From contig DASTSM010000349.1 in assembly GCA_035760685.1 (NCBI GenBank), positions 1 through 61,655 on the forward strand: a stretch of 61,655 bases of DNA, written 5' to 3'. The position numbers and the translations under genes were made by a program. The number at the start of each line of letters is the position of its first letter. Position 1 is the first letter of the stretch. The DNA comes from Gammaproteobacteria bacterium (GTDB lineage: Bacteria; Pseudomonadota; Gammaproteobacteria; Steroidobacterales; Rariloculaceae). Shown here piece by piece: positions 1 to 61,655 of this stretch. The notes beneath the pieces are model-generated. The model did not search any database and had not been told where the DNA came from. It was given only the letters and a program-made list of their open reading frames with translations.

Positions 1-1452
1 GACGCCTTCGTCGTCGCGTTCAGGATCCCGAATTTGCTGCGCCGCTTCTTCGCCGAAGGCGCCTTCTCGCAGGCCTTCGTGCCCGTGATCTCCGAGTACC
101 GGAGCACGAGGAGCGCGGAGGAGACGAAGGCCCTCGTCGACCGCGTCGGCGGCACGCTGGCGCTCGTGGTGTTCGCCGTCACGGCCGTCGGCGTCGCCGC
201 GGCGCCGATCGTCGTCGCGGTGTTCGCCCCGGGCTTCCTCGGGGACGACGGCCGCTTCGGTCTCACGGTGGACATGATCCGCTGGACGTTTCCGTATCTT
301 TTGTTCGTCTCGCTGACGGCCTTTGCGGGCGGCATTCTGAACAGCCACCGGCGCTTCGCGGTGCCGGCGTTCACGCCCGTGCTGCTGAACCTCGTGCTGA
401 TCGGCTTCGCGGCGCTCATTGCGCCCCGGCTCGAGCGGCCGGGCATCGGTCTCGCCGTCGGCGTCTTCGTCGCGGGTCTCGTGCAGCTCGCGTTCCAAGC
501 TCCGTTCCTGCACCGCATGCGCCTGCTGCCGCGGCCGCGCTGGGCGTGGCGCGACGCCGCCGTTCGGCGCGTGCTCGCGCTCATGCTGCCGGCCGTCCTC
601 GGCTCCTCGGTCGCGCAGATCAATCTCCTCATCGATAACCAAATCGCCACGTTCCTGCCGTCGCACAGCATCAGCTGGCTCTACTATTCGGACCGGCTCT
701 TGGAGTTTCCGCTCGGCGTCATCGGCATCGCGCTCGGCACGGTCATTCTGCCTCGCTTGTCCGAGCATCACGCGCGCGGTTCGGCCGATGCCTTCGCGTG
801 CACGATCGATTGGGCGCTGCGTCTCGTGCTCGTCGTCGCGCTGCCGGCCGCGCTCGGCCTCGCGATGCTCGCGCGGCCGTTGCTCGCGACGATTTTCTTC
901 GGCGGCGAGTTCACGCAGGCCGACGTGACGATGACGACCGCGAGCCTCCAGGCCTTTGCGCCGGGCCTCCTCGGCTTCGTGCTCGTCAAGGTCCTCGCGC
1001 CCGCTTACTTCGCGCGGCAAGACGCGCGCACGCCCGTGAAGATCGCGGTCGGCGCGCTCGTTCTCAACACGGCGCTCAGCATCGCGCTCGTCGTCGTGCT
1101 GCCGCGCACGGGTTGGGCGCCGCCGCATGCGGGGCTCGCGTTCGCGACGACGGCGTCGGGGCTGCTCAACGGAGCGCTGCTGCTCGCGGGACTCGTGCGC
1201 GCCCGAATTTATCGGCCGCTTCGCGGGTGGCGGCCGCTGCTGCTCCAGGTGGCCGCGGGCTGCGTCGTCATGGCCGCCTTCTTGGCGCTCGCGCTCGAGC
1301 GCGGCGGCGATTGGCTCGAGTGGAGCAAGGCCGACCAGGTGCCGCGTCTCGCGACGCTCGTCGTCGTCGCCGCATCGATCTACTTCGTGACGTGCTACGC
1401 GCTCGGGCTCAGGGTCGACGCGGTCCGCGTCGCGGCGAGGAAGCCGAGCTGA
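1..1452 (+). CDS. murJ: Lipid II flippase MurJ (MviN), 5' end cut by the window edge
   Basis: Frame 1 is open from nt 1 (DAFVVAFRIPNLLRRFFAEGAFSQAFVPV, the conserved MurJ N-proximal motif). It is a multi-TM hydrophobic protein ending at TGA 1450-1452. It lies upstream of ribF-ileS-lspA. Confidence 0.9.
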   Translation, partial: DAFVVAFRIPNLLRRFFAEGAFSQAFVPVISEYRSTRSAEETKALVDRVGGTLALVVFAVTAVGVAAAPIVVAVFAPGFLGDDGRFGLTVDMIRWTFPYLLFVSLTAFAGGILNSHRRFAVPAFTPVLLNLVLIGFAALIAPRLERPGIGLAVGVFVAGLVQLAFQAPFLHRMRLLPRPRWAWRDAAVRRVLALMLPAVLGSSVAQINLLIDNQIATFLPSHSISWLYYSDRLLEFPLGVIGIALGTVILPRLSEHHARGSADAFACTIDWALRLVLVVALPAALGLAMLARPLLATIFFGGEFTQADVTMTTASLQAFAPGLLGFVLVKVLAPAYFARQDARTPVKIAVGALVLNTALSIALVVVLPRTGWAPPHAGLAFATTASGLLNGALLLAGLVRARIYRPLRGWRPLLLQVAAGCVVMAAFLALALERGGDWLEWSKADQVPRLATLVVVAASIYFVTCYALGLRVDAVRVAARKPS

Positions 1453-1526
1453 TGGCCCGCAACGTCGAGGAAGCCTCGCGCATGGCCGCGGCAGCGTCGA
1501 GGAAGCCGAGCTGATGGCGGCGGCAC
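1431..1526 (+). repeat. Three tandem copies of a ~30-32 bp unit at the murJ/ribF junction
   Basis: The 21-mer GAGGAAGCCGAGCTGATGGC(C/G) occurs at 1437-1457 and 1499-1519 (20/21 identical). A diverged copy, GAGGAAGCCTCGCGCATGGCC, lies at 1467-1487. Both outer copies contain a TGATG stop/start overlap. Confidence 0.75.
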
Positions 1527-2494
1527 CGCGGCCAGGCGGGCGGCGCGCGCGCCTGCGCCTCTACCGGACGCCGGCGGCCCTCGAGCGGTGCCCGGCGCCC
1601 TCGGGCCGCGCCGTCGCGATCGGCGCCTTCGACGGCGTGCACGTCGGGCATCAGGAGATTCTTCGCCGAGTCGTGGGCACGGCGGCGGCCGAAGGGCGCG
1701 CGTCGACGGTGTTCTCGTTCGAGCCCATGCCGGCCGAGGTCATGGCGCCGGACGATCCGCCCGCGCGGCTCACGCGCTTTCGAGAGCGCTTCGAGGTGTT
1801 CGAGGCGATGGGCCTCGAGGAGTTCTTCTGCCCGAGCTTCCGAACGCTCAAGAACCTCGCGCCCGAGGTCTTCATCGAGGCGCTGCTGCATCGCGCGCTC
1901 GACACGCGGCACCTCGTCGTCGGCCACGATTTTCGCTTCGGCGCCGGCCGCCGCGGCGGGCTCGAGGATCTCGAGCGCGCGAGCCGGCGCTACGGCTTCG
2001 ACGTGACCGTCGTCGAGCCCGTCGAGCGTGCGGGCCGCCGCGTCAGCAGCACGGCGATTCGGGCGGCGCTCGCGGCCGGCGATCTCGACGCGGCCCGCGT
2101 CATGCTCGGCCGCGACTACAGCATGTCGGGCCGCGTGATTCGCGGCCAAGGGCTCGGCCGCGGGCTCGGCTATCCGACGGCGAACGTGAGCCTGAAGCGC
2201 CGCAGGTCGCCGATCGACGGCATCTTCGCCGTGCGCGTCGGCGGTCTCGACGACGACGGTCTGCTCGACGGCGTCGCGAGCATCGGCACGCGGCCGACCG
2301 TCGGCGGCGGCGTCGCGCTGCTCGAGGTGCTGATCTTCGACTTCGATCGCGACATCTACGGCGAGCACATCACCGTGCACTTCGTCCGGCGTCTCCGCGA
2401 GGAGCGCCGCTTCCCGAGCCTCGACGCGCTGAAGGCGCAGATGCGCCTCGACGTCGCGGAGGCCCGGGCTGCGCTCGAAAGCCGAATCGCGTAA
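1514..2494 (+). CDS. ribF: Bifunctional riboflavin kinase / FAD synthetase RibF
   Basis: The N-terminal adenylyltransferase motif is AIGAFDGVHVGHQEIL. The C-terminal riboflavin-kinase half carries GLGYPTANV, IGTRPTV and LEVLIFDFDRDIYGE. ATG 1514 is the only upstream ATG; the true start could be slightly downstream. Confidence 0.9.
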   Translation: MAAAPRPGGRRARLRLYRTPAALERCPAPSGRAVAIGAFDGVHVGHQEILRRVVGTAAAEGRASTVFSFEPMPAEVMAPDDPPARLTRFRERFEVFEAMGLEEFFCPSFRTLKNLAPEVFIEALLHRALDTRHLVVGHDFRFGAGRRGGLEDLERASRRYGFDVTVVEPVERAGRRVSSTAIRAALAAGDLDAARVMLGRDYSMSGRVIRGQGLGRGLGYPTANVSLKRRRSPIDGIFAVRVGGLDDDGLLDGVASIGTRPTVGGGVALLEVLIFDFDRDIYGEHITVHFVRRLREERRFPSLDALKAQMRLDVAEARAALESRIA

Positions 2495-2522
2495 ACTCCG
2501 GCCCTTCCGCATCCCCGGACCT

Positions 2523-5500
2523 ATGTTCGAGCCAGTACCTCCGCGTTACGACGGGCCCGCCCTCGAGAAGACGATTCTCGAGCTTTGGCGCCGCGAGGAC
2601 GTGTTCAACCGAGTGCTCGCCGAAGGCGAGGGGCGCAAGCGCTTCGTGTTCTACGAAGGCCCGCCGACCGCGAACGGGCGGCCAGGCATTCATCACGTGC
2701 TCGCGCGGACGTTCAAGGATCTCTACCCGCGCTTCAAGACCATGCAGGGCTACCACTGCCCGCGCAAGGCCGGCTGGGATACGCACGGGCTGCCCGTCGA
2801 GCACGAGATCGAGAAAGAGCTCGGCATTTTCGACAAGAAGCGCATCGAGCAGGAGGTCGGCATCGCGCAGTTCGTCGCGAAGTCCCGGAGCTCGGTGCTG
2901 CGCTACGTCGCCGACTGGGAGGCGATGACGGAGCGCATGGGCTTCTGGGTCGACTTCGAGCACGCATATTTCACGCTCGACAATGCCTACATCGAATCGG
3001 TCTGGCATCTGCTCAAGCAGATCTGGGATCGCGGGCTCATCTATCAAGGCTACAAGGTCGTTCCTTACGACCCGCGCATCGGCGCGACGCTGTCGTCGCA
3101 CGAGGTCGCACTCGGCTATCGCGAGGTCGAGGACCCTTCGATCTACGTGCGCTTCAAGGCACTCGGCGAGCCCGAGAAGACCTACTTCCTCGTCTGGACG
3201 ACGACGCCGTGGACGCTGCCTTCGAACCTGCTGCTCGCCGTGCACCCGCACGTCGAGTACGTCTGGGTGAAGCGCGAAGGCGAGACCTTGATTCTCGCGC
3301 GGCCGCTCCTCGGCGCCGTGCTCGGCGACTCCGGCTACGAGATCGTGCGCAGCGCGCTCGGGCGCGAGCTCGACGGCATGCGCTACGAGCGGCTGTTCGA
3401 CTATTTGCCGATTCCGGGCACGGCCGGCGGAGGCGGGGGCGCCGTGCAGGGCGGAGGCGGCTCCTCGGCCGGCGCGAGTGCATCGGCACCCGAAATTTGC
3501 CGCGTCCGCACGGCGGATTTCGTGACCGTCGAGGACGGCACCGGCATCGTTCACATCGCGCCCGCGTACGGTGAGGACGACCTCAAGCTCGGGCAGCGCC
3601 ACGGGTTGCCCGTGCTGCACGGCGTCGGCGAGGACGGCTACTTCCTGCCCGAGGTCACGCCCGTCGCCGGCAAGTTCTTCAAGGAGGCGGATTCGACGAT
3701 CGTCGCGCTGCTGCGCGAGCGCGGCCTCCTGTTCCGCGAGGCGCGTTACAAGCACAACTATCCGTTCGGCTGGCGCACGGGCGATCCGCTCATCTATTAC
3801 GCGAAGAACGCGTGGTATATCCGCACGACCGATTTTCGCGAGCGCATGGTCGAGCTGAACCGCACGATCAACTGGGTGCCCGAGAACATCCGCGACGGGC
3901 GCTTCGGCAACTGGCTCGAGAACAACATCGACTGGGCGCTGTCGCGCGAGCGCTTCTGGGGCACGCCGCTGCCGGTCTGGACGGACGGCGCGGGCGACTA
4001 CGTCTGCATCGGCTCGGTCGCCGAGCTCGAGCGGAGGTCCGGCCGCGACCTCTCGGGGCTCGACCTGCACCGGCCCGCCGTCGACGACGTGACGTTCGTG
4101 CACGAGGGGCGCGAGTACCGGCGCGTCGCCGAAGTCATCGACTGCTGGTTCGATTCTGGGGCGATGCCGTACGCACAGTGGCATTACCCGTTCGAGAATC
4201 AAGCCCTCTTCGAGAAGAGCTTCCCGGCCGATTTCATTTCCGAAGCGATCGATCAGACGCGCGGCTGGTTCTACACGCTGCACGCGATCGCGACGATGGT
4301 ATCGGACAGCGTCGCGTACAAGAACGTCGTCTGCCTCGCGCACATCGTCGATCAAGACGGCAAGAAAATGTCGAAGTCGCTCGGGAATATCGTGAATCCC
4401 TACGACGTCTTCGACGCCGTCGGCGCCGACGCCTTGCGCTGGCACTTCACGGCGCGCGTCGCGCCGGACATCCAGAAGCGCGTCTCCGTCGAGATCGTCG
4501 CCGACGTCGCGAGCAGCTTCATCAACACGCTCTGGAACACGTACGGCTTCTTCGTCATGTACGCGCGCCTCGACGGCTTCGATCCGGAGCGCACGGTGCC
4601 CGTCGAGTCCCGTCCCGAGATCGACCGATGGGTGCTGGCGCTGCTCGAGGAGACGATCGAGACCGCGACGGCGGCGCTCGAGAGCTACGACGCGCTCAAG
4701 GCCGGCACGGCCATCGAGCGCTTCGTCGATCAGCTCAGCAACTGGTACGTGCGCCGCAATCGGCGCAGGTTCTGGAAAGCCGCGAGCGGCGACGACAAGC
4801 AGGCCGCGTATCTGACGCTCTACGAATGCCTCGACGTCTTGCAGCGCCTGCTCGCGCCGTTCGTGCCTTTTCTCGCGGAGGCGATGTACCAGAACCTCGC
4901 GCGCGGCGCCCGGCCCGGCGCGCCCGTCAGCGTTCACATGACGCGGTGGCCCGAGCGGCGCCTCGAGCGCCTCGACAGGGAGCTTCTCGCCGAGACCGAG
5001 ATCGTGCAGCGCATCGTCGGCCTCGGGCGCGCCGCGCGAAACGAGTCGAAGCTCAAGGTGCGCCAGCCGCTCTCGCGGCTGCTCGTGCGCGTGCCGGACG
5101 ACGCGTCGGAGCGTGCGGTCCAGCGGCAGCGCGAGCAGATTCTCGAGGAGCTCAACGTCAAGTCGCTCGAGCTGCTCGCCCGCGACGCGAAGCTCGTGAG
5201 CTACCGCATCAAGCCGAACCTGCCGCGCGTCGGGAAGCGGTACGGCAAGCTGATCCCGGCTATCCGCGAATACCTGCAGCGCGCCGACGGCGCGGCCATC
5301 GCCGCGGGCGTCGCGCGCGGCGAGAAGCACGTCGCCGAGATAGCGGGGCAGACCGTCGAGCTCGAGCCCGACGACTTGCTCGTCGAGACCGCGTCGGCGG
5401 AAGGCTTCGCGAGCGCCGAGGAGGGCGGCTACCTCGTCGCGCTCGACACGAAGCTCGACGGCGAGCTCGTCAAGGAAGGCCTCGCGCGCGAGCTCGTGCG

Positions 5501-5738
5501 CGCCGTGCAGGACGCGCGCAAGCAGGCGGGGCTCGAAGTTTCGGATCGCATCGCGCTATCCGTCGACGGCGACGCGGCGGTGCGTGAGGCCGTCGGCGCG
5601 TACCGTGACTACCTCATGAGCGAGACGCTCGCGAGCCGCTGGGGCGCGCCCGACGGGCGAGATTCGTTCGAGACGTCGCAGACGCAGGGCGAGCACCGGT
5701 GGGTCATTCGCCTCGCGCGGGACGCGGCCGATGAATGA
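2523..5738 (+). CDS. ileS: Isoleucine--tRNA ligase, long type 2 (Thermus/eukaryote-like) form
   Basis: 1071 aa. It has a HIGH-region (PTANGRPGIHHV) and KMSKS (KMSKSLGN). The N-terminal ~200 aa track my memory of Thermus-type IleRS closely (YEGPPTANG, RKAGWDTHGLPVE, KVVPYDPRIGATLSSHEVALGY). This is not the E. coli-type GPPYANG sequence. Confidence 0.95.
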   Translation: MFEPVPPRYDGPALEKTILELWRREDVFNRVLAEGEGRKRFVFYEGPPTANGRPGIHHVLARTFKDLYPRFKTMQGYHCPRKAGWDTHGLPVEHEIEKELGIFDKKRIEQEVGIAQFVAKSRSSVLRYVADWEAMTERMGFWVDFEHAYFTLDNAYIESVWHLLKQIWDRGLIYQGYKVVPYDPRIGATLSSHEVALGYREVEDPSIYVRFKALGEPEKTYFLVWTTTPWTLPSNLLLAVHPHVEYVWVKREGETLILARPLLGAVLGDSGYEIVRSALGRELDGMRYERLFDYLPIPGTAGGGGGAVQGGGGSSAGASASAPEICRVRTADFVTVEDGTGIVHIAPAYGEDDLKLGQRHGLPVLHGVGEDGYFLPEVTPVAGKFFKEADSTIVALLRERGLLFREARYKHNYPFGWRTGDPLIYYAKNAWYIRTTDFRERMVELNRTINWVPENIRDGRFGNWLENNIDWALSRERFWGTPLPVWTDGAGDYVCIGSVAELERRSGRDLSGLDLHRPAVDDVTFVHEGREYRRVAEVIDCWFDSGAMPYAQWHYPFENQALFEKSFPADFISEAIDQTRGWFYTLHAIATMVSDSVAYKNVVCLAHIVDQDGKKMSKSLGNIVNPYDVFDAVGADALRWHFTARVAPDIQKRVSVEIVADVASSFINTLWNTYGFFVMYARLDGFDPERTVPVESRPEIDRWVLALLEETIETATAALESYDALKAGTAIERFVDQLSNWYVRRNRRRFWKAASGDDKQAAYLTLYECLDVLQRLLAPFVPFLAEAMYQNLARGARPGAPVSVHMTRWPERRLERLDRELLAETEIVQRIVGLGRAARNESKLKVRQPLSRLLVRVPDDASERAVQRQREQILEELNVKSLELLARDAKLVSYRIKPNLPRVGKRYGKLIPAIREYLQRADGAAIAAGVARGEKHVAEIAGQTVELEPDDLLVETASAEGFASAEEGGYLVALDTKLDGELVKEGLARELVRAVQDARKQAGLEVSDRIALSVDGDAAVREAVGAYRDYLMSETLASRWGAPDGRDSFETSQTQGEHRWVIRLARDAADE

Positions 5739-5825
5739 GCCGCTTGGGTCGTCCAACTCTCGGGCGAGAGTGCCGGCCGGCGGCGTGCGCCCGGTCCTCC
5801 TTCGGCTGCTCGAGGGAGGCCGCGC

Positions 5826-6434
5826 ATGACCGATCGCCCGGAGCCCGCGAAGCGGCGGTGGTTCGGGCTCAGCGCGGGCGCAAGCAATTGGCTCTGGCTC
5901 GCGCTCGCCGTCATCGTCGCGGATCGAATCACGAAGTACCTCGTCATGCAGCACTTCGAGGAGTTCGAGGAGATCGTGCTGCTCCCGGTGCTGAACTTGA
6001 TTCGCCTCCACAACGAGGGCGCCGCATTCAGCTTCCTGAGCGAAGCCTCGGGTTGGCAGCGCTGGGCGTTCACGGCCCTCGGCCTCGTCGTGAGTGTCGG
6101 AATTTTGGTTTGGCTACGGCGCCTGCCGGCCCGCGGCCACGGGCTCTTGGCCGCGGGCCTGTCGCTCGTGCTCGGCGGGGCGCTCGGCAACGTCATCGAC
6201 CGCGTAGCTTACGGCTACGTCATCGACTTCATTCGCGTGCACTACGGCGAGTGGTACTTCCCCGCTTTCAACGTCGCGGATTCGGCCATCACGGTCGGGG
6301 CCGTGCTGCTGATCCTCGATAACGTTTTCGATTTCGGGCGGGCGAGGCGGAGAGCGCGGAGCGAGGCTTCCGCGCCCGGCGCCGAGCGCTCGGCGCGCGA
6401 CGGGATACCGGACCCGAGCGAGAAGAATCCTTAG
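5826..6434 (+). CDS. lspA: Lipoprotein signal peptidase (signal peptidase II)
   Basis: Four TM segments with the DRITK, NEGAAFSFL and FNVADSAITVGAVLLIL motifs. It sits in the conserved position after ileS. There is a ~35-aa charged C-terminal tail beyond the usual ~165 aa. Confidence 0.9.
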   Translation: MTDRPEPAKRRWFGLSAGASNWLWLALAVIVADRITKYLVMQHFEEFEEIVLLPVLNLIRLHNEGAAFSFLSEASGWQRWAFTALGLVVSVGILVWLRRLPARGHGLLAAGLSLVLGGALGNVIDRVAYGYVIDFIRVHYGEWYFPAFNVADSAITVGAVLLILDNVFDFGRARRRARSEASAPGAERSARDGIPDPSEKNP

Positions 6435-6474
6435 CGCTTGCGCGGGGGGCGGAAGCAGGCCCGGCGGCGCCGCT

Positions 6475-6533
6475 AAAAAATTGGGGTCTGACCCCGTTTT
6501 CGGGAAATTGGGCTTTGACCCGATTTTTTTACC
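6475..6533. terminator. Bidirectional intrinsic terminator made of two tandem hairpin units between convergent lspA and pilE
   Basis: The sequence is AAAAAATTGGGGTCTGACCCCGTTTT, then TTGGGCTTTGACCCGATTTTTTT. The two ~27-bp units are at 6481-6500 and 6508-6527. Each is a short GC stem flanked by A-runs and T-runs, so a T-run follows a hairpin on both strands. The patch is locally AT-rich. Confidence 0.6.
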
Positions 6534-6978
6534 AGCAGCGGCCGTTCGTGTCGGGCGAGGCCGACTTCGTGCCGTCCGACGAGACCGTGAAGGAGGCGCA
6601 CTCCGCGTCGTCCGTCATCGTCACGCCGTTGTCGCCGCCGCCGGCCGTGGGCGCCGCGGAAGCCGTGTAGCTTTGCCCGTCCATGGCCGTGTCGAGGTCG
6701 AGCGTGTAGACGCCGTTCTCGCTCTTGCCGTCCGCGAAGCCGAGATCGGCGAGCGCGTCTGCGTATTCGTTGTGCTGCAGGTAGTAGCTCTCCTGCTTCG
6801 CCTGCAGGCGCATGAGCGCCGTCTTCGCCTCGGTTCGGTGCGCGCGAATCGTGTACTGCCGGTAGCTCGGCATCGCGATCGTCGCGAGGATCGCGACGAC
6901 GACGACCGTGATCATGAGCTCGATGAGCGTGACGCCGCTTTCGCGGCGGCTCGGCGTTCGCAGTCTGGGCTCGTCCAT
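6529..6978 (-). CDS. pilE: Type IV pilin-like protein (minor pilin, PilE position)
   Basis: Prepilin leader ...RRESG|VTLIELMITVVVVAILATIAMP with Glu at +5. There is a C-terminal Cys pair (ECASF...GRCW). It is the last gene of the minor-pilin operon. Confidence 0.8.
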   Translation of the reverse strand: MDEPRLRTPSRRESGVTLIELMITVVVVAILATIAMPSYRQYTIRAHRTEAKTALMRLQAKQESYYLQHNEYADALADLGFADGKSENGVYTLDLDTAMDGQSYTASAAPTAGGGDNGVTMTDDAECASFTVSSDGTKSASPDTNGRCW

Positions 6979-7071
6979 GCCAGCGTCTCCTGGGCCCGCA
7001 AGGCTCTTGTAGGAGCCTCCGAGTCTGCGCGCCGCGCCCCCGGAAGGCGAGGGCGCAGCTCACAGAGGGCC

Positions 7072-10000
7072 TCATCTCTGCAAGTTGTTCTCCGTCCAGA
7101 ACGTCCTGACCGGATTGTTCGCAAAATTCGTCGGGAAGCAGAACAGGTCGACGCACCCGACCGGCGGCGGCGCGCATTCGTCGCCGACGCACTCGCTGGC
7201 GTTTTCCGCCGAGGGGAAGACGAACACGACCTCGCTCGAGATGGAGCCGTTGAACTCGCTCGAGCGGTCTGCGACGGAGAGGTCGTTGCCGTCGACCGTG
7301 CCGTCGCCGTTCACGTCGTCGTTGCTGTCGACGACGCCGTCCCCGTTCGCGTCGTTGTCGCGATCGTCGACGACCCCGTCGCCGTTCAGGTCGTTCACGG
7401 GCTTGTCCAGGTTCGTGACCGGGGCGCCGTTCTTGATGCTCACGATGTAGAGCCTGTTCGTCCCGAGCCTCGGGACGCAATCGTCCGCGTCGGGCGACGC
7501 GCCCGGCGTGAACGTCGTGAAGAAGACCTGATTGTTGAACGTGCGTGCTTCGGCGAGCACCTTTTCGCCTGGGTCGAGGTGCAGCACCCAGCCGGCGCTG
7601 TCGGTGCCGACGCTCGCCGTGACGTTGTTGGTGATGTCCGTGAGGTCGTCCTCGGTGATCTTCGTGAGGCTGTCGAATTGGGCCTGCGTCTTCTGCTGGA
7701 AGGGCGAGTAGTCGCGCAGCGCGTAGAATCGGTCGGCGTTGTCCGTCGAGTTCGGATGAGCGCGGTAGCCGGAGCCGATGCCGATGTGCAGGTAGCTCTG
7801 GCCGGAGTTGCTGACGAGCGCGACGTCGGGCGCATAGTAGAACCTGCGCGTGTCGGTGCGCGCGGGCGAATCGAGGCCCGCGCCGCCGAGCTGCGCGATG
7901 ACGCCGCCGTTCACCAGCGTGCTCGGGGCCTGGCCGTTCGATATGTCGAAGCGCCAGACTTGGCCGCCCATGTCGGCCGCGTACATGCGGTCCGCGAAAC
8001 CGTCGCCGTCGAGGTCGATGACTCGGACGTCGGCCGGAATCGAGTAGTTCATGTCCGCGAAGTTCTTCGTCGCGTCGCTCGGGCCGCCGTGCCACAGCAA
8101 AGCGCCCGTGACCGAGTCCACGATATAGATGTGGTTGCCGCTCGTGTCGGTCGAATAGTCGTAGTTGTCCTGCGTCGCGTCGTACCCGCCGCCCAGCACG
8201 ACGACGAGGTGATCGGCGTTCTCGGCGTCGTCGTCGATGTCCATCTTCGTCGGGACCGGGTTGGACCACGTCTGGCCGAGGCCCGGCAAGTCCGCGCCGT
8301 CGAGCCTCCACAGGAATTGCGGCGCATCGGGATTCGTGACGTCGAGCGCGTAGTAGAAGCTTCCGCCGCGGCGCATGCCGAAGAAGAGGTACACCTTCTC
8401 GCCGTCGTCGGGCTCGATGACGCCGTCGTTGTCGGCGAGCACCTGAAGCCTCAGGCTTCCGTCGACGCCGTAGTGCTTCGCCGTCGCCGTCAGGTTCTGC
8501 AGCAGATCGACCTGATCGCCGAGAAACTCGGGGGGAATGAAAGACCAGAGCTCGACGCCCGTGTTGGGGTCGATCGCGTGCACGTAACCGTCGTTCGTCG
8601 CGAAGAAGACGACCGCGTCGTCGGGATCGGGGTCAGCCACGGTGCCGCCGTAGATCATCGAGATCGGCTGCGAGTGCAGCGGATCGCCCATCTGGTCGCG
8701 GCCGTCGGTGGTGCTGTTGTTCTGGTTGCTGTCCGTCACGTCGACGCCGCGGATGAAGTCGATGACCTCGTCGTGGCTCGGATCGCCGGGATTGCCGATG
8801 TTGAGCATCGTGTCGGTGATGCCGGTGTTCGTTCTCGTCACGCCGTTCGAGTCCGCGGTCAAGTCCGCATCGCCGAGATAGGTATAGACGTGCCGCGTCG
8901 AAGGGTCGGGCAGCTTGTTCGCCGCCCCTCCGAGTGTGACGTTGGGGCCGTCCGCCGCATCCGTCCAGAAGCTCTGGGCCAAGGGCTTGAAGAAGCCCGT
9001 CGACGTGTCGACCGCCTCGGCGCCGTTCTGGTCGATGATCGTCGAGTCGCTCGGCTTGAGCTTGTACTTCTTGAGGTTCCCGGGCCAGTGGATCGCGCTC
9101 GAGGGCTCGAAGACCGTGACGAATAGATCGTTCTTGTGCTGCGTGCGGTTGAAGCTGTCGACCGAGACGGTCGGCGCCGTGAACGTCGACTGCGTCTTGA
9201 GAATCGAGGTCACGATGTTGGTCAACGCCTGCGACAGCGTGGCGGTGTCCTCGGCCGTGTAGTACTTGCCGCCGCTGCGCTCCGCCGTGTCCTTCAGGAT
9301 CGGCAGATCGACCGTGAAGCCGACCGTGTAGGTCGTCACGCCCTGCTGACCCGGCAGCGACGCGGAAATGTCGCCCTTGTGGAGGAACTCCGCAAGCTCG
9401 TCGAGGCAGTCGCCGCCCGAGGGGTTGAAGCCCAGCGGGTACGTTTCCGCATCGCACGCGCTGCCGACGAGGTCCGCAAAGCTGTTGCCGCTTTCGTCGA
9501 CGAGCGACTTGATCTGCGTGTCGCGCTCGTTGTCGTCGGTCGGCTCGCCGTCCGTCAGGTACACGATGTAGTTCTTCTGACACGCGTGCTGGGCGGGCGA
9601 CACGTAGTTTCCGTCGGCGTCCGTGCCGATGTTGAACCCCGCGCCGTAGTCGGGGCTCCGGCTCATCCAATATCGCGCCGCTTCGTACAAAGTCTCCGAG
9701 AGCGGCGTGTTGCTGTCGGCCGGCAGCGCATTGATGGCGGCGATGAGCGAATCGCGGCTCGTGGAGACGTCCTCGACGGCGTGCACGAGGTGTCCGCCCT
9801 CGCCGTTGCTGTTGTAGCGCATGAGGCCGAGGTTGACGTTGTTGATGCTGCCGACGAGACTCGTCGCGACGTCCTTCATGATCTGGCTTCGCGACTCGGG
9901 GCCGGTGGGGCCGTAGTACCAGTTGAGGTAATTGGCGTCGTAAACCGTGGCCATGCTCATGTTGCGCCAGCTGATCACGTCCCTCGAGCGGTCGCTCCAG

Positions 10001-10569
10001 GGGTTGCTCGCGTCGTCGTCCTGCGCCCACTTTCTCGTCGTTGCGCTCGAATCGCCGTCGTTACCGTTTACGCCGCTGTCGGACGCGCATTCGACGTACT
10101 GCGGATCGACGGATCCGTTCAGATTGCTCCAGACGGCGGTCGTGGTCGTATTGCCTTTTTTCGTGCGCGTCGTCACGTTGAACTGCGCGAAGTTGTCGCT
10201 CCAGCGGCCCGCGTTCGTCTGGAACGCGTCGAGCGCCGCGCGGCACTTGAACACGGACCGATCGAAGCTTTGCGTGGTATCGCAGCTCGGCGGATCCGTG
10301 GACCACCACGTAAAGGAGCGCCAGTAGAGCTTCGTCGAGTCGCAGGTGCCGGCGTAGGTGGTGCTCGGATTGTAGTTCGCCTGGCTGTCCACGATCGTCT
10401 GCATGCTGCCCGACGTGTCGAAAATGAACAGCACGTTCGGCTTCACGGCCAGCACGCTGCTGTCGTACACGAAGAGCTCCGTGTCGTCGGCCAGCGCCGG
10501 CGTCCCCGCTAGCAGGGCCCAGACTACGCCTCCCAGAAGGGCGATGCTGCGTTTGCTCAAAGCGCTCAT
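7072..10569 (-). CDS. pilY1: PilY1/PilC-family type IV pilus tip adhesin with an N-terminal vWA domain
   Basis: 1165 aa. It has a signal peptide (..LLAGTPALA|DD) and a vWA MIDAS motif (LFIFDTSGSMQ). The C-terminal PilY1 beta-propeller carries an EF-hand-like site, DLDGDGFADRMYAAD (nt 7972-8016). It sits between pilX and pilE. Confidence 0.9.
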   Translation of the reverse strand: MSALSKRSIALLGGVVWALLAGTPALADDTELFVYDSSVLAVKPNVLFIFDTSGSMQTIVDSQANYNPSTTYAGTCDSTKLYWRSFTWWSTDPPSCDTTQSFDRSVFKCRAALDAFQTNAGRWSDNFAQFNVTTRTKKGNTTTTAVWSNLNGSVDPQYVECASDSGVNGNDGDSSATTRKWAQDDDASNPWSDRSRDVISWRNMSMATVYDANYLNWYYGPTGPESRSQIMKDVATSLVGSINNVNLGLMRYNSNGEGGHLVHAVEDVSTSRDSLIAAINALPADSNTPLSETLYEAARYWMSRSPDYGAGFNIGTDADGNYVSPAQHACQKNYIVYLTDGEPTDDNERDTQIKSLVDESGNSFADLVGSACDAETYPLGFNPSGGDCLDELAEFLHKGDISASLPGQQGVTTYTVGFTVDLPILKDTAERSGGKYYTAEDTATLSQALTNIVTSILKTQSTFTAPTVSVDSFNRTQHKNDLFVTVFEPSSAIHWPGNLKKYKLKPSDSTIIDQNGAEAVDTSTGFFKPLAQSFWTDAADGPNVTLGGAANKLPDPSTRHVYTYLGDADLTADSNGVTRTNTGITDTMLNIGNPGDPSHDEVIDFIRGVDVTDSNQNNSTTDGRDQMGDPLHSQPISMIYGGTVADPDPDDAVVFFATNDGYVHAIDPNTGVELWSFIPPEFLGDQVDLLQNLTATAKHYGVDGSLRLQVLADNDGVIEPDDGEKVYLFFGMRRGGSFYYALDVTNPDAPQFLWRLDGADLPGLGQTWSNPVPTKMDIDDDAENADHLVVVLGGGYDATQDNYDYSTDTSGNHIYIVDSVTGALLWHGGPSDATKNFADMNYSIPADVRVIDLDGDGFADRMYAADMGGQVWRFDISNGQAPSTLVNGGVIAQLGGAGLDSPARTDTRRFYYAPDVALVSNSGQSYLHIGIGSGYRAHPNSTDNADRFYALRDYSPFQQKTQAQFDSLTKITEDDLTDITNNVTASVGTDSAGWVLHLDPGEKVLAEARTFNNQVFFTTFTPGASPDADDCVPRLGTNRLYIVSIKNGAPVTNLDKPVNDLNGDGVVDDRDNDANGDGVVDSNDDVNGDGTVDGNDLSVADRSSEFNGSISSEVVFVFPSAENASECVGDECAPPPVGCVDLFCFPTNFANNPVRTFWTENNLQR

Positions 10570-10633
10570 GGTTATCCCTCAACAGTCACTACGTCGTTCC
10601 CTCGACCGCGGCCGTTCGGCCGCCCGAGCTCGA

Positions 10634-11023
10634 CTAGCCTTCCAAATGGATCAGAACGACTCGATTCACGTGCTTCGACGCGAGGTCGTAGAAGATGAAA
10701 ACGTTCGTCGAGTCGGCGTCGGTTTGCCTGTAGCCCTCGGCCGTCTCGAGGAACTGCGAAAGCGGGACGGTCATCTCGCCGACGAGATAGACGGTGTCCG
10801 CGCTGACCGTCATCGACGTGACGTCGCAGGCCGCGCAGGTCTTGAAGATCAGGTACCCGGCCGTGCCTTGCGGCAGCCCTTGGATATTCGAGAGGCGGAG
10901 CTCGTAGTCCCTCTCGGGCTGGGCGACGATGCGAGCGGCCGAGACGGCGCCCGGCATGCCGATCATGAGCACGAGGGCGGCAAGAAGCGCGCTCGCGCCG
11001 ACTGACTTCGTGTTTGCGTTCAT
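10634..11023 (-). CDS. Small secreted hypothetical protein encoded between pilX and pilY1
   Basis: 129 aa. ATG at 11023. Signal peptide MNANTKSVGASALLAALVLMIGMPGAVSA|AR. Coding-like composition. I recognise no family. It is co-directional and tightly spaced within the pilus operon. Confidence 0.6.
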   Translation of the reverse strand: MNANTKSVGASALLAALVLMIGMPGAVSAARIVAQPERDYELRLSNIQGLPQGTAGYLIFKTCAACDVTSMTVSADTVYLVGEMTVPLSQFLETAEGYRQTDADSTNVFIFYDLASKHVNRVVLIHLEG

Positions 11024-11074
11024 CGCACTCTCCGTGTCTCGATTTCCGAGCGGTCGGCTGCGTCGGCTCCGCCG

Positions 11075-11527
11075 TTAGGGTCCGCCCGGTCCGACGATGT
11101 AGAAGCTCTGCGTATGGGTCGCGCGCGCATTGCGCGGGCCTTCGCCGACGGCCGTGATATCGAAATGAAACGCCTGCACGCTGCCGGTGCCGACGCCCAT
11201 GCTGAACGACAGGTCGGGCACGGGCGTCGTTTGCATGAACTGGACGGTCGCCTCCGCCGTGGTGTCGCCGCCGACGTCCGTCGGAGCGATCGAGGTGGCC
11301 GCCGTCGTCGTGAAGTCGCGAGTCGCGAGCGCCAGGTCGATGCCGGTCTCGGCCGCCTGGAAGGCGTCCTGCTGGGACTGCGTGTTGCTCGCCATCGTGA
11401 GCTCGAGCGTGTTCATGTTCATGCCGGAGACGCCGAGCACGGTCAGAACGAGCATGAGGATCAGGCCGACGACGAGGGCCGCGCCCGCCTCGCTTTCGCG
11501 TGCTGTCCGAATAGGAGTCGTGTTCAT
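11075..11527 (-). CDS. pilX: PilX N-terminal domain-containing pilus assembly protein
   Basis: 150 aa from the internal ATG at 11527, which forms an ATGA overlap with the pilW stop. It has the hydrophobic PilX_N segment AGAALVVGLILMLVLTVLGVSGMNMNTLELTMASN. Confidence 0.75.
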   Translation of the reverse strand: MNTTPIRTARESEAGAALVVGLILMLVLTVLGVSGMNMNTLELTMASNTQSQQDAFQAAETGIDLALATRDFTTTAATSIAPTDVGGDTTAEATVQFMQTTPVPDLSFSMGVGTGSVQAFHFDITAVGEGPRNARATHTQSFYIVGPGGP

Positions 11528-12516
11528 GCGGGCGGCCTCGCATTGCGGATGTAGATGGTTTTGGAGACGACGATGCGCCGATAGCCGTCCATGGGCGGAT
11601 CGATGTCCTGATCCGCGTACGTATACGACCGGTCGTCCGTGAACCCCGGCTCGGGCCGCTCGGCGCGGATACGGAGCCATATGCGCACGGCGAGCACCTG
11701 CACGTCTGGATTGGCCAGGATCGCGTCGCCGGGATTCACGTAAAGATCGATCGAGCCCCGATTCGGAGAGCCGAACGCGTCCGTGTCGACGCCGAGCTGC
11801 ACTTGCATATCCTCGACGCCTGGGAGCACTTCCTCGTCCGTGATCGCCGGGCCGACGCCGAGCCTCTTGACGCGCAGCGACGGAACGTCGTCGCCGAGCG
11901 TCGACGACTGGCTCACGTAGTAGCCGTCGACCACGAGCTCATGCGTTTCCGAGGTCGTGGACGAGTAGCCGGACGGAATCGCCGCGCCTTCGAAGATCTG
12001 GCTGTCCTGGAACCGCGCCGACTGGATATAGAGCGTGTCGGCGACGGGCGTGGCCGTCGCCTCCTCGGCGGCGCGCCGAACGACGAGCGTATCCGAGCTC
12101 CCTTGTGCGCCGTCGCCGTAGGCGTCGCAATCCCAGCCGTAGCTGCCGTTCGAGGCCTCGATGCCGGCGTCGAGATCGAAGCTCCAGTTGTCGCCGCAGT
12201 CGTCGGCAAACGCGAGAGCGTTCGTCTCGGTCGGTGCGGCTCGGCCTTGAATCTTGTCGGTCCGCGTCGTGAGGCCCCAAAAGTGGCCCATGCGGATATC
12301 GGGCTCGATGGCATCGAGCGCGAAGCGGCCGTTCTCCTGCAGGCGCGCGATCGTCTCGTTGACCTGAAAGGTCTGGCGGCTCTGCAGGTACACGGTCATC
12401 GCGCCCAGCAGCAGAAAGAGGCCGATCGCGAGCGCGACCATGAGCTCGATGAGCGTCATGCCGGCTTCGCGAGATCCCGTCGGCGCCCTGCAGGCTTTGC
12501 TCGAGTTCGTGCGCAT
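11524..12516 (-). CDS. pilW: PilW family type IV pilus minor pilin
   Basis: 330 aa from ATG 12516. Prepilin motif REAG|MTLIELMVALAIGLFLLLGAMTVYL. Its size and position match PilW. The start lies 2 nt after the pilV stop. Confidence 0.85.
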   Translation of the reverse strand: MRTNSSKACRAPTGSREAGMTLIELMVALAIGLFLLLGAMTVYLQSRQTFQVNETIARLQENGRFALDAIEPDIRMGHFWGLTTRTDKIQGRAAPTETNALAFADDCGDNWSFDLDAGIEASNGSYGWDCDAYGDGAQGSSDTLVVRRAAEEATATPVADTLYIQSARFQDSQIFEGAAIPSGYSSTTSETHELVVDGYYVSQSSTLGDDVPSLRVKRLGVGPAITDEEVLPGVEDMQVQLGVDTDAFGSPNRGSIDLYVNPGDAILANPDVQVLAVRIWLRIRAERPEPGFTDDRSYTYADQDIDPPMDGYRRIVVSKTIYIRNARPPA

Positions 12517-12518
12517 GA

Positions 12519-13016
12519 TCAAAAGTCCGGTACTTGAACGGCGACCTGGTAGGAAAGCGCTCCCACGCCCGGTTCCTCCCAGTCCACCTCGATCGTATAA
12601 GTGGGCGGCAACGTCGAATCGTCGTAGTCGACCGAGCCTTCGCCGCCCGGCAGCAGGCCCGCAATCTGGTCCTCCCAAACGAAGAGGTCGTGCGCGGCCA
12701 TCTGGGCGGGCGTGCACATCGTGTCGTCGTCGCCGCCCGACTGCGGATCGCACATGTTGTTCGCGGCCGCGCCTTCGTAGGCGGAGCCGCCGAGCCGGTT
12801 CACGCGGATGCGGTCGGCCATGTCCGCCGCGAGGTTGACCGCCTGCGTGCGCAGCACGGCCGTGCGGCCGGCCCCGAGCCCCTCGGCGTACATCGCCGCG
12901 ATGCCCATCATGCCGACCGACAAGACCACGAGCGCGATCATCGCCTCGATGAGCGAGAAGCCGTCCTCGATCAACGGCAAGCGAGCCTGCGTAACCATGT
13001 TGCGCTTCGTTTTCAT
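12519..13016 (-). CDS. pilV: Type IV pilus modification protein PilV
   Basis: 165 aa from ATG 13016, which forms an ATGA overlap with the upstream gene. Prepilin motif EDG|FSLIEAMIALVVLSVGMMGIAAM, typical of PilV. Confidence 0.85.
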   Translation of the reverse strand: MKTKRNMVTQARLPLIEDGFSLIEAMIALVVLSVGMMGIAAMYAEGLGAGRTAVLRTQAVNLAADMADRIRVNRLGGSAYEGAAANNMCDPQSGGDDDTMCTPAQMAAHDLFVWEDQIAGLLPGGEGSVDYDDSTLPPTYTIEVDWEEPGVGALSYQVAVQVPDF

Positions 13017-13645
13017 GGACAGTCCGCCCCCGAGATGGCGCCGGCGGCGTCCGAAACGTCGTCCGGCGACGTAAGCACTTGCGCGCGGCCCGTCCAGTCG
13101 ATGAGCACGACGCGGGCGGTCGAGAGGCCGCCGCGGTCTTTGTTCCCGCGGTCGTCGCAGTAAAGGACGCGAGTCGCCGAATCGTTCGCTTGGCTCGTCG
13201 CGTGGCGCTTGAACCCATTCGCTCCGTAGGAGACGTAGTCCCCGCCTTCGATCCAGACGTTGATCGCGCCGCCCGGCTTCTCGCGCCGCAGCAGAACCTG
13301 CTCTCCCGTGTCGACCTCGGCGTTGCCGTCGCTCGTCTCGCTCACCCCATCGTCGTCGTCGTCGACAAAGACGATGAAGCCGCCGTTCGAGCCCGATCCG
13401 TCGCATTCCGGCGAGCTCGCGGTCGGGTCGGGGCTCGCGCAGAGCGTGACCGGCACCTGGCGTTTGACCGCTTCGGCGCGAGCGAGCAGCACCCCGGCGA
13501 CGAGGTCGTTCGCGGCGCTCGTCATCGAGCTGTTGCGCATGAACTCCTTGAAGCTCGGAACTCCGAGGCCTAGGACGATTCCGGCAACGGCGACGGCTAT
13601 CATGAGCTCCCAGAGCGTGAAACCGCATTGCGTCCTGACGTTCAT
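13013..13645 (-). CDS. fimU: GspH/FimT-family minor pilin (fimU position, immediately upstream of pilV)
   Basis: 210 aa. Leader MNVRTQCG|FTLWELMIAVAVAGIVLGLGVPSF followed by the GspH-like motif NDLVAGVLLARAEAVKR. The symbol is assigned by synteny only. Confidence 0.7.
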   Translation of the reverse strand: MNVRTQCGFTLWELMIAVAVAGIVLGLGVPSFKEFMRNSSMTSAANDLVAGVLLARAEAVKRQVPVTLCASPDPTASSPECDGSGSNGGFIVFVDDDDDGVSETSDGNAEVDTGEQVLLRREKPGGAINVWIEGGDYVSYGANGFKRHATSQANDSATRVLYCDDRGNKDRGGLSTARVVLIDWTGRAQVLTSPDDVSDAAGAISGADCP

Positions 13646-13744
13646 GGCCGCGGACTATAGAGCCGGCGGCGGCCGCGCCGAATGCGCATCCGACGACCGG
13701 ACGCCCGCGGGCGACGAGCGGTCGGTCGCGCGCGATCATTATGT

Positions 13745-14275
13745 TTACTCTGCGCAAACGAGCGGACGGCCGCCGGCGTCGCGGCCCGAAGCCCGCGGCC
13801 GGCCCGTATAGCTCACGACGACGGCTCTCGCCGCCGCGCTCCCGCGTGCGTCGCAGAAAGTGATCGTGCCGTTCGTGCTGCGCCGCGGGTACGGGCGAAA
13901 CTCGAAGAACGCGCGGTTCGACGTGATGTGTGCGCCGGCGCTCGGCCGATGCACGAAGAGCAGGGGCTCCTCGGGGCGCCGGCTCGGCGGCCGCATGTCG
14001 TCCTCGTTGACGAACACCATCCAGCCGGCGTCGTACCGCAGATCGTCGCCGGCGCAGGCGAGCGTATCGGCCGTCTTGCAGACGACGACGGGGCGGCCCC
14101 GCTTGAAGGATTCGCTTCGGGCGAGCTGCACGGCGAGAACGAAGGCGTTGATGTTCGCCGTGCGCCGAGAGTCGAGCGCGAGGTTTCGAAGCGCCGGCAC
14201 GCCGATCGTCGTGCAGATCGCCGCGATCGACAGCGTGCAAACCAGCTCCCAGAGCGTGAAGCCTCGGGTTCGCAT
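13745..14275 (-). CDS. fimT: GspH/FimT-family minor pilin (fimT position)
   Basis: Prepilin motif MRTRG|FTLWELVCTLSIAAICTTIGVPAL, then NAFVLAVQLARSESFKRG. I prefer the internal ATG at 14275 (ATG 14287 is also possible) over the ORF-track start at 14356. The symbol is assigned by synteny only. Confidence 0.7.
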   Translation of the reverse strand: MRTRGFTLWELVCTLSIAAICTTIGVPALRNLALDSRRTANINAFVLAVQLARSESFKRGRPVVVCKTADTLACAGDDLRYDAGWMVFVNEDDMRPPSRRPEEPLLFVHRPSAGAHITSNRAFFEFRPYPRRSTNGTITFCDARGSAAARAVVVSYTGRPRASGRDAGGRPLVCAE

Positions 14276-14438
14276 GCGGACCTCCATGTCGTTTGCTCGG
14301 CGACTCTTCCCGTCGCCCGCTCGACGGCGCGCGGTGCTTGGGCCGATCGGAAGCAAGCTATCGCCGCCGGCCGCGCCTCGGCGACGCAGGAAACTCGTGG
14401 GAACGCAGGGATAGAATCGGCCCGGACGCTGTCTGACT

Positions 14439-14924
14439 GTGCGGCCGGACCTGCTGGCATTTCCGCCGCCGGCCGGTATACTTTCCCAAGCCTTTGATTC
14501 TCCAGGTGGCGCCGTGACCCGAGATCAAATTTCCGAGCTTCTCCTGCAACGGGGAGTGTTTCCGACGTCGCAGCGGCTCGACGTCGGAGAGGTGATCCTG
14601 TCGCGCCCGCAGCACCTTTCGGCCGAGCAGATCATCGGCGAGATGCGCAAGGCGGGGTCGCGCGTCTCGAAGGCGACGGTCTACAACACGCTGAACCTGT
14701 TCCGGGAGCGCGGTCTGCTTACGACCGTCGAGGTCGATCCGAGCCGTCAGTTTTACGACTCGACCATCGAGCGGCATCATCATTTCTATAACGTCGAGAC
14801 GGGCGAGCTCATCGACATTCCCGAGGAAGCGTTGAAGCTCGAGGTCAATGCTCCGCTGCCGCAAGGTACGGAGCAGGCGGGGGTCGAGGTGGTGATCAAG
14901 GTGCGCGGCGCCGGGGCGCGCTAG
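14439..14924 (+). CDS. Fur-family transcriptional regulator, Irr-like (Cys-free, HHH motif)
   Basis: Winged-helix motif SKATVYNTLNLFRERGLL. The segment FYDSTIERHHHFYNVETGELIDIPEEAL parallels rhizobial Irr (YFDTN..HHHYYLE...ELVDIEDP). There are no Cys residues, so no structural Zn CxxC pairs. The start is uncertain: GTG at 14439 or GTG at 14514. Confidence 0.8.
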   Translation: MRPDLLAFPPPAGILSQAFDSPGGAVTRDQISELLLQRGVFPTSQRLDVGEVILSRPQHLSAEQIIGEMRKAGSRVSKATVYNTLNLFRERGLLTTVEVDPSRQFYDSTIERHHHFYNVETGELIDIPEEALKLEVNAPLPQGTEQAGVEVVIKVRGAGAR

Positions 14925-15017
14925 CGCGAACGGTCTCGTCTCGGTCGCCGGCAGAGAGCGTAGCGGAGCCGCCGCTTCGCGGTCACGGAGGACGCCGCGC
15001 GTCGAAGATGGCGACCG

Positions 15018-16007
15018 CTAAGGGCGGCCGCCGAACCGGCGCCGAACCGCCTCGCGGAAGATCTCGTCCGATTGCGGCTTGACGAATACCGCCACGACTT
15101 CGGGATGAGCCTCGCGGACCTTGCGCTCGATGCCGAGCACGGCGTCCTCGACGTCCGACGCGCGAAGCCCGCGCTCGAATTCGAGGCTCAGGGCCGCGAC
15201 GACTTGATCCGGACCGAGCTGGGCCGTGAGCACGCCGTTCGCGCTCTCGACTCCTCGCTGGCTCGCTGCGATGCGAAGGATCTCGTCGACGAGCTCGCTG
15301 TCCGCGATTTCCCCGATCAACAGGCTCTTGCTCTCGCGCGCGAGCAGAGCCGCGATCGTGCCGAGCACGACGCCGATCAAAATGGATGCGATGCCGTCGA
15401 CGACGGGCAAGCCGAGCGTCGAGGAAGCGAACGTGCCGACAGCGGCCAGCAGGATCCCGAGGAGCGCCGCGCTGTCCTCGAACAGGACCATGAACGACGG
15501 CGGGTTTTTGCTGCGCCGGAAGGCCGCCAAGTAGCCGAGCTTCCCCTTGGAGGACGCGAACTGACGGACGGCGACGAGCCACGAGGCGCCTTCGAAGACC
15601 AAGGCGAGGCCGAGCACGACGTAGTTGACCATGGGGCTTCGGATCGGCTCGGGCCGCAGGACGTGACCGACGCCCTCGAAGACCGAGGCGCCCGCGCCGA
15701 CCGCGAAGATCAGCAGCGCGACGACGAAGCTCCAGAAGTAGAGCTCCCGGCCGTGTCCGAGCGGGTGAGCGGGATCCGGCGGCCGGCCGGCCCGGTGAAT
15801 CCCGTAGAGGAGCAGCGCCTCGTTGCCCGTGTCGACGAAAGAGTGCACGGCTTCGCTCATCATCGACGAGCTGCCGCTCAGCGCCGCCGCCCCCGTCTTC
15901 GTGAGCGCGACGAGCAGGTTGCCGGCGAGCGCGGCGTAGACGGAGGTCTTCGTGGACGGCGCCTTTCTCACGATCGTCTCTCGGCCCCGCTGCGAGGGCT
16001 TCCGCAC
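15018..16007 (-). CDS. Cation diffusion facilitator (CDF) family metal efflux transporter
   Basis: 329 aa with a GTG start. TM core with SEAVHSFVDTGNE and AHPLGHGRELYFWSF. The C-terminal cytoplasmic domain has (D/E)-rich metal-site residues. The layout is typical of CDF proteins. Confidence 0.85.
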   Translation of the reverse strand: MRKPSQRGRETIVRKAPSTKTSVYAALAGNLLVALTKTGAAALSGSSSMMSEAVHSFVDTGNEALLLYGIHRAGRPPDPAHPLGHGRELYFWSFVVALLIFAVGAGASVFEGVGHVLRPEPIRSPMVNYVVLGLALVFEGASWLVAVRQFASSKGKLGYLAAFRRSKNPPSFMVLFEDSAALLGILLAAVGTFASSTLGLPVVDGIASILIGVVLGTIAALLARESKSLLIGEIADSELVDEILRIAASQRGVESANGVLTAQLGPDQVVAALSLEFERGLRASDVEDAVLGIERKVREAHPEVVAVFVKPQSDEIFREAVRRRFGGRP

Positions 16008-16109
16008 GGCGCGGTGGGGGGATGAGGCAATTTGCGTGCCCGTGCCTTCGGACGGCCGTGCGCCGAGCTATGCCAAAATGGCGCGGACTGCACGGGGGCG
16101 GCGATTCCC

Positions 16110-17390
16110 ATGACGAAGAACATCGTGCTCTGCTGCGACGGGACGGGCAACGAGATCGAGCGCGACCTCTCGAACGTCCTGAAGCTCTTTCGCATCGTCC
16201 GGAAGAACGACGAGCAGATCGTCTACTACCACCCGGGCGTCGGGACGTTGAGCAGCGACGATGCCTGGTCGCACTTCAAGAACAATTTCTATCTCGTTCT
16301 CGGGCTCGTCACGGGATACGGCCTCGATGCCAACGTGCTGGACGCATACCGCTTTCTCGTCGACCACTACGAGGACGGCGATCGAATCTACTTGTTCGGC
16401 TTCAGCCGCGGCGCGTACACGGTCCGCGTGCTGGCCGGCTTCCTCCATCTCGTGGGGCTCGTGAAGCCGGCGCAGCGCAACCTTAGCGACTACGCGTTGA
16501 CGGCCTACAAGAGGGCCGCGGCGAAGGACGACTTCAAGATCGCGTGGCGCTTCGAGCGCGTCATGACGACGCGGCGAGTTCCGATCAGATTCATCGGCGT
16601 TTGGGATACGGTGAGCTCCGTCATCGTGCCTCGGCCGGACCGGTTCTATATCCCGAGCCTCGAGGAGCTGCCGTATACGAAGACGAATCCGTCGGTCGAA
16701 GTCTTCCGGCACGCCCTCGCGATCGACGAGCGAAGGCGCATGTTTCGGGCGAACCTCTGGCGCGAGCCTCAGGAGTTCAAGCCGAATCCTTTCGGGGACG
16801 CGCGGCCGCAGGACGTCGAGCAGGTCTGGTTCGCGGGCGTGCACTCCGACGTCGGCGGCGGCTACGCGGAGGAGGAGAGCGGGGCCGCAAAGTATCCGCT
16901 CGCGTGGATCCTCGACGAGGCCGTCGAGCACGGCCTCGCGATCAACCGCGCGATGTACAACCATCTCGTGCTCGGCAAGCCGCGGAAGGGCGGGACGCGG
17001 ACCTATGCGGCGCCGAGCCCGACTGCGAAGCTGCACGACTCCATGAATTGGGGATGGCGGATCCTCGAGTGGCTGCCGAAGCGCGCGACCCGGAAGGAGT
17101 GGCCCGAGCGCCGGTCGTTTCTCGGCTTCTACTTGCCGCGGAGCGAGCCTCGGCCGATCGAGGCCGGTGCGCTCGTCCACTATTCGGTCGCCGAGCGGCA
17201 AAATCTCGATCCGAGCTACGCGCCGATCAACCTGCCGCCGCTCGAGCGCGTCACGATCGAAGGTTCGGGTCCCGGCCTCCGCGACGGCGGGGCCGACGCC
17301 GCGGATGATGCCGACGTTGCGGATGACGCCGACGCCGACGATGACGCCCTCGCCGGCGCCGACGACGGCGCCGACGAGGAGCTCACCTAA
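16110..17390 (+). CDS. DUF2235 (Tle1-like alpha/beta hydrolase) domain protein with a poly-acidic C-terminal tail
   Basis: From the internal ATG at 16110: MTKNIVLCCDGTGNE, YYHPGVGT, a GxSxG nucleophile elbow (GFSRGAYTVR), VWDTVSSV and WFAGVHSDVGGGY. The tail is DGGADAADDADVADDADADDDALAGADDGADEE. Confidence 0.8.
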   Translation: MTKNIVLCCDGTGNEIERDLSNVLKLFRIVRKNDEQIVYYHPGVGTLSSDDAWSHFKNNFYLVLGLVTGYGLDANVLDAYRFLVDHYEDGDRIYLFGFSRGAYTVRVLAGFLHLVGLVKPAQRNLSDYALTAYKRAAAKDDFKIAWRFERVMTTRRVPIRFIGVWDTVSSVIVPRPDRFYIPSLEELPYTKTNPSVEVFRHALAIDERRRMFRANLWREPQEFKPNPFGDARPQDVEQVWFAGVHSDVGGGYAEEESGAAKYPLAWILDEAVEHGLAINRAMYNHLVLGKPRKGGTRTYAAPSPTAKLHDSMNWGWRILEWLPKRATRKEWPERRSFLGFYLPRSEPRPIEAGALVHYSVAERQNLDPSYAPINLPPLERVTIEGSGPGLRDGGADAADDADVADDADADDDALAGADDGADEELT

Positions 17391-17413
17391 GCGGACGACG
17401 GGCCGAGCCGCCG

Positions 17414-20400
17414 TTAGAAGTGAAACCTCACGCCCGCGTTGTACACCCTGCCGAGCTGATCGAACTGGCTGCCGAGCGTGTAGCTCGTGCCGCCCGTCGT
17501 GCCGCTGATCGCGCCCGGAGTCAGCGGGGGCTTGTTGTCGAAGACGTTGCCGACGTAAAGGAATGCCTCGCCGTCGCCGCTGCCGTAATCGAAGTCGTAT
17601 GACAGATCGAGGTTCGAGTACATGACGGATTCGACGCGGTTGTTGTCGATGTCGATTCCGGAGACCCAGTTGACGTCGCGCACGCTGCTGCCGATGTAAC
17701 GCGTCTGCCAGTAAATGCTGAAGGGACCGTTGCGGTACTCGATGCTGCCGGTTCCGAGCCACTCGGGATAGTCGCGCTGGCCCGCGAGGTCGAGCTTCGG
17801 CTCGCCCGGCAGCTGCGACGAGACCTCGCCGAGATAGTTGGCGAAGCCCCGGATCGAGATCGACTCGTTCCCGCCGCCGAACATGCGCACCGGCCGCCGA
17901 TAGCCGAGCTCGACGTCGACTCCCTTCGTATGAGCCTCCGCGACGTTGATGAACGCGTCGTAGATCTGCACGATCGTCGGCACGGGGCCTTGGCTGCGGA
18001 TCAGCAAATCGCAGAGGCTTTGCGCGCCCGCGAAGCAGCGGTCCACGATGTCCTGCGGCTCGAGCTGATCGATCGCGTCCTGGATCGCGATGTCGTAGGT
18101 ATCGACGGACAGGCTGAGGCCCTCGACGCGCGCCGACTGGTAGACGACGCCGAACGTCACGGTGTCCGCGAGCTCCGGACCGATATTCGGGTTGCCGCCG
18201 ACCGTCGTCGCGGCGATGTACGGCTCGAGCTGCGGCGTCAAGGGATCGTCGATCAAAGACCCCGCGGTCTGCGTGTCGAACCGCTCGGACAGCGTGCCCG
18301 CGCGCGTGTCGCGCGAGACGGTGCCGCGGAGCCGCACCTGCCGGTTGGCCTGCCAGTCGAGGCCGAGCTTCGCGGCCCAGACGCCGCCGCTGCCGGAGTA
18401 GTCTGCGTAACGAACGGCCGTGTGCAAGTCGAGCGAGCGGTTCGCCGAGCCCTTCGTGATCGGCACGATCGATTCGGCGAAGACCTCCCAGACGTCGAAG
18501 TCGCCTTGAATCGGTCCTTCGTTGTTCGGGTTGCCCGTGTAGAACACGCCCCGGTCCTTGATGAAGGCTGGGACGCCGCGGATCCCGATCTCCTCTCCGA
18601 AGACGCCGTAGTCGGACGGCCGCTCGCCCGCGTCCGAGCCTTCGCCGAAGGCATCCTGAAAGATCGACTCCTGGCGATAGGCGACGCCCGTGCCGAACGA
18701 GATCGGCCGGCCGCGGCTCTCGGCGAGCTCCCTCTGGATCGTGAGCTCGAAGACGTCCTGCTTGACGGTCTGCTTGTGATAGACGCCGCCCGTGACGTAT
18801 TCCTTGACCTCGGGCGCCATGTGCGTCGCGAACGGGTCGAGCGGCACGCACTCGCTGTTGCTCGTCGGATCGGCATAAATCACGAACCCGAACGGATTCA
18901 GCTTCGTCGTCGCGGCGTCCTGCTCGGGCGTTTGGCCGATGCCCGCGATGTTCGCGCGGCAGACGATGCGTCCCGTCGCGGGATCGACGGCTGCGTCGAG
19001 CGCACGGTAGAAGCGGTCGGTGCGCACGAGCTCGCCGTTCGCCGAGTAGTCGGCATGCTGCACGTTCTCGCCGTGCTGGTAGTAGCTGCTCAAGCTCCAC
19101 TTGCCCGCTTCGGCGTCCGCCCCGATCGTGACCGACGTCGTGTCGTTGTCGACGCGCCGGGACGGGGCGAGATCCTCGAAGACCCGCGCGAACGGCACCG
19201 ACGTCACGCCGGCGTCCGTCATGCTCTGCACGACCGACTGCGGCAGGAACGGATTGTCGATGAACAGCGTCGTCGACCAGGGCAGGGCGAAGCCCGTCGG
19301 CGCGGGCGGGGACTCGACGGAGTGAAAGCCCTTGAGGACTTGCACGAAGCCTTGCACGTTGTCGCTGAAATCGTACGTCGCATGCGCGAACACGCTGTGC
19401 CGCTGCTCTTCGGGGCGGATCGCGCCGTAGAGCTGGGTGTAGTTGACGCAGCCGCCGCCGATCTGGCGCGACCCCGAGACGATCTCTCCGCGCGGCAGCG
19501 CGGTCGGCACCCCGTCGATGAACTGCGTGCCTCCGAGCGGTCCCGACGGAATGATGCCGCCGAAGGTCACGCCGCGCGAGCAGCCCGGCTCCGCGATGAT
19601 GCGGGCCGGGACGCTGCCCGCCGGCATCGCGAGCTCCGTCCAGCCTCGGAACCAGTCGCGGTCCTGAAAGCCCACGACGGGATCCGCCGTGAAGTAGTCG
19701 GCCGACGCGATGATGTGCGCGCGCTCCCCGATGTCGGCGCCGCCCGCGATCTCGAACTGATAGTTGTCGTGATCCCCGCGATCGCTCGAGCCGCCCTGGA
19801 GCGTCGCTTCGACGCCCCGATAGTCCGTGTCGAGGATGAAGTTCGCGACGCCGCTGACCGCGTCCGAGCCGTACGCGGCCGATGCGCCGCCCGTCACGAC
19901 CTCGACGCGCCTCACGAGCGCTTGCGGGAATACCGCGATGTCGGCGACGCCGCGCTGCGAGCTGCCGACGACGCGCCGGCCGTCGAGCAGCACGAGCGTG
20001 CGGCTCGTGCCGAGGCCGCGCAGATTCAGCGAGTTCTCGCCGGCCGTGTCGAAGATGCTGCCCGTGTAGGAGAGATCGTTGGCGCGGAATTGCGGCAGCT
20101 GCGATAGTGCATCCATGATGAGCGTCGGCGCCATCTTCGCCATCTCGTCCGAGGCGACGGCGGTGACCGGCGTCGGCGTCGACATGCCGTCGCGGCGCAG
20201 CCGCGAGCCCGTGACCTGAACTTCCTCGATCGGGCCCGCGTTCGCGGCGCTCTGCTGCGCGTTCGCCGGCCCCCCGCTTGCGGCCGTCAGCGCAAGGAGG
20301 CAGGCCCCTCCGATGCCCAAGGTCTTCCGGCCGCTCGCCGAGTCGATGCGCGGCCACCCCGTCCGCCGCGTCCGCCCGTCCGACAGCACCCCTTCTGCTC

Positions 20401-20434
20401 TAGACCCAAAGCGGTTCCGATCATGTGCTCGCAT
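17414..20434 (-). CDS. TonB-dependent outer-membrane receptor
   Basis: From the internal ATG at 20434. Signal peptide ending ..GPANA|QQ. Plug region (IEEVQVTGSRLRRDG..TPVTAV). Long beta-barrel with a terminal aromatic residue (...YNAGVRFHF). Confidence 0.9.
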   Translation of the reverse strand: MRAHDRNRFGSRAEGVLSDGRTRRTGWPRIDSASGRKTLGIGGACLLALTAASGGPANAQQSAANAGPIEEVQVTGSRLRRDGMSTPTPVTAVASDEMAKMAPTLIMDALSQLPQFRANDLSYTGSIFDTAGENSLNLRGLGTSRTLVLLDGRRVVGSSQRGVADIAVFPQALVRRVEVVTGGASAAYGSDAVSGVANFILDTDYRGVEATLQGGSSDRGDHDNYQFEIAGGADIGERAHIIASADYFTADPVVGFQDRDWFRGWTELAMPAGSVPARIIAEPGCSRGVTFGGIIPSGPLGGTQFIDGVPTALPRGEIVSGSRQIGGGCVNYTQLYGAIRPEEQRHSVFAHATYDFSDNVQGFVQVLKGFHSVESPPAPTGFALPWSTTLFIDNPFLPQSVVQSMTDAGVTSVPFARVFEDLAPSRRVDNDTTSVTIGADAEAGKWSLSSYYQHGENVQHADYSANGELVRTDRFYRALDAAVDPATGRIVCRANIAGIGQTPEQDAATTKLNPFGFVIYADPTSNSECVPLDPFATHMAPEVKEYVTGGVYHKQTVKQDVFELTIQRELAESRGRPISFGTGVAYRQESIFQDAFGEGSDAGERPSDYGVFGEEIGIRGVPAFIKDRGVFYTGNPNNEGPIQGDFDVWEVFAESIVPITKGSANRSLDLHTAVRYADYSGSGGVWAAKLGLDWQANRQVRLRGTVSRDTRAGTLSERFDTQTAGSLIDDPLTPQLEPYIAATTVGGNPNIGPELADTVTFGVVYQSARVEGLSLSVDTYDIAIQDAIDQLEPQDIVDRCFAGAQSLCDLLIRSQGPVPTIVQIYDAFINVAEAHTKGVDVELGYRRPVRMFGGGNESISIRGFANYLGEVSSQLPGEPKLDLAGQRDYPEWLGTGSIEYRNGPFSIYWQTRYIGSSVRDVNWVSGIDIDNNRVESVMYSNLDLSYDFDYGSGDGEAFLYVGNVFDNKPPLTPGAISGTTGGTSYTLGSQFDQLGRVYNAGVRFHF

Positions 20435-20654
20435 GTGATTCCCCCTTTTCTTTTTTGACGTCATCGAAGCCGCGATGCGCCGACGGCGCACCGATGCTCG
20501 AATGGCCACTTGTCGTTTTTCGCCTCCCGCCGGACCAAAGCCGGTCACCCCTGATGAAGGAGATACTGTACGACTACAGAAATGAGGACAACCGCAAAAT
20601 GCGAGTTACGGGGAAAGTACTAAGGGCGGGGAGACGCGGGGAAGTGCTAAGTAC

Positions 20655-20682
20655 TGAAAAGGGAGCGCGACACGCGCCCCTT
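20655..20682 (-). terminator. Intrinsic terminator after the RND pump gene
   Basis: The minus strand reads GGGGCGCG-TGT-CGCGCTCC followed by CTTTTCAG. This is an 8-bp GC stem with one G-U pair, a 3-nt loop and a short T-run. It begins 12 nt after the TAG stop at 20694-20696. Confidence 0.55.
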
Positions 20683-20693
20683 GACGGACGCGG

Positions 20694-23600
20694 CTAGGCC
20701 TCGCTCCCCGCTATGACCTGCGGAGCCGCAGCCTTGGGGACGCGCCGCACGACGCGCTGTCCGATGCGGTCGAGGTAGACGTAAATCACGGGCGTGATGT
20801 AGAGGGTCAGCAGCTGCGAGAGCAGGAGTCCGCCCGCGACGCAGAGCCCTAAGGGCCGGCGCGAGTCGGCGCCCATGCCCGTGCCGAACGCGATCGGCAG
20901 CGTGCCCATCATGGCGGCCATCGTCGTCATCATGATCGGGCGGAAGCGGATGACGGCGGCCTCGTAGACCGCGTGCTCCGGCGTCACGTTCGCGTCGCCG
21001 CGCCGCTTCTGGAGCGCGAAGTCGATCATCATGATCGCGTTCTTCTTCACGATGCCGATGAGCATCATCATGCCGACGAATGCATAAAGCGTCAGGGGCA
21101 GGCCCGCGATGTAGAGCGTGAGCAGCGCGCCCACGGCCGCGGACGGGAGGCCGGACAAGATCGTCAGGGGGTGGATGAAGCTCTCGTAGAGAATGCCGAG
21201 GACGATGTAGACGACGAGCACCGCCACGAAGAGCAGCACGCCCATGTTCTGGGTCGCCGTCTGGAACGCGCCGGCCGTGCCTTGGAAGCTGCCGGCGATC
21301 GTGGCGGGCACGCCGATCTCGCGGCTCGCCGCCTGAATGCCCGCGACCGCGTCGCTGAGCGCGTAGCCTTGCGCGAGGTCGAACGAGATCGTGATGGCCG
21401 GAATCGAGCCCGAGTGATTCACGCTGATCGGGATCGTGCTCGTCGCGGCCTTCGTCACGGCGCTGAGCGGCACGAGCTTGCCGTTGCTCGACGTGATGTA
21501 GAGCGTCTTGAGCGAAGCCGCGTTGCGCTGGAATTCGGGCAAGAGCTCGAGGATCACGAGGTACTGGTCGTTCGAGGCATAAATCTGCGAAACCTGCTGC
21601 CCGCCGAACGCGTAGCCCATCGCGGCCTCGATCTGCGCGGGCGTCACGCCGAGCGCGGCCGCACGGTCGCGGTCGATCTGAACCTCGAGCGACGGCGCCG
21701 CGCGGTCGAAGTCGCTGTTGACGCCGACGAATCCCGGCATCGTGTCGAGCTTCTGGACGAGCTTGTCCGATACCTCCTGGAGCTGCTTCAGGTCGAGGCC
21801 CTGCAGGGTGTACTGGTAGCTCGAGCGGGAGCTCCGGCCGCCGATCCTGATCGAGGGCGGATTCGTGATGAACACGTTGATGCCGGTCATGTTGGAGAGC
21901 TTCTGGCGGAGCTCCCGCGATACCTCCTCCGCCGAGAGCGCGCGCTCGGAGAGGGGCTTCAGCATGATGCGGACGTTCGCGCTGTTCGCGCCGGCGCCGT
22001 TCGATCCGACCTGGAGCATCGCGCCCTCGACGTTCGGATCGGCATTCACGACGTCGGCCACGCGTCTGCCGTACTCGACCATGCGCTCGTAGGACGTGCC
22101 GTTCGCGGCCTGCACGTTGATGCCGAGCATGCCCACGTCGTCGGCCGGCAGGAAGTCCTGCTGCATGATCATGAAGAGGCCGACGCTCGCGGCCACGCTC
22201 GCGCCGAAGAGGCCCAAGATGAACGGCTTGTGCCGCAGGCTCCAGAGAAGGCTTCGGTGGTAGGCGTCCTGCATCCGATTGAACGCACTCTCGCTCATGC
22301 GGTAGAAGACGTTGTGCTTGCGGCCATGCTCGCCCTTCAGGGCGCGCGCGCAGAGCATCGGCGTCAGCGTGACCGACACGATGCCGGAGAAGAGCACGGC
22401 GATCATGATCGTCACCGCGAACTCGTGCAGCAGCCGCCCGACGATACCGCTCATGAAAACGATCGGGATGAACACGGCCGCGAGCGAGATCGTCATCGAG
22501 AGGATCGTGAAGCCGATCTCGCGCGAGCCCTTCACGGCGGCCTCGTACGGTTTCTCGCCGCGCTCGATGTGGCGCACGATGTTCTCGAGCATCACGATCG
22601 CGTCGTCGACGACGAAGCCGACGGAGAGCGTCAGCGCCATGAGCGAGAGGTTGTCCAAGTTGTAACCGAGCGCGGACATGCCGGCGAAGGTTCCGATGAC
22701 GGCGATCGGCAGCGCGAGGGACGGGATGATCGTCGCCGACAAGCGCCGCAGGAAGACGAAAATCACGAGCACGACGAGCGTGCCCGCGATCAACAGCGTC
22801 TTCTGCACCTCGTTGACCGACTCGCGGATCGACTCGCTGCGGTCGTGGCGTATCTCGAGATCGATGCCGGCCGGAAGCGACGCCTGGAAGCGCGGCAGCA
22901 CGGCCTTGATCTCGTCCACGACGTCGATCGTGTTCGCGCCCGGCTGGCGCAGGATCGCGACCGTGATCGCGCGCTCGTCGCGCCACCAATTGCCCTGCCG
23001 CACGCTCTCGACGCTGTCGACGACCCTCGCGACGTCGCCCATGCGCACGGGTGCGCCGTTGCGGTACGCGATGATCTGCCGGCGAAACGCGTCCGCGCTG
23101 TGCAGCTGCCCCTCGGTGTGGATGATCTTGGCCTCGTCGAATCCGTTCAGCGCCCCCGTCGCCTGGTTCACGTTCGCGGACTGCGCGGCCGAGGCGAGCT
23201 CGTCGATGCCGATATTGCGCGCGGCGAGCTGCGCCGGGTCGGCCTGGATGCGCACGGCGTAGTGCGCCGCGCCGAACACGTTGACCTGGGCGACGCCGTC
23301 GAGCGTCGACAGCTGGCGCGCGAGCAGCGTTTCGGCGTAGCGGTCGACGGTCGTGAGCGGCAGCGTCTTCGACGACAGCGCGAGATAGAGAATCGGCGAG
23401 TCGGCGGGGTTCTCCTTGCGGAAGGTCGGCGGGTTCACCATCGTCTTCGGCAGGCGCCGCGTCGCTTCGGAGATCGCGGCTTGCACGTCCTGGGCCGCCG
23501 CGTCGATGTTGCGGTTGAGCTTGAATTGCAGCGTGATGTTCGTCGAGCCCTGACCGCTCGAGGACGTCATCGAATCGATGCCGGGCACCGTCGAGAACAC

Positions 23601-23807
23601 GTTCTCGAGCGGCGCGGCGACGGCGGAAGCCATCGTCTCGGGGTCCGCTCCCGCGAGGCTTGCCTGCACCTCGATCGTCGGGAAGTCGACGTTCGGCAGC
23701 TCGCTGACGGGCAGCGTGAAGTAGCCGACGACGCCGAAGATCACGATGGCCGCCATGACGAGCGTCGTCATGACGGGATAATCGATGAAGCGGCGGGAGG
23801 CGTTCAT
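20694..23807 (-). CDS. Efflux RND transporter permease subunit (HAE1, AcrB/MdtB/MdtC-like)
   Basis: 1037 aa from the internal ATG at 23807: MNASRRFIDYPVMTTLVMAAIVIFG. It has a 12-TM plus two large periplasmic loop layout. Motifs include LSLMALTLSVGFVVDDAIVMLENI and GMMMLIGIVKKNAIMMIDFA. Confidence 0.92.
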   Translation of the reverse strand: MNASRRFIDYPVMTTLVMAAIVIFGVVGYFTLPVSELPNVDFPTIEVQASLAGADPETMASAVAAPLENVFSTVPGIDSMTSSSGQGSTNITLQFKLNRNIDAAAQDVQAAISEATRRLPKTMVNPPTFRKENPADSPILYLALSSKTLPLTTVDRYAETLLARQLSTLDGVAQVNVFGAAHYAVRIQADPAQLAARNIGIDELASAAQSANVNQATGALNGFDEAKIIHTEGQLHSADAFRRQIIAYRNGAPVRMGDVARVVDSVESVRQGNWWRDERAITVAILRQPGANTIDVVDEIKAVLPRFQASLPAGIDLEIRHDRSESIRESVNEVQKTLLIAGTLVVLVIFVFLRRLSATIIPSLALPIAVIGTFAGMSALGYNLDNLSLMALTLSVGFVVDDAIVMLENIVRHIERGEKPYEAAVKGSREIGFTILSMTISLAAVFIPIVFMSGIVGRLLHEFAVTIMIAVLFSGIVSVTLTPMLCARALKGEHGRKHNVFYRMSESAFNRMQDAYHRSLLWSLRHKPFILGLFGASVAASVGLFMIMQQDFLPADDVGMLGINVQAANGTSYERMVEYGRRVADVVNADPNVEGAMLQVGSNGAGANSANVRIMLKPLSERALSAEEVSRELRQKLSNMTGINVFITNPPSIRIGGRSSRSSYQYTLQGLDLKQLQEVSDKLVQKLDTMPGFVGVNSDFDRAAPSLEVQIDRDRAAALGVTPAQIEAAMGYAFGGQQVSQIYASNDQYLVILELLPEFQRNAASLKTLYITSSNGKLVPLSAVTKAATSTIPISVNHSGSIPAITISFDLAQGYALSDAVAGIQAASREIGVPATIAGSFQGTAGAFQTATQNMGVLLFVAVLVVYIVLGILYESFIHPLTILSGLPSAAVGALLTLYIAGLPLTLYAFVGMMMLIGIVKKNAIMMIDFALQKRRGDANVTPEHAVYEAAVIRFRPIMMTTMAAMMGTLPIAFGTGMGADSRRPLGLCVAGGLLLSQLLTLYITPVIYVYLDRIGQRVVRRVPKAAAPQVIAGSEA

Positions 23808-23817
23808 GCGCGAGGCC

Positions 23818-25041
23818 TCATTCGGCGGCGGTCGCCGAGACGTCCTCGACGGCCGTGCTCGTGACCGCGCGGGGCTGCTCGACGAATACGGCTGCGCCCG
23901 GCACGACGCGCAGCTGCCCATCGACGATGACTCGATCGCCGGGCGAGACGCCGCCCTCGATCGCGTCGTCCTTGCCGTCGTCGAAGAGCACCTTGACGCT
24001 CTTCTGCACGGCGTGGCTCTCGCCGTCGACGACGTAGACGAACAAGCCGTCCGGGCTCGTGTTGACCGCCTCGCGCGGCACGACGGTCGCGTTCGGGATC
24101 TTGCTGAGCTCGACGGTCACGTCGACGAGCTGGCCCGGCACGAGGGACGCGTCCTCGTTCGGAAACGTCGCACGCAGCTCGATCGTCCCGCTCGCGTCGT
24201 CGACATGGTTGCTGACGAAGTCGACGGGCGCCGAGAAGGCCTCGCCGCCCTCGTCGCTCTGGTCGATGGCGGCGACGAGGCCGCCGGCGCGGGCGCGGGC
24301 CTGAATTCGCGGCAGATCGGATTGCGGCAGCGAGAACGACACTTTGATCGGCCGCACCTGCGTGATCGTCACGAGCGGCGAGCTGCCGTTCGCCGCCACC
24401 GTGTTGCCGGGCTGCACGAGGATCGGCCCCGTCTTGCCGGCCACCGCGGCGCGGATCCGCGTGTAGTCGAGATTCAGCTGCGCGAGATCGACGGCGGCTT
24501 GGTCGGCCTCGATCGTCGCCGTGGCGCTCGCCGTGGCCGCGACCGCGGTGTCGAGCTCCTCGGGCGAGACCAGATGCTGCGCGGAGAGCGACCGCACGCG
24601 CTTCTCGCTGCTCTGCGCGTTCTTGAGCAGGGCCTCGTCCTTTGCGAGCTGGGCCCGCGCCTGCGCGAGCGCCGCCTGAAACGGCCGCGGATCGACCTGA
24701 AACAAGAGATCGCCCGTCTTCACGAACTGGCCTTCCGTGAAATGGGCCGAGTCGATCACGCCCTGGACGCGCGAAGTCACCTGGACCGTCGTGTTCGCGA
24801 CGACGGTGCCGATCGTGCGCTCGACGACCGGCATGTCGCGGCGCAGCGCGAGCGCCACCTGCACGGGGGCCGCCGTCGAAAGCGGACCGCGCTGCCCCGG
24901 CGCGCTGCCGGTGCCGCGATTCAGGTAGGCGAAGGAGGTGAGGACGACGACGAGCGCGGCGCCGCCGATCAGCCAGCCGAGCCCCCTCGAGCGTCGAGTC
25001 CTGACCGGCGCGGCCGGCGCGAAAATCTGTCGTTCTTCCAC
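23818..25041 (-). CDS. Efflux RND transporter periplasmic adaptor subunit (MFP)
   Basis: 407 aa with a GTG start. It has a membrane anchor, lipoyl/barrel motifs (VQVTSRVQGVI, GDLLFQVDPRPFQAAL) and an alpha-hairpin. It ends 10 nt upstream of the RND permease start. Confidence 0.88.
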   Translation of the reverse strand: MEERQIFAPAAPVRTRRSRGLGWLIGGAALVVVLTSFAYLNRGTGSAPGQRGPLSTAAPVQVALALRRDMPVVERTIGTVVANTTVQVTSRVQGVIDSAHFTEGQFVKTGDLLFQVDPRPFQAALAQARAQLAKDEALLKNAQSSEKRVRSLSAQHLVSPEELDTAVAATASATATIEADQAAVDLAQLNLDYTRIRAAVAGKTGPILVQPGNTVAANGSSPLVTITQVRPIKVSFSLPQSDLPRIQARARAGGLVAAIDQSDEGGEAFSAPVDFVSNHVDDASGTIELRATFPNEDASLVPGQLVDVTVELSKIPNATVVPREAVNTSPDGLFVYVVDGESHAVQKSVKVLFDDGKDDAIEGGVSPGDRVIVDGQLRVVPGAAVFVEQPRAVTSTAVEDVSATAAE

Positions 25042-25436
25042 GTGCTGGGCTCGTTCCTGAGCTCGGGGCTCGGCATCACTCGGCAGTATAGGGGCGTGCG
25101 GGCGGCAATGGACCCCATTCGGGAGCCGGCCGAGTCTGAAGTTTGGTCAAAACCGGCGATGACCCGCGCGGCGACAGGGGCGGCGAGCGAGATATTTTGC
25201 GCGTACGGCCGCCGACTGTAGAGTAGAGACGTCGCTCCTTCGACGCTTCGGGAAATGCGAAAGCCGAGTTTCTTTGCGCTCGCGCCGGCCGTCCTGCGGC
25301 GGTCTTCGCTCGGGGCGACGGCCCTCGGGCCGCGTCCTTCGGCCCCTCGCCTTAAGGCCCACGAGGGCTCGGGTTTCCTCCGCTCCGATGTCCGCAAACC
25401 CCTCGCGGCTCGATAGGATCGCGAGCCAAGACTTCG

Positions 25437-26381
25437 TTGGGCGCCTTCTTCAAATTCGCTTGCGCGGTCGTCGCGCCCTTGCTGCTTTTCGGCTGCAGCG
25501 TCGTTCCGGCACTCCAGTCGGCGCCCGGGAGATACGAGGTCGAGCATCGGCGCATCAAGAGCGAGAGCCGCGACCTGCAGGTCACCTACGTGCGCCCCTC
25601 CGAGCGGCGGCCGCCGGCCTACTGCGTCGTCTTCGTGACCGGAGACGGCGGCTGGCACGGCGTCAGCACCGATCTGTTCGAGCACCTCGCGCAGCAGGGC
25701 TACGCGATCGCGGGATTCAGCGGACGGGAGATCGTGGCGCCGATGCGGCGGAGCGGGCAGCGCATCCCGCGCGCCGTCGCCGCGGAGCGGTTGGCCGGCG
25801 CCTTCACGAGGGCGAGGCGCGCCCTCGGTTTCGCCGACACGACTCCGATGATCGTGGTCGGCTTCTCGCGCGGGGCGACCATCGTCGCCTTCGCGGCCGT
25901 GCATCCCGAGCTGCATGACGGGATCGCGGGCGCCGTCGCGATCTCGCTGACGCGCGAGGCGGACTATCTGCGCGCCGCCGAAGGGGATGACCGGACGCCC
26001 GGAATCGAGCTCGACTCGAAGGGACGCATCCAAATCTATCCCGCGCTGAAGCTGTTCGGCGCGACGCGAGTCGCGGTCATCGAGTCGACGAGCGACCGGT
26101 ACGTGCCGGCCGCCGAGGCGCGCGAGCTGCTCGGGCCGGACACGGCGACGCGCCGCCTCTTTGCCGTCGACGCGAAGAATCATCGATTCCGCGGCGGCAG
26201 CGAGAAGCTGCTGCACGATGTCGACGCCGCCCTCGAGTGGATCGAGTCCGCCGGCGCCGCGAAGTCGACGGCCGCGGCGGGTTCCGACGAAGGGGCCGAG
26301 GAGTCGGCCGCAGCGGCGGCTTCGGACGAAGCTGCCGCGGAGTCCGCAGCGCCGGCTTCGGACGACGTGCGGCGTTACTGA
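25437..26381 (+). CDS. VirJ/AcvB-like alpha/beta-hydrolase lipoprotein
   Basis: TTG start. Lipobox LLLFG|C. VFVTGDGGWHGV is the signature I associate with the VirJ/AcvB family. It has a low-complexity acidic Ala/Ser/Glu tail. Confidence 0.65.
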   Translation: MGAFFKFACAVVAPLLLFGCSVVPALQSAPGRYEVEHRRIKSESRDLQVTYVRPSERRPPAYCVVFVTGDGGWHGVSTDLFEHLAQQGYAIAGFSGREIVAPMRRSGQRIPRAVAAERLAGAFTRARRALGFADTTPMIVVGFSRGATIVAFAAVHPELHDGIAGAVAISLTREADYLRAAEGDDRTPGIELDSKGRIQIYPALKLFGATRVAVIESTSDRYVPAAEARELLGPDTATRRLFAVDAKNHRFRGGSEKLLHDVDAALEWIESAGAAKSTAAAGSDEGAEESAAAAASDEAAAESAAPASDDVRRY

Positions 26382-26429
26382 TAGGGCCTCTCCCCGAGCG
26401 CCCGCAACCTGCCGTACACTGCGCTCCCT

Positions 26430-27152
26430 ATGGGAAGGATTTTCGAAGTCCGCAAGGCGACGATGTTCGCGCGCTGGGACCGCATGTCCAAGCAGTTCTC
26501 GCGCCTCTCCAAGGACATCATCGTCGCGGTCAAGGCCGGCGGGCCGGACCCGCAGGGGAATCCGGCGTTACGCCGCGCCGTCCAGAACGCGCGGCAGATC
26601 AACATGCCGAAAGACAAGGTCGAAGCCGCGATCAAGCGCGCGCTCGGCAAGGACGCGACGAGCTACGAGCAGATCGTCTATGAAGGCTACGCTCCGCACG
26701 GCGTCGCCATCATGGTCGAGGCCGCGACCGACAACCCGACGCGCACGGTCGCGTCGCTGCGCTCGATCTTCTCGAAGGGCGGCGGCAATCTCGGCACGAC
26801 CGGCAGCGTCGGTTTCCAGTTCCGCAAGATGGGCGTCTTTCGGCTGAACCCGGACGGCATCGATCAGGACGACCTCGAGCTCTACCTCATCGATCACGGC
26901 CTCGAGGAAATGGGCGAAAGCACGGGCGACAAGGGCGAGCCGCAGATCGTCGCGCGCTGCCTATTTGCCGATTTCGGCCGCATGCAGGAGGCGCTCGAGG
27001 AGCGCGGCATCGTGCCGATCTCGGCGGCGCACGAATACGTCTGCCTCGCGCCCGTCGAGCTGCCGGAGGATCAAGCCGACGAGGTCATGGCGCTCATCGA
27101 CAAGCTTGAGCAGGACGACGACGTCCAGAGCGTCTACCACTCTCTCGCGTAG
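26430..27152 (+). CDS. YebC/PmpR-family DNA-binding transcriptional regulator
   Basis: 240 aa: [62 protein letters not shown]. This is the canonical YebC/TACO1 N-terminus. Confidence 0.9.
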
Positions 27153-27751
27153 CGATCTCGCTCGATCGCTCGCCCGCCAATCGCTCCGCCGCGTCCGTCG
27201 CTGCGGCGTGCACGCCGGCGAGCCAAGCACAGCCCGCCGAGCCCGAGGCCCAGGAGGCCCATGGACGCGGGCTCGGGCACCGGCGCGGGCAGCGCCTCCG
27301 TGACCGTCGGCGTACCGGAGCCGAGGTGGCCGTTGCCGAACGAGTAGGTGAAGTAGTGGGCGAAGTTGGCAGGATTCCAGGCGATGTCCCAACCGATGCT
27401 TCGACTGCTGACTTGGCAGCCGAAGGCTTGGCAGTCGGTCCCGAACGTCGCGCCGGTCAACGCGCCGTTCGAATCGAAGACGAGCGACCCCGTGTTCGCG
27501 GTCGTCTCGTCGTATGAGATTCCGTTCCAAGTGAACGCGAGGTCCGTGAAGAGCCCGGCTCGACCCAGCAGGCCGCCGCCGGCGGGAATGACCGAGCTGT
27601 CGAACGAGAAGTATCCCGACGCGGTCGCGCCGGCCAGCGGCCCCGAGGACCCGCCGTCGACGGAGAAGTCGTAAGTGACCGGTAAGGAGTAGCCGGCGGT
27701 CGGGCCGGCCAAGAGCGCCGTGCCCAGCAAACTCAGGATCTTTGTTTTCAT
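27134..27751 (-). CDS. PEP-CTERM sorting-domain secreted protein
   Basis: Signal peptide [18 protein letters not shown]-terminal [26 protein letters not shown] shows the PEP motif, a TM helix and an Arg cluster. An unusual ~22-aa extension follows. It overlaps the yebC 3' end by 19 nt (convergent). Confidence 0.75.
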
Positions 27752-27970
27752 TGTGGTGCCTGCTCGAGTTTCGCGATTGCCGCGGTTGTTTCATGACCGA
27801 GAGCAGTTTGTACAAGGCGCACCGATGACGACAGTCCCCTTTTAGGGGACCGCCCGGCCGCGCTTCGGCCTCACGAAGAGCAGACGCCGACGCGATGACG
27901 GCGTCCCGAGTCCGGATTCGAGAAGCTGCGAGCGTTCGGTGCGGCGGCTGCCGCGGCTGCCGCGGCTCGA

Positions 27971-29815
27971 CTAACGGTACGCCGCGGCCTGGAGGCCGTA
28001 GAGCTCCGAGTACTGGGCGCCGCGCGCCATGAGCTCGGCGTGAGTGCCGACCTCGACGACGCGCGCGCCGTCGAGCACGACGATGAGATCGGCCATGCGC
28101 ACCGTCGAGAAGCGGTGCGAGACGAGGATCGTGATGCGCCCGGCGCCGCGCGCCGCGGCGGCGTAGCGCTCGAAGAGCGCGTGCTCGGTCTCGGCGTCGA
28201 GCGCGGCCGTCGGCTCGTCGAGCGCGAGCAGCAGCGGCCGGTCCCGCATGAAGCCGCGCGCGAGCGCGAGCTTCTGCCATTGCCCGAACGAGACCTCGAC
28301 GCCGCCGGGCCACGTCGGCCCCAATTGCGTCTCGAGCCCGGCGGACAGCCGCGCGACGACGTCGTCGGCGCCCGCCCGGCTCACGGCCGTCGCGACGGCG
28401 GGCTCCTCGTCGAGCCTCGGAACGTCGCCGACGCCGACCGTGTGCCGCGCGCGGAACTCGAAGCGGAAGAAGTCCTGAAACGCGCCCGCGAGCCGCTCCC
28501 GCCACTCGTCGGCCCGCACGCGCGCGAGCGGCACGTCGTCGACGAAGATCGCGCCCGAGGTCGGCTCGTACATCTTCGCGAGCAGCTTCACGAGCGTCGT
28601 CTTGCCGGCGCCGTTTTCGCCGACGATCGCGACGACCGAGCCGGCCGGCAGCGTGAGCGTCACGTCCTCGAGCGCGAGGCGCGACGTGCCGGTATAGGCG
28701 AACGACACGTGCTCGAAACGAATGCCGGAGCGGATCGCCTCGGGCACGGGCCGGTCCGCGCGCGCCGCGAGCGCGGCCGCGTAGTCCTCGAGCCACGCGA
28801 GCCGGCGCGAGCCGTCCATCCAGAAGCCGCGCAGGAACCCGATCTCCGCGACGGCGGCGCCGACGTAGGCCGAGAGCCGAGATCCCGCGGCGAGCACGAG
28901 AAGCACTTGCGCCGGGGGCGCGTGCAGGCCGGCCGAGACGAAGACGATCGCGCCGACGTAGGCGCAGCCGAAGACGGTCCACGCGAGCGCGTGCCAAACG
29001 GCGGAGCCGGCGCGCGCGGCCGCGACGGGCCGGTAGCCGCGCTCCCACGCCGCGCGCCGCTCGGCCGCGAGCCGCGCGCCGATGCGCGTGACGCGCACCT
29101 CCTTGCCGGGCGGCGCCGTGGTCGCCAGCGTGAACAAGTGCCGCGCGAGCCGATTCGCCTGCGCGCCGCGCTCGAGCGCTTCGCGCTCGACGACGGGGCG
29201 CCACGTCGACGTCAGGACCGTCGGCAGCGCGAACACGGCCAGCAGCGCGAGGCCGGCGTGGATCGACATCAAGAGCGCGAGCGTCACGCCGAGCCGCAGC
29301 AGCCAGGCGCAGGTCGAGAACACCGACATGTACATGTGATCGAGCACGAAGACCTGATCGCGCAGCATCGCGAGCCGATCGAGATATTCGGGCCGCTCGT
29401 GATGTGCGATCGTCGCGACGGTCGCCTGCAGCCGCGCGACGTGCGACTCGAGCGCGATCGTGACCTTGTCTCGGAAGCGCCGCTGCACGCGCGTGCTGAC
29501 CGTGTTCAGGAACCACGTGAGCGTCGTGGAGACGCCGAGCCCGATCGCCGCGCCGCCGACGAGCGCGCCGTTGCCGTCGACGATGCCCTTGCCGAGCAGC
29601 ATGAGCCAGAGCGCGAGCAGCGCGTCCGGCAGCGCCGCGAGCTGCGAGAGTACGAACGCCGTGACCATGAGCCTCGGCTCGTGCTTAAGGCCCAGCTTGC
29701 AGAGGCGCCACATCGAAGACAGCGCGGGCGGCAGCGGATCGAGCGGCGCGGCCGGGCGGGCCGAATCGCCGGCCGTCGCGTCGCTCGAACGCGTCGCTTC
29801 ACTCGAGGACGTCAT
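27971..29815 (-). CDS. ABC exporter, fused permease/ATP-binding subunit (degenerate-signature half of a heterodimer)
   Basis: 614 aa. N-terminal 6-TM domain. NBD with Walker A GENGAGKTTL and Walker B LLALDEPTAALD. The signature is VSFGQWQK instead of LSGGQ. Confidence 0.88.
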   Translation of the reverse strand: MTSSSEATRSSDATAGDSARPAAPLDPLPPALSSMWRLCKLGLKHEPRLMVTAFVLSQLAALPDALLALWLMLLGKGIVDGNGALVGGAAIGLGVSTTLTWFLNTVSTRVQRRFRDKVTIALESHVARLQATVATIAHHERPEYLDRLAMLRDQVFVLDHMYMSVFSTCAWLLRLGVTLALLMSIHAGLALLAVFALPTVLTSTWRPVVEREALERGAQANRLARHLFTLATTAPPGKEVRVTRIGARLAAERRAAWERGYRPVAAARAGSAVWHALAWTVFGCAYVGAIVFVSAGLHAPPAQVLLVLAAGSRLSAYVGAAVAEIGFLRGFWMDGSRRLAWLEDYAAALAARADRPVPEAIRSGIRFEHVSFAYTGTSRLALEDVTLTLPAGSVVAIVGENGAGKTTLVKLLAKMYEPTSGAIFVDDVPLARVRADEWRERLAGAFQDFFRFEFRARHTVGVGDVPRLDEEPAVATAVSRAGADDVVARLSAGLETQLGPTWPGGVEVSFGQWQKLALARGFMRDRPLLLALDEPTAALDAETEHALFERYAAAARGAGRITILVSHRFSTVRMADLIVVLDGARVVEVGTHAELMARGAQYSELYGLQAAAYR

Positions 29816-31649
29816 AAGGGACTCCGAGCTCTTCCTGCGCCGTGAAGCGCTGCGCCTGCAGATCGAACATCGTGCGATAACGCCCGCCGAGCGCCATGAG
29901 CTCGCCGTGCGTGCCGAGCTCGATGACGCGCCCGTGCTCGAGCACGCAGATGCGGTCGGCGTGCCGCACGGTCGAGAAGCGATGCGAGATCAGGATCGTC
30001 GTCGCGTGCCGCGTCGCCGCGAGGATCCGGTTGAATATCTCGGCCTCGCCGCGCACGTCGAGCTGCGCCGTCGGCTCGTCGAGCAGGACGACTCGCGCGC
30101 CGAGCTCCACGGCGCAGAGCGCTCGCGCGAGCGCGACGCGCTGCCACTGGCCGCCGGATAGATCCGTGCCCTCGTCGTAGCCGCGCGCGAGCACCGTGTC
30201 GAGACTCGCGAGGTGCGCCGCGCCGGCGGCTTCGAGGGCGCGCAGGATCGCATCGTGCGGCGCGCCGGCGGGGGCGACGTTCTCGCGCAGACTCAGCTCG
30301 AAGCGGATGAAGTCCTGAAAGACGGCGGCGAGCCGCTGCCGCCATTCGCCGAGATCGAACGCTCGAAGATCGACGCCGTCGATCTCGATCGCGCCCGTTT
30401 GCGGATCGTAGAGCCGGCACAAGAGCTTCGCGAGCGTCGTCTTGCCGGCGCCGTTCTGGCCGACGATCGCGAGCGAGGAGCCCGCGGGGATCGTGAGGTC
30501 GAAGCGCTCGAGCACGGGTGCGCCGCCGGGATAGGCGAACGTCACGTCGCGAAAACGGATCTCGCGGCGAGGGAGCCCGGCCGCGCGGCGCGTGCCGGAG
30601 GTCAGCGCGCCGGCGGGCGCCATCGCGGGCTCGAGCCGCAGCACGGCGTCGACGGGCGCCGAGGCGCCGTCGAGCGCCCAATTCAGACCGCCGAATGCGA
30701 TCGCAGACGTGCCGATCGCCGCTTGCGCGAAGATCACGGCCTGCTGGAGATCGAGCGAGCCGCCGAGGACGCCGCTCGCGAGCGTCCAAAACACGAAGAC
30801 GTTCGCCGCCGTCACGACGAGCAGGCACCACGCGACGGGCTTCTCGCGCAGGCGCGTCGCTTCGTACTGGAGCCGATGCAGAAGTGTACGGCGGGCCACG
30901 AACCGCTCGATCGTCCACGGCGCGAGACCGAACAGGCGAAGCTCCTTCGCGGGCGCGGGATCCACGGCGAGCCGATAGGCGTAGTCGGCGTCGCGTTGGG
31001 CGGCGCGCACCTGCTCGGTGTTCCGGTCGCGCCAGACTCCGCTCTCGCGGAGCAGCCAATGCGTGGCGAGCCATCCGCCGCCGAGCACGAGCGGCGCCCA
31101 CCAGGCGTACGCGAACAGCACGGCCGCGCTCGCGAGGCCCCCGAGCAGCATCACGAGGCCGCCGGCGATGAAATCCATCGCGATCGAGAGGGGCGGGCCC
31201 GTCATGCCGAGGTCGAAGTCGCGCGCGACGGTGAGATCGGCCGTCAGCTGCGGATTCTCGAGATGGCCCATGCCTTCGGGCCGCACGCAAGCGTCGGTCA
31301 AGCGGTCGTAGAGCCAAGCCGCGGAGCGATCGCCGAGGTTCGCGCTGAGCGCCTGATGAATCGGCGCGAGCACTTGGAGCAGCACGAACAGCGCCCCGAC
31401 GATCGAGAGCGGTGCGGCCAGCGGCTCGCCGCGTTGCACGGCGCCGACGAGAAGGCCCATCGCGATCGCGAATCCGGCCGGCAGCAGGCCTCGCGTTACG
31501 AGCACCGCCCACCACGCGAGCGCGAGCGGCCGATCGGTGCGCGAGAGGACCGCGAAAAACCGCCATTCCTTACGCTCGCGCAGTTCTTTGAACGTCACGG
31601 CAGGCCCCCGGCCGCGGAGACGGTTTTTATGGTCGACAAATAGTGCCAT
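29799..31649 (-). CDS. ABC exporter, fused permease/ATP-binding subunit (consensus half)
   Basis: 616 aa from the internal ATG at 31649 (the start is uncertain). Walker A GQNGAGKTTL, signature LSGGQWQRVALARAL, Walker B VVLLDEPTAQLD. It overlaps the downstream partner by 17 nt. Confidence 0.85.
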   Translation of the reverse strand: MALFVDHKNRLRGRGPAVTFKELRERKEWRFFAVLSRTDRPLALAWWAVLVTRGLLPAGFAIAMGLLVGAVQRGEPLAAPLSIVGALFVLLQVLAPIHQALSANLGDRSAAWLYDRLTDACVRPEGMGHLENPQLTADLTVARDFDLGMTGPPLSIAMDFIAGGLVMLLGGLASAAVLFAYAWWAPLVLGGGWLATHWLLRESGVWRDRNTEQVRAAQRDADYAYRLAVDPAPAKELRLFGLAPWTIERFVARRTLLHRLQYEATRLREKPVAWCLLVVTAANVFVFWTLASGVLGGSLDLQQAVIFAQAAIGTSAIAFGGLNWALDGASAPVDAVLRLEPAMAPAGALTSGTRRAAGLPRREIRFRDVTFAYPGGAPVLERFDLTIPAGSSLAIVGQNGAGKTTLAKLLCRLYDPQTGAIEIDGVDLRAFDLGEWRQRLAAVFQDFIRFELSLRENVAPAGAPHDAILRALEAAGAAHLASLDTVLARGYDEGTDLSGGQWQRVALARALCAVELGARVVLLDEPTAQLDVRGEAEIFNRILAATRHATTILISHRFSTVRHADRICVLEHGRVIELGTHGELMALGGRYRTMFDLQAQRFTAQEELGVPYDVLE

Positions 31650-31698
31650 AGACGTACCATGAAAATGCAGGGCAGGCCGACGGCAGAAGGAAGTTTGT

Positions 31699-32646
31699 AT
31701 GAAGCATCGACTGTGCATGGTTGCGGCGCTCGCGGCGCTTTCGATCGGGGCGCAGCCCGCTCCGGCGCAACCGGGTTCCGCGGCGGCGGAGTCCCGTGCA
31801 GCGGCGGCGCCATCAGGCGCAGCGGCGGCGCAATCGGGTTCCGTGGCGGCGCAGTCGGGCGCAGCGGCGGCGCAGTCGGGCGCAGCGGGGGCGCAGTCGC
31901 GCTCCGCGAGCGCGGAGTCGCGTCCCGCGCGGGCGCAAGCGCCGGCGGGGCCGGCCCCCCGCCGCGCGGACGGCCGCGTTTTGCTCGGCGGCGCGGGGCC
32001 CGACGACAAAGGCGTTTGGACCCCGATCTTCGGCGTCGGCAAGCCCCTCAAGGACCTCGACGAAGTGCCGTTCCAGAAGTGGGCGCGCGCGCAGTACGAC
32101 TCGCGGCTCGTCACGCAAATGGAGCCGCATACGCGCTGCAAGCCCTCGGGGGCCTTGCGGCAGTTCCAGACGCCGTACGGCGTCGAGATCGACGAGTTCC
32201 CGCAGATCAAGCGAGTCTATATCTTCGATATCGGCGGTCCCCATACGTTTCGCACCGTGTACATGGACGGCCGCTCCCATCCGAGGGACTTCACGCCGAC
32301 CTACTACGGCCACACGATCGGCTGGTGGGACGGCGACACGCTCGTCATGGACACGGTCGGCTACAACGAGGGGTTCTGGCCCGACCGGCGCGGGCTGCCG
32401 CATACGACCGCGCTGCACACGGTCGAGCGACTCACGCGGCTCGATGCGCGCACGATGAAATACGAGATCACGTTCGATGACCCGGGCGCCTACACGGCGC
32501 CGTGGACGGCGACGTTCAACCTGCGCTGGGAAGCGGGCACGGAGCTCTACGAGTACATTTGCCAGGAGGCGAACGAAGCCGGGAAGCTGCTCGTCGGCAC
32601 GAGCGGTGCGAAATCGGTGGACCGGACGAGCCGCATCGTACCGTGA
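31699..32646 (+). CDS. Secreted hypothetical protein with an N-terminal heptad low-complexity linker
   Basis: ATG 31699 preceded by GAAGG. Signal peptide MKHRLCMVAALAALSIGAQPAPA. It has 7x7-aa Ala/Ser/Gln repeats, then a globular domain (WTPIFGVGKPLKDL..., YYGHTIGWWDGDTLVMDTVGYN). I cannot name the domain. Confidence 0.7.
   Translation: MKHRLCMVAALAALSIGAQPAPAQPGSAAAESRAAAAPSGAAAAQSGSVAAQSGAAAAQSGAAGAQSRSASAESRPARAQAPAGPAPRRADGRVLLGGAGPDDKGVWTPIFGVGKPLKDLDEVPFQKWARAQYDSRLVTQMEPHTRCKPSGALRQFQTPYGVEIDEFPQIKRVYIFDIGGPHTFRTVYMDGRSHPRDFTPTYYGHTIGWWDGDTLVMDTVGYNEGFWPDRRGLPHTTALHTVERLTRLDARTMKYEITFDDPGAYTAPWTATFNLRWEAGTELYEYICQEANEAGKLLVGTSGAKSVDRTSRIVP
31777..31923 (+). repeat. Seven tandem 21-bp units encoding (S/A)AAA(Q/E/P)S(G/R)
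   Basis: The units begin at 31777, 31798, 31819, 31840, 31861, 31882 and 31903. The best copies are GCAGCGGCGGCGCAGTCGGGC at 31861-31881 and near-identical neighbours. Confidence 0.75.
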
Positions 32647-32696
32647 GCGGCGCTACGCGCCTTTGCCCACGGCGCTGCGCGTCCTTGTCCACGGCG

Positions 32697-34013
32697 CTAC
32701 CTGCCTTTCTCCGGCACGAGTCTGAGGATGCGTGCGTCGCGAGGCGCATCCGTCAGCACATACAACGCCCCGTCGGGGCCCGTGTGCACGTCGCGAAAGC
32801 GGGTGTCGAGCTCCGTCAGCAACCGCTCCTCGGCGACGACTCTTTGCCGGCTGCCGTCGAGCACGAGGCGGACCACGTGCTTGCCCGCCATCGCCGCGAC
32901 GAACAAGTCGCCTTTCCAGGCCGGGAATAGGTCGCCCGTATAGAACTCAATTCCCGAAGGCGCGATCGACGGCGTCCAGAAATAAACGGGCTGCTCCATG
33001 CCTGCTTTCGCGGTCAAGCCGTCGTTGATTGCGGCGCCCGTGTACTCGTGCCCGTAACTGATGATCGGAAAGCCGTAGTTCTTGCCTTTCTCGATGCGAT
33101 TGATCTCATCTCCGCCTCTCGGCCCGTTTTCGCTGGCCCAGAGCCCGCCGGTGAGCGGATCGATCGCGATCCCCTGATCTTCCCGGAGCCCGTAGGCGTA
33201 GATCTCGGGATAGGCCCCGGACGCGTCGACGAACGGATTGTCCGACGGGACGGTGCCGTCGGAATCGATGTGCAGCACTTTGCCCATGCGGCTGTCGAGG
33301 CGCTGCGGCTGCGGCCAATCCGACGAGTTGATGCCGACGCCCGCGGGGATTCCCGACGTCACGAAAAGCGAGCCGTCAGCGGCCTGGACGAATCTACCTT
33401 CGATGCCTTCCGTGTCCAGCAGGACTTCGACGTCCTCGAGGCGCTTCATGTCGTCGGACAAATGCGCGCGCGCCACGTACTGAATGCCGGCCAAGCGCGG
33501 CGGCGGATCGGCAAGAGGCCCGTGCGGCGGCGCCGTGTAGCTGAAGTAAATGATGCGGTTGGACGAGAAGTCCCGGTCCGGCCTCACGTGCAAGAGTCCT
33601 TGCGGGCCCTGGGTCCAAATCTCCGGAAGACCGGCGATCGGCTCTCCGATCTCGCCGTCTCGCGCGATGCGCATGTGACCCGTTCGCCGCTCCGTCAGCA
33701 CGATGGAGCCGTCGGGCAGGAAGGCGAAGGAGAAGCCGCCTTCGATGCCCGAGACGACCGTCTCGACTTCGTAGCGCTCTCGATGCGCCGGAAGCGGCGC
33801 CCGAGTCTGGCCCAGCCACTGGGGAATCGGGGCGTATCCGTCGGCGGCCGCGCTGCCGCCGGCGGCGTTCGGATCCGGCGCGGCCGACGGGCGCGGGGGG
33901 TTCGGCTCTGACGCAGCGCTCGAATCGCTCTGAGCATGAGCGCTCGACAGTGCCGCTCCGAGAACCAGGATCGACACCGACGCCGTTCGCCGCAAGACAC
34001 GTTCCGTCCTCAT
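32697..34013 (-). CDS. PQQ-dependent sugar dehydrogenase (soluble aldose/sorbosone dehydrogenase-like, YliI family)
   Basis: 438 aa. It has a signal peptide and a Pro/Ala-rich linker. Beta-propeller motifs include GLLHVRPDRDF, NRIIYFSYT, WASENGPRGGDEINRIEKGKNYGFPIISYGHEY and GPDGALYVLTD. Confidence 0.85.
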   Translation of the reverse strand: MRTERVLRRTASVSILVLGAALSSAHAQSDSSAASEPNPPRPSAAPDPNAAGGSAAADGYAPIPQWLGQTRAPLPAHRERYEVETVVSGIEGGFSFAFLPDGSIVLTERRTGHMRIARDGEIGEPIAGLPEIWTQGPQGLLHVRPDRDFSSNRIIYFSYTAPPHGPLADPPPRLAGIQYVARAHLSDDMKRLEDVEVLLDTEGIEGRFVQAADGSLFVTSGIPAGVGINSSDWPQPQRLDSRMGKVLHIDSDGTVPSDNPFVDASGAYPEIYAYGLREDQGIAIDPLTGGLWASENGPRGGDEINRIEKGKNYGFPIISYGHEYTGAAINDGLTAKAGMEQPVYFWTPSIAPSGIEFYTGDLFPAWKGDLFVAAMAGKHVVRLVLDGSRQRVVAEERLLTELDTRFRDVHTGPDGALYVLTDAPRDARILRLVPEKGR

Positions 34014-34058
34014 GAGCCGAGGAGCCTAAGCAGGCAAGGGAACCGGGTCAACGAGGGC

Positions 34059-34754
34059 CTACGCGTCTTGCGTCGACCTGGCCGTCAACGAGCGCGAGCG
34101 CGGGCGCGCGGCTTTTCCAGCCCGAGCCGCCGATCCGGACAGACGTTCGATGACGAGACGGAGCTGCTTCGCATAGGACTCCGTGAACTCGGCCGAGCCC
34201 GAGTCCGTCTTCGGGCCGAAGATGCTTCTCACGACGTGCGGCAGCGCGACCGGCGCAATGGCGGCCGCCATGAATATGAGCTGGAAATAGCGCACGTCGA
34301 GCTCCTCGGGCAGCTCGCCGGCCGCCTGCCGGCGCAGCAGATCCTCGGTGCCCGTCTGCATGCGCGCGGAGCGGGCGGCCGCGCCCGGATCCTGCGCGTC
34401 CTGCGTCAGGCCTTCCCAGACGAGCAGGCGCGCGAGCTCCTGCTCCTCGCGTCCGCGCGCGATGAAGCTCGCGGCGAGCTCGGCAAGGGACATTTCGGCC
34501 TGGGCCGGCGCCGCGGCGTTCTGCCCCTCGAGCCACCGCTCGGCGATCGCGCGGTAGAGCCCTTGCTTGCCGCCGAAGTAGTAAGAAATGAGCTGCTTGT
34601 TCACGCCCGCGCGCGCAGCGATCGCGCCGACTCGCGCGCCGGCGTAGCCGTGAGCCGAGAATTCGGCGGCCGCAGCCGAAAGAATTCGCGCCTTGCTGCG
34701 CTCGGGGTCTCGCTGACGCTCCTGCGGTGCTCGTCGTGCCATGCCGCGAAGCAT
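34059..34754 (-). CDS. TetR/AcrR-family transcriptional regulator
   Basis: HTH: ILSAAAAEFSAHGYAGARVGAIAARAGVNKQLISYYFGGKQGLY. The start is ATG 34754 or ATG 34742. It is divergent from the monooxygenase gene. Confidence 0.85.
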   Translation of the reverse strand: MLRGMARRAPQERQRDPERSKARILSAAAAEFSAHGYAGARVGAIAARAGVNKQLISYYFGGKQGLYRAIAERWLEGQNAAAPAQAEMSLAELAASFIARGREEQELARLLVWEGLTQDAQDPGAAARSARMQTGTEDLLRRQAAGELPEELDVRYFQLIFMAAAIAPVALPHVVRSIFGPKTDSGSAEFTESYAKQLRLVIERLSGSAARAGKAARPRSRSLTARSTQDA

Positions 34755-34849
34755 ATCAAATTTATAGCTGATTGTCTCATACAAGCGATTGACGGTATCA
34801 TCCAACTGGCTGATAATGGCGCTCCGCACAATCCAGGAGCAAGCGAGCC
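34755..34849. promoter_or_regulatory. Divergent promoter/operator region between the TetR and FAD-monooxygenase genes
   Basis: A ~95-bp patch that is markedly AT-richer than its surroundings (ATATCAAATTTATAGCTGATTGTCTCATACAAGCGATTGACGGTATCATCC...GGCTGATAATGG). It contains repeated GCTGAT words. No -35/-10 boxes were mapped. Confidence 0.3.
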
Positions 34850-36445
34850 ATGACGGCCGAACAACGCACCTCAGTCCTCGTCGTCGGCGGCGCCTTGACC
34901 GGCTTGTCGAGCGCGCTTTTCCTTGCGTGGCAAGGCATCGACTGCGTAGCCGTCGAGCGGCATCCCGATCTGCTGCTGCACCCGCGCCTGCGGGGCATCA
35001 ATCCGCGAACGCTCGAGCTCTATCGGCAGATCGGCCTCGAGCCGGCCATCCGCGAGGCCTGCTTCGCAGATCCGGATGCGTTCAAATGGAGCGCGGTGCG
35101 CGCGGAGACCTTGGCCGACGAGTCGTACGGCGCGGTCGAGGATGCCGAAGCGGGCGGCGGCCTCGCGGCTGCGAGCCCCGCGCCGTTCGCCCCGATCGAC
35201 CAGGACAAGCTCGAGATCCTGCTGCGCGCGAAGGCGCGAGCCCTGGGGGCCGACATTCGTTTCTCGACCGAGCTCGTCTCGTTCTCCGCGAGCGAGGCGG
35301 GCGTGCATGCCGTCCTGCGCGACCGGACAACGGACGAGACCTACGGTTTGACGGCCGACTACCTCATCGCCGCCGACGGCACGCACAGCTCCGTCCGCGA
35401 GCGCCTCGGCATCGGCGTCGACGGTCCCGGCATCCTGTACCACACGATCACGGCGATGGTCGACGCCGATCTCACGCCGGCTACGCGCGGACGCGCAGTC
35501 TCGATCGCGTACCTGCAAAAGCCGCGCCCGTTCACCGCGCTGCTCGCGCACGACCACGAGGCGAAGCGGTGGGTGATCGCCATGGGATTCGATCCGTCGC
35601 GCGAGTCGCTCGGCGACTACACCGACGAGCGTGTGGCGGACATCGTGCGCGCCGCGGCCGGGCTGCCCGAGGTGGACGTCAAGGTGCGGCCGCAGATTCC
35701 GGGCACCGACATCAAGGTGCTCGGATTTCCGATCGGCGCGCAGGTCGCGCAGCGTTTCGTCGACGACACGGGCCGAGTCTTCCTCGCGGGCGACGCGGCG
35801 CGAATCAACCCGCCGACGGGCGGCTTGGGCGGCAACGCCGCGGTGCAGGGCGCGCACAACCTCTGCTGGAAGCTTGCCGCCGTGCTCGAGGGCCATGCGG
35901 GACCGAAGCTGCTCGAGACCTACGAGCAAGAGCGGCGCCCGGTGGCCGAGCTCACGATGCAGCAGGCGTTCGCGCGGTTCGGCTCCCGCATGGGACCCGG
36001 CGCCGAGATCGAGCTGCTCGACTACGACGCGGTCGCCATGGGTTATCGGTACCGATCGTCCGCCGTGCTCGGCGCGCCGGACGACGCGAGGCCCGTCCCT
36101 CCGTCGGCGCTTTGCGCCGAGCCCGGCACGCGCGCGCCGCACGTCCCGATCGGGGAAGGCCGCTCGACGATCGACCTGTACGGCAAGGCCTTCGTGCTGC
36201 TGACGGGATCGAAGGGGAGCCGCGCGGCGACGGCGGCGAAGGCGGCCGCGGACGAGCTCCGCATGCCGCTCGAGACTCATGTCCTCGGCGGCGCGGACGC
36301 CGAAGCGCGGCACGGCATCGAAGCCTCGGGCGCCGTGCTCGTGCGGCCCGACGGCTTCGTGGCGTGGCGCATCGAGTCCAACGCGGGAGCCGCCGAGGCG
36401 GAGCTCGCGGATCGCTTGCGCCGCGTGCTCGGCCGTTCAGGTTGA
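34850..36445 (+). CDS. FAD-dependent aromatic-ring monooxygenase (PheA/TfdB-type hydroxylase)
   Basis: 531 aa. AGGAG-like site upstream. Dinucleotide fold VLVVGGALTGLSSALFL, DG motif IAADGTHSSVRE, GD motif VFLAGDAARINPPTGGLGGN. There is a C-terminal thioredoxin-like extension. Confidence 0.88.
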   Translation: MTAEQRTSVLVVGGALTGLSSALFLAWQGIDCVAVERHPDLLLHPRLRGINPRTLELYRQIGLEPAIREACFADPDAFKWSAVRAETLADESYGAVEDAEAGGGLAAASPAPFAPIDQDKLEILLRAKARALGADIRFSTELVSFSASEAGVHAVLRDRTTDETYGLTADYLIAADGTHSSVRERLGIGVDGPGILYHTITAMVDADLTPATRGRAVSIAYLQKPRPFTALLAHDHEAKRWVIAMGFDPSRESLGDYTDERVADIVRAAAGLPEVDVKVRPQIPGTDIKVLGFPIGAQVAQRFVDDTGRVFLAGDAARINPPTGGLGGNAAVQGAHNLCWKLAAVLEGHAGPKLLETYEQERRPVAELTMQQAFARFGSRMGPGAEIELLDYDAVAMGYRYRSSAVLGAPDDARPVPPSALCAEPGTRAPHVPIGEGRSTIDLYGKAFVLLTGSKGSRAATAAKAAADELRMPLETHVLGGADAEARHGIEASGAVLVRPDGFVAWRIESNAGAAEAELADRLRRVLGRSG

Positions 36446-38206
36446 GCGAACGAGCGCGCCGGCGTCTTGCAGTTCAGCTTCCGCGGCGGCCGCTCGGCGC
36501 GGCGCTAAGAAGCGGCGCTCGAGCTCCGCGGCGGTCAACGGCTCGGACAGCAAATAGCCCTGGACCTCATGGCAGCCGCGCGCGCGCAGCCACTCGAGCT
36601 GCCCGGGCCGCTCGACGCCTTCCGCCGTCACCGTGAGGCCGAGGCTCTGCGCGAGCGAAAGGATCGCATTCGCGACGGCGGCGTCGCTCGGTGAGCGGTC
36701 GACGTCGCGCACGAAAGCCTTGTCGATCTTGATGCGGTCGGGCGGAAAGCGCGTGAGGTAGGCGAGCGACGAGTAGCCGGTGCCGAAATCGTCGAGCGCG
36801 ATTCGGCAGCCGAGCTGCTGGAATCGCCGGAGCACGTTCTTGACCGCCGCCGAGTCCTTCACGAGCAGCGATTCCGTGATTTCGACTTCGATGAGGGCGG
36901 TCGGCACGCCGGCGTTCGCCGCCTCCGTCTCGATCACGCGCGCGGGGTCGCCGTGCAGCAGCTCCTTGGCGGAGCAGTTGACGGCGACCGGGATTTGCAG
37001 GCCGCGATCCAGCCACTTGCGCAGCTGCCGGCACACTGCGCGCACGACCCATTCGCTCATGTCGATGATCAGGCCGCTGTCCTCGGCGATCTCGACGAAA
37101 CGGGAAGGCGAGATGTCGCCATGCTCCTCGTCGCACCAGCGCAGCAGCGCCTCGACGCCGACGAGGCGGTTTTCGCGGAGGTCGAACTTCGGTTGGAACA
37201 TCAGCGTCAGGAGATCGTCGTGCACGGCGCGGCGCAGCCGCGCCTCGAGCTCGAGCCAATCCTGGAGGCGGCTGCTCATGACCGGCGCATAGACGGCGAT
37301 GGGTCCCAAGGCGCCCGACTTCGCCTGATACATCGCGGTATCCGCGTGCTTGAGCACCGACGCGACGTCGGCGCCGTCGTCCGGGAAGAAGGCGATCCCG
37401 ATGCTCGGCGCCGAGTAGAACTCGAGCGAGTCGTAAACGATGGGCGCCTCGAATTCGTCGCTGCACGCTTCGGCGATCTGCATCGCGATCTCGCGAGCGT
37501 TCGCGTGCTGGAGCACGATGATGAACTCGTCGCCGCCGAAGCGGGCGAGCACGAGCCGCGAATATTCCGCGGAGAAGCTCGCGAGCGTCGCGGAAAGCCG
37601 GCCCGCGACGGTGCGCAGGACCTCGTCGCCGACGGAATGGCCGAACGTGTCGTTCACGCGCTTGAAGCTGTTCAAGTCGAGGTAAATGACCGCGGCGGAC
37701 TCGTTCTTCCGTGCGGCGCTCTCGAACATCCCCTCCATGAGATCGATGCACCGCTGCCGGTTCGGCAGGCCCGTCAAAGTGTCGTAATACGCAAGCCGCT
37801 CGATGTGCTCGGCCGAAGCGGCGTTGCGCAAGATGTACTCCAAGCGGTGCGGCAGCAGCGCCCAGTTCACCGGCTTCGAGACGAAGTCCGTCGCGCCGGC
37901 CTCGAATGCGCGGCGGATCGCCTCCGAATCCTGATGCCCCGTGACCATGACGATCGGCACGCTGCCGAAGCGCGAGTCGGCGCGCAGGCGCCGGCAGACG
38001 TCGTGACCGTTCAGTCCGGGCATGTCGACGTCGAGCAGCACGATCGCGGCGTCGCTCTCGAGCGCGGCCGCGAGCGCATCGGCGCCGTTGTCGAAGGCGA
38101 GACTCTCGAGGCCGACTGCGGCGACGGCTTCGCCGAGCAGCATGCGGCCGAGATCCTCGTCGTCGGCGATGATCGCGAGCCGGCGTTGCTGATTTTCGCG
38201 GTTCAT
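36437..38206 (-). CDS. Response regulator with GGDEF and EAL domains (REC-GGDEF-EAL)
   Basis: 589 aa from the internal ATG at 38206, which forms an ATGA overlap with the kinase gene stop. REC ([20 protein letters not shown]). Intact GGDEF ([11 protein letters not shown]). Intact EAL ([22 protein letters not shown]). Confidence 0.9.
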
Positions 38207-41200
38207 GCGATCGCCTGCAGAGTCCGGCTTTGCAGCGTCTCGAGCAGCGGCACGTGCGCCGCACGCAGCACTCGGCACAGCTCCGGCGCGCGTGTGCGCC
38301 CGTCCGCGAGACACTGCCTCTCGAGCTCTTTGACTTGGTCGGCGTACGCGAGCGCACCCACGTTCGCCGCGGCCGAAGCGAGCTTGTGGCACACGGCGGC
38401 GGCCGCGGCGAGATCGCCTCGCCCGAGGGCGGCTTCGAGGTCGGCGAGCGATTGCGTGGAGCTCGAGCGGAACAGCTCGACGAGCTTCGCGTAGAGCGCG
38501 GCGTGCCTGCCCGGGTGCAGTTGGCGCAGCGCCGCGACGGCGTCGGCATCGACGCACGCGAGCCGCCGGGCATCGGCGGCGTCCTCGGCCGCGGCGCCGC
38601 TCGCGGGCGCGAGCCAGCGCCGCAAGAGACGCGTGCAGTCATCGAGCGTGTACGGCTTGCTCAAGATGCCGTCGATGTCGGCCGCGAGGCACTTCTCTCG
38701 GTAGTGCTCGGCATCGTGCGCCGTCAGCGCGACGATCGGTGTGCGCGCTTCGCCGTTCTCGCCGGCGCGCTCCTGATGTTGGCGTATGAGCGCGGTCGTC
38801 GCGAATCCGTCCATTCCAGGCATGCTGAGATCCATCAATATGAGATCGAAGCGTTCGGCCGCGCTGCGCGCGACGGCCTCCGCGCCGCTTTCGACCCAGA
38901 CGCACGTGCATCCGAGCGCATCGAGATAGCCTTGCGCGACCGCGGCATTGACGGGCTCGTCCTCGACGAGGAGCACATGCCCCGCGAGAGGCGCATCGTC
39001 GACGGCCCGATCATCGGCAGCGGGGCTCGCGCGCACGCCGATCGCAGCGGCCAGCGCGTCCCGCAACGCGGCCCGATGAACCGGCTTCAAAACGATTCGG
39101 CCGTCGGGCAACGCGGTGCGCAGCCGCCGTTCCTCCACATCGCCGGCGGTCGCGATTACGATGACGGGGGCGCGCGCGCCGCCGGGCGAGGCGAGCAGCG
39201 AGTCGACCGTGTCCGGATAGCTGTCGGCGTCGAGCACCACGACGTCGGCTCGCTGGGCCTCGGACTCGTGCGCGAGGATCTCGAGACCGAGCGACGATGC
39301 GTGCCGCGCGAGCGACTCCGCGAGCGACGGACGGCGCGACTGTATGTGGACGCGGCGGCCGGCGAGATCCGCGGGCCGGCTCGGCTCGAGCGCGTCCCCG
39401 ACCTCGAGCGGGAGCGAGACGCGGAAAGTGGAGCCGATCTGCGGCCGGCTCTCGACCGTGATGCCGCCGCCCATGAGATCGGCGAGCTCGCGGCAGATCG
39501 CGAGGCCGAGCCCCGTGCCTCCGAAGCGGCGCGTCGTGGCCTCGTCGGCCTGCGCGAAAGGCTCGAAGATCTTGGCCGTCGTCGCCGCGTCCATGCCGAT
39601 GCCGGTGTCGGCGACGGTCAGCCGCGCGGCGGCCCGGCCGCCGCCGTCCGTATCGATGTCCGCCTTGACGACGACTTCGCCTTGCTCCGTGAATTTGACT
39701 GCATTGCCGACCAGGTTCATCAAGATCTGGCGAATGCGAAGCGGGTCGCCGAGCAGGGCGCGCTCGGCCGGCGCCGGCGGGCACACGACGAGCTCGATGC
39801 CCTTCGCCTCGGCCGCACCCGCGAACAAGCTCGTGCATTCTTCGAGGATCCGGCCAAGATCGATCGGCAGCCGCTCGAGCGTCACCTTTCCCGCTCGCAC
39901 GCGCGACAGGTCGAGCAGGTCGTTGACGATTTGCAGCAGGATCTGCGCCGATGAGCGGATCGTTTTCGTGAGGTGCGTCTGCGTCGGCGAAAGCGCGGTG
40001 CGCGACAAGAGCTCGGTCATGCCGACCACGCCGTTCATCGGTGTGCGCAGCTCGTGACTCATGCGGTCGAGGAAGTCGCTCTTCGCCTGCGCCGCCTCGG
40101 CGAGCTGCCGGTTGCTCTCGACGAGCTCGCGCGTGCGCAGCTGCACCTCGGACTCGAGACGCTCGCGCGCTCGGGCCATCTCCTGGAATTTCTTCCGGTG
40201 CCGGCGAATTTGCTGCGCAATCAGGCCGAGCAGCGCGAGCGCATAGATCGCGTACGCCGCGGGCGACGCCCAGGGCGCGGGATCCCGGTGAATCGTCAAC
40301 CGCAAGGGCGTCGTGCTCCAGGCGGAGTCGGAGTTCGCGGCGCGCACCTCGAGCACGTGATCGCCGGGATCGAGATTCGTGAGCGTGATGCGGCGGTCGG
40401 CGCCGAGATCGATCCAATCGTCGGTCAGGCCGGCCATGCGATAGGCGAGTCGGTTGTACGCCGGCGACGTGAAATCGAGCACGCCGAAGTCGAGCGACAC
40501 GATGCTGCCGCGATAGTCGAGCTCGATGCGATCGCGCAGCCAGAAGGGCGTCTTGCCTTCCGCGCGCACGCCGAGCACCTCGACGTTCGTGAGCGCGACG
40601 CGCGGCGGCTCGCCGTTCTCCGACAGCGCCGCCGGGTCGAAGATGTTGAAGCCGCCCGGTCCCCCGAAGCACACGCGTCCGTCGCGCAGCCGAAAGTACG
40701 CGCCGAACGAGAACTCCTCGCCCTGCAAGCCGTCGGCGCGATGGTAGGTCTTGACGGCGCCCGTCGCGGGATCGAGCCGCATGAGGCCCGCGTTGCCGCT
40801 GAGCCAGATTCGGCCGAGATCATCCGGCACTACGCCGTACAGCGTGTCGCTCGAGAGACCGTCGGCGCGCGTGACGGCCTCGAACTCGATCGCATCGGGC
40901 GCCGCGGACGGATCGACGACGCGGGCGAGGCCGCCCCCGTCCGTGGCGATCCAAACGTTGCCGTCGCCGTCGACGGCGAGCGCATACACCGTGTTGGACG
41001 GGAGCGAAGACGGGTCGGCCGGATCGTTGCGGAAGACTTTCAGCACCGTGCCGTCCGCGCGCGCGAGATCGAGCCCCTCGCCCTCGGTGCCGAGCCAGAG
41101 ATTGCCGCGCGAGTCCTCCGCGATCGCGGTCACGTTCGGGGCGCTGACCGCACCCGGGGCAGAGCCGAAGGGAAGCTGGCGCACGGTGCGCGTCGCCGGG

Positions 41201-42729
41201 TCGAGCACGTTCGCGCCGCCGCCGAGCGTGCCGATCCAGATCGAGCCGCTGCGCGTCACGAGCATCGACAAGATGCCGGGTGCGCTCAGCGACTGCGGAT
41301 CGCCGGGCTGCACCGGAATCGACTCGACGCGGCCTTCCGGCGTGAGGACCTTGACGCCGCCGCCCATCGTGCCGATCCACAGCGCGCCGCGACGATCGAG
41401 CTGCAGCGACGTGAGCGGATCGTCGCCGACGGCATTCTTGCGCCCGACGAGCGTATCGACGGATGTCGCGACGCCGGTCGCGGCGTCGAAGCGAACGAGC
41501 CCGCTGAGCCATGCGATCCACAGGTCGCCGCCGGGCGCGTCCGCGAAGGCCGTGATGGGCTGGTTGTCGAGCCAGCTGGGACGATGCCCGCCGAGCTCCC
41601 AGCTGTGCGGGTTCCAGCGGCTCACGCCGCCCGTGCGGGTGCCGATCCAGACGAGGCCGGTCGGGTCCTGATAAAGCGACATCACGAACGAATCGCGGAG
41701 CGACGCGTTGTCGTTCGCGTCGCGGCGATAATTCGTGAACGTTCCCTTGGAACGATCGAGCAGCGAGAGGGCGTCGCCCGTGCCGACCCATAGCCGGCCC
41801 GCCCGGTCCTCGAGCAGCGCGCGCACGTCGTCGCTCGCGAGCGACGACGCATTGCCGGCGTCGTGTCGGAACGTTTCGAGCACCCGGCCGTCCCGGTCGG
41901 TGTGGATCAGGCCCGCATCGAACGTCGCGATCCAGAGCGTGCCGCTCCGATCCTCGATCACGCGCGCCACCTTCTTGTCTCGCAGCGAATGCGGATCGCC
42001 GGCGGGCGGGCCGACGCGAGTCAGCGTGCGCGTGTCGGACTGCCATCGGTCGAGCCCGCTGTCCGTGCCGATCAAGACGTTGCCGGCGCGATCGAGCGCG
42101 AGGGCGGAAACGCGGTCGTTGCCGAGCGAAGCGGGATCGCCCGGGTCGTGACGGATGTGCTCGATGCGCCCCGTCGACGGATCGAGCACGTCGACGCCCG
42201 CGTCGAACGTTCCGATCCAGACGAAGCCGCGCCGGTCGATGAGCACGGTGCGGACCCTGTCGCTCGCAAGCGAGCCTGAGTCGTTCGCGTCGTGTCGATA
42301 GCTCGTGAAGGCGTCGGTCCGGCGATCCCATTTCGCGAGCCCGGCGTCGTTGATCGCGATCCAGAGGTTGCTTTGCCGATCCTCGGCGATCTCCCAGATG
42401 TAGTTGCCGGGCAGAGAGCCGCTGTCCGTTCGAGAGCGCGCGTAGCGGTAGAGCTCGTGTCCGTCGTAGCGCACGAGCCCATCCTCGGTGCCGAGCCAGA
42501 CGAAGCCTTGCGAGTCCTGCAGCGTCGCCATGACCGTCGCCTGCGGGAGACCGTCCTCGGTCGTCAGGTGCTCGAGCACGAGCGGCGGCGCGTCGGCCGC
42601 GGCGGCCGACGCGCCGAGCATCGAGAGGCAGGCGTTGACGAGATGCGAGCGCCATCGGACGCTCGATCGTTGGGTCGATTTCACGCGCGGAGTCTCGGCG
42701 AGCTTGGGCGGCGCGGCGTTGATGCGCAT
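38203..42729 (-). CDS. Hybrid sensor histidine kinase with a periplasmic two-component-regulator propeller / Y_Y_Y domain, REC and HPt
   Basis: 1508 aa from the internal ATG at 42729. WIGT/WIAT/LWLGT propeller motifs recur about every 45 aa. TM segment [17 protein letters not shown]. HisKA ([11 protein letters not shown]). HATPase_c ([26 protein letters not shown]). A receiver-like spacer precedes the REC ([27 protein letters not shown]). HPt ([14 protein letters not shown]). Confidence 0.9.
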
Positions 42730-42788
42730 CCCGAATCCGGCAAGCGCCGGGAGGCCGCGCCGCCGAAGCGTCGGCGGCGCGGCGGACG

Positions 42789-44708
42789 TCACTCGTTGGG
42801 CACCCAGCTCGCGATCGAGGCGGGCTTCGTGCTGGAGGTTCGCGGCGGCGACGTGTACCACCAGGGCTCGCTTCGGCTCCACGTGTAGCCGCGGCTCCAC
42901 GTATAGCCGCGCGACCACGTATAGCCCCGGCTCCAGGTGTAGCCGCGGCTCCACGTGTAGCCTCGGCTCCAGGTGTAGCCCTGGCTCCAGGAGTAGCCTT
43001 CGCCCCGCGGATAGCCGCGCGACCACGTGTAGCCGTCGGCATCGGCGGACCCGCCCCAACGCCAGCCGTCCATGTCCATGATGTAGTAGTCGCCGTTCGC
43101 GTCCTGGTTCGCGGGGCCGCCGAAGTGCGCGATGCCGGCGATGTCCTCGTCGATGTCGAGCCCGCGGTTCGCGCACCCGGACGCGCCGCTGTTCGCCGCA
43201 TCGAGCGCGTTCAGGAGACCGGCTCCCTGCTGGAACACGCTGTACGCGAGCGTGCCGTCCGCCTTCACGGCGGGCCGCCCGGACGCGAGCAGCCGGCACT
43301 TCACCTCGTCCGGCGTCAGCCACGGGGCTTGTTGCAGCAGCAGCGCGACGACGCCCGAGGTCACGGCCGCCGCCTGCGAAGTGCCCGACATCACGAAGAG
43401 CTGCTCCGCGATGTTCATCGAGCCCGGATCGATGTTGGCGAGATAGCTGCTGCTCGACATCGAAGCCGCGATGTGGCCGCCCGGCGCGACGATCTCGGGC
43501 TTCACGAAGCCTTCGAAAGTCGGACCGGCCGAGGAGAACGACGCGAGACGGTCGTCGCCGCCGTCATAGGGCGTGTAGTCGTCCGTCAGCGCGCCGACCG
43601 TGATGACGTACGGCACGTTGCCCGGCACGTCGATGGTCATCGGGCTCGGACCGTCGTTGCCCGCGGCGACCACGACGACGATACCCGCGCGCCATGCGGC
43701 CATGACGGCCTGGTTCAGCGGATCGTCCCAGTAGAACGATTGCGGCTCCGCGCCGAACGAAAGGTTCAGCACGCGGATCCGGTACTGCGCGCGGTGCGCG
43801 ACGATCCAGTCGAGACCCGCGATGACGTCGACGTAGCGTCCCGCGCCCTCGCCGTTGAACGCGCGCACGATGACGAGATTCGCGCCGGGAGCGATGCCCT
43901 GATAGTCGCCCGAAAGCGCCTGCGCGCCGCTCGCCGCGATGGACGTCACGTGCGTGCCGTGACCGTACGGATCGCTCCTGACGGGGCCCGAGCCGCCGTT
44001 CGTCACGTCGACGGAGGCGAGGATGCGATTGCCGTAGAACTGAGTCGTGTCCTGCCAGAGCCCCGTGTCGAGCACGGCGATCGTGACGCCGCGGCCCGTG
44101 ATCCCGGCGCGCTGGAGCGAGTCGGCGCCGATGAGCCCCGGATAGTTCGTCTCGTAGAGCAGCGGCAGGCCGAGCAGGACGCCGGTGCCGTCCTCGAGCG
44201 TCGGAATGGAGCTCAGCGTGTCGACGAGCGGCGACGTGAGCGTGCTGACGAGAGGATCGGTCGTGACCGTCGAAACGACCGGAGTCGCGATCGACTGCAC
44301 GTCCTCGACGAGAGGACTCGTCGCGAGCGTCGAGTTCAGCGAGTTCACGAGGTTCTGCAGACTGCCGAGCAGCGAGCCGCGTGTTTTGACCGCGCGATCC
44401 TCGTAGACCCGAAGGCTCGAATCCGAGCGCAGACGGGCAAGCTGCGGCGGCGTGAGCCGAGCGGAGACGGCGTGAATGATGCGGAGCTCCGCCTCGGGCT
44501 CGGCGCCGACGGCGCGGACGCGGGTGCGCGCCGCGTCGAGCGTCGCGCCCTGCACGATATACGATGCCGTCTCTTGCGGCTGCGCCGCCGCCGCAAACGC
44601 GCCGGCCGTCGCGGTCAGGAGCCCGATCAGCAACCGAGCCGCGAGCCCGATTCGGCAGCGAGGCCCGAGGGCAAGCGGCAAACGCGGCGCACGTATGAAG
44701 TTTTTCAT
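42789..44708 (-). CDS. Secreted S8 subtilisin-like serine protease with a C-terminal (GYTWSR)n hexapeptide repeat tail
   Basis: 639 aa from the internal ATG at 44708. It has a signal peptide and an I9-like propeptide (ASYIVQG...LRVYEDRAV). The catalytic triad sits in subtilase contexts: [35 protein letters not shown]. The tail is Trp/Tyr-rich. Confidence 0.88.
42873..43034 (-). repeat. Nine tandem 18-bp units encoding GY(T/S/P)(W/R)(S/G)(R/Q/E)
   Basis: Read on the minus strand the units are [18 protein letters not shown], then 6x GYTWSR. The units differ mainly at synonymous sites: TAC/TAT, ACG/ACC, AGC/TCG, CGC/CGA/CGG. Confidence 0.9.
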
Positions 44709-44851
44709 TTTGTTTCCCCTGGCGAGCAGGACGTGCGCTATCTCAATACAACGGCCCCGGTACGGCACGGACGCGCCCGATGCGGCCTCCACGCATTGTG
44801 TGACGCGTGTCTCATAACGCGAGGTGTCAAATGCGGCGGTGCGGTGCGCCG

Positions 44852-46495
44852 TTACGCGGAGTGCCGGGCGGGCGCCGGCGCGGCCGCGTTCACGGCGACG
44901 TCGCCGTAGAGATCGCCGTTGCCCTGGGGGCACCCGAGCGCGAGCAGGGCGTCGCGCTGAGCCTCGTCATCGACGCCCGTGGCGATCGGCGTGAGCGAGA
45001 GCGCCGCCGCCATCGCGATCCCGGCGCGGCACACGTTGCGCGCGACCTCGTCGCCGCGCAGCGCGCCGACCCACGCGCGATCGAGCTGCAGGCCCCAAAC
45101 GGGACCGCGAGCGAGCGACGCGAGAGAGCCGACGTCGCGGCCGACTTCGTCCACGACGAAGCGCACGCCGAGCTGATGCAATGAGCGGAAGTCGGCCGGA
45201 TGGCGCGCGACGAAGACCTTCTCCGCGATGCGCAGCTCGAGCCGCTCGGGCGGCACGGCGCCGGACTCGAGGAACGCATGCATGTCGGAGACGAAGTCCT
45301 CGTGCAGCACGTGATCGCGCAGCGCGCCGAGCGAGATGCGCACGTCCGATTCCGAGCCCGCGCCGAGCGCGGCGAAGTCCTCCGGAAGTTGCGCGAGCAG
45401 GCTGCGCGAGAGGCTCGTCGCGAGGCCGGTCGTCTGCGCCACTCGCAGAAATTCCGCGGGACGGATCTCGCCGCGCAACGGATGAATCCAGCGGACGTAA
45501 CCGACCCACGCGACTCGGCGTCCGGTCCGAAGGTCGTGCCGGCCCGCATAGCGCAGGCGAATCGCGCCGCTCGCGATCGCTTCGCGCAGCTCCCTCGCGA
45601 TGTCGATGCGCGCGAGCGATTTCAGCTGCATCGTGTCGCTGAAGAAGAAGACGTCGCTCGACGCCGCACGGCGCGCCTCGGCCGCGGCGGCGCGCGCATG
45701 GTCGAGCAGGGTGCGCGGGCTCGTCGCGTCGACGCCTAGGATTCCGGCGCCGGCGTAGGGCGTGAGGTGGAACTCCGCGTCTCCGATGACGACGGCCTCG
45801 CGGAGGCTCGCGCAGACGCTCCCGACGCACGCTTCGATGACGTCGCGGTCCCCGCTTTCGACGACGAGGGCGAGCAGGTTCTCGCTGAGCTGACCCAGGC
45901 ACCAGCCGGACGCGCCGTCGTCGTTCGCGTTCGCGTTCGCGTTCGCGGGCGCGGGCGCCGGCAGCCGACCGAGCGCGGTCGTCATGATTTGCTCCGATAT
46001 TCGCGTCGAGATGATCTGCGCGATGTCGGCGATTTCCTCTATATAGATGACGGCGACCGCGATCGGCCGCTCGCGCAGCGCGGCAATCGACACCGCTTCC
46101 TTGAAGCGGCGCAGAAAGCCGCGGCGATCGAGCTGCATCCGGCGGTGCTCGCCGGTCGCATCGCCGACGTCGCCGTGCGCGCCGGTCAACGCCGGACGGA
46201 TCGCGAGGATCGCGCGCGACGGACCTTGAGGATTCGCGCGGACGTCGTATTGCTTGCCGCTCTCCCGGAAGCGAGCCTCGACCGGAGCGCGGTCGGCGAT
46301 CGTCTTGCGCGCGAGCTGCCGGATGAGGGCGGCCGTCGACTCGGACCACGCGGGGGCGAAGCGCCCGCGGCGCGACGGATCGCGGCCGGCCAGCTCGGGC
46401 ACGGCTCGGCCGCCCGCGTGCGCGATGAGCGTCCCGTCGCGCTTCACGAGCAGCACGAGATCGGGCAGCGCGTCGATGAGCTCCGGCGTCGACAT
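44852..46495 (-). CDS. Degenerate GGDEF-EAL protein with an N-terminal PAS-like region (FimX-like candidate c-di-GMP receptor)
   Basis: 547 aa from the internal ATG at 46495. The domain order resembles PAS-GGDEF-EAL. The GG(D/E)EF position reads QLSENLL. The EAL position reads [17 protein letters not shown] is replaced by VDEVGRDVGS. There are no TM segments. Confidence 0.7.
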   Translation of the reverse strand: MSTPELIDALPDLVLLVKRDGTLIAHAGGRAVPELAGRDPSRRGRFAPAWSESTAALIRQLARKTIADRAPVEARFRESGKQYDVRANPQGPSRAILAIRPALTGAHGDVGDATGEHRRMQLDRRGFLRRFKEAVSIAALRERPIAVAVIYIEEIADIAQIISTRISEQIMTTALGRLPAPAPANANANANDDGASGWCLGQLSENLLALVVESGDRDVIEACVGSVCASLREAVVIGDAEFHLTPYAGAGILGVDATSPRTLLDHARAAAAEARRAASSDVFFFSDTMQLKSLARIDIARELREAIASGAIRLRYAGRHDLRTGRRVAWVGYVRWIHPLRGEIRPAEFLRVAQTTGLATSLSRSLLAQLPEDFAALGAGSESDVRISLGALRDHVLHEDFVSDMHAFLESGAVPPERLELRIAEKVFVARHPADFRSLHQLGVRFVVDEVGRDVGSLASLARGPVWGLQLDRAWVGALRGDEVARNVCRAGIAMAAALSLTPIATGVDDEAQRDALLALGCPQGNGDLYGDVAVNAAAPAPARHSA

Positions 46496-46732
46496 GAGCC
46501 GAATATAGGAGGAGCGGAGCCGGGAAAACGTAGACGCAAGTCGGCTCTTTTCAAACGGATCGCCGCCCGCGGCGTTGCGCCTTGCGCGGCAAGGTGTCGG
46601 CGAGCATGATGGCCGCATCCGGCCCATGCCGACTGCGCGTCGCGGGAACGACGGAGCCCGCGCGGCGAAGAGGCGCGCAGTGCGCGCGTTGGGCACGCAG
46701 GGAACGGCGCGATGAATGAACGGGCCTGACCG

Positions 46733-48895
46733 GTGGTGGAGGGCGAACGCCTGACCCCGGATCTGGAAGCCGCCTTGGAGCTGCTCGCCGCGCGCGTCCA
46801 CGAGGCATGGGTCGAGCACCGGCGCCGGCGCGGTTGGCAGTTCGGCTCGGTGCGCGATGACGACGCCCGCCTTTCGCCTTCGCTCGTGCCGTACGAGCAG
46901 CTTTCCGAGTCGGAACGCGAGCTCGACCGAGTGACCGTTCGTTCCGCGCTAGAAGCACTGGAGTCTCTAGGTTATCGATTGGCGCTCGACGCTCCGGCAT
47001 CGAGCACCGTCTCTCGCGAGCATCTGCTCGCTCAGGCGGATCGGATGATTTCGCAGGGGCAGCCGCTGCCGGCGTACGACATCACGCGCCGTTTCCTAGA
47101 GGCCCACCCGAACGACGCCGCCTTTCGTCTCTGCAACGCTCGCGCGCTCCGGCGCGCAGGCGCATTGCAAAGCGCCCTGCGCATGCTCGACGATCTCGGC
47201 GCGAGTCCCGACGAGGACGGAGAGCGGCGAGGCCTCCTCGCGGCCATTCACAAGGAAATGTTCACTCGGGATCGCGGGCGGCCGCACGTCCACGCGGCGG
47301 ATCATCTGCGTCGCGCGCAACAGCTCTACAAGGACGTCTTCGAGGAATCGGCCGGCACGAAATTCTGGCACGGCATCAATGCCGCGACGCTCGCGCTGCT
47401 GCTCGGCAAGAAGTCGGAAGCCGGCACGCTCGCCCGACGCGTCCGCACGGCTTTGGGGCAGAATTCGATCGGCGACGATTACTGGCGGCAGGCGACTCTC
47501 GCGGAAGCGGCGCTGGTCGAGGGTCGTTTCGACCAGGCCGCCCTCGAGTATCGCAAGGCGGCCGCGCTGGCCCGAGATCGGGGCGGCGACGTCGCTTCAA
47601 CCCGTCAGAACGCCATGTTGCTGCTGCAAGCGCACGCCGCCGATGACCGCGACGCTGCGGCGATCGAGGCGGCGCTGCGGGCCCCGGGGGTCGTCCTGTT
47701 CGCCGGGCTCTCCGCGGATCCGGAGCAGGCTCTCGAACGCCGCTTCCCGCGCGCGGTCGAGAACGACGTGAGGATCGTTTTGCGCGAGCGCCTCGCCGCC
47801 GTGGACGCCGCTTTCGGCTTCGGCGGCGCCGCGCCAGGCGCCGAGACGCTGTTTCTCGAGCTCATGCTGGAACGCGACGGCGGCATCGCAACGGCGGTGC
47901 TGCCGTGGCCTCGCGATCAGTTTGCAGCCACGCATGTGCTCACGGCCGGGGCATCGTGGTTGCGTCGGTTCGAGTCGCTGCTCGGCAGCGCGACGCGTCC
48001 CGCGCGCGTGCACCACGTGGTCAACGCATCGCTCGGCGTCGGCGTCGACGGCGTTCTGTACGAGCGCTTTGCGCAGCAACTGCTCGTGGGACTCGCAAGG
48101 CTGCAAGCCGCAACGCTCGGCACCGACGTCGTGCCCGTCGTCGTGTGGGACAGCGCCGTGGGCGCGGGCGCCGACCTCGGCGCGCGCATCGAGCGCTTCC
48201 ACGCGCTCGGGCTGGACGTGAGGGATGCCAACGTCATCGACGTGAGGCCGATGCTCGAAGCCCGCGGACGACGAGCGTCGATCGACCGCCGGCCGACGCC
48301 GTCGGCGCCAGCGCCGGCGCAGAGCGCTTTCAGCGTCATGGCCATCCTGTTCGCGGACGTGGAGGACTACTCGCGCATTCCCGAGAGCCGTCTGCCGGCC
48401 TTCATCGAGTATTTCGTCGGCGGCCTCGCCAATCATTTGGCGCTAAAGCCTTACAAGGCGCGCAACGTGCGCCGGATCGGCGATGGTTTGCTGATGGTGT
48501 TTGCGAGCGTGCGCGACGCCGGCCTATGCGCTCTCGATCTCGTGGAGTGGGTCGGCATGCATTCCGAGCCCGGCGCGGACGGAGAAACGTTTTGGTCGCG
48601 GCTCGGTCTGCCGCGCGAGCTGCGCGTGCGGGTCGCACTGCACGCCGGCCCGGTCTTCGAGTGCGTCGATCCCCTGACGCAAGTCGTGAGCTTCGAGGGA
48701 GCGCATATCAACTACGCCGCGCGGATCGAGCCCGTGACGCCGGGCAATCAGGTCTATGCGAGCGAAGCCTTCGCGGCCCTTGCCGCGAGCTCACCCGCCG
48801 AAGGCGCCGAGTTCGTCTGCGAATACGTCGGGCTCATGTCGCTCGCGAAGAGGCTCGGCGAATATCCCCTCTATCATCTGCGCCGGCGCGGGTGA
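46733..48895 (+). CDS. Multidomain signalling protein: RyR domain + ASK1-type TPR (DUF4071-like) + Rossmann-like (SLOG/LOG-like?) module + class III adenylate/guanylate cyclase
   Basis: 720 aa with a GTG start. RyR domain: AARVHEAWVEHRRRRGWQFG..RDDDARLSPSLVPYEQLSESERELDR. TPR region with FWHGINAATLALLLG. G-rich loop FGFGGAAPGAETLFLE. Cyclase: ILFADVEDYSR, RRIGDGLLMVF, GAHINYAARIE. Confidence 0.8.
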   Translation: MVEGERLTPDLEAALELLAARVHEAWVEHRRRRGWQFGSVRDDDARLSPSLVPYEQLSESERELDRVTVRSALEALESLGYRLALDAPASSTVSREHLLAQADRMISQGQPLPAYDITRRFLEAHPNDAAFRLCNARALRRAGALQSALRMLDDLGASPDEDGERRGLLAAIHKEMFTRDRGRPHVHAADHLRRAQQLYKDVFEESAGTKFWHGINAATLALLLGKKSEAGTLARRVRTALGQNSIGDDYWRQATLAEAALVEGRFDQAALEYRKAAALARDRGGDVASTRQNAMLLLQAHAADDRDAAAIEAALRAPGVVLFAGLSADPEQALERRFPRAVENDVRIVLRERLAAVDAAFGFGGAAPGAETLFLELMLERDGGIATAVLPWPRDQFAATHVLTAGASWLRRFESLLGSATRPARVHHVVNASLGVGVDGVLYERFAQQLLVGLARLQAATLGTDVVPVVVWDSAVGAGADLGARIERFHALGLDVRDANVIDVRPMLEARGRRASIDRRPTPSAPAPAQSAFSVMAILFADVEDYSRIPESRLPAFIEYFVGGLANHLALKPYKARNVRRIGDGLLMVFASVRDAGLCALDLVEWVGMHSEPGADGETFWSRLGLPRELRVRVALHAGPVFECVDPLTQVVSFEGAHINYAARIEPVTPGNQVYASEAFAALAASSPAEGAEFVCEYVGLMSLAKRLGEYPLYHLRRRG

Positions 48896-48946
48896 GGGGC
48901 CCGGCTTATCAGACGCGCCGGCGCGGTGAGGCGCCGGCTTGTCAGA
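48880..48946. repeat. Tandem duplication (~34 + 32 bp) of the convergent stop/stop junction
   Basis: GCGCCGGCGCGGGTGAGGGGCCCGGCTTATCAGA (48880-48913) is followed by GCGCCGGCGCGGTGAGGCGCCGGCTTGTCAGA (48915-48946). Copy 1 supplies the cyclase TGA at 48893-48895. Copy 2 supplies the minus-strand TGA at 48942-48944. Confidence 0.6.
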
Positions 48947-49859
48947 GGGGCCGGCCGAATCCGCGCCTCAAGCGCGCGCATCCGAGGCGGCGGAAGGCGG
49001 CCAGCCCGAGCAACCCGCCGAGGAGCAGCAGGCCCGATGAAGGCTCCGGAACCGTGACCGGACCCGTCGCATTCGCGAACGTGAAGCTGTAGCGGCCTCC
49101 GTTAATCGGATCGAAGGTGCTTGGATTGATCCGGAAATACTCGGCGTCGGTCGTGAACGGGATGATGAACCCGGCAGGCAGTATGTCGGAGCCGACGCCG
49201 AAGACGTTTCCGATCGAGTTGAAGTTGTTGCAGACCAGGGCGCCGGAATTCGCCAGTGGACACAAATCCTCGTTGAACTCGTTGATGCTGACACCGCCGT
49301 AGTCGGCGAACGCCGTCAGCCCCAACGCGCTCAACAGATCGAAGGAAGTTCCGCCGTTCGTCGAATAGCCGATAAACGGATGGTCCTCGCCGGACAGCAG
49401 GCTCTCGTAGTTGAACTCCATGATCAGGCTCGAGTCGGCGAGCGCGAACAGCGCGAGCTGCAGACTGTCGGTCGGGATACCCGTCGGCTCCAATCCAGAG
49501 GCCCACGTTACGCGGAACCCGGCATCGATGCCGGTCGGAAAGTTTGCCGTCGGAGTCGAACGGCCGAAGGTGAACGTCGTGTCGCTCGTCGACAGCGCGG
49601 CAAACGGCGATAGAGTGGCGGTGCTTCCGCCGGAGCCGAACGTGAGAGTGCCGTCGGGGCTGATGGTCACCTCCGTGCCGGTCACGCCGAAGAGGTCGAG
49701 TGCGAAGCCGGTTTCTACGGTCTGCTCGGTCGCAAAGGGACCGAAGGTGTCCCAGTCGGTCCCGGTGTCGATGCGTATGACACGGCCGGCGTCGGCAGGC
49801 GGAGTGTGAAGAAGGAGGGCGACGAGTGCCGTGCAGAACATCGGGGGCAGCGTGCGCAT
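48942..49859 (-). CDS. PEP-CTERM sorting-domain secreted protein
   Basis: 305 aa. Signal peptide MRTLPPMFCTALVALLLHTPPADA. C-terminal VTVPEPSSGLLLLGGLLGLAAFRR, then a 14-aa basic extension. It lies downstream of, and co-directional with, the TIR-TPR gene. Confidence 0.8.
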   Translation of the reverse strand: MRTLPPMFCTALVALLLHTPPADAGRVIRIDTGTDWDTFGPFATEQTVETGFALDLFGVTGTEVTISPDGTLTFGSGGSTATLSPFAALSTSDTTFTFGRSTPTANFPTGIDAGFRVTWASGLEPTGIPTDSLQLALFALADSSLIMEFNYESLLSGEDHPFIGYSTNGGTSFDLLSALGLTAFADYGGVSINEFNEDLCPLANSGALVCNNFNSIGNVFGVGSDILPAGFIIPFTTDAEYFRINPSTFDPINGGRYSFTFANATGPVTVPEPSSGLLLLGGLLGLAAFRRLGCARLRRGFGRPL

Positions 49860-50005
49860 AACCCACCTCGTCGTTGGAAAACAAAATCAGCGTAAGGCAA
49901 GTACTATCGCGAAGCAAGGAACATCGTAGAAGCGATGCGGGCGGCAAAAAAGCGCTGTGGAATCCACCTACGCGCCCGGCAACGATGCAGTCGCAGGCCG
50001 AGAGG

Positions 50006-52096
50006 TCACGGTCCCTCCGGCCGGGCCGCATCGACGTCGGCGATGAGGCGGTACTGGCGGGCCAGCGCCGGGTTGCCGCGCGCGTCATAGAGCCCCGCAA
50101 CGCGCCCGGCGGCGAGACGCGTGAACAGGCCCTCCCGGCCCCACTTCGCCTCGACCACGGGATAGCTTTGCAGCAACAATGCTCCGGCCTGCTCTCGTTG
50201 GCCGGCGGCGAGACGAGCGGCGCCCTCGACGTTGGCGAGATACGCCTCGTGCCACGGCTCGTCGGGATACTCGTCCTCGAGCAGCGGCCTCGCGGCCTCG
50301 ACGGCGTGCAGTGCGTCGGTGACGCGTCCGAGGCGCCAGTAGACGTCCGCCAAGTTCGTCCAGATTTCCCCGCGCATCCTGTGCCGGTAGTGCTCGGCGA
50401 TCCGCAGCGCTTCCTCGAGCAGCGGCTCCGCGTCCTTCACTTGCCCCGCGGCGAGCCGCGCGAGGCTCAGGTTGTTGAGCGTATAGACGAAGTCGTCGTG
50501 ACCGGGGTCTTTGAGCTTTCGATCGACGTCGAGCGCCTCGCTGAGCAACGGGGCCGCTTCGGCGACCTTGCCTTGCTCGAGCAGCACGCGCCCGAGGTTG
50601 TTGAGCGCACTGGAGACGTTCGGGTGCTCGTTGCCGAAGATGTGACGATACCGATCGACGGCCTCGCGCAACACGGGCTCCGTCGCCTCGCGCTGTCCCG
50701 AGAAGTAAAGCAAGGCACCGAGATTGGCCAGCGTCTCCGCGACGAGGGGATGGTCGTTGCCCAGCGTCTGGCGGCGGATCGCCAAGGCTTCGCGATAGGC
50801 GGCTTCGCTTTCGGCGTACCGTTGCTCATAGAGCAGCGCGCTCGCCAGACCGGCCAGGCTGCGTGCGACGTCGGGATGCATGTTGCCGTGCAGGCGGCGA
50901 TCGATTGCGAGCGCGGCCGCGTACTCGGTCTCGGCTGCGGCGAACTCGCCGCGCTGACTCAGCAGATCGGCGACACCGTTCACGGCCTCGCTGACCTGCG
51001 GATCGCCGCCGGGATGCAGCTTCTCGGCGCCGGACAGCGCGTCCCGGTAGACCTTCTCCGCCTCCTCGTATTCTCCTTTGAGGTACAAGGCCGCGCCGAG
51101 GGCGTTGGCGGTATCGACGCTGTCCGGCGTCGGCCCGCCCTGCATCTGTCGGCGCAGAGCCCATGCGCGCTGCAGCAGATCGCTCGCGGGCTGGTAGAGA
51201 CCGAGCCCGGTGTAGACGCGGCCCATCGTGTACATCAGGTTGGCGCGCACCACCGGTTGTTGCTGGAGCTCCCGATCGATGCGCACGGCACCGCGATCGA
51301 GCACCTCGCGTGCCGTGATGCTGTTGCCCCTTGCCTCGCCGGGATCTGCAACCTGAAACAGTTGCACGAGAAACTCGCTCGTCTGTTGCGCCGTGGCCGC
51401 CTCGACTTCCGCGCGCGCCCTCTGCCGCTCGGCTTCGTTGCGGGAAATCAGCGCTAGTGCCGCGAGCAAGGACGCCGCGGCCATGCCGGCGACCGAGGCG
51501 GCCGCGATCGCCGTCAGATGCCGTTGCCGGCGCTGCGCATCGCGCCGCGCGAGCTCATCGAGGCCGACGCCGAGCAGCCCGGCGACGATTTTCAGCAACG
51601 CAGCGGTGCGACCGTCCTTGCCCGGCCGCAGATCGGCGGCGATCGGCTCGCTCACGCTCGCGGCGCTGTCGCCGCCGGCCCCGAGCGGCTCGAGCAGGCC
51701 CGGCGGGAAACAATCGGCGTCACCGAGCCCGTTCGGCTCGCCGGCGACGATGACGCAGAAGATCCTTTCCTGCCTGCCGAGCCGTCTGAAGGCGCGGATT
51801 TCCTCGCCGACCCAACGGGACTGCGCCGCGGCGGGCGAGCAGATTACGATCAGTGCCGAGGATTGCTCGAGCGCGGCACTGACCGCGCGGCCGAGGTCCG
51901 TCGCGGTCGGCAGCTCCTCGCGATCGCGGAAGACGGGGGAGATTCTGGCGGGCACCGCGCCGACCGTGGTCCTGCGCCCGACGAGGCGCCGCGGTACCCG
52001 GTAGCGTTCGAGCGCCCCGTGTAGCCAACGGGCCGTGCGTTCATCGTGATGGCTGTAGCTGATGAACGCACGATAACGGAACTCCGGCGTGCTCAT
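50006..52096 (-). CDS. TIR domain - transmembrane helix - TPR repeat protein
   Basis: 696 aa. TIR: YRAFISYSHHDERTARWLHGALE, PVFRDREEL, ALIVICSPAAAQSRWVGEEI (conserved Glu context). Linker motif AADLRPGKDGR..LLKIVAGLLGV. TM segment LTAIAAASVAGMAAASLLAALALI. About 10 TPR_12-like repeats follow (YEEAE..YR.AL.I....G..HP.VA..L.NL). Confidence 0.85.
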   Translation of the reverse strand: MSTPEFRYRAFISYSHHDERTARWLHGALERYRVPRRLVGRRTTVGAVPARISPVFRDREELPTATDLGRAVSAALEQSSALIVICSPAAAQSRWVGEEIRAFRRLGRQERIFCVIVAGEPNGLGDADCFPPGLLEPLGAGGDSAASVSEPIAADLRPGKDGRTAALLKIVAGLLGVGLDELARRDAQRRQRHLTAIAAASVAGMAAASLLAALALISRNEAERQRARAEVEAATAQQTSEFLVQLFQVADPGEARGNSITAREVLDRGAVRIDRELQQQPVVRANLMYTMGRVYTGLGLYQPASDLLQRAWALRRQMQGGPTPDSVDTANALGAALYLKGEYEEAEKVYRDALSGAEKLHPGGDPQVSEAVNGVADLLSQRGEFAAAETEYAAALAIDRRLHGNMHPDVARSLAGLASALLYEQRYAESEAAYREALAIRRQTLGNDHPLVAETLANLGALLYFSGQREATEPVLREAVDRYRHIFGNEHPNVSSALNNLGRVLLEQGKVAEAAPLLSEALDVDRKLKDPGHDDFVYTLNNLSLARLAAGQVKDAEPLLEEALRIAEHYRHRMRGEIWTNLADVYWRLGRVTDALHAVEAARPLLEDEYPDEPWHEAYLANVEGAARLAAGQREQAGALLLQSYPVVEAKWGREGLFTRLAAGRVAGLYDARGNPALARQYRLIADVDAARPEGP

Positions 52097-52307
52097 AGGA
52101 GTTGTCGTGGAGCCGGCGTGTCTGCCGACTATAGCACCTCTCCGGCACGGCCCGAGCAGCGCGAGGTCGATGCCTCTTCCGGCTGGGCAAACAACCCGCG
52201 AGCCGGTTCGTCTAGGGCAGCGGCTCTGGGCGCACGTCGCGCAGAACGGTGCGGAACGCTTAGACTAACGCGCCGGCGTCACCGCGCCGGAAGGGGGGCG
52301 AAAACGA

Positions 52308-53198
52308 ATGAAGACGACGACGTGGGTAGCTCTCTGCGTCTTGGGAGCCATTGCCTCGACGGCCGTTCGGACGGCCTCGGCCGCGACGAACGAATGCGAC
52401 CGCGAGTGCTTGCGCGGCATGATGACCACGTTCCTCTATGCGCTGGTCAAACACGATGCGAGCAAGGTGCCGGTCGCCGACAACGTGCGCGTGACCGAGG
52501 ACGCCGTCGAGAAGCCGCTCGCGAAGGTCGGTCTGCTGAACACCGTCACGCGGCTGCGCGGCTATCGCCAGGACATCATCGACGAGCGCGAAGGAATGGC
52601 CGGCGCGGACGTGGTCGTCGAAGAGGTCGGAGCGCCCGTGCTGCTCGTCGTGCGCCTCAAGGTCGCGGACGGCAAGATCACGGAGATCGAGACCGTCGCG
52701 ACCCGCAGCCGCACCGAAGGGCTCATCTTCAACATCGACGGCCTGAGCACGCCGACCGAAGAGATGAACTATGCGCCGCGCCCCGAGCAGCTCGCCTCGC
52801 GCGAGGATGCGATCAAGGCGGCGCTGCATTATCCGACCGGCCTCAACGCGGCGAAGACCTTCGCGGCCGTGAACGCGCCGTTCGCGCCCGACGCGTATCG
52901 ACTCGAGAACGGTCAGGTCATGGCCGGGCCCAAATGCACGTTCGCGCCGGGCTGCCAGAACATCGCGACGCAGTCGCTCGCCGTCTTCGAGCGCCTCGGC
53001 GACGTGTCGACGCGCGTGATCGGCGTCGACGAGCGCATGGGGATCGTCTGGCTCCGCATGGCGTGGGGCGCGCGCCAGGAGGGCGGAGATCAGCTCACGG
53101 TCTGGGAGAGCTTCAAGGTCTACGACGGGCAGATCCACGCCGTCGAAGCGTTCATGAAGATCTTGCCTTTCGAGCTTCGATCCGGCGGCTGGGAGTAG
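52308..53198 (+). CDS. Secreted hypothetical protein
   Basis: 296 aa. ATG 52308. Signal peptide MKTTTWVALCVLGAIASTAVRTASA|A. Coding-like composition. I could not assign a family with confidence; it may be a tandem NTF2/SnoaL-like fold. Confidence 0.6.
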   Translation: MKTTTWVALCVLGAIASTAVRTASAATNECDRECLRGMMTTFLYALVKHDASKVPVADNVRVTEDAVEKPLAKVGLLNTVTRLRGYRQDIIDEREGMAGADVVVEEVGAPVLLVVRLKVADGKITEIETVATRSRTEGLIFNIDGLSTPTEEMNYAPRPEQLASREDAIKAALHYPTGLNAAKTFAAVNAPFAPDAYRLENGQVMAGPKCTFAPGCQNIATQSLAVFERLGDVSTRVIGVDERMGIVWLRMAWGARQEGGDQLTVWESFKVYDGQIHAVEAFMKILPFELRSGGWE

Positions 53199-53616
53199 CG
53201 GGCGCGTTTTTCCGCCGGCCGACGGCCCCGGAGCCGGCCGCCCGAAGGTAGCGTCGAAACGTGGGGCACTCCATGTGACTTCGCGCGGGACAGGCGGCGG
53301 CGTGCCGTAGACCGTCGCGCATCGCGACGAGCCTGCGAATCGTGTCGTCGAGCTCGTCGGCCTTGGCCGCGAGCATCTTGCGGTCGATGCGCGGCCGGCC
53401 ATCCGGCGCGAACATTCCGGCGATCTCGTCGAGCGTGAAGCCCGCGGCACGTCCGAGCGCGATCAGCGCGAGCCGCTCGAGCACGCCGGGATCGTACTGG
53501 CGGCGCAGTCCTCGTCGGCCCGTGGACGAGATCAGCCGCTTCTCCTCGTAGAACCGCAGCGTCGAGTGGGGAACACCGGAGCGCTGCGCCACCTCCGAAA
53601 TATCCAGGTCTCTCAC
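53152..53616 (-). CDS. MerR-family transcriptional regulator
   Basis: 154 aa with a GTG start. HTH: MRDLDISEVAQRSGVPHSTLRFYEEKRLI. Coiled-coil dimerisation helix. C-terminal Cys/His residues (AACPARSHMECP). It is divergent from the DUF2938 gene. Confidence 0.85.
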   Translation of the reverse strand: MRDLDISEVAQRSGVPHSTLRFYEEKRLISSTGRRGLRRQYDPGVLERLALIALGRAAGFTLDEIAGMFAPDGRPRIDRKMLAAKADELDDTIRRLVAMRDGLRHAAACPARSHMECPTFRRYLRAAGSGAVGRRKNAPATPSRRIEARKARSS

Positions 53617-53690
53617 CTCTTGACCTCAAGTCGACTTGAAGTGGCAGAGTGCAGCTTTCGAATCTCGAAGGCAAGCAGAGGGAGACGAAC

Positions 53691-54200
53691 GTGGACTATC
53701 TCGCGTCTGCGGTTCCGATCGGGGTGGGCGCGACCGCGGTGATGGATCTCTGGAGCCTCATCCGCAGGCGCCTGTTCGGCGTTCCGCAACTGGACTACGC
53801 GCTGGTCGGCCGCTGGCTCGCTCATCTGCCGCGCGGACGTTTTCGGCACGATCCCATCGCCGCCTCGCCGCCGGTTGCCGTTGAGCGCCTGATTGGTTGG
53901 GCGGCCCATTACGTCATCGGCATCGCGTTCGCGGGCGTGCTGCTCTCGATCGGGGGCCCCGACTGGGTCCGGCATCCGACCGTCGCACCCGCGCTCGTCG
54001 TCGGCATCGGCAGCGTCGTCGCTCCGTTCCTCGTGATGCAGCCCGGCATGGGCGCCGGGATTGCCGCGAGCCGCACCGCACGGCCAGCGGCCGCGCGCCT
54101 CAACAGCTTGGTCACACACGCCGTTTTCGGCCTCGGCCTCTATGCAGCGGCGTGGGTCACGAGATTGTTGGGGGCTGTCGGCTCCGTGGCGATAGGGTAG
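53691..54200 (+). CDS. DUF2938-family membrane protein
   Basis: I prefer the GTG at 53691, which is preceded by AGAGGGAG. The ORF-track start at 53649 is also a GTG. Motifs: GVGATAVMDLWSLIRRRLFGVPQLDYALVGRW and IGWAAHYVIGIAF. It is paired with a divergent MerR gene. Confidence 0.7.
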   Translation: MDYLASAVPIGVGATAVMDLWSLIRRRLFGVPQLDYALVGRWLAHLPRGRFRHDPIAASPPVAVERLIGWAAHYVIGIAFAGVLLSIGGPDWVRHPTVAPALVVGIGSVVAPFLVMQPGMGAGIAASRTARPAAARLNSLVTHAVFGLGLYAAAWVTRLLGAVGSVAIG

Positions 54201-54298
54201 TCGCCAAAGGCCGCGAACTCCGGGCTCTCGGCAATTGGTATTTCGGGTGGAGCTCGCCTGGCAGGTGTGTTAACGTGCCAACACAGCAATAAGCTGGA

Positions 54299-56800
54299 TT
54301 GCGGACATTGCTCGTGCTTGCGCTCCGGCACGATTTCACGATTGCGCTGCGACGAATCGCGAGTCAGCGCCTCTACAGCGCGCTCGGCGTCGCCGTGCTG
54401 ACGCTCGGCATCGTCTGCTTCATCGCGACTCATCTCTTCGTCAGCTACATCGGGAGCTACGACCGAAACTTCGCGAATGCCGACCGCACGTATGCGATCG
54501 AGCAGACCTTTCGCGCGGAGAGCTCCGGCCTCGACATGCGGCTCATGATTCAAAGCGCGCTGCCTCTCGCCGAGTACTTGAGGCTCGACGTGCCGGAGCT
54601 CGCGGCCGTATCGCGGTACCGGAGTAACCTGACCCCCGTCGAAGCCGGGGGCCGATCGATGGGGCGTGCCGTTGCCTACGTCGAGGCGCCGTTCTACGAC
54701 ATTTTCGACTTCAAGTCCGTGGGCGGGGATCTTCGGGCGGCGACGGCCCCGCGGAGCGCCGTGCTGACCCGGCACGCGGCGCAGCAGATGTTCGGCGAAG
54801 GCGACGCCGTCGGCAAAATCATCACGATCGGCGGCGCGCACCCGCTCGACGTCGAGGTCGTCGCCGTCATCGAGGACGTGCCGGCCGCCTCGCATCTCGC
54901 CTCGGGATCGTTGTTCTCGCGGGGCTTCGATGTGCTCGCGTCCTGGGACGTGTTCGAGGCGATCGGCAGAACGCCGTTCGATACGAGCTGGGGCAACGCG
55001 CCGGTGATGACCTACGCATTGCTACCCCCGGACGGATCGTTCACGGCCGCCGAGCTGAACGGCCGACTTCGGCGACTCGTCGCGCGCCACATACCCGCCG
55101 AGTGGAGGCAGGCGGCGACGATCGAGTTCGAGGCCCGGCCCATCGCTTCGATCGCCGCGAGCACTTTGCAGTGGCGGTACCAGGGCTACGGGCCGCCGTG
55201 GCGCGTCGACGTGCTGCGCGCCGTCTCGATCTTCGCGGCCGCGATTCTCGCCATCGCGTGCCTAAATTTCGTCAACCTTGCCACGGCCCAAACGAGCGGC
55301 CGCGCGCTCGCCATCGCCACGCGCAAGGCACTCGGCGCGAAATCGGCGCACGTGGTTCGGCAGGAGCTGATTCAAACCGCGCTCATCGTCGCCGCGGCGA
55401 CGGCGCTCGCGCTCGCGGCCATCGTTCCGGCCGGGCGGCTGCTGACGGGGGCGTGGCGCGTTGCGTTCGCCGTGCCGTGGGCGGAGCCGCGGTTCTGGAC
55501 GTTCCTCGCGGCCTTGCTCGCCGGCGTAACCTGCGCGGTCGGACTCTACCCCGCGCTCGTGCTCGCCCGAATCCGGCCCGCGGCGGGGCTGCGTCTCGGC
55601 GCCGTTCGCTCAGGACCGAGGCTCGTGCGCACGGTTCTCGTCGGGGCGCAATTCGCGACCGCGAGCTTCCTCGTCGCCGTCGTCGTCGTGCTGCTCGTTC
55701 AGCGTCATGGCCTGCGGGAGGCGCTGCTCGGCCGGTTCGAGGACCCCTACGTGATGTTCTACGTCGGGCCGCCGGCGCCGATGCCCGACCGCGAGGTTCT
55801 TGCCCGGGAGCTCTCGCGCGGTCCCAACATCGAAGGGGCGTCCTTCATGTGGCAGCCCCTTTTGCAGGCCACGGGCCCGAGGACGCAGTTGCGCCGCGCG
55901 GCCGATGCGCAAGCGCCCCGCCTCACGATGGACGCTCAGGCCGTCGGCTACGACTTCTTCGCACTGCTCGACATTCCGGTGCTCGCCGGCCGCGTGTTCG
56001 AGCGCGGGCACGCGGACGACGCCATGCCCCGAACGCCCGAGGCGATCGCCGCCCGCGAGGGCGGGCCGGTGGCGATGGTCCTCGACCGCGCGGCCGCACG
56101 GGCGCTCGGCTGGCCCGATCCGGCCGGTGCCGTCGGCCAGACCGTCTACGCCTCGAACTCCACGCGGCCGATCGAGATCATCGGCGTCGTCGAGACCGTG
56201 CCGATGACAATACGCACGCGCGGCAGCGCCGGCCTCGCCTACGAGATGGATCCCACGATCAGCGACTACTGGATCGTTCGGCTCGGTAAGGGCGACGTCG
56301 CGGCGTCGCTCGCCCACATCCGCGATGCCGTGGAGAAGCTGGCGCCCGGTCGCGGCGCGCCGCGACTCGCGTTTCTCGATCAGGCTTTCGCGAGCGCCTA
56401 CTGGACGTTCGCCGTGATGAACCGCGTGCTCGGCGGCCTCGCGCTCTTCGCGATCGCGATCGCCGGCACGGGCCTCTTCGGCATGGCGAGCTACGTGACG
56501 GCGCGGCGCACGCGCGAGATCGGGCTGCGCAAGACGCAGGGCGCATCGTCGGGCCGCGTCCTGCGCATGCTGCTCTGGGACTTCTCGAAGCCCGTCGTCG
56601 CCGCGAATCTCGCGGCGTGGCCGCTCGCGTTCTATGCCGCCGAGAGGTACCTGGGCCTCTTTGCCGAGCGCGCCGCACTGACGCCGCTGCCGTTCGCACT
56701 CGCGCTCGCGGCGACGCTCGCGCTCGCATGGCTCACGGTGGGCGGCCGCGTGCTGCACGCGGCGCGGCTGAGCCCGGCGGTGTCGCTGCGGAACGAGTGA
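54299..56800 (+). CDS. ABC transporter permease with duplicated MacB_PCD/FtsX modules (ADOP-like orphan permease)
   Basis: 833 aa. TTG start (GTG at 54314 is also possible). N-terminal LRHDFTIALRRIASQRLYSALGVAVLTLGI. Two FtsX-type 4-TM blocks, the second with REIGLRKTQGAS. There is no adjacent ATPase gene. Confidence 0.85.
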   Translation: MRTLLVLALRHDFTIALRRIASQRLYSALGVAVLTLGIVCFIATHLFVSYIGSYDRNFANADRTYAIEQTFRAESSGLDMRLMIQSALPLAEYLRLDVPELAAVSRYRSNLTPVEAGGRSMGRAVAYVEAPFYDIFDFKSVGGDLRAATAPRSAVLTRHAAQQMFGEGDAVGKIITIGGAHPLDVEVVAVIEDVPAASHLASGSLFSRGFDVLASWDVFEAIGRTPFDTSWGNAPVMTYALLPPDGSFTAAELNGRLRRLVARHIPAEWRQAATIEFEARPIASIAASTLQWRYQGYGPPWRVDVLRAVSIFAAAILAIACLNFVNLATAQTSGRALAIATRKALGAKSAHVVRQELIQTALIVAAATALALAAIVPAGRLLTGAWRVAFAVPWAEPRFWTFLAALLAGVTCAVGLYPALVLARIRPAAGLRLGAVRSGPRLVRTVLVGAQFATASFLVAVVVVLLVQRHGLREALLGRFEDPYVMFYVGPPAPMPDREVLARELSRGPNIEGASFMWQPLLQATGPRTQLRRAADAQAPRLTMDAQAVGYDFFALLDIPVLAGRVFERGHADDAMPRTPEAIAAREGGPVAMVLDRAAARALGWPDPAGAVGQTVYASNSTRPIEIIGVVETVPMTIRTRGSAGLAYEMDPTISDYWIVRLGKGDVAASLAHIRDAVEKLAPGRGAPRLAFLDQAFASAYWTFAVMNRVLGGLALFAIAIAGTGLFGMASYVTARRTREIGLRKTQGASSGRVLRMLLWDFSKPVVAANLAAWPLAFYAAERYLGLFAERAALTPLPFALALAATLALAWLTVGGRVLHAARLSPAVSLRNE

Positions 56801-56801
56801 C

Positions 56802-56873
56802 GAGTCGATCGCTCTCCCGGGGCGTGAAGAGTCGCTCGCTCTCCCAGGCCTGCGAAGAATCGACTGCTCTCCC
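56802..56873 (+). repeat. Three tandem ~27-28 bp units just after the permease stop
   Basis: GAGTCGATCGCTCTCCC (56802-56818), GAGTCGCTCGCTCTCCC (56829-56845) and GAATCGACTGCTCTCCC (56857-56873), separated by short spacers. Confidence 0.7.
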
Positions 56874-56906
56874 GACGCGATGCCGTGACGCGCGCTCGTC
56901 GGCCTA

Positions 56907-57560
56907 TTAGGGCTTCCGAGCGATGCGCCAGCCGGCGACGACGTACCAGGCCAGCGTCACGATGATCAACGCGCGTTCCGCGAGCCCTTCGACGGCAATG
57001 CCTGCCGGTTGCGCTTCTTCAGCGAACGACCAAAGCGTCAGCGCGACCAGAAGCGCCGTGGCGGCGCTCGCGGCGAACGAGTAGCCGCTCCAACCGCGCC
57101 AGTGCGCGTTCCGCCGGAGCGCGAGGCCCGCGACGAGGAACACGAGCGCCGGAGCGACGAGGGCAGGGACGGCGCCCGCGTAGACATGGATGCCGTTCGT
57201 CGCGCGCGCTTCGGTGAAGACGGAAGCCATCGCGTAGCCGATCGCCGGCACCTCGAGCAGCCCCGCACAGAGCCGGCGGCGCGTGCGCGAGAGCGTCGTC
57301 CGCGCGCGCCGAAAGAAGGCGGCGACCCAGGCCGTCAACAGTGCCGCGTTCAGGAGGCCGGCGCCGTTGACGATCCAGGCACGCGGACCCAAGCCGAGGT
57401 CGCTGACGACGTCGCGAATCGGCGAATAGCCGGGCCGCAGCGCGCCGGCGACCGTGAAGGCTGCTACGAGAACGATGGGACCGATGACGCCGCCGAGCGC
57501 GAGTCGCGCCGTGAGCTGACGGTAACGTCGTCGCGCCTCGATGTCCTCCCGTGCCTCCAT
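56907..57560 (-). CDS. DUF998-family membrane protein
   Basis: 217 aa. About six TM segments. Motif GYSPIRDVVSDLGLGPRAWIVNGAGLLNAAL, which is typical of DUF998. Confidence 0.7.
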   Translation of the reverse strand: MEAREDIEARRRYRQLTARLALGGVIGPIVLVAAFTVAGALRPGYSPIRDVVSDLGLGPRAWIVNGAGLLNAALLTAWVAAFFRRARTTLSRTRRRLCAGLLEVPAIGYAMASVFTEARATNGIHVYAGAVPALVAPALVFLVAGLALRRNAHWRGWSGYSFAASAATALLVALTLWSFAEEAQPAGIAVEGLAERALIIVTLAWYVVAGWRIARKP

Positions 57561-57620
57561 GAATGGGCGGGCGGCCTTCAGCTCCGACTTCGAGTCGTCA
57601 CGTTAGAAGTGAGTCGGCGC

Positions 57621-58034
57621 TTACTCGGCTTTCCGCGTTCGCGATTTCTCGCCGTGGGACGGACGGATTAGAACGTCGGCGGAAATGCCAAGGCGCGCGT
57701 GGAGGCGACGGATCATAGCGATCGATAGACCGCGTTTACGGTTTAGCACCTCGGCGACGCGAGTGCGCGTTCCGATCATGGGTTCGAGGTCCTTGCGCGT
57801 GAGCCCCTGCTGTTCCATGCGAAACTTGATGGCCTCGATGGGGTCGGGCGGATCCATCGGGTAATGCGCGGCCTCATAGGCATCGATCAAGGTCGCCAGG
57901 ATGTCGAGCCTATCTCCTTCGGGCGTGCCGCTCTTCGCACCCCAAAGGCGCTCCACCTCCGCAAGGCTTCTTTCGTAGTCCGCCTTCGAGCGGATCGGTT
58001 TGAGGTCAGCTTTCACGGTCCACTTCTTTGACAT
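57621..58034 (-). CDS. higA: HigA-family antitoxin (XRE-type HTH)
   Basis: LKPIRSKADYERSLAEVERLWGAKSGTPEGDRLDILATLIDAYE, then the HTH GLTRKDLEPMIGTRTRVAEVLNRKRGLSIAMIRRL. The start is ATG 58034 or GTG 58016, and either overlaps the higB 3' end. Confidence 0.85.
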   Translation of the reverse strand: MSKKWTVKADLKPIRSKADYERSLAEVERLWGAKSGTPEGDRLDILATLIDAYEAAHYPMDPPDPIEAIKFRMEQQGLTRKDLEPMIGTRTRVAEVLNRKRGLSIAMIRRLHARLGISADVLIRPSHGEKSRTRKAE

Positions 58035-58329
58035 TGATGTCGTCATAGGCGCGATGAGTCCCAATCCACTTGATCCAGACGATTTCCTTCTCGAAGTCGA
58101 CGGCGACGACCAAGCGATATGCGTTGCCTTTGATGTTGAACACGATGCGCTCAGCTGTGACGATGCTTGCTGTTACGTAGGACCGCTTCAAATCCGCCGT
58201 ACTTTTCCATCGCGCTTTCTTGACTTCGTCGAACCAAGCATCCAACGCCGCTTTTACCGCCGGTTGGTCTCTTCGCCCGGCCAGGGAATCGATAAATTCC
58301 CGCAACGTGCGCCGAGCGATGATTCGCAT
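58006..58329 (-). CDS. higB: HigB-family type II toxin (mRNA interferase)
   Basis: 107 aa: MRIIARRTLREFI...VKKARWKSTADLKRSY..ASIV...RIVFNIKGNAYRLVVAVDFEKEIVWIKWIGTHRAYDDI. Toxin-first gene order. The GC content is visibly lower than in the flanks. Confidence 0.85.
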   Translation of the reverse strand: MRIIARRTLREFIDSLAGRRDQPAVKAALDAWFDEVKKARWKSTADLKRSYVTASIVTAERIVFNIKGNAYRLVVAVDFEKEIVWIKWIGTHRAYDDINVKEVDRES

Positions 58330-58641
58330 GGAGCGACGCTACCAGGTGCCCATTTTGGGTGCAAGCGATATACGAGGGCGTTTCTGTCGCTTATACGGCT
58401 TCCCCTCTTTCCGCACAGTGACTCGGGCGATGCAGTCGGTGTCGCAGGGGATTTCGACGGTTGGCCGGGATCACCCTCGCGTTCGGATCCGGACGAACCG
58501 TCCGATTTCGAACGATGAGGCAGGGCTCATAGCGGGCACTTCCTCGGCGCGGGCGGCGGGATTCCCGCCTCCGACAGGGACAGACGCGCCAAGTGCGTCA
58601 GACGCAAGCGCGTGGCACAGTCTCTGCAGTCGGCACTAGCC

Positions 58642-59886
58642 ATGGATCGAGACTTTTCCCCGCAGCAGCTGCGCCGAAGGCGCCTTGCGCGCGGCGCGAA
58701 AGCGCTGCTCGCGCTGGCTGCCATCGCGACGCTGGCTTGGTCCACTCCGCGCTTCCTGCGTCCTTCGGTAGAGCGCGCGGACTTGCGCATCGCAACGGTC
58801 GAGCGCGGCCCGCTCGAGGCCACGGTCACGGCGACGGGAACCATCGTCCCGGGCATCGAGCAAACCGTCTCGAGCCCCGTCGGCGCCGAGGTCCTCGCCG
58901 TGCCGGTCGCGCTCGGCGAGCGCGTCAAACGCGGTGACGTCATCATGGAGCTCGACACTCGCGCGACGAAGCTAGCCCTCGTCAATCTCGAGGAGCAGCT
59001 CGCGCTCAAGCAAGCGGAGCTCCGCAGCCAAGACCTTCAGCGCGCCGACGCGATCCGCCAGGCCAAAGCCCAGCGCGAGCTGCTCGCGATCGACCTCGAG
59101 AGCCGCCAGGTCCGCCTATCCCGGTTGCAGCAGCTCGACGGATCCGGTGCCGTCTCCGACGCGGACCTCCTCGAAGCGCGGCTCGACGTCAAGCGCACGA
59201 AGGTCGAGATCGCGCAGACCGACGACGAGATCACGAGCCTCGAAGGGCGCCGCGACGCCGATCACGAACGCCTCGAGCTCGACTACTCGATTCTCGAAAA
59301 GCAGCGCGACGATCAGGCGCGGCGCGTCGCGATGTCGACGGTGAAGGCGCCCCTCGACGGCGTCGTGACCTCGCTCGTGCACGACGCGGGCTCGGTCGTC
59401 GCCGAAGGCCAGGCGCTCGCGACGATCGCGGCCGAGGATTCGTTCAGCGTCGAGGCCTCGGTCTCCGATTTCTACGGGCCGCAGCTCCGGCCCGGACAGC
59501 GGGCCCGGATCCGCTCGTCGGCGATCGAGCTCGAAGGCACGCTGAATCGCATTCTGCCGTCGGCGGACAGCTCGAGCCTCGATCTCTTCATCGAGCTCGA
59601 CGACCCGGCCGCGCCGGCTTTTCACACGAATCTGCGCGTCGACGTCGAGATCGTGACGGCCGAGAAGCCCGACGTGCTCAAGGTCCGGCGCGGCCCGGCG
59701 CTCGAGGGCGCGGGCATCGAGCAGCTCTACGTCGTCGACGGCGACCGCGCGGTGCGCAGGCCCGTGCGCCTCGGCTCGAGCGAGCGCAATGAGGTCGAGA
59801 TCGTCGGCGGGCTCGAGGTCGGCGACGAGGTCATCGTCTCCGATACGTCGGCGTTCGAGCGGCTCGCGGAAGTGCGGATCAAATAA
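58642..59886 (+). CDS. HlyD-family / efflux periplasmic adaptor (MacA-like)
   Basis: I prefer the ATG at 58642 over the ORF-track GTG at 58612. It has a membrane anchor (ALLALAAIATLAW), a long coiled-coil (LEEQLALKQAELRSQDLQRADAIRQAKAQRELLAIDLE) and beta-barrel motifs. It lies upstream of the ABC ATPase and permease genes. Confidence 0.85.
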   Translation: MDRDFSPQQLRRRRLARGAKALLALAAIATLAWSTPRFLRPSVERADLRIATVERGPLEATVTATGTIVPGIEQTVSSPVGAEVLAVPVALGERVKRGDVIMELDTRATKLALVNLEEQLALKQAELRSQDLQRADAIRQAKAQRELLAIDLESRQVRLSRLQQLDGSGAVSDADLLEARLDVKRTKVEIAQTDDEITSLEGRRDADHERLELDYSILEKQRDDQARRVAMSTVKAPLDGVVTSLVHDAGSVVAEGQALATIAAEDSFSVEASVSDFYGPQLRPGQRARIRSSAIELEGTLNRILPSADSSSLDLFIELDDPAAPAFHTNLRVDVEIVTAEKPDVLKVRRGPALEGAGIEQLYVVDGDRAVRRPVRLGSSERNEVEIVGGLEVGDEVIVSDTSAFERLAEVRIK

Positions 59887-59891
59887 CGTGC

Positions 59892-59990
59892 GAGCAATCG
59901 AAGCGGCGGGGAGCGATCGAAGCGGCGCGGAGCAATCGAAGCGGCTCGACGGAATCGAAGCGGTCGGAGCAATCGAACGGATCGAAGCAA
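59892..59990 (+). repeat. Tandem array of five or six 18-19 bp units in the intergenic spacer of the MacAB-like operon
   Basis: The consensus is GGAGCAATCGAAGCGGCNC. Units lie at 59892-59909, 59910-59928, 59929-59947, 59948-59965 and 59966-59979, with a partial unit from 59980. There are no unique spacers between units. Confidence 0.8.
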
Positions 59991-60015
59991 ACGCGTGGCG
60001 CAGGAGGTTTAGAGC

Positions 60016-60693
60016 ATGTCGGATCCCATCGTCTCTCTGAATGATGTTCAGAAGGTCTACCGCACCGACCGCATGGAAACGGTCGCGCTGCATGCCGTGA
60101 GCCTCGCGATCGAAAGAGGGGAGTTCGTCTCGATCATGGGGCCTTCCGGCTGCGGCAAAAGCACGCTTCTAAACGTCCTCGGCCTCATCGACCGGCCGAC
60201 GCAAGGCGAGGTCGTTTTCGGCGGCCGCTCGGTCGGCGGCCTCGGCGACGCGGAGCTCGCCCCGATCCGAAACCGGGAGCTCGGCTTCGTCTTTCAGCAG
60301 TTCCATCTGATCCCGGACCTCCGCGTCGTCGACAACGTCGAGCTGCCGCTGCTCTACCGAAAGGGCTCGGGCGCCGAGCGCCGCCGGCTCGCGCTCGAGG
60401 CGCTCGAGATCGTCGGCCTCGAGCGGCGCACCGACCATTTCCCGACCGAGCTCTCGGGCGGGCAGCAGCAAAGAGTCGCCGTCGCGCGCGCGATCGTCGG
60501 CCGGCCGCGCCTGCTGCTCGCCGACGAGCCGACGGGCAACCTCGACAGCCAGATGAGCGAGGAGATCATGAGCCTGCTCGAGCGGCTCAACCGCGAGCAA
60601 GGCACGACGATCGCCATGGTGACCCACGACCAGGCCAAGGCCGACCGCACGCATCGCATCTTCCGGCTCTTCGACGGCCAGCTCGTTCATTAG
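60016..60693 (+). CDS. ABC transporter ATP-binding protein (MacB/LolD type)
   Basis: AGGAGG lies 8 nt upstream of the ATG. Walker A GPSGCGKSTLLN, signature LSGGQQQRVAVARAI, Walker B LLLADEPTGNLD, H-loop VTHD. Confidence 0.92.
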   Translation: MSDPIVSLNDVQKVYRTDRMETVALHAVSLAIERGEFVSIMGPSGCGKSTLLNVLGLIDRPTQGEVVFGGRSVGGLGDAELAPIRNRELGFVFQQFHLIPDLRVVDNVELPLLYRKGSGAERRRLALEALEIVGLERRTDHFPTELSGGQQQRVAVARAIVGRPRLLLADEPTGNLDSQMSEEIMSLLERLNREQGTTIAMVTHDQAKADRTHRIFRLFDGQLVH

Positions 60694-60711
60694 CCCGCGC
60701 AAGACACGACC

Positions 60712-61655
60712 ATGCTACGCAACTACCTCAAGATCTCGATTGCCGTGCTGCTGAGGCGCAAGTTCCTGACGTTCGTCAATCTCTTCGGCGCCGTGCTGAC
60801 GCTGACCGTGCTCGTCGTCGCGTTCGCGATCTTCGAAGGCACGGTGAGCCCGGCCGGCGCCCAGGATCGGCAGGACCACATCCTCACGATTCCGCGCCTC
60901 ATCTTGACAGGGACGCGCGGCACGCTCGTGAGCGGCCTCGGCGCCAAGTTCTATGAGCAGTACGTCGCGACGCTCGAGACGCCGGACAAGATCAGCTACG
61001 CCACGGTCCCGCAGGCGACGAGCGCCTGGTTGGACGGGCGTAAGGTCACGTCGCAGCTGCGCCGCACCGACGCGGCGTATTGGCAGATGCTCGACTTCGA
61101 TGTCCTCGACGGCCGAGTGCTCTCGGCAGACGACGTCGACCAGGGACGGTTCGTCGCCGTCATCAACGAGGCGACGGCCGACACGTTCTTTCCGGGCGGG
61201 TCCGCGGTCGGTGAGACCGTCGCCGCGGGCTCCGAGAAGTTCGAGGTCGTCGGCGTCGTCGCGAACGAGCCCGAGACGAGCGCGCTCGCCTACTCGGACA
61301 TCTGGGTGCCGCTCACGACGGCGACCGGCGGCCGGGACGACTGGCTCGGCAGCGGACAGGCCATGCTGTACATCGAGGATACGGGAAGGCTTCGCGCTGC
61401 CCAGGACGAGTACGCTCGAGCGCTCGAGAGTTTCGTCTACGCGCCGAATCCCAAACAGTTCCAGCGGGCCGTCTCGTCCGCTTCGACCTCGCTCGAGCTG
61501 CTCGCGAGCTCCGTCATGGGCGACGTCTACCGGGGACGATTGCCCGAAAATGCCGCCTCTCCCCAAAGCCTGGTCGCGCAGTTCTTCGCGCTGGCGGTCG
61601 TCGCCATGCTGCTCTTCATGTCCCTGCCGGCGATCAACATGGCGAATCTCAATAT
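60712..61655 (+). CDS. ABC transporter permease (MacB_PCD/FtsX type), 3' end cut by the window edge
   Basis: ATG at 60712, 19 nt after the ATPase stop. The frame stays open to the window end and is absent from the ORF track because it has no stop. MLRNYLKISIAVLLRRKFLTFVNLFGAVLTLTVLVV, then a MacB periplasmic-core-like region (VAVINEATADTFFPGGSAVGE, FEVVGVV). Confidence 0.8.
   Translation, partial: MLRNYLKISIAVLLRRKFLTFVNLFGAVLTLTVLVVAFAIFEGTVSPAGAQDRQDHILTIPRLILTGTRGTLVSGLGAKFYEQYVATLETPDKISYATVPQATSAWLDGRKVTSQLRRTDAAYWQMLDFDVLDGRVLSADDVDQGRFVAVINEATADTFFPGGSAVGETVAAGSEKFEVVGVVANEPETSALAYSDIWVPLTTATGGRDDWLGSGQAMLYIEDTGRLRAAQDEYARALESFVYAPNPKQFQRAVSSASTSLELLASSVMGDVYRGRLPENAASPQSLVAQFFALAVVAMLLFMSLPAINMANLN

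Follow-up and report, generated by a model that had tools for sequence, protein, structure and literature searches.

The protease gene and its C-terminal tail

The window analysed here is the whole stretch of 61,655 nucleotides of contig DASTSM010000349.1 (assembly GCA_035760685.1), from a gammaproteobacterium of the Rariloculaceae. Its minus strand carries, at 42789..44708, an open reading frame whose translation is a secreted S8 subtilase of 639 aa, with the stop codon at 42789–42791. The protein is laid out as a signal peptide, an I9-like propeptide, a linker, a catalytic domain and a tail of tryptophan-containing hexapeptides, which we call the Trp-hexad tail. Pfam model PF00082 (Peptidase_S8) matches residues 205–477 (E 2e-47; 162 bits against a cut-off of 21.8), and neither the Asp-His-Ser triad (D214, H250 and S444) nor the oxyanion Asn (N351) varies among 89 homologues; by model match, triad and oxyanion residue alike the protein belongs to Peptidase S8. 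The catalytic domain (approximately residues 195–505; 43194..44126, minus strand) was delimited from a phmmer alignment to Tk-SP, in which residues 195–505 align with residues 128–416 of 3afg_A (E 9e-53), and from the AlphaFold2 model, in which its pLDDT is mostly 85–98 and which superposes on Tk-SP and subtilisins.

Downstream of the catalytic domain lies a pre-repeat segment (residues 506–558; 43035..43193, minus strand) with the pattern C-A-N-x-G-L-D...D-L-A-G-x-x-H-F-G-G-P-A-N...G-x-Y-Y-I-M, in which C512, A513, N514, G516, D522, H528, G530, G531, A533 and N534 are invariant. It leads into nine hexapeptide units (residues 559–612; 42873..43034, minus strand), recognized from the sequence, from fixed Trp spacing in orthologues and from dN/dS. 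Eighteen residues come first, followed by six GYTWSR units and by an end piece that closes in WVPNE; as a first-pass annotation of this DNA had described, seven of the nine units are exactly GYTWSR, six of these are contiguous, and a Trp-rich tail follows. The annotation had also stated that the units differ almost only at synonymous positions, and this holds for every pairwise comparison of the seven exact units, which differ at 1–6 of 18 nt (mean 3.0) through the codon variants TAC/TAT for Tyr, ACG/ACC for Thr, AGC/TCG for Ser and CGC/CGA/CGG for Arg. The end piece (residues 613–639; 42792..42872, minus strand) consists of SEPWW, an 18-residue Ser/Thr/Pro-rich spacer and an 11-residue C-terminal motif; W616, S631, I632, W635, V636, P637 and N638 are each conserved in at least 90% of the 89 homologues.

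At the DNA level, Tandem Repeats Finder detects 9.2 copies of a period-18 repeat at 42874–43040 and also scores a 54-nt period. Of 201 family-level Gammaproteobacteria genomes, four contain a degenerate DNA pattern of the array and none contains the pattern reversed as a control; the array is far above chance expectation. The 4.5 Mb source genome has a single occurrence of the pattern, at this locus. The hexad profile reads G73 Y75 T49 W100 S55 x, position 6 being taken by K, Q, R, E, S, N or T among orthologues and by D, G or N outside them, and a 12-residue super-period is frequent among homologues.

Conservation of the tail

In approximately 85 orthologues the tail is fixed at about 105 aa after GGPAN, with a Trp spacing of 6 (9–10 times), then 1, then 18. 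Orthologue tails (52–80% identity) accordingly have a Trp every six residues, S-V-P-W-W, 18 residues, and the C-terminal PASIxxWVPN(E/Q). Individual units have features that are shared between species; unit 2, for example, is GYPWG(Q/E), and unit 3 ends in E or D. Over ten orthologue pairs (dS 0.6–1.4), dN/dS is 0.03–0.21 in the repeat and 0.08–0.26 in the catalytic domain, values by which the purifying selection on the tail is estimated to equal that on the catalytic domain in strength. The proposal of the first-pass annotation that the peptide is under selection, rather than a product of recent slippage, is thus borne out by fixed length and spacing, unit-specific conservation and low dN/dS.

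It could nevertheless be argued that the array is neutral low-complexity sequence generated by replication slippage. The DNA does form a period-18 tandem array, the source copy is more homogenized than its relatives (six identical units, against alternating K and R), and several database entries are frame-shifted within the array, a region that must be regarded as error-prone in assembly because of these entries. However, register and unit number are constant in the orthologues, the dN/dS values are low at substantial dS, and the array has been kept across phyla; on these comparative grounds the slippage explanation appears already contradicted, and we give it hardly any credence.

Distribution of the tail

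When 1.84 billion representative proteins were searched with a profile of the tail, 120 matches were obtained. In all ten long matches tested, Peptidase_S8 lies immediately upstream of the tail; other long matches were set aside as different Gly/Tyr/Thr repeats lacking Trp hexads. In a genome-wide scan with the DNA pattern, 83 of 128 in-frame ORFs had an S8 domain of the same clade, and no long intact ORF with the G-[YF]-x-W signature was found without S8. A search with the whole protein returned 4658 proteins at E ≤ 0.001, and the tail is retained in the full-length relatives among the matches listed. Arrays of the type G-[YF]-x-W-[ST]-x thus occur in several phyla, and in every case they closely follow an S8 domain of one and the same clade. 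Those of distant phyla are preceded by the same conserved CAN...GGPAN segment, and related endings in other phyla read S(I/V)NxWVxQE; members from the Chloroflexota carry double arrays. The tail-bearing proteases form one large group, spread through at least four phyla of bacteria from soil and sediment.

The tail (residues 506–639) has no match in Pfam or NCBIfam, and none in Pfam even at E ≤ 1. A profile search of the PDB with the tail retrieved no related sequence, only chance rhodopsin matches at E of about 0.6, and literature searches on the repeat sequences and on pairs of propeller sensors and subtilisins found nothing relevant. The view of the first-pass annotation that the repeat is not a named module therefore stands; there is likewise no LPXTG motif and no hydrophobic C-terminal helix. 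We define the family as proteins in which a Tk-SP-like S8 domain and a CAN...GG.A...YY lead-in are directly followed by an unbroken run of four or more G-[YF]-x-W-[STANG]-x units. The source protein has this layout in common with the 83 genome ORFs and the approximately 120 representative proteins, and an adjacent Reg_prop/Y_Y_Y kinase or cyclase gene, our second criterion for the family, is also present at its locus.

Judged from sequence, a conserved C-terminal domain that has so far gone undescribed has the GYTWSR array at its core. This putative domain has three parts, namely the CAN...GGPAN...YY lead-in, 9–10 units of G-[YF]-x-W-[STA]-x, and an end of the form PWW...PASIxxWVPN(E/Q), and it apparently belongs to one clade of predicted Sec-exported, Tk-SP-like S8 subtilases.

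Structure prediction did not give a confident fold for the tail in either of two AlphaFold2 runs: pLDDT was about 24–33 over the tail of the full-length protein (89-sequence alignment), and the mean was 36 for residues 506–639 alone (44 sequences). The common 12-residue super-period is compatible with two-strand hairpin units, but with tail pLDDT of 24–36 such a structure is conjecture. A left-handed β-helix, with its 18-residue coil, was rejected, since the super-period of homologues is 12 and not 18, despite the 54-nt period at the DNA level.

The neighbouring sensor and the conserved gene block

The gene downstream of the protease (38203..42729, minus strand) encodes a hybrid histidine kinase with Pfam matches to Reg_prop propellers, Y_Y_Y, HisKA, HATPase, REC and Hpt. 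It starts 59 nt past the protease stop, with no terminator-like site between the two genes, and its product is the sole Reg_prop protein of the source genome. Upstream of the protease lies a gene for a protein with an EAL domain only by Pfam (44852..46495, minus strand), which is conserved in this position in most of 80 loci, and the block ends with a REC-GGDEF-EAL response regulator (36437..38206, minus strand), assigned from Pfam matches and synteny. This four-gene block of EAL protein, protease, kinase and REC-GGDEF-EAL regulator is kept in approximately 75 of 80 Steroidobacterales loci.

The pairing extends beyond the orthologues. Among some 60 non-orthologous loci (Acidobacteriota, Acidimicrobiia and other Gammaproteobacteria), for which the DNA blocks were only 8 kb, 20 have an adjacent Reg_prop gene on the same strand; seven of these partners were scanned, and six proved to be Reg_prop-Y_Y_Y-GGDEF proteins and one to have a histidine-kinase ATPase domain. 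In two further gammaproteobacterial families the genome's only Reg_prop protein likewise neighbours the array protease. In four large genomes a Reg_prop match lies within about 3 kb downstream of six of seven arrays, the partner of the seventh being shown separately, and one seemingly unpaired sensor is followed by a variant Trp-repeat S8 protease. About 48 Tk-SP-like S8 loci that lack hexads served as a control, and at none of them does a Reg_prop gene lie alongside; Bacteroides thetaiotaomicron was the only control genome with a Reg_prop match. These gene neighbourhoods indicate that tail-bearing protease genes are paired across phyla with a predicted membrane sensor that has a large extracytoplasmic Reg_prop double propeller and a Y_Y_Y domain. 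The predicted output of the sensor is a histidine kinase, here feeding the REC-GGDEF-EAL regulator, or a GGDEF cyclase. Exceptions are the double-array members of the Chloroflexota, which adjoin multi-TM kinases lacking Reg_prop, and one array-bearing gammaproteobacterial genome in which no Reg_prop was found, a case of little weight because the array gene is cut by the contig end; the tail therefore cannot be solely a Reg_prop ligand. In all lineages the partners are membrane proteins.

Function of the tail

The restriction of the tail to one S8 clade and the co-travelling sensor gene therefore suggest a protease-specific role within a signalling pair and not a portable anchor. Our current working hypothesis, which we favour only tentatively, is that the enzyme is coupled to the neighbouring sensor by its tail, which would serve as a protease-specific interaction domain. 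The tail would provide an aromatic interaction surface, most likely built of short β-hairpin units of two hexads each that become ordered only upon binding, and through it the exported protease may be held on, or presented to, the extracytoplasmic part of the sensor, so that envelope proteolysis would be coupled to c-di-GMP signalling. β-Propellers are bound by Trp-containing disordered epitopes elsewhere, as in the case of the TolB box of colicin E9. A strict six-residue period is, however, unusual for a disordered docking motif and counts against this hypothesis, and the synteny might arise from a connection between the sensor and the activity of the protease in which the tail plays no part. 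A more specific proposal, that in a hitherto unrecognized signalling pair the tail tethers the protease to the double propeller or, cut off by the protease itself, serves as a peptide ligand of that propeller, through which surface proteolysis or substrate load would feed directly into c-di-GMP output, seems to us rather doubtful. General surface retention, polysaccharide binding and amyloid formation, the functions suggested in the first-pass annotation, fit poorly with occurrence on S8 proteases only and with the sensor pairing.

The tail may instead be a C-terminal propeptide that aids export or folding, or maintains latency, and is removed after secretion, probably by the protease itself, by analogy with Tk-SP. 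The closest solved catalytic domain is that of Tk-SP, whose C-propeptide of about 100 aa is lost; the Trp-hexad tail lies where this propeptide does and is of similar length. Moreover, the S1 pocket of Tk-SP is large and hydrophobic (PMC12474785), so that the tail, with a Tyr or Trp every 2–4 residues, would be an excellent substrate, and the failure of AlphaFold2 to predict a stable fold would suit a disposable segment. Yet the tail has no homology to the Tk-SP C-propeptide (a Thermococcus locus of 96% identity encodes a jelly-roll and PPC-like region devoid of Trp hexads), the selection on every hexad, equal to that on the active domain, and the conserved extreme C-terminus exceed what most disposable propeptides show, and the sensor synteny is left unexplained; on balance we consider a propeptide fairly unlikely. 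The tail might also be a general envelope anchor, in which a Tyr/Trp stripe would enter the membrane interface or bind a cell-wall or exopolysaccharide polymer and so retain the protease at the cell surface independently of the sensor. Summed over the 54 residues of the array, the Wimley–White interfacial free energy comes to −11.5 kcal/mol (a GYTWSR unit contributing about −1.7 and a GYLWSD unit about −2.0), which would favour such partitioning, proximity to the membrane would be useful given membrane-bound partners, and carbohydrate- and choline-binding repeats typically carry aromatic residues at regular spacing. Portable anchoring modules are, however, normally common to many enzyme classes, whereas this one was found only after S8 domains, simple partitioning needs neither a fixed unit number nor a conserved terminal motif, and the tail has no likeness to known binding repeats in Pfam, NCBIfam or the PDB, so that an anchor of this kind is unlikely. 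We regard as quite improbable a role as precursor of small aromatic peptides, in which the protease, once active, would cut its own array into pieces the size of a hexapeptide and the propeller sensor would detect these as a read-out of activity. The tandem near-identical units would fit such a precursor, the sensor pairing counts for it as it does for coupling, and sensors of the adjacent type in the hybrid two-component systems of Bacteroides bind small products of enzymes encoded nearby. But units differ within the protein in most homologues, so that no single peptide product is conserved, position 6 varies too widely to be a conserved cleavage residue, and there would be no need for a conserved lead-in and end piece. 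Kex2-like processing after a basic residue was rejected, as position 6 is not kept as K or R.

If coupling to the sensor through the tail is correct, extracellular proteolysis would be wired into second-messenger signalling in a new way, possibly by a new Trp-ladder type of fold; a tether or ligand would likewise mean that the fold or the mode of binding is new and that Reg_prop sensors outside the Bacteroidota follow a new input logic. The strict pairing of the protease with Reg_prop/Y_Y_Y sensors whose output is to c-di-GMP offers a concrete handle on what these large propeller sensors detect outside the polysaccharide systems of Bacteroides. The tail is conserved as strongly as the active site and has neither a family model nor a solved or predictable structure; even as a propeptide or anchor it would still represent a new family of accessory domains that merits an entry in Pfam.

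Comparison with known systems

The best structural match to the protease is Tk-SP (ProN-Tk-SP, 3AFG; Foldseek E 4.5e-27), which is made as a precursor of residues 1–640 and matures to residues 114–539 with loss of the C-propeptide (PMC12474785). Both proteins have, in order, a signal peptide, an I9-like propeptide, a catalytic domain and, at the C-terminus, an extension of about 100 aa or more, but Tk-SP continues into a β-jelly-roll and a PPC-like C-propeptide without Trp periodicity where the source protein has the Trp-hexad tail, and Tk-SP-like loci lack the Reg_prop neighbour. Assignment of residues 506–639 to PPC or to the Tk-SP type of propeptide finds no basis in sequence, given no Pfam match and no similarity to the Thermococcus C-propeptide. 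The sorting signals PEP-CTERM, LPXTG, GlyGly-CTERM and T9SS CTD can likewise be set aside, as there is no hydrophobic stretch and no match to a Pfam or NCBIfam model.

Choline-binding repeats (CW_binding_1, about 20 aa) and GW modules resemble the tail in being C-terminal tandem, short, Gly/Tyr/Trp-rich repeats on secreted enzymes, and their β-hairpin stack is a plausible structural analogy. Their periods of 20 or about 80 differ from the period of 6 (super-period 12) of the tail, and they are common to many enzyme types whereas the tail is restricted to S8; with this period and no Pfam match at E ≤ 1, the tail does not belong to CW_binding_1 (PF01473). The left-handed β-helix hexapeptide repeat ([LIV]-G-x4, Pfam Hexapep) shares the six-residue period, but the tail has bulky Trp and Tyr where the helix has small aliphatic core residues, and only about 9–10 units. 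Its profile G-Y-x-W-S-x, its 12-residue super-period and the lack of a Pfam match place it outside Hexapep (PF00132).

Bacillus Vpr is an S8 peptidase that forms extracellular fibrils via assembly domains located after the catalytic domain (PMC10657474; PDB 8JMW). Its S8 catalytic domain is a structural match to that of the source protein, and in Vpr C-terminal accessory domains mediate protein–protein assembly; these domains are, however, folded and have no sequence similarity to the Trp-hexad tail. With the hybrid Reg_prop/Y_Y_Y sensors of Bacteroides, finally, the system shares the ectodomain architecture and the placement of a secreted hydrolase gene next to the sensor gene, but here a protease with a dedicated tail takes the place of the glycoside hydrolase, and where the output in Bacteroides is AraC-type DNA binding, here it consists of c-di-GMP enzymes.

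The array and its host protease

The GYTWSR hexapeptide array lies on the minus strand at 42873-43034, corresponding to residues 559-612 of P0001, the 639-aa secreted S8 subtilase of the window (gene 42789-44708). Minus-strand translation of the C-terminus gives the first 18 array residues, six GYTWSR units, 27 further residues and the stop, and Tandem Repeats Finder assigned the array a period of 18 with 9.2 copies. The seven exact GYTWSR units differ pairwise at 1-6 of 18 nucleotides, always synonymously; this reading and the unit-by-unit comparison bore out the coordinates, unit counts and codon pattern of the first-pass annotation. The array is partly homogenized, with R throughout as against K/R alternation in close relatives, but it is not a very recent expansion since its units differ at synonymous positions. 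In a mechanical ORF list, a kinase-frame ORF (38203-43323, 1706 aa) runs upstream through the protease 3' end (42789-43323, minus strand) and reads the array region in a frame other than that of the protease; we rejected it as a gene extension and attribute this artefact to the high G+C content of the repeat. Seven orthologue gene calls (P0022, P0035, P0045, P0064, P0095, P0117 and P0120) shift reading frame within the array or shortly ahead of it. Errors in sequencing or assembling the repeat probably explain these shifts, and the intact tail would then be commoner than public entries indicate.

The only Pfam domain in P0001 is Peptidase_S8 (residues 205-477), and in NCBIfam its catalytic domain matched subtilase families only below threshold. 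The N-terminus resembles a Sec signal peptide, and AlphaFold2 confidently predicted both the catalytic domain and a beta-alpha-beta propeptide-like unit at residues 48-103. Structure and sequence both point to ProN-Tk-SP of Thermococcus kodakarensis (3AFG) as the best relative. Since D214, H250, N351 and S444 are invariant among 89 homologues, we expect an active enzyme. Also invariant in this set are C471, which lies in the final catalytic-domain helix, and C512, at the start (CAN) of the tail lead-in (window ~43173-43298); a possible disulfide between them, as would suit an exported protein, may pin the tail to the enzyme. A Ser/Thr/Leu-rich linker (residues ~110-170, window 44200-44380) between propeptide and catalytic domain carries three to four repeats of a loose SPLV(D/E)/DPLVST motif, predicted by AlphaFold2 to be helical with moderate confidence.

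Selection on the tail and its distribution

A database search with P0001 identified over 4600 relatives; the top 120 (52-78 % identical) belong to Steroidobacteraceae and Woeseiaceae genomes, among them those of the cultured Peristeroidobacter soli and P. agariperforans. In nearly all full-length members, about 105 residues follow the GGPAN motif, with Trp spacings of 11, then 6 (9-10 times), then 1 (PWW), then 18 (to the Trp of WVPNE). Units are individually orthologous, unit 2 being GYPWG(Q/E) or GYAWNQ and unit 3 ending in E or D; across orthologues, hexad positions 1-5 are G in 73 %, Y in 75 %, T in 49 %, W in 100 % and S in 55 %, and position 6 is variable and hydrophilic. By Nei-Gojobori comparison with ten orthologues, dN/dS was 0.03-0.21 in the array (at dS 0.6-1.4) and 0.08-0.26 in the catalytic domain, and purifying selection on the array is therefore at least as strong; the flanking pre-repeat and end segments gave higher values (0.23-1.1). 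Low dN/dS, constant Trp spacing and synonymous-only unit differences uphold the earlier view that the array is held by selection and is not recent slippage.

Searching 1.84 billion representative proteins with a tail profile yielded 120 matches. Fragments aside, these are proteins of 560-1700 aa with arrays in the C-terminal part, of the types (GYLWSD)n, (GFVWSD)n, (GYLWNN)n and (GYAWSG)n, often followed by LTE(T/P)MS(I/V)NxWVxQE; Peptidase_S8 lay immediately upstream in all ten matches scanned. An independent DNA-pattern scan for (W-x-x-[GA]-[YF]-x)3-W in 185,579 species genomes found at least 120 loci; among the matches listed, 83 of 128 in-frame ORFs carried an S8 domain of the P0001 clade, the other 45 being short out-of-frame or truncated ORFs. 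A pattern search had been proposed in the first-pass annotation; the genome scan places the arrays downstream of S8 domains in several phyla: Chloroflexota, Acidobacteriota (Thermoanaerobaculia, Holophagae), Acidimicrobiia and a number of gammaproteobacterial orders. In distant members, conservation extends to the lead-in CANxGLD...DLAG..HYGG.A...G.YY, which accompanies the arrays. Over this broad set the hexads follow the profile G77, Y71/F21, L34/V18, W100, S38/T22, D45/G21/N16, with 4-15 units per protein and a frequent 12-residue super-period. The module is thus ancient and widespread and, within the reach of these searches, confined to one S8 clade, which argues against a portable anchor.

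The tail corresponds to no named module, as had been supposed. Pfam and NCBIfam gave nothing meaningful on the tail of P0001 and nothing on those of ten distant members, a PDB search with a profile of 44 tails returned chance-level matches only, and the P0001 C-terminus is without a hydrophobic helix, LPXTG motif or Por-type domain. A literature search for the repeat sequences found no paper and no description of the tail. Structure prediction, also proposed earlier, was carried out with AlphaFold2 and gave no confident model of the tail: pLDDT was 24-33 within the full-length protein and averaged 36 when the tail was modelled by itself on a separate alignment. We conjecture that G-[YF]-x-W-[ST]-[DNGK] forms three- to four-residue strands connected by tight turns, Tyr and Trp sharing one face, which AlphaFold2 did not confirm; the 12-residue super-period would fit hairpin units.

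Pairing with sensor genes

Three genes identified by Pfam are co-directional with the protease, giving the order EAL protein (44852-46495), protease, Reg_prop/Y_Y_Y hybrid histidine kinase (38203-42729) and REC-GGDEF-EAL protein (36437-38206). The 59 nt gap between protease and kinase has no terminator-like site, and about 75 of 80 related loci keep the four-gene block. The window's genome encodes no Reg_prop protein other than this kinase and no hexad array outside the protease; in several genomes the paired sensor is likewise the sole Reg_prop protein. Protease-sensor pairing spans window 36437-46495 and loci L004-L083 and L089-L192, in Pseudomonadota, Acidobacteriota and Acidimicrobiia.

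Beyond orthologues, a Reg_prop sensor gene was adjacent on the same strand in 20 of about 60 Trp-hexad S8 loci, sampled as arbitrary 8-kb blocks, from Thermoanaerobaculia, other Acidobacteriota, Holophagae, Acidimicrobiia and several gammaproteobacterial groups, including Steroidobacterales paralogues. As a control, Tk-SP-like S8 loci without hexads had no Reg_prop neighbour within 2.5 kb (0 of about 48). Six of seven partners scanned were Reg_prop-Y_Y_Y-GGDEF proteins and one had a histidine-kinase ATPase domain; in some lineages PAS-GGDEF-EAL and GGDEF-PilZ genes (L261 4781-6943; L101 1938-3170) lie between protease and sensor and reinforce the c-di-GMP theme of the neighbourhood. With one genome per gammaproteobacterial family, the array was present in 4 of 201; in two of the three others bearing it the sole Reg_prop ORF was directly downstream, and in the third the array gene is cut by the contig end. 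Four large genomes had a Reg_prop match within ~3 kb downstream of six of seven arrays, the partner of the seventh being the orthologous kinase found in the block-synteny comparison. One seemingly unpaired Reg_prop sensor is followed by an S8 gene with a variant (GYGWTDGGGVHA)n tail. A Woeseiaceae paralogue (L259, G203:C1:805700-808034) has a degenerate tail of 12-residue units, GYGWTDGGGVHA(K/E), and its protease follows rather than precedes the Reg_prop-GGDEF partner, so gene order and repeat form both vary. Chloroflexota members (L087, L096, L100, L134, L157, L168 and L200) have two hexad arrays per protein, separated by a conserved STDWQPL...WQSGY spacer, and adjoin, instead of Reg_prop sensors, ~510-aa multi-TM HisKA/HATPase kinases with an uncharacterized N-terminal half.

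Discussion

The Trp-hexad tail is a new, selected C-terminal domain, specific to S8 proteases as far as our searches show, and protease and sensor form a conserved gene pair feeding c-di-GMP signalling. We regard the array as real and as more interesting than a low-complexity tail, while its function is inferred. Our tentative working hypothesis, plausible if somewhat short of probable, is that the tail of the exported protease would interact with the ectodomain of the sensor or with the membrane immediately around it. We favour this role because the tail distinguishes the sensor-linked clade from Tk-SP-like relatives and equals the active site in conservation, and because every partner presents a large extracytoplasmic domain or a membrane surface.

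A removable C-propeptide, suggested by analogy with Tk-SP and by an array that would ideally suit a hydrophobic S1 pocket as substrate, seems to us rather unlikely. An envelope or polymer anchor acting independently of the sensor would suit the interfacial free energy of the array (-11.5 kcal/mol), but the confinement of the tail to S8 proteases speaks against it and we think it unlikely. It is very improbable that the tail is a built-in precursor of peptides detected by the sensor, as hexad position 6 is variable and the units are non-identical in most homologues. Neutral slippage is excluded in practice by the Trp spacing and array dN/dS among orthologues.

The C-propeptide of Tk-SP occupies the same position as the Trp-hexad tail but, unlike it, has a jelly-roll/PPC-like sequence without Trp hexads; homology was rejected and the analogy is positional only. 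Secreted subtilases with C-terminal accessory domains are a known kind, among them PPC, jelly roll, P-domain and Vpr assembly domains (PMC10657474), yet the Trp-hexad tail is unrelated to these and has an unusually specific genomic partner.

What the first reader, a model, noticed from the sequence alone, without database searches (positions are those of the whole stretch)
46733..52096. TIR protein, Rossmannoid (SLOG-like?) sensor and class III cyclase in one neighbourhood: candidate undescribed nucleotide-messenger module
Three adjacent genes make up this neighbourhood.
- On the plus strand, a 720-aa protein combines a RyR domain, an ASK1-type TPR region, a Rossmann-like module and a class III cyclase whose catalytic residues look intact.
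- On the minus strand is a PEP-CTERM protein.
- Also on the minus strand is a TIR-TM-TPR protein.

Established systems use these parts. In Thoeris, a TIR protein makes a cADPR isomer that is sensed by the SLOG domain of the effector. In Pycsar, a class III-like cyclase makes a cyclic nucleotide that activates TIR or TM effectors.

Here the parts co-occur in an arrangement that matches neither system. The cyclase is fused to large sensor-like domains. The TIR protein has no cNMP-binding domain but carries a TM helix and TPR repeats. The RyR domain is suggestive, because eukaryotic RyR channels respond to cADPR, but that link is speculative.

One caveat is that the cyclase gene converges on the other two genes, so it is not in the same operon. 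Functional linkage is inference only.
Basis: partly seen in the sequence, partly recalled or inferred. Interest (0 to 1): 0.75.

Follow-up and report, generated by a model that had tools for sequence, protein, structure and literature searches.

The report
TIR-linked sensor cyclase gene trio
A membrane-anchored TIR enzyme gene sits next to a gene for a nucleotide cyclase carrying three domains from families tied to NAD-derived (ADP-ribose-type) signals, and this pairing recurs across many bacterial phyla, so it is probably a relay that converts a TIR-made signal into a cyclic-nucleotide signal.

Summary

- **Gene A** (46733-48895, +) encodes RyR, TPR-S (ASK1-type TPR), a SLOG-fold Rossmannoid domain and a class III cyclase.
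- **Gene B** (48942-49859, -) encodes a PEP-CTERM protein.
- **Gene C** (50006-52096, -) encodes TIR, one TM helix and TPR repeats.

The linkage is not chance. Among 84 relatives of A from more than 8 phyla, TIR ORFs are about 70 times denser within 500 bp of the cyclase gene than at 3-10 kb. A TIR gene lies within 1.5 kb in 42 of 68 loci, and the catalytic Glu is invariant (59/59). In the window's own clade, five of eight loci keep the whole trio, including the PEP-CTERM gene, despite gene inversions.

The link is asymmetric. None of the 80 closest TIR-TM-TPR loci has the cyclase. They mostly pair with a SLOG-multi-TM protein whose SLOG domain is homologous to A's.

Most likely this is a Thoeris-like system: TIR makes an NAD-derived signal, A senses it, and the cyclase emits a cNMP. 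The direction of signalling, the ligand, the product and the biological role (defence or envelope signalling) are inferred. I rate it a new variant of a known kind.

The parts
46733..48895 (+). Gene A: 720-aa RyR / TPR-S / SLOG / class III cyclase protein (the proposed signal receiver and cNMP generator)
   Evidence: ORF. It is identical to an NCBI MAG protein named 'RyR domain-containing protein'. AF2 model: pLDDT 87.3, pTM 0.81. The family has 3,088 50%-identity cluster representatives at E<=1e-30.
46748..46981 (+). RyR (R12-type) domain, residues 6-83
   Evidence: Pfam PF02026 1.3e-17; PDB RyR2 2e-31. H23, W26 and D65 are conserved in all RyR-bearing relatives. Position 48 is S/T in the window clade and H in the other clade. 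The spacing equals RyDEP H75/W78/H100/D117.
47015..47674 (+). TPR-S / ASK1-type helical repeat region, residues ~95-314 (Pfam core 115-221)
   Evidence: PF20308 9.4e-14; PF13281 weak. The model is all-helical. Invariant polar residues across 32 relatives: K174, Y199, N216, T219, R291.
47684..48277 (+). SLOG-superfamily Rossmannoid domain, residues ~318-515
   Evidence: Model pLDDT 92.9. Foldseek matches: YpsA E 6.7e-6, DprA, LOG, TRPM N-termini. hhalign to the N-terminal domain of the SLOG-TM partner family of TIR-TM-TPR proteins: 97.9%, E 4e-13. The GHMxD, ACGAD and GGT motifs are lost in the window clade.
48329..48886 (+). Class III nucleotidyl cyclase catalytic domain, residues ~533-718
   Evidence: Foldseek Rv1900c/CyaC/sGC, E 4e-7, TMt up to 0.80. 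D542, D584, R664 and K706 are invariant; N660 is present. The specificity positions are R580/S653, neither the ATP nor the GTP type.
48942..49859 (-). Gene B: 305-aa secreted PEP-CTERM protein; conserved third gene of the trio in the window's clade
   Evidence: PEP-CTERM motif. Homologues sit between the cyclase and TIR genes in L001, L169, L172/L173 and the P0008 contig. Global identity to the L001 protein is 29%, with the same architecture. tblastn of the L172 homologue against window 49823-49314: 36% over 196 aa, E 4e-10.
50006..52096 (-). Gene C: 696-aa TIR / TM / TPR protein (the proposed NAD-consuming signal generator)
   Evidence: ORF; Pfam TIR_2 9e-14, ThsB_TIR 1e-8, TPR_12 2.5e-55.
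51527..52075 (-). TIR domain plus conserved C-terminal extension, residues 8-190; catalytic Glu E99 (SRWVGEEI)
   Evidence: 51-73% identical to TIRs next to cyclase homologues in Acidobacteriota and Methylomirabilota. The Glu is invariant in 59/59; its position is given.
51443..51520 (-). Single transmembrane helix, residues 193-218
   Evidence: Hydrophobic scan. In 77/77 family members there is more K+R before the helix than after it (6.1 vs 3.5), which predicts the TIR inside and the TPR outside.
50027..51403 (-). TPR_12/TPR_10 array, residues ~232-690; predicted extracytoplasmic
   Evidence: Pfam TPR families and NCBIfam FxSxx_TPR, residues 232-523. The location is an inference from topology.

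Best explanation
This is a Thoeris-like two-step messenger relay with a clade-specific third gene.

Proposed sequence of events:
1. Protein C sits in the inner membrane, with its TIR domain in the cytoplasm and its TPR array outside.
2. When triggered, the TIR domains consume NAD+ and release an ADP-ribose-derived small molecule (a cADPR-type isomer or a relative).
3. The N-terminal sensor block of protein A receives this molecule. The universal candidate sensor is TPR-S. The RyR domain and the SLOG domain may act as extra binding sites or as signal-trimming sites.
4. Binding changes the activity of the dimeric C-terminal class III cyclase, which makes a cyclic mononucleotide of unknown identity.
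5. The cNMP acts on targets encoded elsewhere.

The PEP-CTERM protein B, secreted to the envelope, is kept between the two genes in this clade. It may be what the outside TPR array monitors.

What is shown: the domain identities, the conservation of catalytic residues, and the conserved gene linkage.

What is inferred: the direction of signalling, the ligand, the cyclase product, the topology, and the biological role (phage defence versus envelope or environment signalling).
For: **Linkage**
- TIR ORFs are about 70-fold enriched directly beside the cyclase gene. 42 of 68 loci have one within 1.5 kb. In 38 of 48 TIR-positive loci no gene intervenes.
- 28 neighbouring TIR ORFs are on the same strand and 22 on the opposite strand.
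- The loci span Acidobacteriota, Cyanobacteria, Verrucomicrobiota, Desulfobacterota, Methylomirabilota, Chloroflexota, Poribacteria and Proteobacteria.
- Three different TIR families are recruited. That fits a requirement for a TIR activity rather than shared ancestry of one locus.
- In the window's clade the trio recurs in 5 of 8 loci, with B in different orientations.

**TIR as an enzyme**
- The catalytic Glu is invariant, 59/59.

**A as the receiver**
- TPR-S is present. A TPR-bearing effector (which I take, from memory, to be TPR-S) belongs to type VIII Thoeris, which responds to cADPR. That TPR was predicted earlier to take part in TIR signalling.
- The SLOG fold is the fold of the 3'cADPR sensor domain of ThsA (as cited).
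- The same SLOG subfamily heads the commonest partner of TIR-TM-TPR proteins.
- The RyR family binds or cleaves 2'/3'cADPR, and A keeps H23, W26 and D65.

**Cyclase competence**
- Fold match; D542, D584, N660, R664 and K706 present.

**C is not a cNMP-controlled effector**
- C has no cNMP-binding domain.
Against: - No biochemistry is available for any component.
- The link is asymmetric. None of the 80 closest TIR-TM-TPR loci from metagenomes carries the cyclase (0/24 with adequate flanks). C's family therefore usually works with other partners.
- About 38% of cyclase homologues have no TIR gene nearby and no alternative conserved neighbour.
- In the window the genes converge and are separated by B.
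- The SLOG motifs (GHMxD, ACGAD, GGT) and the RyR phosphate-binding His are lost in the window's clade. Two of the three candidate sensor domains may therefore be impaired here.
- The window protein's Pfam cyclase score is below the gathering cut-off.
- The substrate-specifying residues are non-canonical.
- No cNMP receptor is linked: cNMP_binding appears in only 2 of 94 neighbours.
- PADLOC has no match for A or B, and the window is ordinary chromosome rather than a defence island.
Confidence: 0.55

Rival explanations
1. Reverse order, as in Pycsar/Pucsar. Protein A senses the trigger through its N-terminal domains and makes a cNMP. The cNMP then activates the TIR protein as an NAD+-depleting or membrane-acting effector.
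For: Cyclase plus TIR or TM effector pairs are established defence systems. One relative locus (L169) carries a PycTM-like 2TM protein 3 kb from the cyclase (PADLOC 2.4e-14). The cyclase specificity residues are non-canonical, as in pyrimidine cyclases.
Against: Pycsar and Pucsar TIR effectors carry a cNMP-binding domain. None of the neighbouring TIR proteins scanned has one. Instead they carry large repeat or sensor-like domains (TPR, Sel1, WD40). A carries three domains of families tied to ADPR-derived ligands. PADLOC PycC models do not match A. The same TIR family otherwise pairs with SLOG-headed proteins, which is the Thoeris logic.
Confidence: 0.12
2. Protein A mainly removes or buffers the TIR signal. 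The RyR domain would act as a glycosidase or sponge, and the SLOG domain as an N-glycosidase. The cyclase would be a secondary read-out or inactive. A would thus be a feedback or immunity-threshold regulator for TIR systems whose real effector is elsewhere, for example the SLOG-TM protein.
For: RyDEP-type RyR domains cleave or sequester cADPR isomers. The other clade keeps the full H/W/H/D set, including the catalytic dyad. L169, L172 and L173 have both a SLOG-TM protein and the cyclase near one TIR gene. LOG-family relatives are hydrolases (fold matches).
Against: About 40% of TIR-linked family members lack RyR altogether. The cyclase metal, Arg and Lys residues are invariant across 32 diverse members, which argues that the cyclase is the selected output. 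Most TIR-cyclase loci have no SLOG-TM gene.
Confidence: 0.12
3. Protein-protein signalling without a small molecule. TIR acts as an adaptor or scaffold that contacts the TPR-S region of A, as animal TIR adaptors do. Gene linkage would then reflect complex formation.
For: TPR arrays often bind proteins. A preprint reports that a BcTir-BcTpr complex is required for defence.
Against: An invariant catalytic Glu in 59/59 TIRs from three families is hard to explain for a pure scaffold. Interchangeable TIR families argue against a specific co-evolved interface.
Confidence: 0.08
4. No functional link in this particular window. C and B would belong to an independent envelope or TIR-TM-TPR system, and A would be an ordinary regulated cyclase that happens to lie nearby.
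For: The genes are convergent and are not one operon. C's closest relatives never have the cyclase. Some close relatives of A lack any TIR gene (L003 and L170/171).
Against: The same trio recurs in five clade-1 loci with rearranged orientations and different flanking genes. The family-wide enrichment is about 70-fold.
Confidence: 0.08

Closest known systems
Type VIII Thoeris (TIR ThsB + ThsI 'CMP hydrolase and TPR'; signal canonical cADPR); the TIR-TPR-S systems predicted by Burroughs & Aravind 2020
   Same: A TIR gene lies next to a protein carrying a TPR scaffold. In A this is TPR-S (PF20308 in A); that ThsI's TPR is the same ASK1-type scaffold is from memory, not tested here. The known system is triggered by a TIR-made NAD derivative.
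   Different: A has no DRHyd/CMP-hydrolase domain. Its Rossmannoid domain is YpsA-like SLOG and lies C-terminal to TPR-S. The output is a class III cyclase rather than a nucleotide hydrolase. There is an extra RyR domain. The TIR partner is membrane-anchored with large repeat domains. No cyclase effector was found in that study's tables (one file is truncated).
Type I Thoeris (ThsB TIR + ThsA SIR2-SLOG), and the listed but unvalidated 'SLOG and 4TM' configuration
   Same: A TIR generator is paired with a protein whose SLOG domain receives the cADPR isomer. A's SLOG domain is homologous to that of the SLOG-multi-TM proteins that are the commonest partners of C's TIR family.
   Different: The output is a signalling enzyme, not an NADase or a membrane effector. 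The SLOG motifs are degenerate in the window's clade.
Pycsar / Pucsar (cyclase + cNMP-binding TIR or TM effector)
   Same: A nucleotidyl cyclase and a TIR protein are encoded together. The base-recognition residues are non-canonical.
   Different: The TIR protein has no cNMP-binding domain. The cyclase is fused to about 520 residues of sensor domains. PADLOC Pycsar models do not match A. The likely signal direction is reversed.
Phage RyDEP and the RyR Repeat12 (R12) domain family (PF02026)
   Same: A's N-terminus is a single R12-type repeat with the H..W...D ligand residues at RyDEP spacing. RyDEP and class III cyclases both work as homodimers.
   Different: Here the domain is host-encoded, fused to a cyclase, and next to the TIR gene itself. 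The phosphate-binding His is Ser in the window. Ligand binding is untested.
Animal SARM1/TIR-1 -> ASK1/NSY-1 pathway, and cADPR modulation of ryanodine receptors
   Same: The parts list matches: a TIR NADase upstream, and an ASK1-type TPR scaffold and a RyR R12 domain downstream.
   Different: This is a resemblance in parts only. The bacterial output is a cyclase, not a kinase or a channel. No evidence here bears on the eukaryotic mechanisms.

Membership tests
Thoeris-type TIR signalling system | TIR-domain gene with catalytic Glu adjacent to the effector gene | tested here: met
   E99 in C. The Glu is invariant in 59/59 TIR ORFs beside cyclase homologues. Adjacency enrichment is about 70-fold.
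Thoeris-type TIR signalling system | Partner protein carries a domain of a family known or predicted to receive ADPR-derived signals (SLOG, Macro, TPR-S ...) | tested here: met
   TPR-S above the Pfam cut-off; SLOG fold; RyR domain. This is homology only.
Thoeris-type TIR signalling system | TIR produces a signalling molecule on infection, and the system protects against phage | not testable with these tools
   Needs LC-MS and plaque assays. PADLOC has no match for A or B. The window is not a defence island.
Thoeris-type TIR signalling system | Effector output arrests or kills the cell (NADase, protease, pore, nucleotide hydrolase) | tested here: not met
   The output domain is a class III cyclase, a messenger-making enzyme.
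Type VIII Thoeris / DRHyd-TPR-S core | DRHyd (CMP-hydrolase-like) domain N-terminal to TPR-S | tested here: not met
   There is no such Pfam hit. The N-terminus is RyR. The Rossmannoid domain is C-terminal and matches YpsA/DprA/LOG best.
Type VIII Thoeris / DRHyd-TPR-S core | TPR-S domain | tested here: met
   PF20308, 52.3 bits against a cut-off of 27.6, covering profile positions 2-102 of 102. That ThsI's TPR belongs to PF20308 is from memory; it was not tested here.
Pycsar / Pucsar | Effector with a cNMP-binding domain fused to TIR or TM | tested here: not met
   No PF00027 in C or in 10 other TIR partners.
Pycsar / Pucsar | Cyclase belongs to the Pycsar-related clade | tested here: inconclusive
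   No PADLOC PycC hit. No phylogeny was made.
Class III nucleotidyl cyclase | Cyclase homology domain fold | tested here: met
   Foldseek Rv1900c/CyaC/sGC, TMt 0.68-0.80, E ~1e-6.
Class III nucleotidyl cyclase | Two metal-binding Asp, plus transition-state Asn and Arg | tested here: met
   D542, D584, N660, R664. The Asn is Ser/Thr in the other clades.
Class III nucleotidyl cyclase | Canonical base-specifying pair (Lys/Asp for ATP or Glu/Cys for GTP) | tested here: not met
   R580/S653 in the window clade; Asn/Thr elsewhere.
Class III nucleotidyl cyclase | Pfam PF00211 gathering score | tested here: not met
   17.9 bits against a cut-off of 21.9 for the window protein. Relatives at 36-38% identity carry precomputed PF00211 hits.
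RyR R12 domain (PF02026) / RyDEP-like ligand binders | Pfam match and the four ligand residues (H75, W78, H100, D117 in RyDEP) | tested here: inconclusive
   Pfam 64.2 bits against a cut-off of 27.4. H23, W26 and D65 are present, but the H100 equivalent is S48 in the window (H in the other clade).
SLOG superfamily | Rossmannoid SLOG fold | tested here: met
   The top fold matches are YpsA, DprA, LOG and TRPM N-termini.
SLOG superfamily | Gly-rich nucleotide-binding motifs (LOG-type GGxGT and the first-loop motif) | tested here: not met
   The window clade lacks the GHMxD His, ACGAD and GGT motifs, which are conserved in the other clades.
PEP-CTERM / exosortase substrates | C-terminal PEP motif, TM helix and basic tail, with an N-terminal signal peptide | tested here: met
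   PF07589 at its cut-off, TIGR02595 above its cut-off. The VPEP...RR tail and the hydrophobic N-terminus are visible.

The most novel reading that the evidence does not exclude
The trio is not a phage-defence system. It is a Toll-like-receptor-style outside-in pathway in bacteria.

- An extracytoplasmic TPR (or Sel1 or WD40) ectodomain on a single-pass TIR protein monitors a secreted PEP-CTERM protein or another envelope cue.
- Ligand-driven clustering switches on the cytoplasmic TIR.
- The NAD-derived product is read by a RyR/TPR-S/SLOG sensor that drives a cyclase.

One second messenger (ADPR-type) would thus be converted into another (cNMP) for physiological regulation. This would be a bacterial counterpart, and possible ancestor, of the TIR-to-ASK1 and cADPR-to-RyR connections in animals.
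Probability: 0.22. Interest if true: 0.9.

Novelty: new variant of a known kind. Interest (0 to 1): 0.72.

Why it matters
If the relay works as proposed, it would be the first case in which a TIR-made NAD derivative controls synthesis of a cyclic mononucleotide. That would chain two messenger systems that have been studied separately (Thoeris and Pycsar/cAMP-type).

It would also supply a soluble, tractable bacterial protein containing RyR R12, ASK1-type TPR-S and SLOG domains side by side. Each of these is suspected, but mostly unproven, to bind cADPR-like ligands. It could therefore be used to test directly whether TPR-S and RyR R12 domains are receptors for ADPR-derived signals. That question bears on SARM1-ASK1 signalling and on the long-disputed effect of cADPR on ryanodine receptors.

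The family is large: 3,088 50%-identity clusters at E<=1e-30. It is found mainly in soil and aquatic Acidobacteriota, Verrucomicrobiota, Cyanobacteria and Proteobacteria. The membrane-anchored TIR with an outside repeat domain, and the conserved secreted partner, add the possibility of envelope-to-cytoplasm TIR signalling.

Tried and rejected
- **PADLOC scans of A, B, C and partner proteins.** Only generic TPR/TIR hits for C and a PycTM-like hit for one neighbour in L169. There is therefore no filing under a catalogued defence system.
- **Exact-sequence contig look-up of A.** Nothing was found.
- **Alternative conserved partner in TIR-less loci.** None was found; no Pfam family occurs in more than 4 of 61 neighbours.
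- **Universal third component in TIR-positive loci.** None was found. nSTAND1 occurs in 7 and cNMP_binding in 2 of 94 neighbours.
- **Reciprocal test from the TIR side.** It gave 0/80. This rejects an exclusive one-to-one pairing and led to the SLOG-TM partner instead.
- **Pairwise BLASTP of the window SLOG domain against the SLOG-TM protein.** Not significant. Only the profile-profile comparison showed homology.
- **phmmer of the TPR region against PDB.** It did not reach ASK1. The ASK1 link rests on the Pfam profiles only.
- **Promoter/terminator consensus scan.** Uninformative at 68% GC.
- **Burroughs & Aravind 2020 (PMC7685563), which defined the TPR scaffold.** The paper is not held. I could not check whether a TPR-S-cyclase architecture is already drawn there; what I say of it comes from citing papers and memory.
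- **An early idea that the RyR domain determines TIR linkage.** Rejected: RyR+ 60% versus RyR- 63%.
- **An early idea that B is an unrelated insertion.** It was suggested by B's lower GC and the first tblastn. Searches rejected it.

Full report
**1. What is in the window**

- A: 46733..48895 (+), 720 aa
- B: 48942..49859 (-), 305 aa
- C: 50006..52096 (-), 696 aa

A is identical to a protein of a 'MAG TPA: Gammaproteobacteria bacterium'. The rest of the 61.7-kb window is ordinary chromosome: IleRS, type IV pilus PilY1/PilW, a TonB receptor, AcrB, oxidoreductases, a hybrid sensor kinase, an S8 protease, an EAL protein, MerR and a MacB-type permease. It is not a defence island.

**2. Anatomy of A**

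- *RyR domain, residues 6-83.* Pfam gives 1.3e-17. The same stretch matches the repeats of RyR1-3 in PDB at up to 2e-31.
- *TPR-S, residues 115-221.* PF20308 at 9.4e-14, with a weak MAP3K_TRAF_bd hit. The relatives at 36-38% identity carry precomputed PF13281 and PF00211 hits.
- *Whole-protein model.* An AlphaFold2 model built on 32 homologues is confident: pLDDT 87.3, pTM 0.81. Its best PDB matches are class III cyclase catalytic domains: Rv1900c, CyaC, Cya2 and sGC, with TMt up to 0.80 and E ~4e-7.
- *Middle domain, residues 314-521.* Modelled separately, it gives pLDDT 92.9. Its best matches are YpsA (E 6.7e-6), DprA, YgdH/LOG proteins and the N-terminal domain of TRPM channels. All are members of the SLOG superfamily.

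Conservation across 32 homologues:
- Cyclase: D542, D584, R664, E666 and K706 are invariant. N660 is present in the window's clade and is Ser/Thr elsewhere. Aligned to a guanylyl cyclase, the base-specifying positions are R580 and S653. This is neither the Lys/Asp nor the Glu/Cys pair, so the product cannot be predicted.
- TPR-S: this region holds the densest set of invariant polar residues (K174, Y199, N216, T219, R291).
- SLOG: the motifs conserved in the other clades (GHMxD, ACGAD, WDG..GGT) are degenerate in the window's clade.

**3. Anatomy of C and B**

C has three parts:
- an N-terminal TIR domain (TIR_2 9e-14, ThsB_TIR 1e-8);
- one hydrophobic helix at residues 193-218;
- a TPR_12/TPR_10 array.

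The catalytic Glu is E99, in the motif SRWVGEEI. C has no cNMP-binding domain.

In 77 of 77 family members, the 15 residues before the helix carry more Lys+Arg than the 15 after it (6.1 vs 3.5). The positive-inside rule therefore places the TIR in the cytoplasm and the repeats outside. This is an inference.

B has an N-terminal hydrophobic signal and a PEP-CTERM tail.

**4. Is the neighbourhood more than chance?**

A scan of one genome per GTDB species with the family alignment found more than 573 relatives, and the best 80 loci were kept. In six-frame ORFs of 84 non-redundant loci I searched for TIR domains with three iterated HMMs.

- TIR ORF density is 5.08 per 10 kb within 500 bp of the cyclase gene. 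It is 0.59 at 0.5-1.5 kb and about 0.07 at 3-10 kb (6 ORFs in 856 kb).
- Of 68 loci with at least 1.5 kb on both sides, 42 have a TIR gene within 1.5 kb.
- The fraction is the same with the RyR domain (24/40) and without it (17/27).
- In 38 of 48 TIR-positive loci nothing lies between the two genes.
- 28 TIR ORFs are on the same strand as the cyclase gene and 22 on the opposite strand.

Three TIR families are involved:

| Type | Architecture | Evidence |
|---|---|---|
| i (window type) | TIR-TM-X, where X is TPR, WD40 (L032), or an unannotated ~430-aa domain sometimes followed by a second TM helix. It is 51-73% identical to C over TIR+TM, although the cyclases are only ~36% identical | |
| ii | TIR-TM-Sel1, about 460 aa, often convergent with the cyclase gene as in the window | |
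| iii | A TM-less type of about 500 aa, often followed by an nSTAND1 NTPase | |

The catalytic Glu is invariant in all 59 of these TIR ORFs.

**5. The window's own clade**

Eight loci encode proteins about 57-61% identical to A.

- Five have the same trio (cyclase, a ~300-aa PEP-CTERM protein, and TIR-TM-TPR): the window, L001, L169, the P0008 contig, and L172/L173.
- The middle gene is homologous in all of them. Its orientation differs between loci, and so does that of the TIR gene.
- The flanking genes also differ. They are polysaccharide and toxin-antitoxin genes in L001, and Metallophos/SLOG-TM genes in L169.
- One locus (L006) has a different TIR-TM gene directly upstream, apparently frameshifted.
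- Two loci have no TIR gene (L003 and L170/171).

Retention of three genes through inversions and changes of context argues for selection on linkage. It also makes B a clade-specific member, not a bystander.

**6. The reciprocal test and what it revealed**

I seeded a metagenome scan with the TIR+TM part of C. It returned at least 579 relatives. None of the 80 best (52-64% identical) has the cyclase nearby, including 0 of the 24 with enough flank. They are TIR-TM-TPR proteins of about 740 aa, like C.

Their commonest neighbour, in 28 loci, is a protein of about 850 aa with no Pfam match. It is homologous to the 577-aa protein encoded next to the trio in L169, L172 and L173. Its N-terminal domain is homologous to the SLOG domain of the cyclase family (hhalign 97.9%, E 4e-13, 150 columns) and is followed by TM helices.

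A 'SLOG and 4TM' partner of TIR genes is listed as a putative Thoeris configuration by Yirmiya et al. In their tests it gave no defence in E. coli.

C's family is therefore promiscuous, and A's family depends on a TIR neighbour. The element shared by the alternative partners is this SLOG subfamily. This is the pattern reported for Thoeris, where one TIR cluster pairs with different effectors.

**7. Literature that bears on mechanism**

- Type VIII Thoeris consists of a TIR and ThsI ('CMP hydrolase and TPR'). It responds to canonical cADPR. [quoted passage not shown]
- A secondary source summarises the Burroughs & Aravind dataset as 78 operons. They have a core Tpr protein accompanied by TIR, YpsA, LSDAT, patatin or calcineurin genes. 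No cyclase is mentioned (bioRxiv 10.1101/2023.05.26.542521).
[quoted passage not shown] A has H23, W26, S48 and D65 at exactly that spacing. The clade at 36-38% identity has His at the third position.
- Pycsar and Pucsar TIR effectors carry a cNMP-binding domain (bioRxiv 10.64898/2026.08.12.744502).
- I found no description of a TPR-S-SLOG-cyclase protein or of its TIR linkage. The 2020 J Bacteriol paper could not be read.
- From memory, not from a tool: that paper's abstract speaks of a TPR scaffold predicted to recognise NAD+-derived signals and later incorporated into the animal ASK signalosome.

**8. Most likely mechanism**

The steps and their status:

| Step | Status |
|---|---|
| C is a catalytically competent TIR | Conserved Glu shown; activity inferred |
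| C makes an ADPR-derived messenger | Inferred by analogy with Thoeris |
| A receives it through TPR-S, with RyR and SLOG as auxiliary binding or trimming sites | Domain identities shown; binding inferred. In the window's clade SLOG and RyR each lack a key motif, so TPR-S is the best candidate |
| The cyclase dimer changes its output of an unknown cNMP | Catalytic residues shown; regulation inferred |
| The cNMP acts on unlinked targets | No linked receptor found |
| The outside TPR array of C senses something in the envelope, possibly B | Speculative; supported only by predicted topology and by conservation of B |

I put this at 0.55. The rivals are listed separately: the reverse order as in Pycsar; A as a signal-removing regulator; scaffold-type TIR signalling; and coincidence in this window.

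Whether the system serves phage defence or physiological signalling is open.
- For defence: the patchy, multi-phylum distribution; the swapping of TIR types; the nSTAND1, toxin-antitoxin and 2TM neighbours in some loci.
- For physiology: the membrane-receptor architecture, the regulatory output, the ordinary chromosomal context, and the absence from PADLOC.

**9. Verdict**

The thing is best filed as a new variant of the Thoeris-like TIR signalling kind. Its sensor parts are familiar (TPR-S, SLOG, RyR). Its output is new (a class III cyclase), its TIR partner is receptor-like, and in this clade there is a conserved secreted third protein.

It is widespread: 3,088 50%-identity clusters at E<=1e-30, and all of the best 150 are full-length.

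Noticed in passing
window 42789-44933 (-), repeat at 42874-43040: The S8 subtilase (Peptidase_S8, 2.9e-47) ends in about 9 tandem copies of an 18-nt unit encoding GYTWSR hexapeptides (TRF period 18, 9.2 copies). The role of this C-terminal repeat is unknown.
   Followed up: partly
window 44852-46819 (-): An EAL-domain (c-di-GMP phosphodiesterase-type) gene diverges from the cyclase gene. Its longest ORF overlaps the start of gene A, so its real start is probably internal. It is not conserved next to cyclase homologues elsewhere.
   Followed up: partly
window 38203-43323 (-): A very long ORF reads as a hybrid sensor kinase with periplasmic beta-propeller-like repeats, HisKA/HATPase, receiver and Hpt-like regions. 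This was judged by eye from the translation and was not scanned.
   Followed up: no
L089-L168 (e.g. L128 3859-6396 and 6412-8634): TIR-TM-TPR proteins of about 740 aa are very common in metagenomes. In 28 of 80 loci they sit beside a protein of about 850 aa with no Pfam match. Its N-terminal domain is a SLOG domain homologous to that of the cyclase family, followed by TM helices. This looks like a widespread, uncharacterised Thoeris-like pair.
   Followed up: partly
L135 4036-9015, L138 9385-12696, L161 6022-10527: Twelve of the TIR-seeded loci instead have a 1100-1650-aa protein with Big_2 domains immediately downstream of the TIR-TM-TPR gene.
   Followed up: no
L169 1225-5975 (also L172, L173): Upstream of the RyR-less cyclase gene lie a PycTM-like 2TM protein (PADLOC 2.4e-14), a Metallophos phosphoesterase, the 577-aa SLOG-TM protein, and a 358-aa secreted protein of unknown family only 25 nt from the cyclase start. 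These are possible additional components or a cNMP-responsive effector.
   Followed up: partly
L086/L007 12345-18360: In an Acidobacteriaceae MAG the cyclase gene is followed by a convergent TIR-TM-Sel1 gene. After that come a second TIR protein (335 aa), a 138-aa ORF, an nSTAND1 NTPase and a TPR_10 protein. In other loci the nSTAND1 and TPR parts appear fused (900-1400 aa).
   Followed up: partly
L010 12565-22220 (Dapis sp. BLCC M126): Three tandem paralogous large proteins (687-1382 aa) lie downstream of the cyclase gene on the opposite strand. Each has an internal TIR domain at about residues 430-580.
   Followed up: no
L006 7941-9940: The TIR-TM gene upstream of the cyclase homologue appears split between two reading frames (499-aa and 173-aa ORFs overlapping at 9419-9440). 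This could be a frameshift, a sequencing error or a pseudogene.
   Followed up: no
window 48000-50000: G+C drops to about 0.655 over gene B and its surroundings, against about 0.70 on either side.
   Followed up: no

What the first reader, a model, noticed from the sequence alone, without database searches (positions are those of the whole stretch)
46733..48895. Unusual four-module architecture: RyR + DUF4071-like TPR + G-rich Rossmannoid + cyclase with Arg at the purine-specifying position
The domains were read directly from the translation.
- RyR domain, aa ~12-82 (nt 46766-46978).
- TPR-like region with GINAATL, aa ~95-315.
- Module with VVLFAGLS...FGFGGAAPGAETLFLELML...AVLPWP, aa ~318-500 (nt ~47684-48232).
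- Cyclase, aa ~533-715 (nt ~48329-48877).

The cyclase keeps both metal-binding Asp residues (FADVEDYS, IGDG) and the Asn/Arg transition-state pair (HINYAARIE).

In my hand alignment to the KTIGD motif, the position that is Lys in adenylate cyclases and Glu in guanylate cyclases reads Arg (VRRIGDG). This raises the possibility of non-canonical substrate specificity.
Basis: partly seen in the sequence, partly recalled or inferred. Interest (0 to 1): 0.65.

Follow-up and report, generated by a model that had tools for sequence, protein, structure and literature searches.

The report
TIR-linked signal receiver with cyclase output
This gene encodes a four-part bacterial signalling protein whose first three parts resemble known or predicted receivers of NAD-derived "alarm" molecules made by TIR enzymes and whose last part is a cyclic-nucleotide synthase, and it sits next to a membrane TIR gene, so it probably relays one second messenger into another.

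Summary
ORF 46733-48895 (+) encodes a 720-aa protein with four modules:
- a RyR domain;
- a TPR-S repeat (DUF4071/MAP3K_TRAF_bd is only sub-threshold);
- a Rossmann-like module whose only clear structural match is the SLOG protein YpsA;
- a class III nucleotide cyclase.

Both metal-binding Asp residues and the Asn/Arg pair are present. Arg580 does sit at the Lys(AC)/Glu(GC) position, and Ser653 sits at the Asp/Cys position.

The Arg is a quirk of the window's clade. In 80 of 88 relatives that position is Asn, and almost none carries a canonical pair. The substrate cannot be read from sequence.

The family is large: about 1,000 clusters at 50% identity, spread over many phyla. In 47 of 80 genomes a TIR gene lies within 5 kb, and in 38 within 500 bp. 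The window has one 1.1 kb away: TIR, a membrane helix, then TPR repeats. The TIR catalytic Glu is invariant.

Recent papers tie RyR domains, SLOG domains and this TPR type to cADPR-type TIR signals.

My best reading is a Thoeris-like pair: a TIR-made NAD-derived signal is received by the N-terminal modules and switches on the cyclase. This is a new variant of a known kind, and nothing has been tested biochemically.

The parts
46733..48895 (+). Gene for the 720-aa RyR / TPR-S / SLOG-like / class III cyclase protein (GTG start, stop included)
   Evidence: The identical 720-aa product is P0001. Full-length AF2 model: pLDDT 88.5, pTM 0.82.
46748..46981 (+). RyR domain (aa 6-83). H23 (nt 46799-46801), W26, S48 and D65 (nt 46925-46927) have the same spacing as RyDEP ligand/catalytic residues H75, W78, H100 and D117.
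   Evidence: Pfam 64 bits; PDB profile hits. In RyR-bearing relatives: H23 52/56, W26 52/56, position 48 His 46/56 (Ser in the window), D65 46/56. RyDEP residues from PMC13232231. Codons checked.
47015..47674 (+). TPR-S repeat region (aa 95-314; Pfam core aa 115-221 = nt 47075-47395). Invariant polar residues K174, Y199, N216, T219, E258, R291. GINAATL is at aa 214-220.
   Evidence: PF20308 at 52 bits; PF13281 sub-threshold. 14 helices in the model. Conservation.
47684..48265 (+). SLOG-like Rossmannoid module (aa 318-511). Family motifs are FAGH, SAAxGADxLxxE and VLP. The window has L326 where the family has His, and E371 where it has Asp.
   Evidence: No sequence-level match. AF2 pLDDT 91. 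Foldseek: YpsA 2nx2 at E=6e-5, LOG family weak. The domain was found only together with TPR-S and/or cyclase. Conservation.
48266..48328 (+). Low-confidence linker (aa 512-532) tethering the cyclase domain
   Evidence: pLDDT below 50 for aa 515-527. Length is variable in the alignment.
48329..48886 (+). Class III nucleotide cyclase domain (aa 533-718). Metal Asp D542 (nt 48356-48358) and D584 (48482-48484). R580 (48470-48472) at the Lys/Glu position, S653 (48689-48691) at the Asp/Cys position, N660 (48710-48712) and R664 (48722-48724) as the transition-state pair.
50006..52096 (-). Presumed partner gene: N-terminal TIR domain (catalytic-type Glu in SRWVGEEI), one predicted membrane helix (about aa 193-216), then TPR_12/TPR_10 repeats
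   Evidence: Pfam TIR_2 E=9e-14 and ThsB_TIR E=1e-8. Sequence and helix. A 64% identical orthologue lies next to the 61% identical target homologue in L006, in a different arrangement and with different flanks. Family-wide TIR adjacency.
48942..49859 (-). Intervening 305-aa gene with a marginal PEP-CTERM motif. Whether it belongs to the system is uncertain.
   Evidence: Pfam PEP-CTERM E=4e-4, right at the cutoff. A gene of the same size, with a weaker PEP-CTERM hit, occupies the same place in L006, but similarity between the two is marginal at E=0.005.

Best explanation
The gene encodes the receiver-and-output half of a two-gene, Thoeris-like signalling pair.

Proposed steps:
1. The partner is a TIR enzyme. 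Here it is anchored in the membrane with TPR repeats on the far side of the helix. When triggered, it converts NAD+ into an ADP-ribose-derived messenger.
2. The messenger is bound by the N-terminal part of this protein. The TPR-S repeat is the constant sensor. The SLOG-like module probably adds a second nucleotide pocket. The optional RyR domain adds a third.
3. The RyR domain either increases avidity and dimerisation or, through its conserved His/Asp pair, hydrolyses the signal as a built-in off-switch.
4. Ligand-driven dimerisation or oligomerisation brings two flexibly tethered class III cyclase domains together. That forms the two-metal active sites at their interface.
5. The protein then makes a 3',5'-cyclic nucleotide. 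Its identity cannot be predicted, because the base-selecting pair is Arg/Ser rather than Lys/Asp or Glu/Cys.
6. That second messenger acts on receptors encoded elsewhere in the genome.

Shown here: the four domains, intact catalytic residues, the conserved TIR neighbour and its invariant catalytic Glu.

Inferred: the direction of signalling, which module binds the ligand, activation by oligomerisation, and the product.
For: Domains.

Catalytic competence: D542, D584 and R664 are invariant in 88 sequences, and N660 is present in the window.

TIR linkage:
- 47 of 80 genome loci have a TIR ORF within 5 kb and 38 of 80 within 500 bp. Only 3 TIR ORFs occur in 563 kb of outer flanks.
- Pfam confirmed TIR_2 in 10 of 10 sampled partners.
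- All-against-all clustering of neighbours found no other comparably conserved family.
- The pairing persists across changed gene order, strand and flanking genes.
- The TIR catalytic Glu is invariant in 56 of 56 distinct partner domains.

The partners carry variable sensor-like parts (Sel1, TPR, CHASE2, DUF4062). 31 of 53 have a membrane helix just after the TIR domain, whereas the target is constant. This fits 'variable sensor, constant receiver'.

Literature:
- RyR-domain (PF02026) phage proteins bind or cleave 2'/3'cADPR through H75, W78, H100 and D117 (PMC13232231). These residues map by identical spacing to the conserved H23, W26, position 48 and D65 here.
- The SLOG domain of ThsA binds 3'cADPR. 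The type VIII Thoeris effector ThsI carries the TIR-linked TPR that Aravind's group predicted, and is activated by cADPR (10.64898/2025.12.03.692087).

The linker before the cyclase is disordered.

In L010, a cNMP-binding histidine kinase sits divergently next to a RyR-less family member. This is consistent with a diffusible cNMP output.
Against: - In the window the TIR gene is on the opposite strand, 1.1 kb away, with another gene in between. It is not an operon.
- 33 of 80 loci show no TIR within 5 kb. Some of these are short contigs, and many are cyanobacterial.
- No ligand binding or enzyme activity has been measured for any family member.
- The window's clade has lost the family His in the SLOG 'AGH' motif (L326) and the phosphate-contacting His of the RyR domain (S48). 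Two of the three putative pockets may therefore be altered here.
- No cNMP receptor is conserved next to the gene.
- The window is ordinary chromosome with housekeeping and c-di-GMP genes, not a defence island. PADLOC finds nothing.
- The paper that defines TPR-S could not be read. Its predicted role is cited from memory and from the Sorek-lab preprint's remark.
Confidence: 0.55

Rival explanations
1. Reverse direction, as in Pycsar/Pucsar. This protein senses the trigger through its TPR, RyR and SLOG modules and makes a cyclic nucleotide. That nucleotide activates the neighbouring TIR protein as an NAD+-depleting effector.
For: Cyclase-plus-TIR pairs of this logic are experimentally established: Pycsar PycTIR (PMC11224242) and Pucsar cGMP-to-PucTIR (10.64898/2026.08.12.744502). 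The TIR catalytic Glu is invariant, which also suits an NADase effector.
Against: - None of the 10 sampled TIR partners, nor the window's, has a cyclic-nucleotide-binding domain. They carry Sel1, TPR, CHASE2 or DUF4062 instead.
- PADLOC PycC models do not match the protein.
- Three modules of the target belong to classes tied to TIR products.
- The variable partner and constant target fit a sensor-to-receiver arrangement.
Confidence: 0.12
2. The protein is mainly a processor or terminator of the TIR signal. The RyR domain would act as a glycosidase, as in RyDEP, and/or the SLOG-like module as a LOG-type hydrolase, degrading or converting the NAD-derived molecule. The cyclase would be a secondary or regulatory appendage.
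For: The RyDEP catalytic dyad equivalents H23 and D65 are conserved. LOG-family enzymes are weak structural neighbours of the middle module.
Against: - 28 of 80 family members lack the RyR domain entirely, yet about half of them keep TIR adjacency.
- Most tested RyR-domain homologues bind without cleaving.
- The cyclase catalytic residues are the most strictly invariant positions in the protein, so the cyclase is under strong selection as an enzyme.
Confidence: 0.12
3. It is an ordinary physiological adenylate cyclase whose TPR region binds proteins. The TIR neighbour is coincidental or only loosely related.
For: - JGI names relatives 'class 3 adenylate cyclase / TPR repeat protein'.
- The chromosomal context is housekeeping and c-di-GMP signalling genes.
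- No defence-system model matches.
- From memory, untested here: the mycobacterial adenylate cyclase Rv1900c also has Asn at the Lys position. Its structure is among the best fold matches.
Against: - TIR adjacency is far above background: 38 of 80 loci within 500 bp, against 3 TIR ORFs in 563 kb of outer flank. It survives rearrangement.
- The TPR is specifically TPR-S, with invariant polar residues.
- RyR and SLOG-like modules have no known role in protein scaffolding of cyclases.
Confidence: 0.08
4. It is an abortive-infection effector. Once triggered by the TIR signal during phage attack, the cyclase harms the cell, for example by draining an NTP pool, rather than signalling.
For: Thoeris effectors activated by TIR signals are typically toxic. 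Some relatives sit beside SIR2-TIR, nSTAND1, caspase or CHAT genes.
Against: - There is no defence-island context in the window.
- The TIR partners have periplasmic or extracytoplasmic sensor-like domains, which suggests environmental sensing rather than phage sensing.
- NTP depletion by a class III cyclase has no precedent that I know of.
Confidence: 0.1

Closest known systems
Type VIII Thoeris (TIR ThsB + effector ThsI), bioRxiv 10.64898/2025.12.03.692087
   Same: A TIR gene is paired with a protein that carries the TIR-associated TPR predicted by Aravind's group. That effector is activated by a TIR-made NAD-derived molecule, canonical cADPR.
   Different: - ThsI's output is a CMP-hydrolase-type domain. 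Here the output is a class III cyclase preceded by a SLOG-like module, often with a RyR domain.
- The genes here are often not co-oriented.
- The TIR partners carry membrane or periplasmic sensor-like domains.
- No phage defence has been shown, and there is no defence-island context in the window.
- I could not test directly that ThsI's TPR is PF20308.
Type I Thoeris effector ThsA (SIR2-SLOG)
   Same: A SLOG-fold domain receives a TIR-made cADPR isomer and switches on a fused enzyme.
   Different: - The middle module here matches SLOG only by fold: YpsA at E=6e-5. There is no sequence-level match.
- The output is a cyclase, not a SIR2 NADase.
- Additional TPR-S and RyR modules are present.
Phage RyDEP and other PF02026 RyR-domain proteins (PMC13232231)
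   Same: Same Pfam family. Equivalents of the ligand/catalytic residues H, W and D are conserved at identical spacing. Those proteins bind or cleave 2'/3'cADPR as dimers.
   Different: - RyDEP is a small stand-alone viral anti-defence protein. Here the domain is the N-terminus of a host multidomain protein.
- The phosphate-contacting His is Ser in the window's clade.
- No binding has been tested.
Pycsar / Pucsar cyclases (PycC, PucC)
   Same: They are class III-type cyclases with non-canonical base-selecting residues used in conflict signalling. The cCMP synthase EaPycC has Arg four residues before the second metal Asp, as R580 is here. They are also genomically linked to TIR proteins.
   Different: - PADLOC PycC models do not match.
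- Their TIR partners carry cNMP-binding domains and act downstream. Here the partners lack such domains.
- Those cyclases are stand-alone or have other appendages, not RyR, TPR-S and SLOG.
Canonical bacterial class III adenylate/guanylate cyclases (e.g. Rv1900c, CyaC, Ma1120, Cya2)
   Same: Same fold (TM up to 0.81), two metal-binding Asp residues and the Asn/Arg transition-state pair.
   Different: The base-selecting pair is Arg/Ser, or Asn with Asn/Thr/Ser across the family. The single sequence scores below Pfam's gathering threshold. The regulatory modules are different.

Membership tests
Class III nucleotide cyclase (PF00211) | Sequence match to the family model above the curated threshold | tested here: inconclusive
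   The window protein alone scores 17.9 bits against a cutoff of 21.9. A family profile hits solved class III cyclases at E=7e-12. The 36-38% identical homologues carry precomputed PF00211 hits.
Class III nucleotide cyclase (PF00211) | Cyclase-homology fold | tested here: met
   The top 47 Foldseek PDB hits of the full-length model are class III cyclases, with target TM 0.68-0.81.
Class III nucleotide cyclase (PF00211) | Two metal-binding Asp residues and the transition-state Asn/Arg pair | tested here: met
   D542, D584 and R664 are invariant in 88 sequences. N660 is present in the window, but is Ser in 64 of 88 relatives.
Class III nucleotide cyclase (PF00211) | Canonical base-selecting pair: Lys/Asp (or Lys/Thr) for ATP, Glu/Cys (or similar) for GTP | tested here: not met
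   The window has R580 and S653. The family has Asn in 80 of 88 at the first position and Asn/Thr/Ser at the second.
Class III nucleotide cyclase (PF00211) | Dimeric active site and cNMP synthesis | not testable with these tools
   Needs biochemistry or a modelled dimer with substrate.
RyR domain (PF02026) | Sequence match above the curated threshold | tested here: met
   64.2 bits against 27.4, over aa 6-83. Profile hits to RyR repeats and bacterial RyR-domain structures.
RyR domain (PF02026) | Ligand-contacting residues described for RyDEP and RyR3 R12 (His, Trp, His, Asp) | tested here: inconclusive
   H23, W26 and D65 are present. The second His is Ser48 in the window, but His in 46 of 56 relatives. 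The mapping rests on identical spacing (+3, +25, +42), not on an alignment with the RyDEP sequence, which was not available.
RyR domain (PF02026) | Binding or cleavage of cADPR isomers | not testable with these tools
   Reported for phage homologues only.
TPR-S (PF20308) | Sequence match above the curated threshold | tested here: met
   52.3 bits against 27.6, over aa 115-221. Present in all listed homologues.
TPR-S (PF20308) | Genomic association with a TIR-domain gene | tested here: met
   In the window the TIR gene is at 50006-52096. 47 of 80 related loci have one within 5 kb.
MAP3K_TRAF_bd / DUF4071 (PF13281) | Sequence match above the curated threshold | tested here: not met
   16.2 bits against 24.1, covering only aa 166-263. 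It is recorded for more distant homologues, where it overlaps TPR-S.
SLOG superfamily | Rossmann-like fold matching a solved SLOG member | tested here: met
   YpsA 2nx2 at E=6.4e-5, probability 1.00, TM 0.62/0.69. LOG proteins 1t35, 1ydh and 5wq3 match at E~0.03-0.04. Model pLDDT is 91.
SLOG superfamily | Sequence-level relationship or signature Gly-rich/acidic motifs | tested here: inconclusive
   No Pfam or PDB HMM hit. The family motifs FAGH and GADxLxxE resemble SLOG motifs from memory only. The window has L326 in place of His.
Thoeris-type TIR signalling system | TIR gene with catalytic Glu next to an effector gene bearing a signal-binding domain | tested here: met
Thoeris-type TIR signalling system | Co-transcribed operon | tested here: not met
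   In the window the TIR gene is on the opposite strand with a gene in between. Across the family, 29 of 53 partners are on the same strand and 24 on the opposite strand.
Thoeris-type TIR signalling system | Defence-island context or a match to known defence models | tested here: not met
   PADLOC gives no hit for the target and only generic TIR/TPR hits for the partner. The window carries housekeeping and c-di-GMP genes.
Thoeris-type TIR signalling system | Phage protection and signal-dependent effector activation | not testable with these tools
   Requires experiments.
Pycsar / Pucsar | Cyclase matches PycC models, and the partner effector carries a cNMP-binding domain | tested here: not met
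   No PADLOC hit at E<=1. Partners lack a cNMP-binding domain.

The most novel reading that the evidence does not exclude
A two-messenger relay. A Toll-receptor-like membrane TIR protein, with periplasmic TPR, Sel1 or CHASE2 repeats outside and TIR inside, makes a cADPR-type molecule. A host RyR domain working with TPR-S and SLOG modules reads that molecule, and perhaps self-limits it by hydrolysis. The signal is then converted into a cyclic nucleotide, possibly a pyrimidine one in the Arg580 clade. If so, it would be the first cellular (non-viral) RyR domain shown to work in cADPR-type signalling. It would also be a bacterial precedent for the long-debated cADPR-ryanodine receptor link in animals.
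Probability: 0.3. Interest if true: 0.85.

Novelty: new variant of a known kind. Interest (0 to 1): 0.62.

Why it matters
TIR enzymes and their NAD-derived messengers are shared by bacterial, plant and animal immunity. Known bacterial receivers all end in a killing or depleting enzyme.

This large, uncharacterised family has about 1,000 clusters, mostly in soil and aquatic Acidobacteriota, Cyanobacteria, Verrucomicrobiota, Planctomycetota and Proteobacteria. It would instead couple a TIR signal to synthesis of a second messenger. That would be a cascade rather than a switch.

The family also places a host-encoded RyR domain in the same protein as two other classes of ADPR-signal receivers, next to a TIR gene. 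That makes two ideas directly testable in a simple soluble protein: that RyR domains are cADPR-type ligand modules in cells, not only in phage counter-defence, and that this link is ancient.

The non-canonical base-selecting residues make the product itself an open and easily assayed question.

Tried and rejected
- PADLOC and NCBIfam scans of the target gave no meaningful hit.
- An exact-sequence contig look-up for the window protein found nothing on record.
- Pfam and PDB sequence searches with a profile of the middle module returned only chance-level hits. The fold had to be used instead.
- A profile search with the middle module found only fragments or family members, always with TPR-S and/or cyclase, so no alternative architectures emerged.
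- A RyR-profile search was swamped by stand-alone ~94-aa RyR proteins and revealed no other fusions.
- The paper that defines TPR-S (J Bacteriol 2020, e00365-20 / PMC7685563) is not held. Full-text searches for 'TPR-S' with TIR/NAD terms found nothing.
- No held paper combines RyR, TIR, cyclase and cADPR in bacteria.
- I looked for a conserved cNMP receptor or any other conserved neighbour by clustering all ORFs within 5 kb. Only the TIR family, plus nSTAND/TPR relatives and shadow ORFs, recurred.
- I tested whether the 305-aa gene between target and TIR is conserved with its counterpart in L006. Similarity is marginal at E=0.005, so it is not counted as part of the system.
- The N-terminal 400 aa of the divergent EAL protein has no Pfam match, so a cNMP-binding domain there is not supported.
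- I considered filing the cyclase under Pycsar and rejected it, for lack of model hits and of cNMP-binding partners.
Full report
**Observation.** Its codon-position GC profile is typical of genes in this 68% GC window. An identical 720-aa product is the only exact match in the protein collection (P0001).

**The four modules are real.**
- **RyR.** Pfam places a RyR domain at aa 6-83 (64 bits, cutoff 27.4). A profile of the family hits the RyR repeats of RyR1/2/3 at E~1e-61 and bacterial 'putative ryanodine receptor' structures at E~1e-29.
- **TPR.** Pfam places TPR-S (PF20308) at aa 115-221 (52 bits, cutoff 27.6). The DUF4071 family, now called MAP3K_TRAF_bd, is only a sub-threshold overlap in this protein (16.2 against 24.1 bits), although it is recorded for more distant homologues.
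- **Model.** A full-length AlphaFold2 model built on 46 homologues is confident (pLDDT 88.5, pTM 0.82). It shows 14 helices over aa 95-314, an alternating strand/helix domain over aa 318-511, a disordered linker around aa 515-527, and an α/β domain to the C-terminus.
- **Middle module.** It has no Pfam or PDB match at sequence level. Modelled alone (pLDDT 91), its only clear structural match is B. subtilis YpsA (E=6e-5, TM 0.62/0.69), which the held literature assigns to the SLOG superfamily (title of PMC6459960). LOG-family proteins follow only weakly. 'G-rich Rossmannoid' can therefore be sharpened to 'SLOG-like'.
- **Cyclase.** The single sequence is below Pfam's cutoff (17.9 against 21.9 bits). 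A family profile matches solved class III cyclases down to E=7e-12. The top 47 Foldseek hits of the full-length model are class III cyclases, with TM up to 0.81 on the target.

**Specificity residues.** The HMM alignments are anchored on the invariant Gly-Asp.
- R580 falls on the Lys of adenylate cyclases (3mr7, 1fx2, Ma1120) and on the Glu of guanylate cyclase 3et6.
- S653, three residues before invariant G656, falls on the Asp/Cys position.
- Codons were checked.
- Across 88 distinct family sequences, both metal Asp residues, R664, E666, H637 and G656 are invariant.
- The Lys/Glu position is Asn in 80, Arg in only 4 (the window's clade), Glu in 2, Lys in 1 and Ala in 1.
- The second position is Asn, Thr or Ser in 77 of the 88. 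The transition-state Asn is Ser in 64.

The Arg, however, is a clade-specific replacement in a family that is non-canonical throughout.

The substrate cannot be deduced. One published precedent points toward pyrimidines: the cCMP synthase EaPycC has metal Asp102/Asp146 and specificity residues F100, R142 and Q144, so it has an Arg four residues before the second Asp (PMC11224242). From memory only, the adenylate cyclase Rv1900c has Asn at that position, which would fit the family norm.

**How common is the architecture?** It is not rare.
- A search of 1.84 billion cluster representatives gives 1,006 clusters at E<=1e-30.
- The 80 best come from Acidobacteriota, Cyanobacteria, Verrucomicrobiota, Planctomycetota, Gamma- and Deltaproteobacteria, Methylomirabilia and Gemmatimonadales.
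- The nearest relative, at 61% identity, comes from an uncultured gammaproteobacterium.
- 52 of these 80 have the RyR module and 28 lack it.
- The core is TPR-S plus SLOG-like plus cyclase. The SLOG-like module was found only in that company.

**Context: a conserved TIR partner.**
- In the window, 1.1 kb downstream and on the other strand, lies a 696-aa protein. It has an N-terminal TIR domain (TIR_2 E=9e-14, ThsB_TIR E=1e-8), one hydrophobic helix, and TPR_12/TPR_10 repeats.
- A 61% identical homologue of the target (L006) has the 64% identical orthologue of this TIR protein next to it. There the arrangement and the flanking genes are different.
- The 37% identical acidobacterial clade has a convergent TIR-helix-Sel1 gene about 45 bp after the target in four loci with differing flanks.
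- I built a TIR HMM from these proteins and scanned the 80 genome loci. 47 have a TIR ORF within 5 kb and 38 within 500 bp. Only 3 TIR ORFs occur in 563 kb of flank beyond 5 kb.
- Pfam confirmed TIR_2 in all 10 partners sampled. Their other parts are Sel1, TPR, DUF4062, CHASE2 or unassigned sequence.
- 31 of 53 partners have a membrane-type helix shortly after the TIR domain.
- The catalytic-type Glu is invariant in all 56 distinct TIR domains.
- Clustering of all neighbouring ORFs found no other family of comparable recurrence.
- Other contexts include an apparent operon of SIR2-TIR, nSTAND1 and the target (L012). Another is a RyR-less member flanked by a cNMP-binding histidine kinase, a caspase and a CHAT protease (L010).

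**What the literature adds.**
[quoted passage not shown] They use H75, W78, H100 and D117, residues said to be conserved across PF02026 (PMC13232231).
- In the window, H23, W26 and D65 occupy exactly those spacings (+3, +42). The +25 position is Ser48 here but His in 46 of 56 RyR-bearing relatives.
- A 2025 preprint shows that the type VIII Thoeris effector ThsI is activated by canonical cADPR. [quoted passage not shown] It also recalls that the SLOG domain of ThsA binds 3'cADPR.
- I could not read the 2020 J Bacteriol paper that defines TPR-S. Its prediction that this TPR senses NAD-derived signals is quoted from memory.
- Pycsar and Pucsar show the opposite wiring, cyclase to cNMP to a cNMP-binding TIR effector.
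- No held paper describes the RyR/TPR-S/SLOG/cyclase protein.

**Mechanism proposed.** The variable, often membrane-anchored TIR protein is the sensor and signal generator. This constant protein is the receiver. TPR-S is likely the sensor, helped by the SLOG-like pocket and, where present, by the RyR domain. Ligand-induced association would bring two flexibly tethered cyclase domains together to form active sites, and a cyclic nucleotide of unknown base would be produced.

The RyR domain may add avidity or dimerisation. Alternatively, through its conserved His/Asp pair, it may degrade the signal as an intrinsic timer.

- **Shown:** the domains, intact catalytic residues and conserved TIR adjacency.
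- **Inferred:** direction of signalling, ligand, activation mode and product.

I put this at about 0.55.

**Rivals.**
- Pycsar-like reverse direction (0.12). It is weakened by the absence of cNMP-binding domains in the partners.
- A signal processor or terminator role (0.12).
- An abortive-infection effector (0.10).
- A plain adenylate cyclase with incidental neighbours (0.08).

**Caveats specific to this window.**
- The TIR gene is not co-transcribed with the target.
- The region is ordinary chromosome: MurJ, RibF, IleS, PilY1, a TonB receptor, AcrB, and c-di-GMP and two-component genes.
- PADLOC is silent on the target.
- The window's clade has changed the family His in both the SLOG-like 'AGH' motif (L326) and the RyR phosphate contact (S48). 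Its ligand handling may therefore differ from the family norm.

**Verdict.** The finding is best described as a new variant of the TIR/TPR-S (Thoeris-like) signalling theme, with a cyclase output and a host RyR domain. Interest is moderate to high because it is widespread, uncharacterised and directly testable.

Noticed in passing
window 50006-52096 (-): This 696-aa protein has an N-terminal TIR, a single predicted membrane helix (about aa 193-216) and a long TPR_12/TPR_10 array. That is a Toll-receptor-like topology. A 64% identical orthologue sits next to the target's homologue in L006.
   Followed up: yes
window 48942-49859 (-): A 305-aa gene with a marginal PEP-CTERM motif lies between the target and the TIR gene. 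A 303-aa gene with a weaker PEP-CTERM hit occupies the same place in L006, but the two are barely similar (E=0.005).
   Followed up: partly
window 44852-46819 (-): This divergent neighbour has an EAL domain at aa 408-637 and about 400 N-terminal residues with no Pfam match. Its longest ORF overlaps the target's start by 87 nt, so one of the two start codons is probably further in.
   Followed up: partly
window 36437-44933 (-): A run of signalling and secretion genes: a response-regulator-GGDEF-EAL protein, a very large hybrid histidine kinase with Reg_prop propellers, Y_Y_Y, receiver and Hpt domains, and an S8 subtilase. The subtilase gives PADLOC 'subtilase'/IetS-like hits. The longest ORFs of the kinase and the subtilase overlap by about 500 nt, so the kinase start is probably internal.
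   Followed up: no
L012 3202-10004 (+): An apparent three-gene operon in a relative: a SIR2_2-TIR_2 protein, an nSTAND1 NTPase, then a RyR-less TPR-S/SLOG-like/cyclase protein, with gaps of 23-56 bp.
   Followed up: partly
L017 12568-22220 (-): In a cyanobacterial locus (Dapis sp.), three tandem genes sit next to the target homologue. Each encodes three TIR domains. Pfam, run on the first of them, adds a CHASE2 domain with membrane helices.
   Followed up: partly
L010 4470-14115: A RyR-less family member is flanked by a divergent cNMP-binding histidine kinase, a caspase (Peptidase_C14) and a 1,291-aa CHAT protease. The kinase is a candidate cNMP receiver, and the context looks conflict-like.
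   Followed up: partly
L001/L013 5938-7940 (+): The closest genome relative (61%) seemed to lack a TIR gene in the gene calls. A 500-aa stop-to-stop ORF with a TIR domain (E~1e-27 with my HMM) lies just upstream, followed by short TPR-like calls. It is probably a frameshifted or mis-assembled TIR-TPR partner.
   Followed up: partly
P0056 (863 aa, sequence slice): A distant relative has GAF domains fused ahead of TPR-S and the SLOG-like module. Its C-terminal region has lost the FADxxxxS and GDG cyclase motifs, so it looks like an inactivated-cyclase variant.
   Followed up: no
L095 6001-8311 (+) and L094: Stand-alone ~94-aa RyR-domain proteins are very abundant in bacteria (2,446 hits). In one pair of related genomes such a gene is followed by an unknown ~357-aa gene and a TIR_2 gene on the same strand. 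In another locus (L093) no TIR is nearby.
   Followed up: partly
window aa 326, 48, 580, 660 of the target (nt 47708-47710, 46874-46876, 48470-48472, 48710-48712): The window's gammaproteobacterial clade departs from the family consensus at several functional-looking positions at once: SLOG His to Leu, RyR His to Ser, cyclase Asn to Arg and Ser to Asn. This suggests a coordinated change of ligand and/or product in this clade.
   Followed up: partly
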